64,000 nt of DNA from Squalus acanthias (Eukaryota). Made by a program: the position numbers and the translations under genes. The notes beneath the pieces were generated by a model, which made no database searches, had not been told where the DNA came from, and worked only from the letters and a program-made list of their open reading frames with translations. The DNA lies in assembly GCA_030390025.1 (NCBI GenBank), contig CM059431.1, positions 159,094,001-159,158,000 on the forward strand, written 5' to 3'. This document shows positions 1 to 64,000 of the stretch, piece after piece. How positions within the stretch are numbered: position 1 is the first letter of the stretch; every line of letters starts with the position of its first letter.

Positions 1-180
1 GCCCCTCCTTATCTCTGTAACTTCCTCCAACCTCACAACCCACCGAGATCTCTGCACTCCAACGAATGCGCAACCCCGATTTTCACCGCCCTGTCTTCAG
101 CTGCCTAGGCCCTAAACTTAGGAATTCCCTCCCGAAACCTCTCTGACATTCTAACGCTCGCTCCTCCTTTCAGACACGAA
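1..180 (+). mobile_element. L2-clade LINE 3' fragment
   Basis: Similar to the L2 3' region at 61660-61900. Confidence 0.6.
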
Positions 181-459
181 GACACGGCTTTTGAAACTGG
201 GGCGTGTTGCGGTCGCGTCATTCACTTTTCGTGTTATTCACCCGACTGCAATTGGAGGTGGGAGATTGATGCAATTTTCACCTAATTTGGCAATTGATTT
301 CCAGCATTTGGGAACCCATGAACCAATTAGTGTTTTCATCTGAATGTCGCCTCTGATGATGTCATCATTGCTGCTGCATTGAAGGTCTTCAAAGACTGCC
401 TGGGCTTTGCTGTGAGAGGACCTGCAAACTAAGCAGCAGCGCTAAGTCTGCTCCCAGAT

Positions 460-3185
460 AGAAACATAGAAACATAGAAGATAGGAGCAGGAGTAGGCCA
501 TTCGGCCCCTCGAGCTTGCTCCGTCATTCGATGAGATCATGGCTGATCATCCAAACTCAGTACCCTGTACCTGCCTTCTCCCCATATCCCTTGATACCTT
601 TATCTTTAAGAAATAAAACTAACTCATTCTTGAACATATTTAATGACTTGGCCTCAACTACCTTCTGTGGTCGAGAATTCCACAGTTTCACCACTCACTG
701 GTAGAAGAAATTATTCCTCATTTCTGTCCTAAATGGCTTACCCGTTATCCTTAGATTATGACCCCTGGTTCTGGACTCTCCGACCATCAGGAACATTCTT
801 CCTACATCTAGTTTGTCCAGACCTGTCAGAATTGTATATGTTTCGATGAGATCCCCTCTCATTCTTCTAAACTCCAGCGAATATAAGCCCAATCGACCCA
901 ATCTCTCCTCATATGTCATTCCTGCCATCCCAGGTATCAGCCTTGTGAATCTTCGCTGAACTCCTTCCATGGCAAGAACATCCTTCCTCAGATAAGGCGA
1001 CCAAAACTGCACACAGTACTCAAGGTGTGGTCTCACCAAGGCCCTGTGCAACTGCAGCAGGACATCCCTGTTCCTATACTCAAAACCTTTCGCTATGAAG
1101 GCCAACATACCATTTGCCTTCTTTACCGTCTGCTGCACCTGGATGCTTACTTTCAGCGACTGGTGCACAAGGACACCTAGGTCTCGTTGCACTACCCCTT
1201 CTCCCAATCTATTGCCATTCAGATAATAGTCTGTCTTTCTGTTTTTGACACCAAATAGGATAACCTCGCATTTATAAACGTCATATTGCATCTGCCACGC
1301 TTCTGCCCACTCACCCAACCTGTCCAAATCATCCTGGAGTTTCTCGGTATCCTCCTCGCAGCACATACTCCCACCCAGATTTGTGTCATCTGCAAACTTG
1401 GAGATATTACATTTAGTTCCCTTATCTAGATCATTGATGTATATTGTGAATAGCTGGGGTCCAAGGACCGATCCCTGCGGTACCCCAGTAGTCTCTGCTT
1501 GCCACTCGGAAAAAGATCCATTAATTCCTACTCTCTGCTTCCTGTCCGCCAACCAGTTCTCTATCCAAGTCAATACCTTGCCCCCAATCCCTTGTGCCCT
1601 AACTTTACACGCTAATCTCTTATGCGGGAACTTATCGAAAGCCTTTTGAAAGTCCAAATACACCACATCTACTGGTTCACCCTTATCTATTTTCCCAGTT
1701 ACATCCTCAAAAAATTCCAGTAGATTAGTCAAGCACGAATTACCTTTTGTAAATCCATGTTGACTTTGTCCGATCCTGTCACTGTTTTTCAAGTTCTCAG
1801 CTATTACATCCTTTATAATGGACTCTAGCATTTTCCCCAATACCGCTGTCAGGCTTACCGGTCTGTAATATCCGCTTTCTCTCTACCACCCTTTTTGAAT
1901 AGTGGGGTAACATTGGCTACCCTCCAATCCATGGGCACAGTTCCAGATTCCATCGAATGTTGGAAGATGATCAGCAAAGCATCTACTATTTCTAGGGTCA
2001 CTTCCTTAAGTACCCTAGGATGCAGATTATCAGGCCCTGGGGATTTATCGGCCTTCAATCCCGTCAATTACCCTAACACCATTTCAATGCAAATACTGAT
2101 TTATTTCAGTTCCTCCCTTTCATCAGACCGTATGTTCTCCAAAATCTCTGGGAGGTTATTTGGGTCCTCCTTTGTGAAGACAGGACCCAATTATGCATTT
2201 AATTGAGCTCCATTTCTTTGTTCCCCATTATAGCTTCCCCCGCTTCTGACTGCAAGGGACCTACACTTGATTTCACTAATCTTTTTCTCTTCACATATCT
2301 ATAATAGCTCTTAGAGTCAGTTTTTATGTTCCCAGCAAGCTTACTTTCATATTCTATTTTCCCCTTCTTAATTAATCCCTTTGTCCTCCTTTGTTGAATC
2401 CTAAACTGCTCCCAATCCTCAGGGCTACCGCTTTTGCTGGGCAATTTATATGCCCTCTCCTTGGATCTTATGCTATCCCTAATTTCCCTTGTTAGCCAAA
2501 GTTGAGTTACCTTTTTTGTTTTATTCTTATGCCACACTGGGATGAACAAATTCTGGAGTTCTTCCATGCAGTCTTTGAATGTTTGCCATTGCCTATCCAC
2601 CGTCAAGCCCTTTAGTGACATTCCCCAATCAATCCTATCCAATTCGCGCCTCATACCATCGTAGTTTCCAGTATTTAAATTCAGGACCCTAGTCTCTGAT
2701 TCAACTGCTTCACTCTCCATCCTAATGAAGAATTCTATCATATTATGATCACTCTGACCCAAGGGGCCTCGTACAACAAGATTGCTAAGTAATCATTTCT
2801 CGTTACATTATACCCAGTCTAAGATGGCCTGATCTCTGGTTGGTTCATCGACATATTGTTCCAGAAAACCATCTCGTAAACATTCTCGGAATTCCTCCTC
2901 CACAGTATTTTTACTAAGTTGGTTAGCCCAATCTATATGTACATTAAAGTCACCCATGATGACTGCTGTGCCCTTACTGCATGCTTCTCTAATTTCCCTT
3001 TAAATGCCGTCCCCAACCTCTGTATTACTGTTTGGAGGACTATATAACACTCCCACTAACGTTTTCTGCCCCTTGTTATTTCTCAGTTCTACCCATACAA
3101 ATTCCGCATCATCAGAGCTAATATCCTTCCTTTCAATTGTGTTAATCCCCTCTTTAACCAGCAATGCTTCCCCACCTCCCTTTCA
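460..3185 (-). mobile_element. CR1/HER1-type LINE, 5'-truncated, frameshifted ORF2
   Basis: RT motifs YLDFQKAFDK, GVPQGSVLGP, KFADDT in ORF 695-1840; upstream linker and endonuclease fragments; (ttctatgt)n-type 3' tail at 460-480. Confidence 0.93.
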
Positions 3186-4680
3186 GTTCTTGCTGAAGAT
3201 GGTGGCAAACGCTTCAGCCCTGTCTTTTACAGTCACGTGCTGGGCTCCACCATCATTGAGGATGGGGATATTCATGGTGGTTCCTCCTCCGGTTAGTTGT
3301 TCAATGGTCCACCAGCATTCACGACTGGATGTGATAGGACTGTAGAGCTTTGATCTGATCCGTTGCTTGTGGGATCGCTTAGCCCTGTCTATAGCATGCT
3401 GCATCCACTTTTTAGCATGCATCTAGTCCTGTGTTGCAGCTTCCCCAGGTTGGCACCTCATTATTAGGTATGCCTGGTGCTGCTCCTGGCATGCTCTTCT
3501 ACAACCATAATTGAAACAGGATTAGTCCCCTGGCTTGATGGTAATGGGAGAGTGAGGGATATGCCGGGCCATGAGTTTATAGATTCTGGTGGAATACAAT
3601 TCTGCTGCTGCTGATGGAACCTCAGCGCCTCATGGATGCCCAGTTTGGAGCTGCTAGAACAGTTCCGAAACTATCCCATTTAGCACAGTGGTAGTGCCAC
3701 ATAACACGATGCAGGGTACCCTCAGCGTGAAGAGGGGACTTCGTCAACACAATGACTATGCGGTGGTCACTGCTACCATTACTGTCATAGACAGATACAT
3801 CTGCGATAGGTAGATTGGTCAGGACGAGTTCAAGTAGGTTTGCACCTCGTGTTGGTTGTCTCCCCAACTGTCACAGGCCCAGACTGGCAGATATGTCCTT
3901 CAGGACTCGGCCCAGCGCGGTCTGTAGTGGTTCTACCGAGTATCTCTTGGTGATGGACATTGAGGTCCACCACCCATAGTAAATTCTGTGCCTTTGTTAC
4001 TCTCAGTACTTCTTCCAAGTGGTTTTCAACATGGAGGAGTACTGATTCATCATCTGAGGGAGGGTGGTAGGTGGTAATCAGCAGGAGCACTCTTTGCCCA
4101 TGCTTGACCTGAATCCATGAGATCTCATGAGTTCTGGAGTCAATGTTGAAAACAACCAATGCCACTCCTTCCCAAATGTATATCACTCTGCCGCCACCCC
4201 TGTTTGGACTGTCCTGCCGATGGGACGGGACATTCCCAGGAATGGTGATGGAGCAGTTTGGGGCATTGGCTTAAAGGAATGATTATGTGAGTATGACTCT
4301 GTCAGGATATTGCTTGACTGGTCTGTGGGACAGCTCTCCAAATTTTTACACAAGTCCCCAGATGTTGGTGAGGAGGACGTTGCAGGGTCCACTGGGCTGG
4401 GTGTGCTGCTGTTGTGCCCGTAGCCGGTGCCGAGGTCGAGGGCGGGTGGTCCGTCGGCTTTTATTCTGATTATTGTGCTTTGTAGCGGTTGATAAAAAAT
4501 GTGTGGCTTGCTAGACCATTTGAGAGGGCAGTTTAGAGTCATCCACATTGGGTCTGAAGTCACATATAGGCCAGACCAGGTAAGTTCGGACAATTTCATT
4601 CGCTAAAGGACATTAGTGAACGAGATTGGTTTTAACGACAATCCGATAGTTTCGTGGCTCCCATTACTGATACTAGCTAG
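3186..4680 (-). mobile_element. RTE-X-like non-LTR element fragment (AP endonuclease region)
   Basis: Endonuclease-like segments LLITTYHPPS, VVDLNVHH, QPTRGANLLELVLT and SSDH in broken frames; family assignment from memory. Confidence 0.6.
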
Positions 4681-4719
4681 TCAAGTCCTTTGGATGACTA
4701 GCCCAGTGACACTACCAAT

Positions 4720-6175
4720 CCTAGGATGCACTGCAGCAACTCCAACCAAAATTCTGTTCTGAGTACTGATGGGGTGATGAGTCTGCTTGGGAGTGCAGCC
4801 AGAGACAACTCCAAGGCACCACTGGTGTCTCAGCTGCACAGCGGGGGGGGAGGGGGGAGGGGGGGAGGGGAGGACGAAAAAGAGTGGAAGAGCAATAATG
4901 GTAAGGGATTCGATAGTTACTGGAGCAGACAGGCGTTTCTTCGGCCGCAGACATGACGCCAGGATGACATTTTGCCTCCCTGGTGCCAGGGTCAATGATA
5001 TAACTGAGCGGCTGGATCGAAAGTATTTAGCCAGAGTAAAATGGAAACAAAGACTGACAGGAAAAACTGCAACGGAACAATGTGCGATCTTTAAGGAGGA
5101 AATGTTCCAAGTGCAGGCTAGGAACATTCCAACAAGAGGGAATGGTAAGGGTAACATATCAAGGGCTCCTTGGTTGAGGAGGGAGATAGAGATGATGATT
5201 GAACAAAAAAAGCGGGTGTATGTTGGATGTCAGGTGAATTCTTCCATGGAGAACCAGACTAAATACAATAAGTTGAGAGGGGATGTGAAGATGAAAATAA
5301 AATTGTCAAAGAAAGAATATGAGAGTACAATGTTGTTTAACATAAAAGGGAACCCACAAATCTTCTACTGGCATGTAAACAGTAAGCATGTAGTAAGAGG
5401 CGGGGTGCGGCCTATTAGGGACAAAGAAGGCGATATATGCTTAGAGGCGCAGGGCAAGGCTGGAATACTCAATGAGTACGTTGTATCGGTGTTTACTAAG
5501 GAGGTGGATGCTGACAAAATAACCGCATCAGAGGAAAAGGTAGAAGCAATGGAAGGGTTGATAATTGATAGGCAGGATGTACTATACAGGCGGGATATGC
5601 TTAGAGTGGATTAGTCGCCTGTTCGAGATGGCTTGCATCCCAGATTGCCAATTGAATTGAGAGAGGTGATAGCGGAATTGCTTGCCATCATTTTACAATC
5701 TTCCCTAGATGCAGTGGAGGTGCCTGAGGATTGGAAATTGGCAAATGTGAATACATTGCTCAAGAAACGGTATACGTACAATCCAAGCATCTACAAGACG
5801 GTCAGTTTTACATCAGTGGTGGGTAAAGTTTAAGAAACAATAATCAAGGAAAAAATTAACGGGCATTTCGAGAGGTTTAAGCTAATTAAGTAGGGCCAAC
5901 TCCGATTTGTAAAATGCAGATCGAGTTTGAATAATCTGATTGAATTTTTTGATGAAGTGACAGGGAGGATCGATGAAGGGAATGCAATGGATGTTGTCTA
6001 AATGGATTTTAGGAAGGCGTTTAACAAAGTACCACATAGACGGCTGGTTAACAAAATTGAGTATCATGGAATAGGTGTATCAGTGGCAGCTTGGATAAGG
6101 AATAGGGGAAAGGACAGAAAACAGCAAGTTGTGTTAAATGGCTGTTTTTCAGACTGGAGGATGGTTTATTTCTGC
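4720..6175 (+). mobile_element. CR1 fragment (ORF1 esterase piece fused to ORF2 linker/RT piece)
   Basis: RAIMVRDSIV...CLPGARV (SGNH-like ORF1) joined to ORF2 sequence including MDFRKAFNKVPH. Confidence 0.8.
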
Positions 6176-9100
6176 TGGGTTAGTTCTTAGTCTATTAAAT
6201 AGAAACATGGTAGTGAAACTGAGTCCGTGGAGTGCACATTCTGATCCATGTGGGAAGACCTGGACATTCGCTGAGCTTGGACGATCACAAGTGCGGGAAG
6301 AATCGCCAGCTACAGCAACTCGAGCGCAGGAGTGGCGGCTGAAATCACTGAAGTGCATCCACGAAGCTGAGAGTTACGTGGATAGCACGTTTCTAGAGGT
6401 GGTCAACCCGCAGCTTAAGAGTATGCAGGACGAGAGTGAATGGGTGACCGCCAGACAGAAGAGGAGGACCAGGCTGGTAGTGCATGAATCCCCGGGGTGC
6501 ATCGCGCTCTCAAACCAGTATTAATTTCTGAATACAGGTGAGGGTGATGGTTCCTCTCGGGAGTGCAGCCACTGTCATGTCCACAGCACCACGGGTGGCT
6601 CAGAGTCACGCTGCGAGGAAAAATAACAGAAGAGCCATAGTGGTAGGGGATTCGATAGTTAGGGGAACAGACAGGCGTTTCTCCATAGACGTGATTCCAG
6701 GATGGTATGTTTCCTCCCTGGTGCCAGGGTCAAGGATGTCACTGAGCGGCTGCAGGACACTGAGCGGGGAGGGGGGACAGCCAGAGGTCGTTGTCCATAT
6801 CGGTACCAACGACATTGGCAGAAAGAGGGATGAGGTCTTGCAGGCAGAGTTTAGGGAGCTGGGAGAGTTTAAAAAGCAGAACCTCAAAGATAGTAGTCTC
6901 TGGATTACTCCCGGTGCCACGTGCTGGTGAGTACAGGAATAGGAGGATAGAACAGATAAATGCATGGCTGGAGAGATGATGCAGGAGGGAGGGCTTTAGA
7001 TTCCTGAGGCATTGGGACCCTTTCTGGGGAAGGTGGGACCTGTACAAGCCGGACGGGTTACACCTCAACAGAGCCGGGACCAAGATTCTCGCGGGGAGGT
7101 TTGCTAGTGCTGTTGGGGAGGCAGTAAACTAAATTGGCAGTGGGATGGGGACCAGTATATAGTAGTAGCAAAGAGGAATAGGGTGCATAAATGAGTGAGT
7201 GTGTTGGATAGTACTAGAGAAGATAGTACCAGAGGCGTTAGAAGTACCTTTTTAGATAGGAGCAGACTAAGGAAGACTACGAAAAATTCAAAAATGGGCT
7301 TAGAATGCATGTACGTAAATGCACAAAGTATGGTGAATAAGTTTGGTGAGCTACAATTAGCCGTCTGGCAATATGATGTTGTGGCAATAACGGAAACGTG
7401 GCTTAGAAAAGGTGAGGACTGGGCACTTAATATTCTAGGGTACAAAATGTTCAGAAAATATAGGGGAGGAAAAAAGGAGGTGATGTGGCAGTGCTGCTTA
7501 AGGAAGACATTGTAGCTTTGGAAAGGGAGCATGTTCTTAAGGGGACAAGGACATAATCCATTAGGTTAGAGTTGAGGAGCACAAAGGGTATGATCACGCT
7601 ATTGGGGGTATTCTATAGGCCTCCAAATAGTGAGGGGGAGGTAGAGAAACAAATATGCAGGGAAATCGCAGAGATATGCAAGAGCTATGGAATGGTGATA
7701 CTAGGGGACTTTAGTTACCCAAATATCGATTGGGATAATGGTAGGATAATGGGAATGGGAGGTGAGGAATATGTGAAATGTGTTCAGGAGAGTTTTCTTG
7801 CCCAATATGTTCTTGGCCTAACTAGGAATGCGGCATTTTGGGATTTGGTGCTGGGGAATGACGTGAGCCAAGTCGACCAAGTGTCTGTGGGAGAACACTT
7901 GGGTACGAGTGAACATCGTATCATGTGTTTTATATTAGCAATGGAGAAGAGGAAGGAACAATCTAGAGTGGAACATCCAAACTGTAACAGGGCTAACTTC
8001 AATGGGATGCTAAAGGATCTAACCGGGGTAAAATGGAACCAAAGACATACAGGAAAAACTGTAACGGGACAATGGGTGATCTTTAAGGAGGAGATGTTAG
8101 AAGCACAGGCTAGGTACATTCTAACAAGAGCGAAGGATAAGGGAACCAAAGCAAGGTCTCATTGGATAAAGAGGGAGATAGAGAAGATGATGAAACAAAA
8201 AAAGAGGGTGTATGATGCATGTCAGATGAATTCTTCAAGGGACAACCAGAGCAAATACAATAAGTTGAGAGGGGATGTGAAGATGGGGAAAAAATGGATA
8301 ATCAGAGAATATGAGACTAGAATGGCGGTTAACATTAAAGGGAGCCCAAAAATCTTCTACCGGCATGTAAACAGTAAGCGGGTAGCAAGAGGCGGGAGGG
8401 GTGCCTATTCGAAAAAAGAAGGTGCTATATGCTTAGCGGCGCAGGTCAAGGCTAGAATTCTCAATGAGTACTTTGTATCGGTGTTTACTAATTAAGTGGA
8501 TGCTGACAATATATCGGTAGAAGTGGAAAAGGTAGAAGCAATGGAAGGGGTGAACATTGATAGACAGGATGTACTATAATATCTGGGTATGCTTAGAGTG
8601 GCCAAGTCGCCTGCTGCAAATGGTTTGCGTCCCAGGTTGCTAAGGGAATTGAGGGAGGAGATAGGGGAAGGGCTTGCCATAATTTTCCAATCTTCCCTAC
8701 ATGCGAGGGTTGGTGCCTAAGGATTGGAAATTGGTAAATGTGCCATATTTCTTCTAGAAAGTCTAAAGGACAATGCTACTAACTACAGGCCGGTCAGTTT
8801 AACATCAGTGGTGGGTAAAGTTTTAGAAACAATAATCAAGGTAAAACTTAACTGGCATTTGGAGAGGTTTAAGCTAAGTAAAAAGGGTCAACAAGGGTTT
8901 GTAAAAGGAAGATCGTGTTTGACCAGTCTAATTAAACTTTTTGATGAAGTAACAGAGAGGATTGATGAAAGGAATGCAATGGACGTTGTCGACATGGATT
9001 TTCGGGAGGCGTTTGACAAAGTACCACATAGAAGGCTGGTTAACAAAATTGAGGATCATGGAATAGGTGGGTCAGTGGCAGCTTGGAAAATGAATTGGCT

Positions 9101-9784
9101 TAAAGACAGAAACAGCGAATTTTGGTAAATGGCTGTTTTTCAGACTGAAGAATGGAAGAGAGCGTTGTTCCCCAAGGTTCAGTGCTGGCCCCACTGCTTT
9201 TTTTATATGATTTAATGACCTAGATATTGGAATACAGTGTAAAATTTCTAAATTTGCCGATGACACCAAACTTGGGGTTGTGGCAAGCAGTGATGATGAT
9301 ATCAATCGACTGCTACAGGACACAGAAAGGCTAGCAGAATGGGCAGACTAGTGGCAGATGGCATTTAATACAGAGAAGTGAGAGGTGATGCATTTTGGCT
9401 GAAGGAACAGGGAGAGGCAATATAGACTTAATGGTACAGTTTTAAAGAGTGTACAGGGACAGAGGGACCTAGGGACCTGGGAGTTAATGTGCATAGGTCC
9501 CTGAATGTGGCAGGCCATATTGGGAGAGTGGTTAGCAAAGCTTATGGGATCTTGGGCTTCATAAGTAGAGGTATTGTGTACAAAAATAGAGAAGTTATGC
9601 TGAACCTTTATAAAGCGCTGGTTAGGCCGCATAATGAAGTATTGCATCCAGTTCTCATCACCACACTTTAGGAAGGATGTGAAGGTCCTTGAGTGGATGC
9701 AGAGAAGATTTACCAGAATGGTTTCGGGAATGGGGGATCTTAGCTACAAGGACAGGTTGGAGAAGCTGGATTTGTTTTCATTAA

Positions 9785-9987
9785 TGATGTGGAGATGCCG
9801 GTGTTGGACTGGGGTGGACAAATGTGAGAAGTCGCACAACACCAGGTTATAGTCCAACAGCTTTATTTGAAATCACAAGCTTTCGGTGGCTGCTCCGTCA
9901 TCTGACGAAGGAGCAGCGCTCCGAAAGCTTGTGATTTCAAGTAAAGCAGTTGGACTATAACCTGGTGTTGTGCGACTTCTCACATGC
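9785..9987 (-). mobile_element. Penelope-derived palindromic mini-insertion inside CR1 ORF2
   Basis: Inverted arms of about 65-75 bp, shared tail atgatgtggagatgccgg..., TSD gttttcattaa at 9774-9784 and 9988-9998. Confidence 0.8.
9898..9934 (+). ncRNA. Minimal type-I hammerhead ribozyme motif
   Basis: UCAU-CUGACGA-A-GGAGC(agc)GCUCC-GAAA-GCUU-GUGA: catalytic boxes, stem II, palindromic AGCU and a 4-bp stem I. Confidence 0.7.
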
Positions 9988-10395
9988 GTTTTCATTAAAG
10001 CAAAGGAGGTTGAGGGGTGATTTGATAGAGGTGTACAAGATTATGATGGGTTTGGATCGGCTAGACGGGGAAAGGCTGTTCCCACTAATTGATGGTACAA
10101 GGATTAGGGGACACAATTTTAACGTTTTGGGCAAGAGATAGAGGGGGGCCGTGAGGAAAATCCTTTTTATGCAGTGAGTGCTGATGACCTGGAATTCGCT
10201 GCTGACGGAAGTGGTGGAAGCGGAGACACTCAATGTTTTCAAGTGGATACTGGATAGGCACTTGAGGGAAATAAATTTGCAGGGCTACGGGGATACAGCG
10301 GGGGAATGGGACTGACTCGAATGCTCTGCAGAGAGCCGGTAGCGACTCGATGGGCCGAATGGCCTCCTTCTGTGCCATTATGACTCTATGACTAT

Positions 10396-10727
10396 AATTC
10401 GCCAAGGCTTCTTCGGCAGCACTTCCCAAAGCCGCGACCTCTTCCACCGAGAATGACAAGGGAAACAGGACAGTGGGAACACCATCACCTGCAAGTTCCC
10501 CTCGAAGTTACACACCATCCTGACTTGGAAATATCTTGCTGTTCCTTCATCGTCGCTCTGTCAAAATCTTGGAACTCCCTACCTAACAGCACTGTGGGAG
10601 TACCTTCACCACACGGACTGCTGCGTTTCAAGAAGGCGGCTCATTACCACGTTCTCAAGGGCAATTAAGGATGGGCAATAAATGCTGGCCTTGCCAGTGA
10701 CGTCCACATCCCAAGAACGAATAAAAC
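10396..10727 (+). mobile_element. RTE-X-like element 3' end
   Basis: KSWNSLPNSTVG...RFKKAAH C-terminal RT-type motif followed by an A-rich end. Confidence 0.55.
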
Positions 10728-11159
10728 TCAAGCACTTGAAATATGTTCGAAACTTCTGGTAACTGTTAATGAGCAGCTGTGCGTGCTTGTCTTGTATAGG
10801 TGCTAATAATTCGGGTGAATTGAGGGCTAAGATAGCAATTCTAATCTGGCTGTGGCTCCAATGTGTGTAAAAGTAAACCGTATCTGTTGACGCACAGAGT
10901 GCTCTGCACAGTGTGGTCTTAAATAGAATGCTTCCAAACAGAGTATTAAATTTGGGAATTTGGAGAGAGTGGGAATTCGGCGCAGTGTAGGATAGAGTTG
11001 TTGCTTTTTGCCTCCAAAATTTGGAGCGCTTTGTGCTACAGGTAAGTGTTTAATTGCATCTGCCTATTAATTAAAATAGATCTACTAATGAGATAAACAT
11101 TAAATATAAGCTAAGTTAATTAAATATATAAACTTTATTTAACCAAATAAAGAAAACAA

Positions 11160-12700
11160 GTATGTATATAGATGTGGTGCAGGTGGTGTGCAGCAACTGC
11201 AGCATGTGGGAGTTTGTGGAGAATATTGCAGTCCCGGATGACGACGTCCACAGTAAGTGTCTGCATCTCGAGCAACTTCAGCTCAGATTTGCTGAGCTTA
11301 AGTGCGAGGTGCAGACACTGCGGAGCATCAGGGAGGGGGAGTTAACTGGACACTCTGATCCAGGAGGTAGTCACACCTATTCGGTTAGGTAGTGGTACAG
11401 GTCTGGTTAGTGATCTGGAACAGCAGGGTGTGACTGCGACTCAGGCAGGTGAGGGGTCTCCTGGGGCGCTGTTGGAGGAGCCTCGGCCTTTGCCTTTATC
11501 CAACACGTACGAGTTTATTGCTGCCTGTGCGGATAAGGGCGAAGTCTGCAGGTTTGATGAGCAAACTGACCAAGGCACCGTGGTACAGGAAGCCATTCAA
11601 GGGAGCGGGGAGAGTGAAAAGGAATGTTGCATTGGTATGGGACTGTATAGTCAGTGGGATAGATACTGTTCTCTTCAGCCGCGATCGGGAGTTCCGAAGG
11701 CTGTTTATCTGAGTTAAGGATATATCCTCGCGCCTGAAGAAAAAATTGCATTGGGAGGAGGAAGTCCAGTGGCCGTAGTCCACGTATGAACCAATGACAT
11801 ATGTTGAACTAGTGATGAGGTTCTGCTGAGACAGGTTGTAGTGCAAGTTTCCAAATTAAAATGTTGAACCTCAAAGGTAAGACTCTCCGAATTGTTACCT
11901 GAGCCACTAGCAAATTGGCATTGGGACAAGCAGATGAGAGATTTAAATGCCTGGCTCAAAGATTGGTATGCGAGAAACGGTATTGATTCATGGGGCACTG
12001 GCAACAGTAATGTGGAAAGAGGGAGCTGTTCCGTTGGGACAGGCTTTACTTAAACCGGGCTGGAATCAGTGTCCTGGCGAATCTAATAACTAGGGCTATA
12101 GATGGGGCATTAAACCTAAAGGCAGAGTTGTCAGGTAACGGAAAATTTTGAAATCTAAAAATAAAAGTTAAGAAAATGGAGCAGTGTAGCGATTTGGGTA
12201 AAGATAAGCAGAGTGTGAAACGAAGGCACAGACTGATTTTAACAGTAATAGTTCACCAGCGAATAAGGTGAAACCAGGGAATAATGGTAAAAAGTTAAAA
12301 TTAAAAGCTCTTTATCTGAATGTACGAAGCATTCGTAATAAGATACAATAATTAATTGCATAAATACAGATGAATGGCTTCATCTAATAGCCATTAGAGG
12401 GACGTAGTTCTATGGTGTCCGAGTTGGGAACTAAATACTCCCGGTTACTTGACATTTCGAAAAAAACAGGGAGAAAGGAAAAGGAGGGTATAAACCTAAT
12501 AATAAAGGATGAGATAAGGGCAGTAGTGAGAAAGGATCTTGGCTCGGAAGATCAGGAAATATAATCAGTATGGCTGGAGATAAGAAATAACACGGGGCAG
12601 AAAACACTGGTGGGAATAGTTTATAGGCCCCTTAACAGTAGCTATACGTTGGGCAGCGTATTAATCAGCAAATAATCGAAGCCTGTAACAAAGCTAACCG
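11160..12700 (+). mobile_element. CR1 5' part (ORF1 Cys-rich/esterase + endonuclease start), decayed
   Basis: VVCSNCSMWE and KCLHLEQLQLRFAEL ORF1 motifs; LYLNVRSIRNK and YRPLNS endonuclease remnants. Confidence 0.75.
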
Positions 12701-13029
12701 TCTCAGACCCAAACTCCTGTAGGTCGCCGACCACAATGATCTCAGAAGTCCACACCTGAGAAACATTAACCTTCTAATGCACATGCTGACGTTACTGTGG
12801 GAGAGGAATTCATTGAATAGTAGAACAGGATGCAGGCCGTGTCAGAAGTCATCATTGGTGAACTCCAGGGTGAAAAATCGGTTTCATTGCTTCTTGTACG
12901 CCATTAAAGTGATGCAATTATGAATTTGTTTTGTGAGTCTGTAGCAGTTCACGAGCCTGCACTGTCAGGTAGAGAGGTTGAAAGCAGGGCAGTGACAAAT
13001 GGAACGTGCTCTGATAATGGGATCTTTTA

Positions 13030-13290
13030 TTTCTACTCTTGCCTCAGTATCACCTCATTATCCCAGCACCAGCATCACTTTTGTCATCATTTCACTTCTG
13101 CCCTACACCCCATCACAGTTAGTTGTGCAGTTTATTTATTCCTTTTGTTCTTTTCCAACACAACCCCTGTTAATCGCTAACATCTTCCAGTCTGATGAAA
13201 GGTCATCGACCTGAAACGGTAACTCTGTTTCTCTCTCCACAGATGTAAGCGGACCTGCTATGTGTTTCCACCATTTTCTGTTTTTGTCAC
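13030..13290 (+). mobile_element. Penelope-type pLTR remnant with degenerate hammerhead (13189-13224)
   Basis: ctgatgaaaggtcatcgacctgaaac...ctctgtttctctctccacagatg, the same as the terminus of the GIY-YIG element at 47800-49040. Confidence 0.65.
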
Positions 13291-13979
13291 AATTTGTTTG
13301 CTTTCTTTTTTTAAAGAGTAAGTTCAGCTCTGAAAGGTTTATTTAACTACAGAGCCTCATAAGTGAGAGATAAGCATATTTTCCGAATGTAGGTGGGTTT
13401 TCTTTGTGAGAGAGTGCATGTAATGATAAAAAAAAATGCCGGCAGTTTGTAGAAGATTTTAAAAAAAACTCCAGATTGTGAACGGATGGACCCAGATTAG
13501 AGTTTCTGAGTGTTGGAGGGCATGAGCAGCGGTTTGTATTTTAATGGGAAGGGAAGCTGTTGCTATAACCTGCTGTGAGTGGTGAAGAAACATTCAAAGC
13601 GTGGTGAGAGCGTTGATCAGCATGATTAATGGGTTACAATAAAGAAATCTATGTAAATGCAAAATGAGTGCGTGAGTCTCACTCTTGCGTTCGGGTCAAG
13701 CCATTAAACCTGTTTCTGAACTGAGCCCAAGTTTTAAGTACGATGCTGCTGGTGCTGATCTGCTTAGCAATCTTCCTGCAGCATGGAAGCTGCCTCTGCA
13801 TTGGGTACCAACGTTATTAGTAACTCCAAGCAGTAATGGGATGAGTGCACACTTAATGTGTTTTGTGGTAGTATCGATTGAGTTAGGAATGTTGGCCGAG
13901 ACATCAGCAGACGCTCCTAAGCATATTCGGATGGTACCACGGGGTAATTAGCATTCATCTGAACGACATGAACTTCAGC

Positions 13980-14440
13980 AACAGCAACAACTTGCATTTA
14001 TATAGCACCTTTATCGCACTAAAACGCCGCATGGCCTTTAACAGGAATATTATCAGAAAAAATTAACACCGAGGCAAACAAAGAGAAGACATTGCAGGGG
14101 ATTTTCCGGCTTCGACTAGATCGATAGAAATGGAACCAGGCGAGGACAGTCCCATCAAGCTGGACAACGCTGAAGAAGCGTTGGAGGGCGATGTTATGGT
14201 CAACTGTGTCAATGACTGTGGACACGTCTCGAGCTATGACGGTGGCTTGTGCACCAGAGTCACAGTCACATGGGATGCCATCTATGAATTTGATAGTGGC
14301 CATTCCAGTGTTGTGGCATGAGCGGAAACCCGATCGGAGATGTACAAACATGGAGTTGAGGGAAAGATGGGCATGGATTTGTGAGGTGACAACACGATCA
14401 ATGACTTTGGAGAGCAACGTGAGGTTGCAAATTAAACGGT
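13980..14440 (-). mobile_element. L2 LINE fragment
   Basis: RSGFRSCHNT...DTVDH...LAWF RT remnant plus (ttg)n-type L2 tail. Confidence 0.7.
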
Positions 14441-15132
14441 TTTCCCTCGATTGAAAGTCACATCTGAAATTTGATTACGGCCTTTTAACTCACTCCCAGT
14501 GAGGCTTTACACTCTAAACTGAAAAATTTGAATGCAAGAGGCCTTACTACACTTTGCCTGCTCGTCATCAATAGGTGTTAATAAAGAGCGCGAAGCCGGG
14601 CACAGCCATCACCCCTCTCAACCCCCACCGCCCCCGCCCTCCACTCCCACCTCACCACAGCTTTGCTTGCGCATGATACTGTCAATTTAGCACAGATCAG
14701 AAGCTGACTTGACAACTTCCTGTTCTTGACTGCTGCAATTCACAACAGTGAGTCCATTATGTTGCCGGAATAGGTACAATATATAATTAGTTTATTATAG
14801 AATTTAATGTTCCCTTACAATTGATAACCGTTAGCAATCTCAAACTTCTGCTATTCGGATACATTGAACGCAAGCAGCATAGGATATCACGTTGATGGAG
14901 TATAACAAATGTAGTGCTCCCATGTGTTTCCATATTGTTTGCATTGGATGACGATGTCTTCCATTGAGTTTATAACGTGCGAATTGAGCGAGCTGCGTTT
15001 TTATTGATTAATAACACGAATTGTGCTTCAGCTAAATACCATCAATTAGTGAGAATATCATTGATACATTATCTATCGCAATGACATTCACTAAGGATAC
15101 TATTACTACATCAGTCAAATAAACCTGACATT

Positions 15133-15600
15133 AAAATGAGAAGTCGCACAACACCAGGTTATAGTCCAACAGATTTATTTAAAATTACAAGCTTTCGGAG
15201 CTGTCGCCCCTTCGTCAGGCAAAGTTACTGTGAGAGAATCTATCAGAATTCACAGAATATAATAACACAGAGAAAATGCATAGATTAAATCTTTCCCTAC
15301 ATCAAAGACACACTAAGAGCACAGCCAAGACAATGAGATGTGTCCCCTGGGACACATCTCATTGTCTTGGCTGTGCCCTTAGTGTGTCTTTGATGTAGGG
15401 AAAGATTTAATCTATGCATTTTCTCTGTGTTATTATATTCTGTGAATTCTGATAGATTCTCTCACAGTAACTTTGCCTGACGAAGGGGCGACAGCTCCGA
15501 AAGCTTGTAATTTTAAATAAATCTGTTGGACTATAACCTGGTGTTGTGCGACTTCTCATTTTTGTCCACCCCAGTCCAACGCCGGCATCTCCGCATCATG
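15133..15600 (+). mobile_element. Penelope-derived palindromic insertion (214-bp arms, 2-nt spacer)
   Basis: 15133-15346 is the reverse complement of 15349-15562 with one mismatch seen; tail to 15600; TSD tgacattaaaat at 15126-15137 and 15599-15610. Confidence 0.9.
15473..15510 (+). ncRNA. Minimal type-I hammerhead ribozyme motif (mirror copy on minus strand at 15185-15222)
   Basis: UUGC-CUGACGA-A-GGGGC(gaca)GCUCC-GAAA-GCUU-GUAA. Confidence 0.72.
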
Positions 15601-16046
15601 ACATTAAAATCATATAGCAGAGACTGCATGGTGGACCACCATTAATTGGGAACCAAGTGGGAAGAAATAGATCTGACGCAAAATTAGTGCTAAGGGTCCT
15701 GGACAACGTTTCCTCCGCTCTGTGTGCAGCGATCGTCCCCGGAAAAGGAATCTGTTAATAGTTATCAGGAAAAAGGTAACACGATGTGGAATCGCCAACG
15801 GTGCTTCTGGAAATTAGATAGTTCAATTTTTTGACAAGCCTTCTCTTAGCGTCTCGCCTGCCACACATTTGACAGAATTCTCGGTGCGTTACTCAATGGT
15901 GAATGGTGGAACAGTCGCCCTGTTCCTGGCAGCAATCCAGTGGCACTGCACAGTTCGATATACTTCTCTTTTATGTGTCGTAAGTCCCACGCATCCTCTA
16001 AATTTTGGCTGGTGTTATTCAATATAGCCATTGAAATAAATCAACC

Positions 16047-16149
16047 TTATTGAGAAACGGCCATGCAGTCAAAGTTACATCTGGTCCCGTGTACCTGGTC
16101 CGTCTCCAGAGATTTCTGTCCTCCTGGAGTGAAGTCGTTGCGTCCCAAT
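16047..16149 (-). CDS. NLR terminal coding exon
   Basis: ttttacag acceptor, phase 2; LGRNDFTPGGQKSLETDQVHGTRCNFDCMAVSQ-TAA. Confidence 0.8.
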
Positions 16150-16349
16150 CTGTAAAATAACACAAGTAAAAATATGAAATAGATGATAGTAAGGGTGAGA
16201 ATTGTTCTGTTCATTGCATGTAGCGATCTAGTAACGTCTGCCATAAAGGATGCGTTTATGCTGTCGTTGCACATGCAAAAGAGTAACGCGCTGCAAAAGG
16301 AATGCGCCATTTTGCTTCATATCTTGTTTATCAGTTAAAAACATAGACA

Positions 16350-16745
16350 GACCCCGCATTTATATAGCGCGTTTCAGTAGCTCAGACCGTCCCGAAACGC
16401 TTTACATCCAATGAGCTCTTTTGAAGTGCAGTCACTGTTGTAATAGTGGAACTAACTGACAACTTATGCACAGCACGATCCGACAAACAGCAATGACGTA
16501 ATGACCAGATAATCAGTTCCAATTATGTCTTTGAGGGAAAATATTGACCAGGACAGCGAAATAACTCCCTAGTTCTACATTGACATGCATCTACTAGGGC
16601 AGATGTGGCCATGGTTTAACGACACCTCCACAGTGCAACATTCCCTCAGTACTGCTCTGAAGCGCCAGCCTAGATGATATGCTCCCCAGGCTTGAACTCA
16701 CCACCTTCTGAAGCACAGGCCGGAGCAGTATCAACTGAGCCATAG
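16350..16745 (-). mobile_element. DeuSINE/SacSINE1-like SINE, decayed
   Basis: L2-type tail (catttatatagcgc), Deu-like core (ttgaagtgcagtcactgttgtaat...gcacagca...aaacagcaatg) and a tRNA-like head near 16690-16745. Confidence 0.6.
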
Positions 16746-16830
16746 TATAAAAAAAAACACTTACGTTATTCCTTGTAAATATTTAACTAATAAATACAAC
16801 TTTTACTTAATATATATCTTTTTATCTAAC

Positions 16831-17022
16831 CTGATTTCCCTCAGATGATTTTTCCTCTGGATGAGGCGGCGCAGTGCGGGAATAGAGCTGTCTGTTAGGT
16901 TATTGCAGCATTTTAAACCCACGGTATTGTTACTCAAGTCCAGCTCCATCACTGACTGGTTACCAATGATAGCGGATGTCAGCTCTTCGATACAACCGTC
17001 TGTGAGATTGTTAGCTTTTAAG
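16831..17022 (-). CDS. NLR exon 7, 192-nt LRR exon
   Basis: ttaccacag acceptor, AG|GTTAGA donor; LKANNLTDGCIEEL...MELDLSNN...NNLTDSSIPALRRLI. Confidence 0.88.
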
Positions 17023-18249
17023 CTGTGGTAAAACCAAAACAGAGAATCCAATATCAACATCACACAGGCTGTGGCGGAAAACAGCAATGGAAGAATCACC
17101 AAATCAAATGGCGTACCTGCTCATTTCTGAGAATGAAAATGTACAATAGACACAGAATTCAATAGAAATTAAAGTAAACAGGTCCATGTTGGCAATTATG
17201 TTTCGGACGAGCTTCCTCCCATTCTATTTATTTTCATCTCACCCCATCGACATATCCTGTACTTCTTTCTCCCTCATGGCCCGGATTTTGTGTTGTCTAA
17301 TAACGGTGAACTGTCAGCATACGCCATCATTACTACTCTGAAACTGACCGTTAATTCAGGATTTAGCGCGTGCACAGAACAAACGCAGAAATTCTGAAGT
17401 CGCGGTCAGTCAGTCACCGGTCCAACTGAGGCTGCGCTGTGGAACACCACTCCCCATAGCCGACAATCAGTAAAATCAGTGGAATTGACGAAAACTTAAG
17501 CTTTTCCGCCGTAAGATCTCTCTTAAGCACAACATTAAATGCTAACCCTTGTTCGAATAGATATAACAGGGATTTTAACAGCGTATTAACTGCTAAACAC
17601 CTGTTTTGTGCCTGAAAAACTTTATATTTATGGATGTCATATTATGAATTAATGCCAGTTCTCTATTATCATAAAAATTACTAGGAGCTAAAAATTCGGG
17701 GATTTAGCGCAACCCGTTGCAGCCAGATTCAGGAAGAAATAGCTTCCGCTGTATTTCCGCCCCTTGCCGGCGGCTACCGCGGCGCCCGCCATTTTTGGCT
17801 GGGCGGTAACCTTGCCGATGTCTGCGCTCGCGTAAATTATGTAGATTATGCATAACGTGACGTCAGATAGTGGGCAATGCTCACTTGATGCCCGATCTGC
17901 CAATTTCAACTTCGCCACTCCACTTACCAGAATCTCTTATCTGCGACCAGCTGAGCAAGCGTTGACCAGCAGGAATGAGGGTCCAGCCGCGTTATTTAAA
18001 GGGATCATCAGCAATAGCTTGCAGCTGACATGTTACTGCTGTTTGACTGGCTCTGTGTAACTTTCTGCAACTCCAGCAGCTTTATAAATTTATTTCAAGG
18101 TCCTAAGGTAACAGGGAGTGTTTGGGCAAGTGGAGAACGCCTTCATTCTTACTTACGTCACTTGCACACCGTCATGAGGACTCTACTTGCAGTCCCCCTC
18201 GCGCTCGAGTATCTTCGAGAGAAGGACCGGAGGCAGGGGGAAATAGGAG

Positions 18250-19320
18250 AAGATGCATGAAGAGGGAGGAGGAGGGGGGCAGGTTGGCTCTCAACAGAAA
18301 GCCTCGCCTAACTAGGGTATTAAGAGAGCAATTCTCTTATATCCACTTCAGCTAGGAGCAGTTTATTAGGATGCTCCGCTTTACCAAGTCGGTGGTCACA
18401 GAACTCTGCCACCTCCTGTGGCTTTCGCAGTGGCAGTAAAGGTCGCCGTGGCACTCAATTTCTACACCAACGGATCCTTCCAGTCTGCAACAGCTGACAT
18501 AGCTAACATCTCGCAGTTCACCACCATCGCTGCATCCGGGACGTCACAGAGATCCAGGCGAAGGGATTACGTTTTCTTCTTTCTGAGCAGGGAGAAGCAG
18601 GACGAGCGTGCATGTGACTTTGCCAGAATAGCGGGCTGCCCCATGGTGTAGGGTACTATCGTATGCACACACGTGACTTTGCAGGCACAATATACCAATC
18701 CTGATATCTTCCATAATCGCAAAGCCAACCACCCAATTAATGGGCAGTTGTTGTGCGACCATGCCAAGCGATTCCTGATGGTCAATGCCCACTTTTCTGG
18801 CAGTAGTCATGATGCCTTCATCCTGCATCAGTCTGGTGTGCCAGCAATATTCCTGTCATCGCATCAATCTCCAGGGTGGCTGCTGGAGACAAAGGCTATC
18901 CGCACTGCACCTGGCTCATGACTCCCCTCCGCACCCCAAGAACACGTGCCCAGCATTCATATAATGATGCCATGCTTCCACCAGGAATATCATCGAGTAG
19001 ACCATCGGGCTAGTGAACAACCGTTCTACGCCTTGACTGCCTGGGAGAAGCCCCCAGTACTCTGCAAGTGGGTGCCCCATTTCATGGTGGTCCGCTGCAT
19101 GCTTCTCAACTTGGCCATCATGAGAGCACAGCCCTTGCCACCAGGGATTGCAGGACCACGTCAGGAGGAGGGCGAGGGACAGGAGGAGGAGGAGGTTGAG
19201 GAAGAGGAAGATGAAAAAGTGGAAAAGGAAGAGGACGTAGAGGAAGGGAGGAGGCAGGCAGGCAATCCAACTTCCGGACGGGCTGTCCGTGAAAGCCTCA
19301 TCATACTCCGATTTCAATGA
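18250..19320 (+). pseudogene. Harbinger DDE transposase (HARBI1-like) remnant
   Basis: VKVAVALNFYTNGSFQ, FARIAGCPMV*GTIVCTHV, NRKANHPINGQLLCD, GSSHDAFIL, CMLLNLAI with stops and frameshifts; acidic C-terminal tract. Confidence 0.8.
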
Positions 19321-21019
19321 ATGAAAGCCCATTGCTCACGAAATCCACATTCTACCATCACTCTGTCATGGATTACACAGCGTCCTCCTGGGCATAAAAT
19401 TGGAATCAGAGGCACGACAAAAAATTCCAAACATAAGTATTAAATGTATCAAGTATCAATTTACATATACGGTTTTAATTAATCACCATTAGTGCCTGTG
19501 GTTCGGGACACTTTCATGATCTAGTGCTTCAACGAAGTTCTCCCCCAGTGGCTGCAGCATGGCCGGCGGATAGCTATTGAGTTTCCATGGGGGAGACTTC
19601 AGATGGCCTTGCAGAAGGACCTCGAGCAGTTCTGGACATAGAATACCCAGCTGTAGACTGCAAAACCTCGGCATGAGCGGCGACGTCTGGCCTGGCTGTC
19701 GGGCAGGCAGCAGCAAAGGCAATGTCTGAATGGCAGTGGTGGGGGCAGGAATGCAGTCATCCTGAGAGAGAACAGCAGATTTCTGCTCCACGGACCCACT
19801 GCCAATCTGCCGGGGCGGCGCCGCAGTTTTCCTAGCAGTCTGATAGCACAGTTTGCTGGCCTGTTGCGACATCCTGCAAGTCCCGGTCGACAGTTGTAAA
19901 CCCAGCCACGATGGCAGCAGTCTGAGCTTGTTTGACAGCAAGCTGAGACTGCATGAGAGCGATCTGCACTTCTGTGGCAGCACGAAGACGCTGAGTCATT
20001 TGCACCTGAGCTTTAATGGCAGCTGCGACATTGCACATCAGATGCAACAACAAGTCGGGGTCGACACTCTCTCTTCCTGAGTTGTCTTGCATGGAAATTC
20101 TGCCTCCAAGCTGTGTGCAAAGCCCCGGGCAATGTTGAAGGCAAACTCCTCCATGCTCCTTGACATTGCAACATGTTCTCCGTCAGGCTTACAATTGCAC
20201 CTAGCAAATGGGTGTGCTTGCCCATCGCCCTTCTTCTGAATGCCGCCCCATCGAGGTCCTCATCTGAGTCCTGTGCTGAGGCAGTCGCATACGAACTGAA
20301 GCCCACTCGTGCCTGGTGCCTCACCCTGTGCAGATCCCGCTTCTAAACTATCCTTTAAATGATGCGCAGTGCCAGTATTTGTGTTGGTGTCTGTGAGTGA
20401 TAGATGCAGTGACGCTGTGTCTTCTCCTTTTTACCCCTCGCTCTCCTCCATTGCCTGGGGGAAAGGCTGGGCTGGTACTTGATCTTGATTATATGAAAGC
20501 AGAAAGGCACAAGAGTCGGGTTATGGTGAGGGAAGGGGGAAGCAGGATATCCATGCAAACAACATTAGCAGCTTGACTATGAGAAGAGATTGTGGGATGA
20601 GTGGGAAGTAGGATGTGAGAAGAAGGAGTAGGGTTCAACACACCGCTGTTGTCCCAAAAGGCTTCAATCGCGGTGATTGCCACGGGTTCCATTAGTTGCC
20701 GCCCAATGATTTCCAGCACTCGCTACTCCAATTGGCAGAGGTCCTGCATGGCAGCTTGCCCCCTGCCTGTCTGCTGCTGCTCCCGGCGATTATGCGCCAC
20801 ATTGAGCTGTGGTGCAATGTGTTTGGGTGATATGCCTGCAATGGCTCAATAGCTGTCAGTGTGTGCAAGTTGTGAAATGTTGGTGTGAGTGTTGCAGCAG
20901 TGATCAGGTTGTGAGGGTTAAGTGAAGATATGATAGTGAGGACTGAGTGCTGATAGGTAGAGATTGTTCGTAGGTGAGTGCAGGAGGCGTGGTACATTGG
21001 TCAGGAATTTTCTGAACCC

Positions 21020-21271
21020 TTCATTTACTTTGACCGGCCATGTGAGGTCATTAAACCTCTTTCGGCACTGCTTCGACGACCTGGGGACCACAGTGCTGGC
21101 CGTCATACAGTCGGCTATCTCTCGCCACAGCCTTCGGGATGTATGCAGCCATGGATTCCTGCCGCCTTGCAGGAAGAGGACATCCCGCCTCCTCTCCAGG
21201 GCCACCACTGGTGCCTGCAGAGCCCCGTCTGAGACTCTACGGGCTCTTCCCCTGTGCTGAGGCTTGGCCAT
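21020..21271 (-). pseudogene. Harbinger Myb/SANT-like DNA-binding protein, first exon remnant
   Basis: RARRVSDGAL...RRDVLF...LWREIA...RSSKQCRKRFNDL trihelix motif, with AAG|GTAAAT donor near 21025. Confidence 0.75.
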
Positions 21272-21414
21272 CTGCTTCTAGCACCGTCTGATTCCAGGTT
21301 GAGTTCGAACTGGATTGACAATGAGGTGCTGTAGGATCAATGTACCTTCCCTTTAAGTACTGAATTAAGCCTGAGCCGATATTAGCCCACCTGTTGAGCG
21401 GTAATCCAATGACA

Positions 21415-22330
21415 ACATAAGAATATAAGAAATAGGAGCAGGAGTTAGCGATTTGGCCCCTCGAGCCTGCTCCGCCATTCAATAAGATCATGGTTGATCT
21501 TCCACCTCATTCTACTTTTCCTTCAGTGTCCCCATATCCCCTATTTATTTAATATCCAAAACTCTATCGATCTCTGTCTTGAATATAATCAACAACTGAA
21601 CCTCCACAGCCCTCTGCAGTAGATAATTGCAAAGATTCACTACCCTGTGAGTGAAGGAATTTCTCCTCATCTCAGTCCTAAATGGCCGACCCCTTATTCT
21701 GAGACTGTGACCCGTGGTCTAGATTCCTCAGCCTGTGGGAGCATCCTCCCTGCATCTACCCTGTTAAGCCCTGTAAGAATTTTGTATGTTTCAATGAGAT
21801 CACCTCTCATTCCTCTTCGCTCTAGAGAATATAGGCATAGTCTACTCAATCTCTCCTCATAGGACAAACTCCCCATCCCAGGAATCAGTCCGGTGAAACT
21901 TTGTCTCTCTCCCTCAATGGCAAATATATCCTTCCTTAAGTAAGGAGATCAAAACTGTACACAGGTGTGGTCTCACCAGGACCATATTTAATTGCAGTAA
22001 GACGTGTTTACTGTTATACTCAAACCTCTTGTAATAAAGGTCAACATACCATTTACTTCCCCAATTGCTTGCTATACCTCCAGTAATTAACTTTCAGTGA
22101 TTTGTGTACAAAGACAACCAGGGCCATCAGAAAACCAACATTTCCCAATCTCTCAACATTTAAAAAATACTCTGCTTTTCTATTTTTCTTATCAAAGCAC
22201 ATAACTTCATATTTCTCCACATTTTATTCCTTTTATTATGTTCTTGCCAACTCACTTAGCTTGTCTATTGCCCCTTTAAGCCTCTTTACATTCTCTTCGG
22301 AATTTACATTCCCACCCAACTTTGTTAGCA
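21415..22330 (-). mobile_element. CR1 3' fragment
   Basis: YEERLSRLCLYSLERRGMRGDLIETYKIL and CR1 3' tail. Confidence 0.85.
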
Positions 22331-22371
22331 GCGTTTTTAGCGTTGAGATCAGCACTATAGGAATATATTAA

Positions 22372-24530
22372 TAGAAACATAGGAACATACGAACAGGAGT
22401 AGGACATTCAGCCCCTTCAGCCTGTTCCGCAATTCAATGAGATCATGGCTGATCTGCAACTTGACTCCACATGTCCACCTTTGGCCCATATCCCTTAATA
22501 TGTTTGGTTAACAAAAAGCTATCAATCTCCGATTTAAAATTAATTATAGATCTAGCATCAATTGCCATTTGCGGAAGAGAGTTACAAACTTCTAGCAGCT
22601 TTTCTGTGTAGAAGTGTTTTCTAACTGCACTCCTGAAAGGTCTGGCTCTAATTTTTGGAATATACCCCCGAGCCCTAGAATCTCAAACCAGCGGAAGTAG
22701 TGTATCTCTATCTACGCGATCTGTTCCCCTTAATATCCTGAAAACATCGATCAAATCACCCTTTAATCTTCTAAATTCTAGGGAATACAGCCCTAATTTG
22801 TGTAATCTATCCCAGTACCTTAACCCTTGAATCTGATTGACATTCTGGTAAACCTACGCTGCACATCCTTCAAGGCCAATATATCCGTCCTAAGGTGTGG
22901 TGCCTAGAACTACGCACAGTACTCCGGGTGTGGTCTAACCAGGGTTTTGTATAGATGCAGCACAACATCTGCCCCTTGTACTCTCTTTCTCTCGATATAA
23001 ACGCTAGCATTCCATTAGTCTTTTTGATTATTTTCTGTACCTGTTCATGACATTTTAATGATCTATGTACCTGAACCCACAAGTCTCTTTGGACATCTAC
23101 TATTTTTAACGTTGTACCATTTAGAAAGTACCCTGTTCTATCATTTTTAAGTCCAAAGCGGATTACCTCACATTTGCTTACATTGAAATCCATTTGCCAC
23201 AGTTTTACCCACTCACTTAATCTATCAATATCCCTTTGTAATTTTTTACTTTCATCTACACTGCCTACAATGCCACCTATCTTTGTGGCATCGACAAATT
23301 TGCATATATGACTTTCTATGCCATCATCAAAGTCGTTAATACATATTGTGAATAGTTGAGGCCCAAAAACAGATCCCTGCTGGACACCACTAGTGACCTC
23401 CTGCCAATTTGAGTACCTGCCCATTATCCCTACTCTGTCTCCTGCCGCTCAGCCAATTTCCTAACCAGGTTAATAATTTGCCCTCAACTCCATGATCTTC
23501 TGCCTTAGAAAACAGTCTCTTATGTGAGACTGTATCAAATGCCTTCTGGAAGTCCATATAAATAACATCCATAGACATTCCCCTATCCACTACTTTAGTC
23601 AACTCTTCAAAACATTCAATCAGGTTTGTCCGGGATCACCTACCTTTCACAAATCCATGCTGGCTCCCTCTGATGAACTGAAAATGTTCGAGGTGTTCAG
23701 TCACCCTATCCTAAATTATAGGCTCTAGCAATTTACCAACAACAGATGTCAGTCTACCTAGTCTATACTTCCCTGATTTCCCTCTCTCACCTTTCTTAAA
23801 TTGCTGAATGACATGCACAATTTTCCAATCTAAAGGGACGGTTCCTGAATCTAGAGAACTTTGGAAGATATAGTTAGGACATGTGGAATGTGCTCACCTA
23901 CTTTCTTTAATACCCTGGGATGGAAACTATCTGGTCCTGGGGATTTGTCACTCTTTTGTGCTATGATTTTCTCATTACTGTTATTTAACCTACGTTAATT
24001 TTATTGAGTCCCTATCCCTGATTCCATGTTAGTTTCTTTGCGATTTCCAGCATGCTATCCTCTTCTTCTGCTGTAAATACTGACGCAAAGTAATTATTCA
24101 ACTTGTCCGCCCTTTACCCATTGTCATTGAAAATATCACCATTTTCAGTATTAAGGGGCCAACTTAGCTCCTGACCACCCTCTTTTTCCAATGTAACTAT
24201 AAAAATTCTTCATTTTTATTTTGATATCCCTTACAAGTTTCTTTTCATACTCCCTTTTTTGTAACTATTGCACTCTGTTTTGTAACCCTTTGCTGTACAT
24301 TGTATCGTTCCCATTCGCCTGGATCTGTGCTATTTTTTGCATTTCTGTATGCCCTTTCCTTAATTTTTATGCTGTCCTTTACATTGTTAGTTGTTCTTTA
24401 TGGCAAACAGAGCTCTTGCCTGTCAGGGGTATAAACTCGTGCTGTATCACGTTAATTTATTTTAAAAACATTTCCCACTTTCGTTTTACCCATTAACAGT
24501 TTTGCCCAGTTTGCTTGCCCAGTTTACTTT
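22372..24530 (-). mobile_element. CR1 LINE, 5'-truncated
   Basis: MDFQKAFDTVSH, GVQQGSVFGP, KFVDATK and CR1 3' tail at 22372-22400. Confidence 0.88.
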
Positions 24531-25282
24531 AATCATATTAATCAGGACTGAGCACGAATTTTGCGTGCTGCATAGATCATTTTGAACAGGTGCAGCTTAA
24601 TATTTTTAGGCCGTGACACTGCCCGTTCTCTTGCCATATCCAATTTTTAGCACTTGATTTTTTTAAATATATATACTTTTAAAGTTTGTTCATGATACTT
24701 CAGCTTCTACCTTCTCCGTGTAAATGCCCTAATCTTTATTGCACTCTCATAATATTTGTTTTTAAATTACAGATAATCAGTGCCTTTTTCATCAGCTTGC
24801 TGTCTGTGAGAATTATTCAACGTGATTCGTTGCTGAGACAGCTTAATGACATCACTTCTGCTCTAAGCCAGGAATCCACTTTTTGCAATGCTGCAGTCAA
24901 TTACACGGTTAGAAACCCAAAGTTCTCGCCACAGAGATCGCGAGATCTCTGTGAGCCGCTTTCTTCTTCGTCAGCATCGATCGCTGTCTCTTTGCCACTG
25001 ACCGCAAAATACGAACCATGTGTTTATCTAGCTTGCCCTTAAATGCATCTGTGCTATTGGCCTCAACCATTCCATGTGTTAGAAAGGTATACATTATAAC
25101 CATTTTCTAGGAAAAAAAGTTTCTTCTGAATTCCTTATTGGATTTATTAGTGACTATCTTGTATTAACGGCCGAGATTTTGGACTCCTCCCAGTGGAAAC
25201 AATAGTATTTACTTTTTCATTTTAAAATTGCAAATCATCATTCCTATATTATATTCGTCAGTATTGCAGTCATTATACAAAA

Positions 25283-25815
25283 TCAAAATACTGCGGGTGC
25301 CAGAAATCTTAAATAAAGCAGAAAATGCTGGAAATACTCAGCAGGTCAGGCAGCATCTGTGAAGAGCGAGAATCAGAGTTACCGTTTCGTCAGAACTGGC
25401 AACAGCTGGAGATGAAACAGGTTTTTAAGCAAGTGTAGGGACAGGGAAAGGTGGAGGGGAGGAAAGAACAAAAGGGAAGGTATGTGATAGGATGGAAGGT
25501 AGGAGAGATAAGAGACAAAAGGGCTGATGGTGGACAGAAAATGCTGGAAATACTGAGCAGGTCAGCCAGCATCTGAAAACCATCATCCCTTTTGTCTCTT
25601 AATCTCTTCTGCCTTCCATCCTATTACAGAGCTTCCCTTTTGTTATTTCCTCCCCTCCCCCCTTTCCCTTCCCCTACACTTGGTTGTAAACCTGTTCCAT
25701 CTCCAGCTTTTTCCAGTTCTGACGAAAGGTCATCGACCTGAAACGTTACCTCTGTTTCTCTCTCCACAGATCCTGCCTGAAATGATGTGTATTTCCAGCA
25801 TTTTCAGTTTTTATT
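25283..25815. mobile_element. Older Penelope-derived inverted-repeat insertion (second family)
   Basis: About 220-bp diverged inverted arms (25312-25530 and 25580-25815); hammerhead-like core at 25715-25751. Confidence 0.75.
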
Positions 25816-25842
25816 GCAGTTATTATAATTAGCTTCACTTAC

Positions 25843-25929
25843 TCCAGTGTTTGTATTCTGCAATATTTTTTCTTCAATGCTGTAGACAGCCTTTTCATTC
25901 CCACATCTTCCAGCTTAATCCCATTGAGC
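25843..25929 (-). CDS. NLR exon 6, 87-nt RI-like LRR
   Basis: tgtttag acceptor, GA|GTAAGT donor; LNGIKLEDVGMKRLSTALKKKYCRIQTL; phase 2-2. Confidence 0.88.
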
Positions 25930-26819
25930 CTAAACACAAATAACATTAGACATAACGTGGAATGTGTTCAAGCTCCGACGTAGGGGAATAAATTCCAGTG
26001 TTGAACTCTATAGGATATAAATTCGTCTCGGGCGGTAGCGTAATATGGGCCTAATAGCACCGCCCGCCCCTTATAGGCCAAGCCTGATATTCGGTTCCAT
26101 TGAACAGTATAACAGGCGGAAAATGCGATCGCATCAATTTTGCTCTGTCGTTCAAGACGAATTTCAGAATTTCTGTTACGTTTTTCATATAGTTTATTCA
26201 TCTGATTTAGTAATTGCTTGAGATTCAAAAATTAAGCATCATAAAGAATTTTCTAATAATTGAAGCCCATTATTGATAATTAACATCAGAGAAAGATTTC
26301 ACGTAAGGTAGGAACAAGTGGTGGCAAATGCAATTACACGTGGTCTTTAATTGCCATTATTCCGCTTGAGATAGCTACCTCAGAACGTTCGTCTTCGCTA
26401 GAGAGAGCACATAAAATACAGACGTAACAGAGTAAATTTTAAATGAACTTGGTGACCATAGCTTTGTGTTCTCCTATTTGGAAATCGTAATGAACCGTTA
26501 GCTTTAAGGTAAGCAGTAAAGCACTTAAAGGTTCATCTTGTATTTTTGTAAAATATGTCACTTGGATTTTCGATAATCTTTGCCCCGGTTAATAATATTC
26601 ATACAGTTACCCAGTTCCCTTTATTGGCAGGAGAGGGTTTGCCAATATTGAGCCTGTAAGCTGATGTGCTCGGAGGAAGTAAAGCACCTGACGGCGAATG
26701 CCAGGCAGTTCAATCTGCCCAAATCGGTGCATTTTCTACCATGAGATACTGATGTGACCAATAAAGCCCCTACAATTACCCCGCAGCCCTGACGGTGCGA
26801 TAGGCATTATGTAAATGAC

Positions 26820-26822
26820 ATT

Positions 26823-26909
<87 letters not shown>

Positions 26910-27075
26910 CTCTTTCATTCTTTCTTTCATTCCTTCTTTCTTTCATTCTTTCTTTCTTTCTTTCTTTCTTTCTCTCTTTCTTTCTTTAATTATTTCTTTC
27001 TTTCTTTCCTTCTTTCTTTCTTCCTTTCTTTCTCTTTCTTTCTTTTTCTCTCCCTCTTTTTTCTTTCTTTTTTCC
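26820..27075 (+). repeat. (TTTC)n microsatellite / polypyrimidine tract
   Basis: Direct reading; pure at the 5' end, degenerate downstream. Confidence 0.97.
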
Positions 27076-27174
27076 CATGTCACACGATGCAAAAACCTCT
27101 CACGAAATTGCTGACATGCTTATGTAGATGTCGCGGAATTCGTTAGTACTTTTCAGTAACTTATTTAAAATTAC

Positions 27175-28897
27175 CTCAGAATTTTGCATTTGTGTAAAAC
27201 CCCTGCCAGTCTCTGGATCCCTTCATCTTGTATTGAGCACTGGGACAGATCTAGTTCTTCTAAAACGTTACAAGGCCTCAGGACCGACGCCAGTACCATG
27301 CAATTCACCGGACTGAGTTCTGAACCACAAAATGCAACTTTCTTTACAGATCCAAGCAATTTCTTCAGCAGTGGTGAGTTTCGGGATTCATACAGTCGGT
27401 GGAATGTGGCCAGAAGTTTTATTTTATTCTCCTGTCCCACACCCTTTTCAATCATTCGCTGAATCTCCTCTTGCAACCAATCTAACACTTTGTGGCATGT
27501 TGATTCATCGAACGGACCCAAATCCTTTGTTAGCTCTCGAGTTGAATATGGAGAGGAGAGACCAGGCAGGAAACGGTAGAATATCTCAAACCGACTATCA
27601 CTGTCCCAGGTTGCTTTATTCAGGAGCTGATCCATTTTCTGTGGAGTTGATTTCAGGAACAGTGAGAGGGCGGCGAGAAACTCTTGTAGTGTGAGATGAG
27701 TAAATGTGTGCACGGCACTCCTGGCTGAGTTGTCTTCGCGCAGAACTTGCATCATAAACCCGGAAGTGAATTTTGAAGGTTGCAGGTTGTGACGTTTGAA
27801 ATCATCATCATGAAATATCAGGGATCTCTTGTTGACTCCGTCATAGGCCATCTCCGCGAGTTTGAGTAAAACCTCACGTCTGTTTTTAATATTACAACCT
27901 TCTCTTTTCAACAAGCTGGCCAAGAAGTTTGAAAAGATTTCGGTGATAATTTCAGGAAGTTGCCTTTCTCTTTTCTCTTGTCCTCTAAAGAGCGGGGCCA
28001 ACGTGGAATAGATGTCCCAGCAGTACTCGGGAATATAACACATGGTGTACAGGATGTCGTTCTCTTCGATGTATTTGAAAACGGCGTCCGCCATCTTGGC
28101 ATACCCGAAAAATCTCCGACAATAATCTCTTCTTTCTTCTGCAAGGAAACCGAGTATCTCCGCCCAGAGATTGACATAGGATTTATTCAGCGAACCCAGG
28201 GCACTGGGTCGGCTCGTGACCAACACCGAACAACCCTTCAGTAACTTCCCCTGAACCAGACACCGGACAGTATCAGACACTTCACACCGACACTCGGGAT
28301 CGAAACACTGATGATCTGGATCCGCGTTTCTCTGCTGATAACTAAAATTGATATCCTCATGAAATGCATCTAACCCGTCAAATATAAACAGTATCTTCGC
28401 TGGATCTTCCCACACGCGCTCAAGGTCCTTCCCAAAATAACGATATGAATTTAGTACGAGCTGCTTCAGACTTGTCTTCTCTTTTACGTCTCGTAATTCC
28501 CGACATTTGAAAAGAAAGACAAAGTTGAACTGTTGATATATTTCGCCTGCGGCCCAGTCATGGACAAGCTTCTGCACCATGGTAGTTTTACCGATACCAG
28601 CCACACCTGTTACTACCGAGGTTCCAGACAGGCTCGTTCGGCCGAAACTGCTTCTGAATAATTGATCAATTCCAACTTCCTCCAGCGAATTCGTTAGGTG
28701 TTTCTTTTGCCATTTTTCGTGCTTTCTACCAGTTTCCCAAATTTCGTCTCTTACAGTTCTAACTTCCAGAGGGCTTTTAACGATTATTACTTTTGTGTAT
28801 CGATCTTCAAGCGTAAAAATACTTGTCCGTTCCCCACAATTCACTTTCATCTTGTCGCATTGTTGGCGGAGAGTTTCTTTATGTTTGTTTTGAATCT
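27175..28897 (-). CDS. NLR exon 5, NACHT NTPase + helical/winged-helix domains + first LRR
   Basis: 559-aa ORF with Walker A GVAGIGKT, Walker B ILFIFDGLD, sensor-1 LVTSRP, WHD motif FTHLTLQEFLAA and LRR LEELDLSQCSIQDEG; tttgcag acceptor at 28898-28899 and AG|GTAATT donor. Confidence 0.95.
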
Positions 28898-29084
28898 CTG
28901 CAAATCAATTAAAATTAATAGAGTCGACGGCAAAATCATTACACGTTGAATGAGCATGCGCATAATGCCTCAAAAGATAAAACATGATGACCATGTGACA
29001 TGAAACGCAATGGTACTGTCTAATATCTATCCATACATCTCTCTATCGATGTTTCTTTTTTTTGTTTCATTCTTTCTTCGTTTA

Positions 29085-29506
29085 CATAGAAACATAGAAT
29101 CTAGGAGCAGGAGTAGGCCATTCGGCCCGTCGAGCCTGCTCCGCCATTCAATACGATCATGGCTGATCATCCAAATCCAGTACCCTGTCCCTGCTTTAAT
29201 CCCCACAGTACACATATCCCACCCTACCCCCGTAACCCCACGTATTTAATTCCCCCTAACATATCCCATCCTATCCCCATAACCCCACATATTTAATCCC
29301 CCCTAACACTAAGGGTCAATTTATCATAGCCAAATCAACCTAACCCACACATTTTTGGACTGTGGGAGGAAACCGGAGCACCCGGAGGAAACCCACGCAG
29401 ACACGGGGAGAATGTGCAAACTCCACACAGACAGTCACCCGAGGTCAGATTCGAACCCGGGTCTCTGGCGCTGTGAGGCACCAGTGCTAACCACTATGCC
29501 ACCGTG
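29085..29506 (-). mobile_element. HE1-type tRNA-derived V-SINE with CR1/HER1 3' tail, full-length
   Basis: tRNA-like head with A box (tggcatagtgg) and B box (ggttcgaatc), V-domain (gtgggtttcctccgggtgctccggtttcctcccaca) and CR1-type tail. Confidence 0.9.
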
Positions 29507-29794
29507 TTTCTATCTTTCCTTTTTCATTTATTTCCTTTCTTTAGCTATCTATTTATGCTGTTGACATTTTATTTATCCTTCCATTTGTCTAGCTATAATT
29601 TTCTCTTATATAGGTGTGTATATCTTTATCTTTGTACGTATCTATCAATATTTTCTATCAACTATAACTATCTATCTATCTTGCATTTTGGGACCTGTTG
29701 AGGAAATGAAAAGCGCTATATAATTGTACGCTGTTTCTTTCATAGTAACTGAAGAGCAGTTTTATAGTACATGAAATGTTTAAACACCACGTAC

Positions 29795-29860
29795 CTTCTA
29801 AATAAGGCGGTACCTTTGACGGTATTTGGCTCCAGGTTGCTTCATATTGTAAATTGCCAC
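29795..29860 (-). CDS. NLR exon 4, 66-nt linker
   Basis: tctcaatag acceptor, G|GTACGT donor, phase 1-1, open frame GNLQYEATWSQIPSKVPPYLE. Confidence 0.8.
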
Positions 29861-29968
29861 CTATTGAGAAATGTGTGATTCAGATTTATCATCAACGGAA
29901 TAGTACACCCGGTGTTTAGGAAAATATATGTTAATATTAACATGTTGTGCAAATGAACCAGCTAATAC

Positions 29969-30139
29969 CCTTTGCTTGCATTTCTTTCAGTATTTCCCTC
30001 AGCATTGGGATCGTACTCTGCATGTTCACAAATATTTCCCACATTGCTCTCCCTGCTTTAGCTCCGATTGACATCACTTTTCGTAAAGGAATTTTGAAGC
30101 TTCGGTCCTCTGTTTACTTTCCGTCAGCTCCCTGACGTG
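29969..30139 (-). CDS. NLR exon 3, death-fold part 2, with -1 frameshift at 30085-30087
   Basis: tttccag acceptor and G|GTATTA donor. HVRELTESKQRTEASKFL continues in the other frame as (L)RKVMSIGAKAGRAMWEIFVNMQSTIPMLREILKEMQAKG; 171 nt where phase requires 172. Confidence 0.85.
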
Positions 30140-30959
30140 CTGGAAACACAATGCAGAAAGAGTCAACCCAACATCTTGAGGTGCACCATAACAAGTTGTG
30201 TCTAATACTTGTGAGACAAATATGTCCAGCGCAGTTGTTCCAATTCTGGATGCTATGGTTATTGACTTTACGAAATCAGCAGGTGCTGGACACACCCTGC
30301 GTGTTGAGTTCTCATCAATTCTTGAGGTATTTAAAAAGCATTTTGTTCCATTTCAGATTTCCAGCATTTGCAGTTATTTCCGAATTATTAATTAATTCTG
30401 AAACTGAATTTCAGGATGTTTTAACATTATTAGCAATTGATAGATCAAAATTAAAACAATAAATGTAATGCAGTAGATATGATACACCACAGAGTGCTGC
30501 ATCAAGTAAATGAAAAATCGAGAGAACTGACATTCAAGGAGGAAATTATTCAATACGAGAGGCAGCAGTGGATTAAAAACAAGGTAACGTTGAAACACTA
30601 TTCAAAACAATGACAAAAAAAAACTAGATAACTGCTAATGTATTAGTTTTACCTCAAAGGCAAAGGGAGACATTGGGATCTTTATTTTATTTAATGCAGA
30701 GGCTTGTAATGACATGTAATGTCACACGAGAGACAGAGATGGAATCAGATCTGTATTACTTTTTCAATGGGAAGTGGACAAATATTTGAAAAAAGGGAAT
30801 AGAATATTGGGAAAGGGCAGCGCAAAGTGGATAGCTCTCTCAGATTGCCAAGGTAAGTACCATAAAGCAAATTATCTCCTTTTGCGTTGTCGACTCCATT
30901 ACAATAATTTCAGTCTTCACCAGATGGACAGTAAGTGGAGGAGCTGATAACCATCATCA

Positions 30960-31570
30960 AGAACAACAACAACTTGTATTATATAACACCTTTAACGTAG
31001 TAAAACGTCCCACATCGCTTCACATGAGTATGAAAAGATAAAACATTTGACACCGAGCCACATAAGGAGGAATTAGGGCTGGTGAGCAATAGGTGGATCA
31101 AAGAGGTCGGTTTTAAGGAGCGTCTTAAACGAGGAAAGAGAGGTAGCGAGGCGGAGTGGTTTAGGCAGGGAATTCCAGAGCTTAGCGCCCAGGCAACGGA
31201 AGGCACGGCCACCAAAGGTTCAGCGATTAAAATAAGTGATGCTCAAGAGGCCAGGATTAGAGGAGCGCAGATATCTCGGGGGGTTGTTGGGCTGAAAGGG
31301 ATAACAGAGATAGGGAGTGGCGAGGCCATGGAGGGATTTGAAAACAAGAATGATAATTTTGAAATAGAGGCGTTGCTTCACCGGGAGCCAATGTAGGTCA
31401 GGGAGCACAGGGGTGATGGGTGAACCGGTTGGCGAGTTTTGGGTGATCACAAGTTTATGTCGGGTAGAATGCCGGAAGCCAGCCAGGAGTGCATTGACAT
31501 AGTCAAATCTAGAAGTAACAAAGTCATGGAAGGCGGATTCAGCAGCGGATGGGCTGTTAAACAGTCTGTT
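30960..31570 (-). mobile_element. L2 LINE 3' fragment
   Basis: SPITPVLPDLHWLPVKQRLYFKIIILVFKSLHGLATPYL and (ttg)n tail. Confidence 0.88.
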
Positions 31571-31764
31571 ATAGAAACCGTCAGCCGTTCAGTCCATTAA
31601 TTTCAACACAATTACAATTGTGCAGGTTCTACAGTGGGCTTGTGGTCTTCCCGGCCAAATTAGCAAGCAGTGAAGACGGAAATGAACCAGTATGTCTCAA
31701 TTGAAATACTTGCCAAATTATCTGAATCGATCACTTGGGTAAAATAAAAATTGAGTATAACCAA

Positions 31765-33030
31765 CATCAACAACTTGTATTGATATAGCGCATTTAGCAT
31801 AACAAAACGTTCCAAAGTGCTTCACAGGTGTGTTATCAGACACATTTGTAAACAAGTAACATGAGGAAATGTTAACAGAGGTGACAACAAGCTTGGTCAT
31901 AAAAGTAGATTTTAAGGAGCGTGTTAAAGGAGGAACAAGAAGTGGTGAGGCGGAGTTGTTTAGGGGAGGAATTCCATAGCTTAGAGCCTGGGCAGCTAAT
32001 GGTGGGCGATGGAAATTGTTGATGTACAAGAGGTCAGAATTAGAGGAACGCGGAGATTTCGTCGGTTGTAGTACTGGAGGAGCTTGCATAGTGGTGGAAG
32101 TGCTGGACAAGGTTCGCATTCGAGCACTGGGATAATAATTTTAAAATCGAGGCGTTGCTAGAAGTGGACCCAATGTAGGCCAGATTACACATTCGTGAGC
32201 GAAACTTGTTGCGAATTAGGATATCGGCAGAAAAGTTTTGGATCAACTGAATTTCCGGAGGGTGGAAGGTGGGATACCGACCATTGGAGCATTGGAATAC
32301 TCGAGTATGGAGTTAACAAAAGCATGTATGCCGGATTCAGTAGCTGATGGGCGGAGACGGGCATATTACGGAGGTGGAAGTAGATGATCTTGGCGATGGA
32401 GTGGATATGGAGTCGGAAGCTGAGCTCAGGTCCAATAGGTCACCGAGATTGCTGAATGTCTGATTTAGCCTGAAAGAGTGGCCAGGGAGAGGCATTGATT
32501 CGGTGGCTAGAGAACGGGTTTTGTTGCGGGGAACGAAGGCAATGGCTTCAGTTTTCCCATTATTTCATTAGAGGACGTTTCTGCTCACCTAATCCTGGAT
32601 GCTGGACAAGAAGCGTGACAAAGCAGTGGCAGTGGAAGGGTCATAGAGGTGATGGTGATGCAGATCTAACTGTCGTCAGCCTACATGTGGAACCTGACGT
32701 TGCGCTTTTGGAAGATGTCGTCAAGGGACAGCATGCAGATGAGAAAGAGGTGGGGGGCAAGTATGGACCCTTGGGGGAATCCAGAGGTAACGGTGCTGTA
32801 GCGATAAGAGACGCCATTGCAGGAGATTATTTGGCTATGGCTGGATGGATAATAATGCAAACAGGTGACGGCTGTCCCACCCAGCTGGACAACGAAGGAG
32901 AGGCTTTGGAGGAGGATGCTGTGGTCAATCGTATCAAAGGCTGCAGAGATATCGAGAAGGATGAAGAAGGAAAGATCGCCACGGTCACATTCACACAGGA
33001 AGTCATTTGTAACTTTGATTAGGGCCGTTT
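31765..33030 (-). mobile_element. L2 LINE fragment(s)
   Basis: L2 tail at 31765-31800; RT-region remnants homologous to 60700-61150. Confidence 0.8.
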
Positions 33031-33279
33031 GGGAGGCGACAACACGAAAATAACCAGGGCGATTGGATTCAAAGGGGAGAATTTCTGTCTGAATAAACCG
33101 ATTATCCTTTGTGATGAAGTGAACGTTAGGAGCCCGATATTATAACATAGTTATGATACTTTTAAACCTTCAAAGAAGATTCACTTGAAAAACGGCTACA
33201 CAGTCTACCGAGGTGAAACTTGGAATGGACGAGGAATTGTGTAAAACAGAGGAATTAATCGTATTCATAAGGTGAGTGA

Positions 33280-34040
33280 TGTTAAGGGGAGTTAGATTGA
33301 ATGGATCGTTCTAAAGATCGTTTTTTCCCACTAATATTTCTATTTCCATAACCTACCTGAATTCTGAAGTTCAACACATATTGGTCAAAATTGGAAGAAC
33401 ATTTTAAATTAGGATTTAAAATCCAGATGGATGAGGCAGCCAAGGTACTACAGAGGAACATAGGCAAAACGTTGGGGTGATTAGAATTATGACAGGTGAA
33501 ATTCAATGAACATGGTTGCGAGATGGACAGATTGAAAATTGAGGAGATATTCAATTTGGAACTTGTGTAGGGGTTGGGGCTGAAAGGACTTGGTGTGCCA
33601 ATTAGCTCAAGATGAAGGTAGGAACCCAGGATGGAGTTGTACCCCTGGGGCCAAATATCCAGTACTTGCATTTTCATAATTAATTGTCCATCCACAATGG
33701 TGTGCAGCTTGCCAACATACAACATGGGCATGGGGCACAAAATCCAAAAAAAAACAGCTGCCCCATGACGAAATATGGCAGAAGACTTATCAGTAAAGCA
33801 AAGAGAGTGCAAATTATTTTGCAAAATCGCTAGGTATGATTTGATGCTGAATTGCATTATGGTCAGGACACATATCGGGTACCTGATTCAGTTCTGATTA
33901 TTGAAGCACAGAGGAAACATCCAAGACCTAGAAGTTGTACACAGAACGGCGACCAAGCTAATTGTAAATATCAGAGTTATGAGGGAAGGTTGCGTAAATA
34001 CATATACTACAGTCTTGAAAAGCGACATTAGGAGACATTT
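33280..34040 (+). mobile_element. Highly decayed CR1 RT fragment
   Basis: Weak similarity to the CR1 C-terminal RT region around 33350-33470 and 33860-34040. Confidence 0.4.
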
Positions 34041-34147
34041 CAGTGGACCTCAAAATCCCAGAAGTAAATTGCAATGACCCTTTGATACTGAATTTGACGT
34101 TTCAGTTTGAAATCATTAACAATGCCAAACGCTGGTATCCAATTTAC

Positions 34148-34314
34148 CTGATATTTTATGTCATCAATTACATCTTTATTCAGTAACGCCAAACCAACAG
34201 AATCAGCAAATTCTTCAATAGCGTCTTCCAATCTCTGACGGTAGAATTCTGTGATTCTACGAAGATCAATGTCTCTGAAACTTGCCAGTAGTTCGTTTAT
34301 TTGAGCCTCGGGGT
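34148..34314 (-). CDS. NLR exon 2, N-terminal helical death-fold (CARD-like) part 1
   Basis: Pyrimidine tract + ctgtag acceptor and CAG|GTAAAT donor; reads DPEAQINELLASFRDIDLRRITEFYRQRLEDAIEEFADSVGLALLNKDVIDDIKYQ. Confidence 0.85.
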
Positions 34315-34364
34315 CTACAGTCGAGAGATAAAGGAGAAAGAAAAATGATTACAATAAAAATAAC

Positions 34365-35035
34365 GGACCAGAATTTGCTCTGGCAATACGCTAACTTTGC
34401 TTGCGCATGCGCTAAATCCCGGACTTGCGATCTGTCTGTGTTCGCATTGACAGATCATCTGCACCAGCAAAGAAAAATCAATTGCTGGCGCAGAGTTGGG
34501 CTATTTTCCCAGCAATTACGTAGGAAAATGTAACGCTTGATGCAAGCAGACACAGGGCCTTATGCTTGTTTTAACCATTTTCATCTCGAAAACAGATTGC
34601 TTAATTGAATCACGTGAGTTTTTTTTCTGCTTCTGCAAAGATTAGAATTTTTAATGATGTTGGTAATTATTATCAGCAAAATTGTTGTTTTACTAACAGA
34701 ACTAAGCTTTGGTGGAATTGGTGGAAAGAAGCTAATTAGGGATTAAATTCAAATCCTGTAAAGTAACAGTAATTAAATCTGATTATGGGATTCCCTTCTG
34801 AAATGATGTTAAATCTAAATCGGTTTACTGATTTGCAGCACAGGCCGACATTGTCCCAGGGACGCTTCCACACAGTCTGCGTCCCTGGGATCTGTGGGCC
34901 ATTACGCTGCCCTCCAGTATGCAACATCAGAGAGCTAGTTCACGAAGGAGGGGGCACATCAGGTAGGTTCTTAATTTTTTGACAGGTCCGCGTCATACTC
35001 CGGAGCAACACCGCAGACTGAAATTTCTCCGCCAA
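34365..35035. mobile_element. Probable non-autonomous DNA-transposon (MITE) remnant
   Basis: Weak terminal inverted ends (ggaccagaattt ... aaatttctccgcc), GC-rich flanks with an AT-rich middle, and resemblance to 17280-17680. Confidence 0.35.
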
Positions 35036-35412
35036 TATTATGGCAATTATTTCTTACAGATCGGTAATTGAGTAAAATTTAAGAGATTTGTTTTGCATCG
35101 CTCGATTAAACTGAATCGCTGACATATCTCAGTTTCGGAACTCCACCCGGCTCCTCAATGGTGCAAATAAAAAGAAAAATATGTTCACTACTGTAGATCA
35201 GAGACTCGAAATCACTACTGCCCATGTCCTTTCCTAACGTTGTTTCACTATCTGGCTGTGTCGGGAATAATAAACAGAAACATTCAGAATCTCTATGATC
35301 ATGTACATCTCCATCTTTAAATCGGAAAAATACTCAACATCTTTGTAAATTTGAAAGGATTCAGGGTAAATAGGAGTTCAATATTTTCTCCTGTACACAT
35401 TCTCGGATATAT

Positions 35413-38400
35413 TACTGACCCAGCCCTACATCGGCGCCCCACTTACCCAGCCCAACACCGACACCCCACTCACCCAGTCCTACACCGACAACCCACTGAC
35501 CCAGACCAACACCGACACCACACTGACTCAACACCGACACCCCACTGACCCAACAAAGACACCCCACTGACCCAGTCCTACACCGACAATCCACTGACCC
35601 AGTCCAACACCGACAAACCACTGACCCAACACCGACACCCCACTCACCCAGTCCTACACCGACAACCCACTGACCCAGACCAACACCGACACCACACTGA
35701 CTCAACACCGACACCCCACTGACCCAACAAAGACACCCCACTGACCCAGTCCTACACCGACAATCCACTGACCCAGTCCAACACCGACAAACCACTGACC
35801 CAACACCGACACGCCACTGACCCAGTCCTACACCGAAAACACACAGACCCAAACCAACACCGAAACCACACTGACCCAGCACAACACCGACACCCCAGTG
35901 ACCCAGACCAACACCGACACCCCACTGACCCAGCCCAACAGCGACACCCCACTGACCCAGCCCAACACCGACACCCCACTGACCCAGCACAACACGGACA
36001 CCCCAATGACCCAGTCCAAAACCGACACCCCACTGACACAGATAAACACCGACACCCCACTGACCCAGCCCAACACCGACATCAGACTCTTCAAGCCCAA
36101 CACCGAAACCCACTGACCCAGCCCAACACCGACACCACACTGACCCAGTCCAACACCGACAACCCACTGACCCAGCCCAACACCGACACCTCACTGATCA
36201 AGCCCAACACCGACAACCCACTGACCCAGCCCAACACCGACACCACACTGACCATGCCCAACACCGACACCCACTGACCCAGCCAAACACCGAAACCACA
36301 CTGACACAACAGCGACAACTCACGGGCCCAGACTAACAGCGACAACACACTGACCCAGCCCTACACCGACAGCCCACTGACCCAGCCCAACACTGAAACC
36401 ACACTGACGCAGCCCAACACCGAAACATAACTGACCCAGCCCAACACCGACACCACATTGACCCAGACCAACACCGACACCCCACTGACACAGCCCAACA
36501 CCGACACCCCACTGACACAGCCCAACACCGACACCCCACTGAAACAGCCCAACACCGACACCCCACTGACCCAGCCCAACACCGACACCCCACTGACACA
36601 GCCCAACACCGACACCCCACTGACACAGCCCAACACCGACACCCCACTGACACAGCCCAACACCGACACCCCACTGACACAGCCCAACACCGACACCCCA
36701 CTGACTCAGCCCAACACCGACAGCCCACTGACCCTGCACAACACCGACCCCCCCCATGACACAGCCCAACACCGACACCACACTGACACAGCCCAACACC
36801 AACACCACTCTGACCCAGCCCAACACCCACACCACACTGACCCAGCCAAACACCGACACCGCACTGACCCAGCCAAACACCGACACCACATTGACCCAGT
36901 CCTACACCGACAACCCACAGACCCAGCCCAACACCGACACCACACTGACACAGCCCTACACCGACATCATTCTGACCAAGCCCAACACCGACACCACACT
37001 GATCCAGCTCAGCAATGACACCCCACTGACCCAGCCCTACCCCGACAACCCACTGTCCTAGCACAACACCGACACCCCACTGACCCAGCCCAGCACCGAC
37101 ACCCTCACTGAGCCAGACCTACACCGATACCCTCACTGACACAGCCCTACAACGACACCCCAATGACCCAGCCCTACACCGACAACCTCACTGACCCAGC
37201 CCTACACCGACACCCCACTAACCCCGCCTTAGCCTGACAACCCACTATCCCAGCACAACACCGACACCACACTGACCCAGCCATACACTGACAACCCAAT
37301 ATCTCAGCACAATACCGACACCACACTGACCCAGCGCAACACCGACACCCCACTGACCCAGCCCAACACTGAAACCCTCACTGGCCCGATAGCGGCACCC
37401 CACTGCCCAAGAAATACAACGAACCCCCACGGACACAGACATACAACGACAACACGCTGACCCATCCCTAAACGAAACACCACTGACCCAGCCCTACACC
37501 CAAACACCACTGACCCAGCCCAACACCGTCACCCCACTGACACAAACAAACAAAGGCATCGCACTGACCAAGTTCAACACCGACACCACACGGACCCAGC
37601 GCAAACCTGCCACCCCACTGACCCAGCCCAACAACGACACCCCACTGACCCAGACCTACACCGACACCTCACTGACCCAGCCCAACACCGACACACAACT
37701 GCCACAGCTAAACACCGAAACCTCACTGACACAGCCCAACACCGACACCCCACTCACCCAGCCCAACACCAAACCCCCGCTGACTCAGTCCTAAACCGTC
37801 AACCCGCTGATTCTGTCCAACAACGACACCTAACTGACCCAGAACAACACCGACAGCCCAAAGACCCAGCACAACACCGACACCCCACTGACTCAGCCCC
37901 ACACCGGCACCTCGCTGACCCAGCCCAACACTGACACCGCAATGAAACAGTCCCACACCGACACCCCACTGACAGAGCCCAACAAAGACACCCTCATTGA
38001 TCCAACACCGACACAACACTGACCCAGCCCAACACCGACACCTCACTGACCCAACAGCGACACCGCATGATCTTGCTCAAGACCGACACACCACTGAAAC
38101 AGCCCTACAACGGCACTCCAGTGAGGCAGCCCTACACAGACACCGCATTGACCGAGCCCAAAACTGACACCCCCATGACACAGCTCAAAATCGAATTCCT
38201 CAATGGCCCGTCAGCGAGACCCCACTGACCCAGCGCAACATCGACACCCCACTGACCCAGCAATACACCAAAACCCCACAGTGCCAGACATACAACGACA
38301 ACCAACTGACCCAGCCCTAAATGATCCCACACTGACCCAGATCAATACACATATCCCAATGACCGAGCCCAACATCCTCACTCCACAGACCCAATCAAAT

Positions 38401-38900
38401 ACCGACACCGCAATGCCCCAGCTCAACACCGACACCCAACTGACCCAGCACAATACTGCCACCCCACTCATCCAGCCCAACACCGAAACCCCACTGATCC
38501 AGCCAAACAACGGCACCGCAACTGATACAGTGCAATACCTACACGCCACAGACACAACCCAACACCGACATCCCACTTACACAGCCTAACACCGACATCC
38601 CACTGACATAGCCCAACACTGACACCCTCACTGACACAGCCCAACACCGACACACCACTCACCCAGCCCAACACCGACACCCCACTGACATAGCCCAAAA
38701 CTGACACACTCACTGACCCAACATCGACACCCCACTGACATTGCCCAAGACCGAAGCCCCACTGAGCCAGCCCTACACTGACACCCGACTGACCTAGACC
38801 GAAACCGACCTCCACTGATGCACCCTACCCCGACACCCCACTGACCCTGCACTAAACTGACACCCGACTCACCCAGACCAACACCGACACCCCACTCACC
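35413..38900 (+). repeat. 27-bp minisatellite array (consensus actgacccagcccaacaccgacacccc)
   Basis: More than 100 degenerate tandem units; purest at 36460-36730. Confidence 0.95.
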
Positions 38901-41900
38901 TTGCCGAACACTGCACTTACTCAACTAGACAATGACAATGCACGGACCCATCCGCACCCCACGGAATGGCATTGCACCGTGTCTGGCACAAGAGGTTGGG
39001 TGGAGTACTCTCGCGCACCGAGCACGCATGCTGGCACTGTAGCTAATCTGGCAGGAATTTGCAGACACGCTGAATGTGCTGAAATATATCTGCACGTCCC
39101 AGGGACTGATACCGAATGAGATGACGTACAGCAAAGCTCCTGTCTGGGTTCCTGCCTCTACCACCCTTTCAGGCAAGGAATTCCAGATTCCAACCACCCT
39201 CTGGGAGAAAATGGTTTTCCTGAAATCCCGTCTAAACCCCCTGCCACTTACGTTGAAACTATGGCACCTGGTTATTGACCCCGCTTCTAAGGGGAAAATG
39301 TTCTTTATATATACCCGATCTATTCCCCTTATAATTTTGTACACCTCAATCAGGTCCCCCCTCAGCCTTCGCTGCTCCAAGGAAAACAACCCCAGCCTGT
39401 CCAGTCTCTCTTCACAGCTAAAGCGCTCTGGCCCAAGTAACATCCTGGTGAATCTCCTCTGCACCCTTTCCAAAGCAATCACGTATACTTTGGCGACCAG
39501 AACTGCCCACAGTATTCCAGCTGTGGTCTAACTAACGTTTTGTACAGTTCCATCAGAACCTTCCTGCTTTTATATTCTATGCCTCGGCTAATGAAGGCAA
39601 TATCCAATATGCCTTTTAAACCACCTTATCTAACTGTCCTCCTGCCTTTAGAGATCTATGTATATGCACACTAAGGTCTGTCTGATCCTCTGTTCTTCCT
39701 ACGTTCCTACCATTCATTATGTATACCCTTGCCTTCTTAGTCCTCCCCAAAATTAATCACCTCACACCTTTCAGGGTTTAATTCCATTTGCCACTGTTCT
39801 GCTCATCTGACCAACCCGTCTATATCGTCCTGTAGCCTGAGGCTTCCCTCCTCGCTGTTTACCACTCCAGCATTTTTCGTGTCATCTGCGAACTTACTAA
39901 TCATACTTCCTACATGCATATCTAAATCATTAATGTACACTACAAACAGCAAGGGACGCAGCACCGAACCCTGCTGTACACCACTGGACACAGGCCTCCA
40001 GTCACAAAAACAACCTTCGACCTCACCCTCTGCCTCCTGCAACTAAGCCAATTTTGGATCCAATATGCCAAATTGGCCTGGATCCCATGGGCACTTAACT
40101 TCTTGACCAGTCTCCCATGCGGGAGTTTGTCAAAAGCCTTACTAAAGTCCATGTAGACTACATCAACTGCACAACTCTCATCCACACACCTAGTTACCCC
40201 TCGAAAAATTCAATCAAATTGGTTAGACATGATCTCCCCCTGACAAAGCCATGCTGACTATCCTTGATTAATTATTGCCTCTCGATGTGAAGAATAATTC
40301 TGTCACTCAGAATTGTTTCCATTAATTTCCCTACCACTGATGTTAGGCTCACTGAACTGCAGTTCGCTGCTTTATCCCTACTACCCTTCTTGAATAATGG
40401 TACTACGTTAGCTGACCTCCAGCCCACTGGCACTTCCCCTGTGGCCAGAGAGTTTATGAAAATTGTGTCAGAAACCCCGAAATTCCTCCCTTGCCTCACA
40501 CAGTATCCAGGGATGCATCTCGTCTGGGCCTGGGTTTTTATCCATATTTAAGCCGACTAATACCGCTAGTGCCTTCTCCCTCTCAATGATAATGTGTTCA
40601 AATATATCACAACACCCCTGCCTGATTTATATGCCTACTTCGTCCTTCTCTATAATGAACACAGATGCAAAATATTCATTTAAAACCTCACCTACATCTT
40701 CCGGCTCTGCACACAGATTGCCAGTTTTCTCCCTAATGGGCCCTAATCTTTCCCTGGTTATCCTCTTGCCTTTAATATACTTATGAAACACTTTGGGATA
40801 TTCCTTTAGTTTGCACACCAGTGTTTTTTATTTACCACTCTTCGCGCTCCTAATTTCTTTCTTAAGTGACGCTCTGCAAATTCTATACTCCTCTAGGGCT
40901 TCCACTGTTTTCGGTCCTTTGTATCTGCCAAAAGGATACATTTTTTCCTTAATCCATTTTTGAATATACCTTGACATCCAGGGTTCCCTGGCCTTGTTGC
41001 TCCCACCCTTGACCTTTACGGGAACATGTTGGAACTGTACTCTCTCTATTTCCTTTCTGAATTACTCCCACTGCTCTGATATGGATTTTCCTACAAGTAG
41101 CTGATCCCAGTCCAATATGTACAGATCCGCCCTTATCATATTAAACTCGGCCTTCCTCCATTTAGAACCTTTATCTCCGGTCCATCTTTGTCCTTTTCCA
41201 TGACTACCGTAAATCTCACCGAATTACGGTCACTGTCGACAAAATGCTCTCCGACAGACACTTCGACCACTTGCCCGACTACATTCCCTAGAATTAGTTC
41301 TAGTACCGCCCCCTCTCCATTAGCACTTTCTGCAAGCTGGCTCAAAAAGCTCTCCTGGATGCAATTTAAGAATTCCGCACCCTCTAAGCCTTTCACACTC
41401 TGACAATCCCAGTTAATATTGGGGAAGTTGAAAACCACTACTATTGTTACCCTCTTATATCTACACTTCTCTGAGATTTGTCTACATAGCTGTTCCTCTA
41501 TCGCCCCTGAATGTTTGGGGGCCTATTGTACACCCCTAGGAAAGTGCTTGCCACCTTTTTGTTTTTAAGTTCTACCCATATGGCCTCATTAGAGGAACCT
41601 GCTATGATATTATCCCTCCTTACTGCAGTAATTGATTCCTTGAATAATATTGCGATACCCCCTCCCCATTTACACCCACATCTGTCTCGCCTGTAGATTC
41701 TATACCCCGTAATAATGAGCTGCCAGTCCTGGCACTCCCTCAACCTTGTCTCCGTGATAGCAACAGTATCCTACTCCCATGTGTTCATCAACAACTTCAA
41801 TTTATCTGCCTTACTCGCAAGACTACTTGCATTGAAATGAATGCGCGCCAGACATGCCATACTGACTTGTGCCGTTACATATTTGCTCTCACTTCCAAAG

Positions 41901-42985
41901 TGACTTGTGTTTTCCTCTATATTTGGCTGCGCATCAACCCCTACTGTAGCTCCACTCCGTATCCCATCCCACTGCCAAGTTAGTTTAAATTCCCCCTGAC
42001 AGCACTCGCAAACCTCCCCGCAAGGATGTTGGTCCTGGTGCAACCCGTCCGACTTGTACAGGGCCCACCTTCCCTAGAAACAGACACAATGATCCAGGAA
42101 ACTAAAGCCCTCCCTCCTGCACCAACTCTTTAGCCTCGCATTCTTCTGCTCTATCCTCCTATTCCTATACTCACTAGCACGTGGCACCGGGAGTAATCCA
42201 GAAATTACAACCTTTTTGGTCCTGCTTTTTAATCTGCTACCTAGCTCCTTAAATTCTTGTTGCAGGACCTCATTATCTTTCTAACTATGTGGTTGGTACC
42301 AATATGAACCACGACCTCCGTCTTTTTGCAAGGCCCCTTCAGAATGCCCTGCAGCGTTCAGTTACATCCTTGACCCTGGAACCAGGGAGGCAACTGACCA
42401 TCCTGGAGTCACGTTTGCGGCCGCAGAAACGCCTGACTGCACCCCTCTCTATTGAGTCTCCTACCACTATTGCACTTCCACTTTCACTCCTCCACCCTTG
42501 TGCGGCTGAGCCACCCACAGTGCCGTGAACTTGGCTCTGGCTGCTCTCCCCAGAGGAACCGTCACTTTCACGCATTTCCTACAGGGAACAACAGTTGTTG
42601 AGTGAGATGCATTCTGGGGCTTTCCTGACTACCGGCCTGCCCCCCTTCTTCTGACTGGTGGTCTCCCATTCCCTCTCTGACTGCGCTTTCTAATTCTGCG
42701 GCGTGACTACGTCCAAAAACGTGCTATCCATGTAAGTCTGAGCTCGCGGATGCACCGCAGTGCCACCAGCTGATGCTCGAGCTCCGAAAACCGGATCTCC
42801 AGTTGGCCAAACCATTGGCACGTACTGTTCATGTGGCCATCCAGACTGCAAGAAGCGTCTAGGAATTCCCACATGCTGCAGGACGTGCAACGCACGGGAC
42901 TGAGGTCACCTGGCACAACCTTAATTAAAAAACTCTTACCTCATATTTAAACTCTCGATTCTCGCTCTCCCGAACTACCTTAACT

Positions 42986-43332
42986 ATGATGTGGAGATGC
43001 CGGCGTTGGACTGGGGTGGACAAAAATGAGAAGTCGCACAACACCAGGTTATAGTCCAACAGATTTATTTAATTTTACAAGCTTTCGAAGCAGTTCGCTC
43101 CTTCGTCAGGTAAGTTAGCAATGAGAGAATCTCCCAGAATTCACAATTTAAACCCAGACAAAATCTATTGTAGGGAATAATGTGAATAGATTTTGTCTGG
43201 GTTTAAATTGTGAATTCTGGGAGATTCTCTCATTGCTAACTTACCTGAGGAAGGAGCGAACTGCTTCGAAAGCTTGTAAAATTAAATAAATCTGTTGGAC
43301 TATAACCTGGTGTTGTGCGACTTCTCATTTTT
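42986..43332 (-). mobile_element. Penelope-derived palindromic insertion (148-bp arms, 15-nt spacer) in CR1 5' region
   Basis: 43022-43169 is the reverse complement of 43185-43332 with one mismatch seen; TSD taccttaactatga at 42976-42989 and 43333-43346. Confidence 0.9.
43241..43279 (+). ncRNA. Minimal type-I hammerhead ribozyme motif (mirror copy on minus strand at 43075-43113)
   Basis: UUAC-CUGAGGA-A-GGAGC(gaacu)GCUUC-GAAA-GCUU-GUAA; the mirror copy has CUGACGA. Confidence 0.72.
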
Positions 43333-43606
43333 TACCTTAACTATGAACTACCTTAAAAAAATAGACTTAAAATTGAAGAAAAAAAAACACTCAAGCACTA
43401 TTCACTAATCAGCTTCCTCCCCTGCGCCGACTTAACTTTGGAACACGTATATCTTTTAATCTGCACCAAGGCACTTAAATTTAGACGCCCAAGTTTGTAA
43501 CAAAGCGAGAAATAGAGAAATACTCATCAACCAATCATTTACCTGCTTACTGTTGACGTGACACTTCGATTACTTTTTACTTCTTTACACTCACCGGTCC
43601 TCTGTA

Positions 43607-43861
43607 TCTCAGCCGCTCCCGCTGCTTTTACTGCCGCCGAAGTCTCGCGCTCTCCAGCCGCTCCCGCTGCTTTTACTGCCGCCGAAATCTTGCGCTCTCC
43701 AGCCGCTCCCGCTGCTTTTACTGCCGCCGAAATCTTGCGCTCTCCAGCCGCTCCCGCTGCTTTTACTGCTCCCGAAGTCTCGTGCTCTCCAGCCGCTCCC
43801 GCTACTTTTACTGCCGCCGAAGTCTCGCGCTCTCCAGCCGCTCCCGCTACTTTTACTGCCG
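43607..43861 (-). repeat. 45-bp tandem repeat (about 5.5 copies) at the CR1 5' end
   Basis: Unit tctccagccgctcccgctgcttttactgccgccgaa(a/g)tct(t/c)gcgc. Confidence 0.92.
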
Positions 43862-44822
43862 TAGAATATTGACACTTTATTATTTCATTTTTTTTAACAC
43901 CAGGTGACTTCATCTCTCACTATTCGAAAACAGGCTTAACTTTTCCTGCTCAAAATGTTTCACTAATTCATAAATATTCTGTTTCAGCTCCAACAGCTTC
44001 ATTAATTCCACTCTGTAGTCTCAGATGCGGATATTTGTCACACTAATCATATCAGCTGATACCCTTCCCACTGCTTCTTTCACCTATTCTGTGAAACCAT
44101 TGTTGTTGGTCGGTTCAGATCGCGGCCGTCCCTTCCCTTTTCCCTGAACTCAACCTTCATGCCCCAAGAATTTGAACTCATCCACCTTACTCCAGCCAAG
44201 CATTCTCACATTGACCTGCCTCATATTTCCCTCATTAAGTGACCCAGTGCAAAACAATCCAGAGATCTCAAGCTTGAGAACTTGTCTTTAATCTAGTGCC
44301 TCAGTCTCAATATTCTCTCTATAAACGTATTTCTATCCGTGTTACTGATTCCGATTATGGTTAATTTCTTCTCTCCAACCTTCCCAGATTGTTCTTCTCT
44401 CTCGCACCAGGGATGCATATTTCCAATTGGCACCTGCTCAGGGCTGAAGACGAGTCTGTCTATTCACCTGACTATAGAATCTCCCACCACTATCGCTATC
44501 CTATTTTTGTTCCCACCTGCCTCTCACCTCTGCCCAACTCGGTGTGGCCTCCTGCTCTCTGGAGTCAGACTTTTGCTCAGGAAAACCCTCCTTCGAGTCA
44601 CTAGCTCTATCTAGCTTACTGTCCCCAAAAAACAGGTATGTATTGCCGTTCCAATACTCAGGGCTCCCTGGACCTGTCACTGCGGTGCCCCTCTAGAGGG
44701 TCACTCACTTCTCATTTTGTACTCAGCTCATGTCCTGTTCCCTCTTCCTGTGTGAGCTGCAGGTTCTGCACGAGAGCTTTGTCGGCATAGAAATTATATT
44801 TTAATGAGTTTTCTGAACCTAC

Positions 44823-44886
44823 CTCTGTTATTTCTCATTATTCCTGAAATTGTTGGATCCGTTCCCCTGTTTGGAACTTCGGCCAT
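44823..44886 (-). CDS. NLR coding exon 1, proximal copy (MAEVPNRGTDPTISGIMRNNR)
   Basis: ATG in ggcATGg context, phase-1 donor G|GTAGGT matching exon 2 (G|AC = Asp); paralogous to 58351-58414. Confidence 0.65.
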
Positions 44887-46396
44887 GCCAGTGGCAGGCG
44901 TTCCCAGGTTCTGATGCTCTTTAATATATACATTCTGGAATGCAAAGACATACCCCGGCTTCTATTCTCCACTTCTAACCATCTTCTTAAACCTCTCTCC
45001 CCTGTCTCCTCCACCCTCACATCCAACAACAATTGCGAGAGGCTCAGAAAGGTATTTGTCTCTAAGATTCAGACCTTCCGATCAGCTGCCTCTGCCACTT
45101 CTCATCCTTCCCCTATCCCACCGGGAAAATATTCAATAACGTTCCCTCTGCACTAGCCCAGCACTCACATCTTTCTCCAGCTTCTCTCCGGTCTCCTCCC
45201 CTGACCTCTCCCTCACTCATCGTGTCTATGAGACCCAGTTCCTGCTCGCTCGATCCTATTCCCAGCTAACTGCTGACCACCCATTTCCTTTTTTGGCTCC
45301 CATGTTAGCTGACATTATTAATGGCTCTCTCTCCTCAGGGACTCTCCCTCTCTCCTTCAAATCTGCCGTCATCACCACTCTCCTCAAACAAATAACTCTC
45401 GACTGCTCCGTCCTTGCAAATTTCCGCCCCAACTCCAGCTTCCCTTTCCGCTCCAAATTCCTTCAACATGTTGTTGCCTTCCAAAGCCATTCCCATCCAT
45501 CCTGGAACTCCATATTTGAGTGCCTCCAATCGGGTTTCCGCCCCTGCCACAGTAACGAAACGGCTCTCATCAAGTTCACAAATTACTTCCTTTGTGACTG
45601 CGAAAAAGACAAAGTATGCCTCTTCGTCCTTCTCGACTTCTCAGCACCCTTTGACACGCTTGATCACTCCACACTCCTCCAACGCCTTTCCACCGCTGTT
45701 CAGCTGTTTGGGACTGCACTCGTCTGGTTCCATTCTTATTCATCATAGACAGAGAATCACCTGCAATGGCTTCTCTTCTCACTCGCGCATCACTACCTCT
45801 GGTTTCCCCCAAGAATCTATCCTTGACCCCTTCCTATTTTTCATCTGCATACTGCCCCTTGACAACATCATCGGAAAACAAAGCTTCAGTTTCCACGTTT
45901 ACGCTGACGACACGCAGCTCCAGCTCACTACCACTTCTCGCGACCCCTTCACTGTCTCTAAATTGTCAGACTGCTTGTCCGACATCCCGTTCTGGATGAG
46001 CAGAAATTTTCTCCAGATAAATATTGGGAAGCCATTTTTTTTATTCCCCGTCACTGACTCCATCCCTCTCCCTAACATCTGTCTGAGGTTGAACCACACT
46101 TTTTGCAATCTTGGATTCACATTCGAGCCTGAAAGGAGCCTCGAACAAAGTTTCCGCGGCCTAACTAAGACCGCCTATTTCCACCTCCACCATCGCTTGT
46201 CTCCAAACCTGCATCAGAACATCTGCTTCTGAATCCCGCATCCATGCCATTGTTACCTCTAGACTTGACTGTTCTATAATACTCCTGGCTGGCCACCCAC
46301 ATTCTACCCTACGTAAATTAGAGGCCACTCTAAACTCGGGTGCCAGTGTCCTGACTCGCACCAAGTCCCATTCACCCATCACCCCTGTTCTCGCAG

Positions 46397-46556
46397 ACAT
46401 AGAAAACATAGAAACATAGAATCTAGGAGCAGGAGTAGGCCATTCGGCCCGTCGAGCCTGCTCCGCCATTCAATACGATCATGGCTGATCATCCAAATCC
46501 AGTACCCTGTCCCTGCTTTAATCCCCACAGTACACATATCCCACCCTACCCCCGTA
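46397..46556 (-). mobile_element. HE1-type SINE 3' fragment
   Basis: About 150 bp identical by eye to 29085-29235. Confidence 0.88.
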
Positions 46557-47357
46557 AGACCTTGGAAAACGTGGACAACTTTCCATACCTGGGGAACCTA
46601 CTGTAAACAAGGGCATCGATGACGAAGTCCAGTGTGCCAGTGCAGCCTTCGTTCGCCTGAGGAAGAGAGTATTTGAAGACCAGGACCGCAAACCAGCACC
46701 AAGCTAATGGTCAACAGAGCAGTAGTGATACCCGCCCTCCTGTATGCTTCGGAGACATGGAGCAAGTACAGCAAGCACCTCAAAGATCTGGAGAGGTAAA
46801 ACCAACGCTGCCTCCTCAAGACCCTGCAAATCTATTGGCTGGATATGCTCACCAACATCAGTGTTCTCGCTCAGGCCAACATCCCCAGCATCGAAGCTTT
46901 CACCATGTTGATTCAGTTCCGATGGACGGGCCACATCGTCCGCATGCCCGATACGAGACACCCAAAAGAAGAGCTTTACTCGGAGCTCCGAAACAGCAAG
47001 AGAAACCCAGAAGGGCTTAGGAAACGCATCGAGGACACCCGCAAAGCCTCCTTGAAAAAGTGCAACATCCCCACCGACACCTGCGAATTCCTGGCACAAG
47101 ACCAGACAAAGTGGAAGTGAAGCACACGGGAAGGCGCCGATCACTTCGAGCCTTTTCGCCGGGAGCAAGCGGAAGCCAAGTGCAAATAGCGGAAGAAGCG
47201 CATGTCAAACCAAGCACCACACCCAACCGGCACTTCAACCACCGTCTGCCCCATCTATGACAGAAATTGTAGGTACCGCATTGTACTAATCACGGAACTA
47301 ATTTTTAGTGTCGAAGCAAGTCATCCTCGGTTCCGAAGGACTGCATCAAAAGAAGAG
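46557..47357 (+). mobile_element. RTE (BovB-like) LINE 3' fragment
   Basis: QANIPSIEA...QFRWTGHIVRMPDTRHPKEELYSEL...RKRIED; short aga-type tail; paralogous to 63245-64000. Confidence 0.85.
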
Positions 47358-47804
47358 ACATTGGATGCCAGTTAAGCAACGCCTCGATTTCAAAATTCTC
47401 ACCCTTCTTTTGAATTCGCTCCATGGCCTCCCACCTCCCTACCTCTAATCTCATCCAGCCTCCCCGCCCCACCCCAAGATAGATGCGCACCTATAATTCA
47501 GCCCATTTGCGCATCCCTGATTATATTCGCTCAACTATTGGTGGCCGTGCCTTCAGTTGCCAAGGCTCTAAGCTGTGGAAATCCCTCATTAAACCTCTCC
47601 GCCTCTCTACCTCTCTATCTCTATTTCACTTCTTTATATCGCTCCTTAAAACCTACCTTTTTGACCAATCTTTTAGTCATCTGCGCTAATTTCAGCTTAT
47701 GTGTCACGGTGTGAATTTATTTTCCTATAGCAACAACTTTTATATGTATAGCGCCTTTAACGTCCTAAAACGTCCCAAGGCACTGCACAGGACTATTGTA
47801 AGAC

Positions 47805-48195
47805 AAAAATTAAGTACTGCAGATGCTGGAATTCTGAAATAAAAACAGAAAGTACTGGAGAACCTCAGCAACTGTGAAGAGAGAAACAGAATTAACGTTT
47901 CAGGTCGATTACCTTTCGTCAGAATTGGAAAAAAGCAGGACATAAAACAGATTTTTAAGCAAGTGTAGAGGTTGGGAAAGTGAGGAGCGGATAAAAGAAC
48001 AAAAGGGAAGGTCTGTGATTGGATATAAGGCGGAAGAGGTTAAGAGACATTGAGAGATATTCAAGGCAAAAGGAGATGATAATGGGACAGGTTAAGAAAC
48101 AAACGATGGCTCTCGATGAAGTGTAAATTGCGCTGGCAGAATGAAAGACAGCTGCCATTTGGGGGAAAGGAAAAAAAAGACAAAGAGTGTGGATA

Positions 48196-48243
<48 letters not shown>

Positions 48244-49040
48244 AGGGGCCGAGGTTATAACCTGAAATTGTTGAACTCTATTTTGAGTCCAGAAGTCTGT
48301 AAAGTGCCAAATCGAAATAGGAGGTATTGTTCCTCAAGCTTACGCTGAGCTTCCGTGGAACAATGGAAGAGGCCGAGGACGGTGAGGTCTGAGTGGGTGT
48401 GGAGCGGTGAGTTAAAGTGACAGGCGACCGGAAGCTCGGGGTCCCCCTTACGGAATGAATGCAGGTGTTCTGCAAAGCGGTCACCCAAGCTGCGTTTGGT
48501 CTCACCCAATGTAGAGGAGAACCACATCGTGAGCAGCGAATACATTATGCTGAATTGCAAGAAGTACAAGTAAATCGCTGTTTCACATGGAAGGGGTGTT
48601 TCGGGCCCTGGACAGCTGGAAGGATGGAGGTATAAGGGCATGTGTTGCGTCTCCTGCGCTTGCATGGGAAGGTGCCGGGCGAAGGGGAAGGGCAGTTGGG
48701 AGTGATAGAGGACTGAACTAGGCTGTTGCGGAGGGAGCGGTCCTTATGGAATGCTGAAAGTGGAGGTGAGGGGAAAATGCATTTGGTGGTGTCATCACGC
48801 TAGAGGTGGCGGAAATGGCGGACGATGATCCGTTGAATGTGGAGGCTGGTGGGGTGAAAGTTGAGGACAAGGGTAACTCTGTCGTGGTTCCGGGAGGGAG
48901 TGGTAGGGATGAGGGCAGAAGTGCGGGAGATAGAATGGACATGGTCAAGCGCCGTGTCAACCAATGTAGCGGGGAAACCTCGTTGAGGAAAAAGGAAGAG
49001 ATGTCAGAAGCACTTGTATGGAAGGTGGCATCGTGAGACA
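47805..49040 (-). mobile_element. Penelope-like element 3' part (GIY-YIG endonuclease remnant + pLTR)
   Basis: GETKRSLGDRFAEHL...PVACHFNS...RKLEEQYLLFRFGTLQTSGLK GIY-YIG C-terminus; hammerhead motif in the pLTR; (TA)n expansion at 48213-48240. Confidence 0.88.
47890..47926 (-). ncRNA. Minimal type-I hammerhead ribozyme motif (second Penelope family)
   Basis: AAUU-CUGACGA-A-AGGU(aaucg)ACCU-GAAA-CGUU-AAUU. Confidence 0.68.
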
Positions 49041-50690
49041 CCCTCACTGCCCCAGCCGCGACACACTCACTGACCCAGTCCCGACACACTTTCTGACTCA
49101 GTCCCGACACCCTCTCTGACAAGCCCCAACACCCTCACTGACCCAGTCCCGACACCCTCTCTGACCAGCCCCAAAATCCTCTCTGACCAGCCCCAACACC
49201 TTCACTGACCAGCACCGACATTATCACTGACCCACCTACACAACGACAAACAACTTACTCAGGCCAGCACCGACACCCCACTGACCCAGCCCAACACCGA
49301 CACCCCACTGACCCAGCCCTACACCGACACCCCACTGACACAGCCCTACACCGGCAACCCTCTGACACAGCCACACTCCGACAAACCACAGACCCATTCC
49401 CCACACCGACACCCCACTGTCCCAGCCGAACACCGCACCCCAATGAGCCAGTCCTACACCGACACTCCACTGACCAAGTCCTACACCAACACCCCACTGA
49501 CACAGCCCAAAACCGCCCCACTCACTGACCCTACACCGACAGCCCAGAGACACAGCTCAACACCGAAACCCTACTGACACAGCACTTCAACGACACCCCA
49601 CTGACCCAGCCCAACACCGACACCCTCACTGACCCAGCACAACAACGACACCACAATGACCCAGCCCAACACCGACACCCCACTGACCAAGTCCTAAACC
49701 GACACACCACTTACCCAGGCCAAAACCGACATCCTCTCTGACCCAGGCCGACACCGACACTCACTGACCAAGCCCAACATCGACACCTCACTGACTCAAT
49801 CCAACACCGACACCCCACTGGACAAGACTTAGACCGCCAGCCCACTGACACAATCCAACACTGACACCCCACAGACCCAGCCCAACACCGATACCCTCAC
49901 TGACCCAACAGCGACAACCCAGTAACCTTACCTAAAGATCGACACCCCACTGACACAGACCTACAACGGCACCACACTGAGAAACCCGAAAACAGAAACA
50001 CCACTAACACAGCCCAAAACCGACACATCAATGACCCAGCCCGACACCGAATGCCTCACTGGCCCGACAGCGACACCCCACTGACACAGCCCAACAAAAC
50101 ACCCCACTTACCCACCGCTTCACCGAAACCCTACTCACCCAGCCCAATACCGAAACCATACAGACCCAGCCCAACACCGAAATCCCACTGACACAGCCCA
50201 ATACCGAAACCATACAGACCCAGCCCAACACCGAAATCCCACTGACACAGCCCAATACCGAAACCATACAGACCCAGCCCAACACCGAAATCCCACTGAC
50301 ACAGCCCAACAACGAAACCCTACTCACCCAGCCGAACACCGAAATCGCACTGACACAGCACTACACCGAAACTCCACTGACACAGACCAATACCGAAACC
50401 ATACAGACACAGCCCAACACCGACACTCCGCTGACCCAGTCTTGTACCGAAACCCCACTGTCCCAGCTAAACAGCGACAATAAACTGACACCCTCACTGA
50501 CACAACATCGACACCCCACTGACATTGACAAAGACCGACCCACTACTTAGTCAGCCCTACACTGACACCCCACTGAGCTAGACCGAAACCGACCTCCACT
50601 GATGCACCCTATCCCGACACCCCACTGACCCTGCCCTACACTGACACCCGACTCACCCAGACCAACACCAACACCCCGCTCACCCTGCCC
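49040..50690 (+). repeat. Second 27-bp minisatellite array, paralogous to 35413-38900
   Basis: Same consensus and shared variant blocks; shorter (about 21-22 bp) units at 49040-49235; 54-bp higher-order unit at about 50140-50420. Confidence 0.93.
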
Positions 50691-51029
50691 AACACTGCAC
50701 TTACCCAACTCGACAATGACAATCCACGGACCCAGCCCCACCCCACGTAAAGGCATTGCACCGTGTCTGGCACAAGAGGGCGGACGGAGTACTCCAGGGC
50801 ACCGAGCACGCATGCTGGCACTGTAGCTAATCTGGCAGGAATTTGCGGACACGCTGAATGTGCTGAAATATATCTGCAGGTCCCAGGGACTGATTCCGAA
50901 TGAGATTACGTACAGCAAAGATCCTGGCTGGGTGGAATAGCCAAATACCCAACTTATCGCGTTAATGAGGCAAAAACTTCAGGCCTCCACAACAACAGCT
51001 TTCATATATATAGCTGTTCTAGTGTAATA

Positions 51030-54000
51030 AGAACGTATAAACATAAGAACATAAGAAACAGGAGCAGGAGCAGGCCAATCGGCCCCTCGAGCCTGCTCCG
51101 CCATTCAATAAGATCATGGCTGATCTGATCCTAACCACCAATCTATTATCTGCTATCACAGAACCATCTCCTGCATCTAACAGAATTGCACACACGAAAT
51201 AGGAGCAGAATCAGGCTACACGGTCCCTGGGCCCGCTCCACTACCCATAGGGTCATGACCGATCCGAACCTAGACTCATGTCCAAATTCCTGCCCGCTCC
51301 CCGTAACCCTTAATGCCCTTTACTTCTAGGAAACTGTCTATTTCTGTTTTAAATTTATTTAATGATGTAGCTTCTACAGCTTTTTGTGGCAGCATATTCC
51401 ATGGACCTACCATCCTCTGAGTGAAGTAGTTCCTCCTCATCTCAGTTTTGAAAATAGCAGCCCCTTATTCTAAGACTATGTCCCCCAGTTCTAGTCTCAC
51501 CCGTCATCGGGAACATCCTCCCCGCATCCACCCGATCCAACCCCTTCACAATCTTATATGTTTCAATAAGATCGCCTCTCATTCTTCTGAACTCCAATGA
51601 GTAGAGTCCCAATCTACACAACCTCTCCTCATATGACCACCCCCTCATCCCCGGGATTAACCGAGTGAACCTTTTTTGCACTGCCTCGAGAGCAAGGATG
51701 TCTTTCCTTAAGTAAGGACACCAAAACTGTATGCAGTATTCCAGGTGCGGTTTCACCAATACCTTGTACAACTGAAGCAATACCTCCCTATTTTGATATC
51801 CTATCCCCCTAGCAATGAAAGCCAACATTCCATTTGCCTTCTTAATCACTTGCTGCACCTGCATACTAACCTTTTGAGTTTCGTGCACCAGGACCCCCAG
51901 ATCCCTTTGCAATTCAGTACTCTCCAGTTTCTTGCCATTAAGATAATAAATTGCTCTAGGATTTTTCCTGCCAAAGTGCATCACCTCACACTTTCCAGTG
52001 TTGTATTCCATCTGCCAAATCTCTGCCCACTTACTTAGCCTCTCTATGTCCCCTTGCAGGTTTTTTATGTCCTCTTCACTCACTACTTTCCCTCCCATCT
52101 TTGTATCATCTGCAAATTTTGATATGTTACACTTGGTCCCTTCCTCCAAATCGTTAATATAGATTGTAAAGAGTTGGGGACCCAGCACTGACCCCTGTGG
52201 AACACCACTAGTTACTGATTGCCAGTCTGAGAATGAAGCATTTATCCCAACTCTTTGCTTTCTGTTAGATAGCCAATCCTCTATCCATGACAGAATATTA
52301 CACCCAATCCCGTGATGTTTTACCTTAAGCAATAATCTTTTGTGTGGCACCTTGTCAAATGCCTTTTGGAAGTCTAAATACACTACGTCTACTGGTTCCC
52401 CTTTATCCACTCTATATGTTACTTCCTCAAAGAACTCCAGCAAATTTGTCAAACATGACTTCCCCTTCGTAAAACCATGCTGACTTTGTCCTATTAAATT
52501 ATGATTATCCAAATGTCCTGTTACTGTTTCCTTAATAATGGACTCCAAAATTTTACCTACCACAGATGTTTGGCTAACCGGTCTATAGTTACCAGCCTTC
52601 TGTCTACTGCCCTTTTTAAATAAGGGTGTTACATTAGCAGTTTTCCAGTCTGCCGGGACCTTAGCGGAATCCAGGGAGTTCTGAAAAATTATTACCAATG
52701 CATCTACAATCCCTACCGCCACTTCCTTCAAGACTCTAGGATGTAAGCCATCAGGTCCAGGTGATTTATCCGCCTTGAGTCCCATTATTTTACCGAGTAC
52801 CACTTCCTTAGTGATTTTGATCGTGTTTAGCTCCTCTCCCCCTATAGCCCCCTGTTTGTCCAGTGTTGGGATATACTTAGTGTCCTCTACTGTAAAGACT
52901 GATACAAAATATTCATTCAGTGTTTTTGATATCTCCATATTTCCCACCATTAATTTCCCGGTCTCATCCTCTAAGGGTCCAACATTTACTTTAGCCACCC
53001 TTTTGCTTTTTATATAACTATAAAAACTCTTACTATCTGTTTTTATATTTTTTGCTAATTTACTTTCATAATCTATCTTCCCTTTCTTAATCAATCTTTT
53101 TGTTATTTTTTGCTGCCTTTTAAAGTTTTCCCAATCCTCTGTCCTCCCACTAGATTTCGCTACCTTATATATATAGATACATAGAAGATAGGAGCAGGAG
53201 TAGGCCATCCGGCCCTTCGAGCCTGCTCCGCCATTTAATGAGATCATGGCTGATCATCCAATTCAGTATCCCGTACCCGCCTTCTCTCCGTAACCCTTAA
53301 CCCCTTTTGCCCTTGATTTTAGTCGAATACTATCCTTAATTTCTTTACTTAGCCACGGATGACTGTCCTTTCTTTTACACCCTTTTCTTTTCAGTGGAAT
53401 ATATATTTTTTGGAAGTTGTAAAATAACTCCTTGAATGTACACCACTGATCATGTGTCGTCTTACCCTTTAATCTATTTTCCCAATCCACTCTACTCAAT
53501 TCCGCTCGCATACCTTCATAGTCTCCTTTATTCAAGCTTAGCACGCTTGTTTGAGATCCAACCTTCTCACCCTCTAATTGAATATGGAATTCAACCATGT
53601 TATGGTCACTCATTCCAAGGGGATCCTTTACTAGGACATTTTTAATTAATCCTGTCTCGTTACACAGGACCAGATCTAAGGTTGCTTGCCCAAGGTCGGT
53701 TCAGTTACATACTGCTCAAGAAACCCATCCCTAATACACTCAATGAACTCATCCTCAAGGCAGCCCTGCCCCATTTGATTTGTCCAATTAATATGATAGT
53801 TAAAATCCCCCATAATTATAGATGTTCCCTTATTACATGCCACAACTATTTCCTGATTGATACTCCGTCCAACAGAGTTGCAACTGTTCGGAGGCCTATA
53901 GACTACGCCCACTAATGTTTTTTTCCCCTTATTATTCCTTATCTCCACCCAAACTGTTTCATTATCATGATTTTTTGACCCAATATCATTACTCTGTATT

Positions 54001-54440
54001 ACAGTGATTCCTTCCTTTATTAACATAGCCACCCCACCTCCCCTTCCTTCCTGCCTGTCCTTCCTGATCGTTAAATAACCTGGTATGTTTAATTCCCAGG
54101 CATTGTCAACCTGCAGCCATGTTTCTGTAATGGCCACAATATCATAACCATATGTAGTTATTTGTGCCATTAACTCGTCTATTTTGTTACGAATGCTACG
54201 TGCATTCAGATAGAGAACTTTCAAATATGCTTTGTGGCACTTAGTTCCTGCTTTTTCACTTTTTACCACTTTACCTTTTACTCCACATATTCTGTCCCTT
54301 CCTGCCACGCTCTGATTTGTGATTCCCCTACTGCTACCTGTGTCATTTTTATTTTTTGCTCTCTTGTAACCTCCCCCCCACTAATTAGTTTAAAGCCCTC
54401 TCCACAGCCCGAGTTATTCGATTCGCCAGGACATTAGTCC
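51030..54440 (-). mobile_element. Young CR1 LINE with almost intact ORF2 (endonuclease + RT)
   Basis: LYLNARSIRNK, AITETWL, GDFNYH, SDHN, YLDFQKAFDKVPH, GVPQGSVLGP, KFADDTK; broken only by a frameshift near 53690, an insertion at about 53171-53308 and a C-terminal frameshift near 51455. Confidence 0.95.
53171..53308 (-). mobile_element. Short CR1 3'-end insertion inside CR1 ORF2
   Basis: Matches the 3' end at 465-600; splits ...IRLKSRA|YKVAKSSG.... Confidence 0.85.
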
Positions 54441-54449
54441 CAACACAGT

Positions 54450-54830
54450 AATAAGATGTCCAAAGAACTTCGCAGGAGCCCTATCAAACAAAACTTCTCA
54501 CCGAGCTACACATAAGGACAGGTGACGAAAAGCTTAGCCAAAGAGGTGGATTTTATGGAGCGTCTTAAAGGAGAGAGCGGGAATTCCAGACTTTATGGCA
54601 GTAGAAGGAATGGCCACCGATGCCGGAGTGATTAAAATCGGAGGTGCACAAGACGCCTGAATTAGATGATCAGAGTGATCTCGAGGGCTTGTGTTGGAGG
54701 AGGTGACATAGATAGGGACTGCGAGGACATGGAGGGTTTTGAAAACTAGGATGAGAATGTTTAAATCGATGTGTTGCCGGATCGTGTGCCAATGCATGTC
54801 AGAAAGCCCACGGGAGATGGATGCTTTCTA
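54450..54830 (-). mobile_element. L2 3' fragment
   Basis: MHWHTIRQHIDLNILILVFKTLHVLA. Confidence 0.75.
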
Positions 54831-54902
54831 TATCAGATCTATACAGACACGTCTCAGAATAGCTGCTTCAAATCCGTGAAATAAAACTTGTCTACAGCTA
54901 AT

Positions 54903-55000
54903 ATAAAAGCAAAATACTGCGGATGCGGCAAATATGAAACAAAAACAGAAATTGCTGGAAATACTCAGCAGTTCAGGCAGCATTTCTGGAGAGAGAATGT
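54903..55000 (-). mobile_element. Penelope pLTR terminal fragment
   Basis: aaagcaaaatactgcggatgc...aaaacagaaattgctggaaatactcagcag, the same terminus as at 25283 and 47810. Confidence 0.7.
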
Positions 55001-56446
55001 TCTAATTCTAATCCGTTCTAGCCACCCCTTTATTTCTAAATGTTCACTAATTCAACCTGGATTTACAGATTCGAACAGCTTAATCACAAATAACAGACAA
55101 AGTGGCTGATCCTCTCTCCCCATTTTAACAGAGACATTGTTTGGGCTCTTTCAGTCCAGCTATATATTTCTGATATTGTATGACGGTTGAGAAATTGTGG
55201 TCAAAGTCCCTTTTATCACCCTTCTTATTTCCTTTAATAGCACGAGGGGCAATATCTCTGGGTCCAGTGACTTCTCCACCTCAGCTGTTCGTCTCAGATC
55301 CAAATCCTTCTCTACAGTGATCTCTAAATATGGACCCACATCCTCCTCTTGTAGATCAACATTTTCACTTCCAGCATCAAAGGAAATATTCTGTATCTCC
55401 CCAAACCTTCACCCTCCACGAGTTTCCCCCAGCTCCCCATCTATCTCACCTCCACTGCAACAGGAAATTCTCTTAGTCCAGTGAAATCCCAGGCCCTGTC
55501 CTGTAGAGAATAAATCACATCTCTCAGACCTGTGACTTTCAAAATGCCTTTGGAATGATTTGTAAATTTACAGGCACAACAGTCAATCGTAAATCCAATT
55601 CATTGGAATGTTGATCCTATTTTATTTTACATTTGTTTAACACCAATCACTTCATCTCTCACTGCTCGAAAACAACCTTCCTTTATCCTGCTAATAATGT
55701 TTCACTATTACATAAATATTCTGTTTCAGCTCCAACAGTTTTATTAATCCCGCTCTCTAGTCTCAGATGCGGATAATTCCCACCCTACAGTCATATCAGA
55801 TGATAACCTTCAAACTGCTCCACTCACCTATTCTGCAAAACCATTGTTGCTGTTGGGTTCACATCGCGGCCAACTTTCCCTTCTCGCAGAACCCACTCTA
55901 GTGCGCCAATGGCGTGAACCCTTCCCTCGTCCTCCAGCAAACCAGTCCGACTTTGAACTACCACATATTTCCCTAATTAAACAGCTCAGTGCTAAACAAT
56001 CTAGAGATCAAAACCTTGAATCCTTGTCTTTAGTCTAGTGCCTCAGTCTCAATATTCTCTTTTTAAACGTTTTTCTATCCGTGTTACTGATTCCGAGAAT
56101 GGGTAATTTCTGCTCTCCTATCCTTCCCAGACACATTTCCACCTGTTCCAGGATGTTCAACCCTTTGGCACCAGGGAGGAAACTTATCATTTTGCACCAG
56201 CTCAGGGCTGCAGACGAGTCTGTATATTCCCCTGAATATAAAAATTCTTGCCACTATTCATCTCTTTTTTCCTGTGCCCCACCTGCCTCTCACCCGACGC
56301 GGGGTGGCCTCCTGCTCCCTGCTATCACACTGTTGCTCAGGAAGACGCTCCTCTGAGTCACTGTCTCTATCCACCTTACAGTCCCCAGAACCGGGTGTCT
56401 ATTGGAAAGTTCCACTACTTGGGGGATCCATTCACCTGTGACTGCA

Positions 56447-58208
56447 GGGGAAGTCATAATGGGGAACAAAGAAACGGCAGACCAATTAAATGCATATTTT
56501 GGTTCTGTCTTCACAAAGGAGGACACAAATAACCTCCCAGAGATGCTTGAGAACATACGGTCTGATGAAAGGGAGGAACTGAAAGAAATCTGTATTTGCA
56601 GGGAAATGGTGTTCGGGCAATTGACAGGATTGAAGGCCAATAAATCCCCAGGGCCTGATAATCTACATCCTAGGGTACTTAAGGAAGTGGCCCTAGAAAT
56701 AGTAGACGCATTGCTGATCATCTTCCAACATTCGATGGAATCTGGAACTGTATCCATGGATTGGAGGCAAGCTAATGTTATCCTACTATTCAAAAAGGGT
56801 GGTAGAGAGAAAGCGGGGAATTACAGACCGGTAAGCCTGACATCCGTAGTGGGGAAAATGCTAGAGTCCATTATAAAGGATGTAATAGCTGAGCACTTGA
56901 GAAACAGTGACAGGATCGGACAATGTCAACATGGATTTACAAAAGGTAAATCTTGCTTGAATAATCTACTGGAAATTTTTGAGAATGTAACTGGGAAAAT
57001 AGATAAGGGAGAACCAGTAGATGTGGTGTATTTGGATTTTCAAAAGGCTTTCGATAAGGTCCCGCATGAGATATTAGCGTGTAAAGTTAAGGCACATGGG
57101 ATTGGGGGCAAGGTATTGACTTGGATAGAGAACTGGTTGGCGGACAAAACAACAAAGAGTAGGAATTAATGGGTCTTTTCTGAGTGGCAAGCAGTGACTA
57201 GTGGGGTACCGCAGGGATCGATCATTGGACCCCAGCTATTCACAATATACATTAATGATCTAGATAAGGGAACTAAATGTAATAACTCCAAATTTGCCGA
57301 TGACACAAAGCTGGGTGGGAGTGTCTGCTGCGAGGAGGATACCGAGAAACTCTAGGATGGTTTGGACAGCTTGGGTGAGTGGGCAGAAGCGTGGCAGATG
57401 CAATATAACGTGGATAAATGCGAGGTAATCCACGTTGGTGTCAAAAACAGAAAGGCAGACTATTATTTGAATGGCAATAGTTTGTCAGAAGGGGAAGTGC
57501 AAGGAGTCCTGGGCGTCCTTGTGCACCAGTCGCTGAAGGTAAGCATGCAGGTGCAGCAGGCGGTGAAGAAGGCAAATGGTATGTTTGCCTTCATAGCGAA
57601 AGGGTTTGAGTATAGGAACAGTGATGTCCTGCTGCAGTTGTACAGGGCCTTGGTGAAACCACACCTTGAATATTGTGTGCCGTTTTGCTCGCCTTATCTG
57701 AGGAAGTATGTTCTTGCCTTGGAGGGAGGTCAGCGAAGATTCACAAGGCTGATCCCTGGGATGTCAGGAATGACATATGAGGTGAGATTGGGTCGATTGG
57801 GATTATACGCGCTGGAATATAGAAGAATGAGAGGGGATCTCATCGAAACATATAACATTCTGACAGGTCTGGACAAACTAGATGCAGGAAGAATGTTCCC
57901 GATGGCCGGAGAGTCCAGAACCAGGGGTCATAATCTAAGGATAAGGGGTAAGCCATTTCGGACAGCAATGAGGAAGAATATCTTCACCCAGAGGGTGGTG
58001 AACCTGTGGAATTTCTACCACAAAAGGTAGTTGAGGCCAAGTCATTAAATATATTCAAGAATGTGTTAGATATATTCCTTAAAGCTAAAGGTGTCAAGGG
58101 ATATGGGGAGAAGGCAGGCACAGGGTACTGAGTTTGGATGATCAGCCATGATCTCATTGAATGGCCGAATGGCCTACTCCTGCTCCTATCTTCTATGGTT
58201 CTATGTTT
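56447..58208 (+). mobile_element. CR1 LINE, 5'-truncated, same subfamily as 460-3185
   Basis: RT ORFs 56402-57169 and 57362-58030, and 3' tail ttctatggttctatgttt. Confidence 0.93.
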
Positions 58209-58350
58209 CCCTTTAGATGGTCACTCCCTTTGATCTTTCTACTCAACCTCTGTCCTGTTCCATCTTCCTGTGTGAAGTGCAGTTGCTTGCACGAGATCTG
58301 GACCCTCTATCAGGACAGAAATTATATTTAAGAGTATTTTCTGAACTTAC

Positions 58351-58414
58351 CTGTGTCCACTCTTATTCTTTTGGAAGATGCTGGATCTTCTCCCCTGGTT
58401 GGACCTTCAGCCAT
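58351..58414 (-). CDS. NLR coding exon 1, distal duplicate (MAEGPTRGEDPASSKRIRVDT)
   Basis: Acceptor tttattacag at 58447-58448, strong Kozak cccaccATGg, phase-1 donor G|GTAAGT; same 64-nt coding length as the proximal copy. Confidence 0.65.
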
Positions 58415-58569
58415 GGTGGGAACAGGCATTCCCAAATTCTGATGCTCTGTAATAAATATAATATTAACAGGAGTGTTCGCTGGAAATATTAAAATGAGTA
58501 GGAGAACGTGGCCTTGCTAAACATGATATCAAGTCCCTCCTCCCCCATCAGTACAACAGCTGTTAGCTC

Positions 58570-61500
58570 CGGGATCGAGAATTTCCCGAGTGTTACGACC
58601 AACACTTCACATCAGTTGTGACACAGACAGCTGCCCAGTGAAAACCAGTGAGGCCCGCTGATCTTGCGTGTGCACTTCTATTTCCACTTTTTTCTCCCCT
58701 TTTCCTTTTCTCTCTATCACTCCCTGATTGCTCTCTTCTCTCATGATGTCTCCTTTCATCTATCCTCTCTCGGATACACTGCCCTTCCAATCCCTACACC
58801 TACCCTTCATTACTCATCGACATTCCTACTCTCCTGCTGACTTCCCAGGCTTGAATCCCTCTTAGATAAGTCTACAGCTTCCCTATGTGCCTCTCTTGGC
58901 ATCCTCCGAAAGGCCCACCGTGGCACTCGTTGCGGCCTCCTCACGAGCAGCAACCACAACTGTATTAGTCTACTCTTTCGCAGACCTTCCCGCCCAGTCC
59001 GTACGTAGGGTTCTAATCTTGTCAAGCTCCTTTCCGTCCAACTCACCCCTCCCTGCGCTCACCCTGTGGACACTGGCAGTGGGTTAGATTTCACTGAACC
59101 TCTCCACACCTCTCTCCAGAATGTTCATTCTCTTGCGAACTAGATCCAACCATCCATGAGCTTATCATGAATGATTTCATCGACATCATGGCCCTGACGG
59201 AATCTTGGCTGAGGGTTGATGACACCTTACCCTTAAATGAAGACTCCCCAACGGACCATACTTTCCAGCAATTGCCCAGCCCAGACAGCCATGGCGACAG
59301 TGCGGCTCTCATCACCAAATCATACCTTTTGCTGTCCCATACTCATCCGCCACGTTCTCCTCCTTTGAGCATCACACCTTATTTCACAATTCTCACCTCA
59401 TTTAAAATTCTCGTTCTCTATCGCCCACCAAAGTACCATTATAATTTTATCACCGAGATAGCTTCACTGCACTCCTCCCTCAGCATCTGCAACACGCGAA
59501 TTCTCATCCTCGGTGATATCAACCTCCATCTCAATTCATCATGCTCTCTCTCCACTGAGTTCACTGCCCAGCGAACTCCCTTAATCTCTCCCTCCATGTA
59601 AACGTCCCAACCCATATTCACGGTCACCCCCTCGACCTAGCCATCTCTCGTGGCCTCGATACTCTCCTCGTGTCAATGGCATATAAAGCCATCTCTGACC
59701 ATTTCCTTCTATCACTCTCCACCCACATCCCCCTTCTCCCCCATCCCTACTTCGTTCTTTTTCCTCCCCTGGAAAGTAAACTCTCTCCCAATTCTCTTAC
59801 AACAGCACTTACGAAATCCCAACTGTCCAAACTTTCGCCCTCCATTCACCACAACATTTCTGCAGCTAGCGATCTGCTCAACCACACCCTCACCACCACC
59901 ATCGATGCTATAGTCCCAATTAAATAAATTACACTGTCTCACCCTAGCTGTTCTAATGGGTACGGGTCTCATCTTCGCTCGCTTAAGTGCAAGAGACGCA
60001 GACTTGAACAGATTAAGCAGACAACTGGTTTAGCCTTTCTCTGCCAGATCTGGCTGGACCACCTAAAGCATTACCGGGACCTCCTCTCGTCTGTCAAAAT
60101 TGCTCACTGTTCCAGAATCATTATAGGAATGCAAAGCTAAACCCCGGCTTCTATTCTGCACTGCAAACCAGCTTCTTCAACCCTTGTCCCCTGTCTCCTA
60201 CAGCCTCACCTCCAATAACTAGAGTGAGAAGCTCATGAACTTCTTTGGCCCTAAGATTGAGACCATGCGATCAGCGGCCTCTGCCACTTCTTTTCCTTCC
60301 CCTAACTCACGGGCCAAACTTCAACTAAGTCTCCGCCCTGCCCTAGCCCTGATCTCGCAACTTTCTCCATTTTCTCTCCGATCTCCGCTCCTGATCTCTC
60401 CGCGCACAACTTGTCCATAAGTCTCACTTCCTGCTACCTCGACCCTATTCCCACCAAACTGCTAACCAGCCAACTTTCTTTTCTAGCTACTTTGTCAGCT
60501 GGCATTGTTAACGGTTCTCTCTCCACAAGTACTGTTCCTCCCTCCTTCAAATTTGCCGTTATCACCCCTCTCCTTAAATAAAACAAATCTTGACTCCGAC
60601 GACCTTGCAAACTTTCGCCCCATTTACAAACTCCCTTTCTGCTAAAAAGTCCTTGAACATGTTGTAGCCTCCCAAATCCATTCCCATGTTTCCTGCAACT
60701 CCATGTTTGAATCCCTCCAATCAGGTATCTGCCCCTGCCACAGTACCGAAACGGCTGTCATCAAAGTCACAAATGACATCCTTTGTGACTGTGACAAAGA
60801 CAAACTATCCCTCCTCGTGCTTCTCGACTTCTCAGCAGCTTTTGACACAGTTCACCGCTCCACACTCCTCCAATGCCTTTCCAAAGACGTCCAGCTGGGT
60901 GGGACTTCACGCGCCTGGTTCCATTCTTATCTATCATAGGCAGAGAATAATCTGCAATGGCTTCTCTTCCAGCTAAAGCATCGTTAGCTCTGATGTTCCC
61001 CAGGAATCTATCCTTTGCCCCCAGCTATTTCGCATCTACATGTTGCTCATTGACAATATCATAGGAAACACCGCATCAGGTTCCACATGTACGCTGACGT
61101 CACCCGTTTCTACCTCACCACCACTTCTCTCGACCCCTCAACTGTCTCTAAATTGTCAGTCTGCTTGTCTGACATCCAGTTCTGAATGAGCAGAAAAGTT
61201 CTCCTGTTAAATATTGGGAAGACATTGTTTTCGTGCTCCGCCTCCGAATCCATCCCTCTCCCTAACATCTCTCTGAGGCAGAACTGCACTGTTCGCAAAA
61301 TACGAGTCATATTTTACCCTGAAATGAGCTTCCCACCACATAGCCATGGCATATCTTAGACCGCCTATTTCCACCTCCGTAACACCGCCCGACGCCACCC
61401 CTGCATCAGCACATCTGCCTATGAAATCCTCATCCATGCCTTTGTTAACTGTAGACTTGACTATTCCAACACACTCCTGGCTGGCCACCCACGTTCTACA

Positions 61501-61950
61501 CTACGTAAATTATGGCCATCCAAAACTCGAGAGCCAGTGTCCTAAATCGCACCCAGTCACATTCACCCATCACCCCTGTGCTCGCTGACCTACATAGGAT
61601 CCCGGTTAAGCAACGCATCGATTTCAAAATTCTCACCCTTGTTTTGAATTCCCTCCATGGCCTCTCATCTCCCTACCTCTAATCTCTTCCAGCCTCATGC
61701 CTGCCCTTCCCGGGATAAATGTGCTCCTATCATTTCCACTCTTGAGCATCCCGGATTAAATCGCTCAACCCTTGGTGGCCGGGCCTTCAGTTGTCAAGGC
61801 TCTAAGCTCTGCAATTTCCTACCTAAACTTCTACACCTCGCTACCTCTCTTTCCTCCTTTAAGTCGCTCCTTAAAACCTATCTCTTTGAGCAAGCTTTTA
61901 GTCATCTGCCCTAATTTTCCTTTGTGGCACGGTGTCAAATGTTTGTCTTA
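58570..61950 (+). mobile_element. L2 LINE, near full-length, decayed
   Basis: IDIMALTESWL, VLYRPPK, ILGDINLH, ISDHFL (endonuclease), LQSGICPCHSTETA and LLDFSAAFDTV (RT), and 3' region. Confidence 0.9.
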
Positions 61951-62198
61951 TAACAACAACTTTTATTTCTACAGCGCCTTTAAAGTAGTAAAACATCCCA
62001 AGGCACTGCAATGGAGTATTGTAAGAAAAAAATTTGACACTGAGCCACATAAAGATAAATTAGGGTGGGTGACCAAATGCTTCGTCAGAGAGGTAGGTTT
62101 TAAGGTGCATCTTAATAGAGGGAAGTGTGGTAGCGCGGCGGAACGGTTTAGGGACGTATTTCATTGGCTTTGGCTAGAGGCAACAGTGAGCGATTAGA
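61950..62198 (-). mobile_element. L2 3'-end fragment, tail-to-tail with the previous L2
   Basis: Homologous to 30960-31230. Confidence 0.75.
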
Positions 62199-62199
62199 A

Positions 62200-62445
62200 A
62201 TAGGTTTATAGTCCAACAGTTTTATTTGAAATCACGAGCTTTCGGAGCGCTGCTCCTTCGTCAGGTAGAGTGAAGGAATACCAATCAGCAAAGCATATAT
62301 AGAGAGAGAACAATGTGTAGCGTACAGTGTCAGACGACTACAGTAAATCTTACTGACTGCCCTCCATCTCACCTCGGCAGAGATACAATCAAGGATGGCA
62401 TTACATCAAAGACACAGCAAAATACCGCTAAGACAATGAGCTGAG
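62200..62445 (-). mobile_element. Penelope pLTR single arm (same family as the palindromes) with hammerhead motif at about 62232-62268
   Basis: ttatagtccaacag...gctttcggagcgctgctccttcgtcagg...tacatcaaagacaca...aagacaatgag matches 15150-15340. Confidence 0.75.
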
Positions 62446-63244
62446 GTAACAAGGGGTCTAACGTGCCAACAAAAAACCTGTGCCCCACATCATTTTCTTA
62501 GAGTTAGAGACTATTCTGCAGGGATACATGGAGCGGGTGATCATTGATGAATTAAATGATCCTTCACAAGGTTTAACAAAGTCTGGCGGTATAATATTAT
62601 ACTTGCTCACAGATTTTTGTTTAATATTTTGGATTTGTTGTGTTTTGATGTTAAATTCTGGTAGTTTATGACTGTGATATCTATCCACACACAAGATATA
62701 GCTGGGAGTGATCTCTCAGTTCTCTATGGTAAGTGACATTGTCCGTGTTTCCATGGAGCTGTGATCTGGTTGGTGATTCTATTTTAATATCTTGACCATA
62801 TCTCTCCTGGTTGCAGCACTGACTGATGAGCACTGCAGGAGGTGAGGAAATTTTCCACTGTTCCACTAATATACACACTAATGCATAATGTCACGTCACT
62901 TTAAACAGTGAGATGATGCACAGCATTGATTAGTGGAATATATTTTGGGCTGACAATCTCAGAATTGTCCATAAATATGCAAGTGGTAGATTTGCCTGCA
63001 GTTTTACAAACACAATTCTCCACTTGTGCGCGTGTCTCGCTGTGTGTGTGTCCACACACGTGCGTCCAATCAAACACTTAGTCGCATCCTTTCCTTACCC
63101 AACTGGAAATGTAAAAGCGATTCAGTCTCGGATCAGTAACTTCTCCAAATTAAGGTCCAAGATCTTTGATAAAATTAATTTAGAACTGAGTTTGAGACCT
63201 TGTAAAATTCAGTTATCTGCTGTTTCATCTTCTTTTTACCTAGA

Positions 63245-64000
63245 ATAACGGGTGGGGCAGACAGTGGTTGAAGGGGCGGGTGGGTGGGGTGCTTGTGTTG
63301 ACGTGCGCTCCTTGCGCTGTTTGTGCTTGGCTTCCACTTGCTCCCGGCGAAGTGACTCGAGGTGTTCGGCGCATTCCCGGATGCTTCTCCTCCACTTTGT
63401 GCGGTCTTGGGCCAGGGATTCCCAGGTGTCGGTGTGGATGTTGCACTTTTTCAAGGAGGCATTGAGGGTGACCTTGAAGCGTTTCCTCTGCCCACCTGGG
63501 GCTCTCTTGCCGTGTCCGAGCTCCGAGTCCAACGCTTCTTTTGGGAGTCTCGTATCAAGCATACGGACGATGAGACCCATCCATCGGAGCTGATCGAGCT
63601 TGGTCTAAGCTTCGATGCTGGGGATGCTGGCCTGAGCGAGAGCACTGACGTTGGTGCACCTATCCTGCCAATGGATTTGCAGGATCTTGTAAGGTAGCGT
63701 TGGTGGTACCGCTCCAGTGCTTTGAGGGGCCTGCTGTACATAGTACATGTCTCTGAGCCATACAGGAGGGCGGGTATTACTACTGCTCTGTAGACCATGA
63801 GCTTGCTGACGCAGTTTGAGGTTCTGGTCTTCAACACTCTCTTCCTCCTGCCCTGGCACACTGAAGGCTGCGTTGGACTTCATCATCAACGTCTCCCCTT
63901 GTTGACAGTAGGCTCCCGAGGTCTGGAAAGTGTTTCACGTTGTCCAAGGCGTTGTCGTGGATTGTGATAATCGGGGGGCAGTACTGTGTGGCGGGGGCAG
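63245..64000 (-). mobile_element. RTE (BovB-like) LINE fragment, runs off the window
   Basis: KLMVYRAVVIPALLYGSET; RMLDTRLPKEALDSELGHGKRAPGGQRKRFK. Confidence 0.88.

Follow-up and report, generated by a model that had tools for sequence, protein, structure and literature searches.

The palindromic insertion at 15126..15610 of the analysed stretch of Squalus acanthias DNA (64 kb; the window), here called copy A, is in all probability (about 0.85) a severely 5'-truncated insertion of an EN+ Penelope-like element (PLE), in which the terminal module of the element (pLTR) is present twice, head to head. The first-pass annotation had taken the locus for a Penelope-like insertion that is non-coding, has one arm inverted and a tail on one side, and carries a target site duplication (TSD) and a minimal hammerhead, and this is supported both by the architecture and by published PLE features; judging from published PLE biology, the family as a whole very likely belongs to the PLEs. 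The palindrome is real but ordinary. Its layout recurs at three of the four family loci in the window and has already been described for PLEs, which does not support a special status of copy A.

Geometry of the insertion

Copy A consists of two 5'-truncated pLTR copies of 214 nt each, separated by a 2-nt head-to-head junction (15347..15348). The sense strand of the element is the minus strand in the left, tail-less arm (15133-15346) and the plus strand in the right, tail-bearing arm (15349-15562), and the arms differ at a single pair of positions (15318/15377). Beyond the right arm there is an unpaired tail of 36 nt on the plus strand (15563-15598; 67% A+C), which ends on an ATG overlapping the right TSD copy. 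The insertion is flanked by an exact AT-rich direct repeat of 12 bp (15126-15137 and 15599-15610). The left repeat and the left arm overlap: the 5 nt that close the repeat are also the outermost ones of the arm and agree with the short end of the element (microhomology), so that the insert proper is 15138-15598. The arm length, the spacer, the single mismatch and the direct repeat had all been noted earlier and are confirmed on the sequence; the unpaired tail is present as well, on the right side only, and comprises 36 nt, not 37.

We compared one arm and the right flank with contigs of four public sequencing runs (1,837-15,335 matching contigs per run). Most of the contig depth fell on the element and two unrelated intronic repeats, and the family is very abundant in these runs, the summed contig depth being no measure of copy number. 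Among the 24 loose-end rows listed out of 521, those behind the element clustered at 15558/15563/15568 and at 15599-15602, that is, at the same two outer ends as seen in the window. At position 15377 essentially all run depth reads T; thus, the left arm keeps the family base, and the C in the right arm is a private change. Accordingly, the insertion is young, as had been suggested, only in a relative sense: there is one private change and no clock. The allele of copy A is present in none of the four runs, where neither its centre nor an empty site was observed, and among the contig pieces listed none crosses a junction of the insertion. The best DNA run showed 2-9 differences per 120-310 nt from the unique flank, and hence represents another allele, a paralogue or another species.

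The region 14500-16500 was also compared with Rfam, in line with an earlier suggestion to apply hammerhead covariance models, and no hammerhead match was obtained at E ≤ 10. Of the 13 matches at this threshold, 12 are to models of miRNA hairpins and one is to a model of a bacterial RNA, and none reaches the gathering score. A miRNA precursor was considered and rejected, the best score being 154.7 bits against the gathering score of 249; the matches reflect the hairpin only.

An 8-bp stem can pair the region before the short end with the tail (15526-15580, plus strand), with predicted probability of at most 0.9 in copy A and in a second copy (B, below) and 0.18 in a third one (C). It is a candidate protein-binding or start-site structure.

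Copies of the family in the window

With one arm and the tail as the query, BLAST (E ≤ 0.001) identified four loci of the family within the window. A comparison of palindromic and single-arm copies had been proposed for the whole genome; within the window, three of the four loci are palindromic and one has a single arm. The three loci besides copy A, two of them palindromes, had previously gone unnoticed. Copy B (9774..9998) is a shorter head-to-head palindrome, with the tail on the left only and an 11-bp TSD, situated inside a LINE which we take to be CR1-like. Copy C (42976..43346, the insert portion being 42990-43332) has 148-bp arms, a 15-nt spacer continuing the tail-less arm, the tail on the left only and a 14-bp TSD. 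Copy D (62206..62493, minus strand) is a single diverged arm with a hammerhead, and a search for a TSD at this locus found none; it may be a collapsed palindrome. A 9-nt tail-end remnant is located just past copy D on the opposite strand (62485-62493), and the tails of copies B and C are the only other places in the window where this motif occurs.

The TSDs of copies A, B and C (12, 11 and 14 bp, respectively) lie in AT-rich targets. Among random pairs of positions, an 11-bp repeat at both ends was observed in 22 of 3000 trials. Copy B splits the LINE so that the same three codons close its left flank and open its right flank, and in five other LINE copies of the window these three codons occur once each. 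Thus, the flanking repeats are true duplications. RT and endonuclease domains are present in several LINE copies of the window (461-2243, 56444-58209 and 51442-54380), two of these copies being 91% identical and inverted relative to each other. The window also contains two mutually similar, long, low-complexity, strand-skewed tandem arrays (35414-38950 and 49037-50744).

The three palindromes have in common two outer ends, approximately 36 nt apart, and a tail on one side (3/3); their arm lengths and centres differ. Within a copy, the arms differ at only 1/214, 1/148 and 3/63 sites, and the alignment identity between copies A and C is 83-89%. This combination, together with the differing centres, indicates that the mirror half was made, or at least homogenised, separately at each insertion. 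Hence the palindrome does not move as a whole unit.

Minimal hammerhead motif

Each arm of copy A contains a hammerhead motif composed of CUGACGA, one unpaired A, a 5-bp stem II, GAAA, the palindromic AGCU and a 4-bp stem I. The right-arm motif is at 15473..15510 (plus strand), with the predicted cleavage site after CUU (15506), and the left-arm motif is its mirror at 15185..15222 (minus strand), with the predicted site after 15189. These elements had been described for both arms, and a descriptor scan bears this out. It yielded eight matches in the window, compared to the mean of 0.04 in 100 shuffled sequences, none of the shuffled matches having a stem I of at least 3 bp. Six matches fall at the four family loci, within the pLTR.

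We aligned seven motifs, two of them from a second family described below; the left arm of copy A (identical) and the left arm of copy B (broken) were left out. The minimal structure pairs in 96% of the 77 cells, and two-sided changes are observed at 8 of the 11 pairs (no value as high in 500 shuffles), although these changes mostly separate the two families and hence reflect few independent events. The motifs have the core boxes, an extra nucleotide at 9/10.1, the G10.1-C11.1 pair, a palindromic 15.1-16.1 segment and a stem I of 4-5 bp, as in minimal hammerheads.

In one arm alone, the predicted probability of stem II is 0.83-0.89. In the full palindrome it is 0 on either strand, and it is also 0 in growing minus-strand transcripts of copy A. 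Stem II would be lost in transcripts of the palindrome because, with the arms placed head to head, transcription from either side always reaches the antisense arm before the sense arm. When two hammerhead copies were folded together, the palindromic segments paired and stem I did not, which is uninformative on activity. CUU is a poor hammerhead cleavage triplet. The ribozyme of copy A is therefore probably inert, being a passenger of the pLTR, since read-through RNA would contain the antisense arm ahead of the sense one, and a minimal hammerhead depends on another copy in the sense orientation; according to these predictions, no cleavage is expected at copy A. It had been proposed that transcription from either strand yields both a ribozyme and a long hairpin. 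The hairpin would indeed be present in any read-through RNA, but according to the folding predictions, the 214-bp duplex would trap the ribozyme. Published minimal hammerheads show no cleavage as monomers and weak cleavage as dimers (reported in PMC4209133), and cleavage by the Anolis one requires the protein of the element (reported in PMC11167929).

Several observations concern the surroundings of the motif. AATAAA is located approximately 10 nt past the hammerhead site on the sense strand of the element (15516-15521, plus strand, in copy A), with equivalents in copies C and D and in the left arm of copy B. The truncation point of copy B coincides exactly with the 5' edge of the core (9888-9905); in its tailed arm, the centre is adjoined by a substitution and a 3-nt deletion. 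The 148-bp arms of copy C differ at a single pair of positions (43105/43249), which corresponds to N7, a free position of the core, probably by chance.

Link to Penelope-like elements

The link of the copy A family to PLEs rests on architecture, not on protein: an inverted 5'-truncated copy is situated head to head at three of the four loci, and at copy A the 36-nt tail is present at one end only. None of the four loci in the window has an attached RT/GIY-YIG reading frame. A search with a 42-aa sense-frame query ending past the tail yielded no longer protein or candidate, and among 150 relatives of the endonuclease of the second family none matched the query of the copy A family.

This second PLE family is represented at 47800-49003 (minus strand) by a broken end of a GIY-YIG-type reading frame, a TA/A run, a 3' region and a minimal hammerhead with ACGU at 47922, the broken frame (48255-49003) lying behind the hammerhead. 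Ten relatives of this frame were scanned, and GIY-YIG was found in five (weak), RVT_1 in four and both in two. The Atlas clusters for the frame were at 0.94-0.95, one of them being named GIY-YIG, and HMMER also recognised the piece; a Pfam search with the endonuclease piece left it unrecognised, and none of the 37 candidates of a word-index search with it scored. Another locus of this family is a head-to-head palindrome in an intron of the NLR gene (25262-25820), with a 9-bp TSD and extra sequence at the left end only. At its centre there is a 41-nt copy of its own end region (25535-25575, 95% identical to 25319-25359).

Exact DNA motif scans gave no matches in metagenome contigs, viral contigs and prokaryote genomes. 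The shark family is not described in the literature searched, and no shark family appears in the text and the searchable supplements of PMC4209133; as Repbase and Dfam were outside the scope, the family may well be catalogued there.

Origin of the inverted arm

The mirror arm could have been produced in two ways within a PLE insertion. In the first case, two cDNAs would be primed on both strands of one staggered cut. The GIY-YIG endonuclease of the element would make this cut in AT-rich DNA, resulting in the 12-bp duplication, and each free 3' end would prime a cDNA on the element RNA, one cDNA from a distal start site and the other from a site approximately 36 nt further in. The different start sites, as we propose, would leave one arm with the tail and the other without it. 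Both cDNAs would stop early, and their 3' ends would be joined at the centre, so that the RNA 3' ends would face outward at the TSDs and the truncated ends would meet at the centre, as is observed. Purified Anolis PLE protein is reported to cut and extend both target strands at AT-rich sites in vitro, and its reverse transcriptase to start at two sites bounding the tail (PMC11167929). In the second case, the cDNA would start at the tail, stop, self-prime and be copied back to approximately 36 nt short of its start, and after simple fold-back of this kind the loop would be expected within the tailed arm.

The 15-nt spacer of copy C aligns with the sense strand of copy A as a continuation of the tail-less arm, and therefore speaks against simple fold-back. 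This is the one informative centre of three, since the centres of copies A and B are uninformative on the route, and a later lopsided deletion could mimic the same picture. The almost perfect symmetry of these two centres (0-2 nt) favours fold-back, as does the near-identity of the arms, which is expected if one of them was copied from the other but could also be caused by later gene conversion; the 5-nt microhomology at the tail-less end of copy A would fit annealing to the target, and junction palindromes of PLEs have been read as self-priming, a mechanism proposed in PMC3846280. On the other hand, the short end is common to many copies, and a second start site of the kind reported in PMC11167929 explains it directly, while the 41-nt piece of the element's own end at the centre of the second-family palindrome suggests more than one cDNA. 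Besides, exactly one tail is present in all four palindromes of the two families in the window, the chance of which would be at most 1 in 16 if the start sites were chosen independently. We consider priming of two cDNAs at one staggered cut to be the most likely route, at about even odds, and fold-back of a single PLE cDNA to be rather unlikely. A more specific version of the two-cDNA route, in which the mini-palindromes are a fossil record of a two-primer step peculiar to PLEs, obligatorily using one distal and one proximal start site with subsequent joining of the cDNA ends, is put forward tentatively, at somewhat under even odds. As for the name of a fold-back insertion given in the first-pass annotation, the inverted arm is real, but fold-back is only one possible origin of it, and in its simple form is contrary to the spacer of copy C.

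MITEs and fold-back DNA transposons are characterized by symmetric terminal inverted repeats and a TSD of a fixed length. Here, the tail is one-sided and the TSD is 11, 12 or 14 bp, and both classes were rejected. More generally, a non-autonomous palindromic unit moving as a whole, be it a MITE, a fold-back DNA transposon or a retrozyme, would also be short and non-coding, and would combine inverted repeats with a hammerhead and a high copy number. Against this, the ends are asymmetric due to the tail, the TSD length varies, the arm lengths and the centres differ between the copies, and the head-to-tail hammerhead array required for retrozymes is absent, all paired copies being head to head. 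This reading is thus highly improbable, and largely refuted. The chance that copy A is a fold-back artefact of the assembly or of the library is slighter still. Palindromes with one mismatch in 214 bp can be artefacts, and no read was seen across the centre of copy A; but both flanks are unique and are joined by the 12-bp duplication, only one of the two sides bears a tail, a base that is private with respect to the family is present in one arm, and copies B and C have the same layout with TSDs of their own, copy B splitting the reading frame of a LINE.

Position relative to the NLR gene

The NLR gene upstream of the insertion on the minus strand, reported earlier, is real, as evidenced by its NACHT and LRR exons and their homologues. 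The NACHT exon (27171..28904, minus strand) is recognised by Pfam (NACHT, E = 6.9e-37; NLRC4_HD2; NOD2_WH), and the 120 best listed homologues all come from sharks, rays or chimaeras, the best one having 60% identity. One LRR exon is located at 16830..17021 (minus strand), where 101 of the 120 homologues match, and another one was mapped by homologues to 25842-25937. The probable last coding exon (16047..16149, minus strand; stop codon 16049-16047) has an AG acceptor and an open frame, and is weakly supported by homology: 7 of the 120 homologues match 15900-16300 at E < 0.05, some of these matches extending into the intron or being off frame. With this exon, there are 436 nt between the stop codon and the right repeat, in agreement with the earlier estimate of about 440 bp. 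An intron of the gene contains a Myb/SANT-like fragment of a reading frame (20918-21277, minus strand), possibly a part of a Harbinger-type transposon.

It had been suggested that copy A may lie in the 3' UTR of this gene, and one could assume that it has a host function there, the hairpin or the ribozyme controlling the mRNA of an immune gene. Four hexamers (AATAAA, ATTAAA, TATAAA and AGTAAA) are absent on the NLR strand between the stop codon and the element, and the first ATTAAA (15411-15406) and the first canonical AATAAA (15174..15179, minus strand, at the far end of the palindrome) lie within the element; a duplex of approximately 210 bp would arise in read-through RNA. However, there is a weak variant, CATAAA, at 15975-15970, and the ATTAAA is situated in the arm that is transcribed first on the NLR strand, hence its use would end the RNA before the hairpin closes. 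Judging from these signals, the 3' end of the NLR mRNA could lie on either side of the hairpin or inside it. The weak homology support of the last exon and the predicted sequestration of the ribozyme also argue against such a function, as does the spread of the family: with four loci in 64 kb, or one every 16 kb, landing behind a gene is expected, and the position of copy A needs no special explanation. A host function is thus improbable. Two presumed RNA runs do not cover the unique NLR exons or the 3' region, and so give no evidence either way.

Implications

By itself, copy A matters little, being one of very many PLE stumps. At the same time, insertions of this class are short and still complete, so that a span of 500 bp contains both outer ends, the TSD and the central junction, thus providing clean material for tests of PLE integration. 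If the two-primer reading is true, the dense shark copies would give enough independent junctions to decide between it and self-priming, which would settle the formation of PLE inverted repeats, called undefined in passages of PLE papers. If the NLR mRNA runs through copy A, it would carry a natural 200-bp dsRNA in the 3' UTR of an immune gene. For annotators, there is a warning that long perfect hairpins and matches to miRNA models in shark genomes often are PLE ends.

Comparison with known systems

The layout observed here has close counterparts among described PLEs. An inverted 5'-truncated copy and a tail of 30-40 bp, often at one end only, are reported by Craig et al. 2021 (PMC8557442), and inverted pLTRs with a 31-bp tail and a TSD of 9-10 bp by Arkhipova et al. 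2013 (PMC3846280), while inverted pLTRs and short 3' extensions are listed among curation clues in PMC8969392. As far as the accessible text of PMC3846280 and PMC8557442 goes, our copies share with EN+ PLE insertions the inverted 5'-truncated copy placed head to head, the 30-40-nt tail at one end, the short AT-rich TSD and the arm of approximately 200 bp, and differ in that only two terminal modules are present, without a reading frame or a direct pLTR. The TSDs are 11-14 bp here and 8-10 bp in the rotifer PLEs of the available descriptions.

The hammerheads resemble those of metazoan PLEs (Cervera and De la Pena 2014, PMC4209133), at least in the features given in the text, in the core boxes, the extra nucleotide before stem II, the G10.1-C11.1 pair, the palindromic tetranucleotide at 15.1-16.1 and the 4-bp stem I. 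Motifs on opposite strands are also shared, pairs 100-700 bp apart being reported in the same paper. Stem II is 5 bp here, compared to 7-8 bp in the Schistosoma motifs described there.

The sections of Frangieh et al. 2024 (PMC11167929) on PAc, a Poseidon-type PLE of Anolis carolinensis, describe an AT-rich target, an AC-rich tail between two ends and a minimal hammerhead upstream, as in the shark family. A start region of PAc is 85-92 nt past the cut site, as computed from that text for the 111-118 position (the text is silent on which of the two start sites this is), and the distal end here is 92-94 nt past it. The reading frame of PAc starts at stem II, whereas here the sense frames are closed at this point and the tail ends on an ATG. 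Finally, non-LTR retrozymes (Li et al. 2026, bioRxiv 10.64898/2026.07.22.740005) are, in the preprint's account, likewise non-coding, hammerhead-bearing and derived from PLE pLTRs; however, their units are repeated in tandem, head to tail, and can form dimeric ribozymes, whereas the copies in the shark window are head to head.
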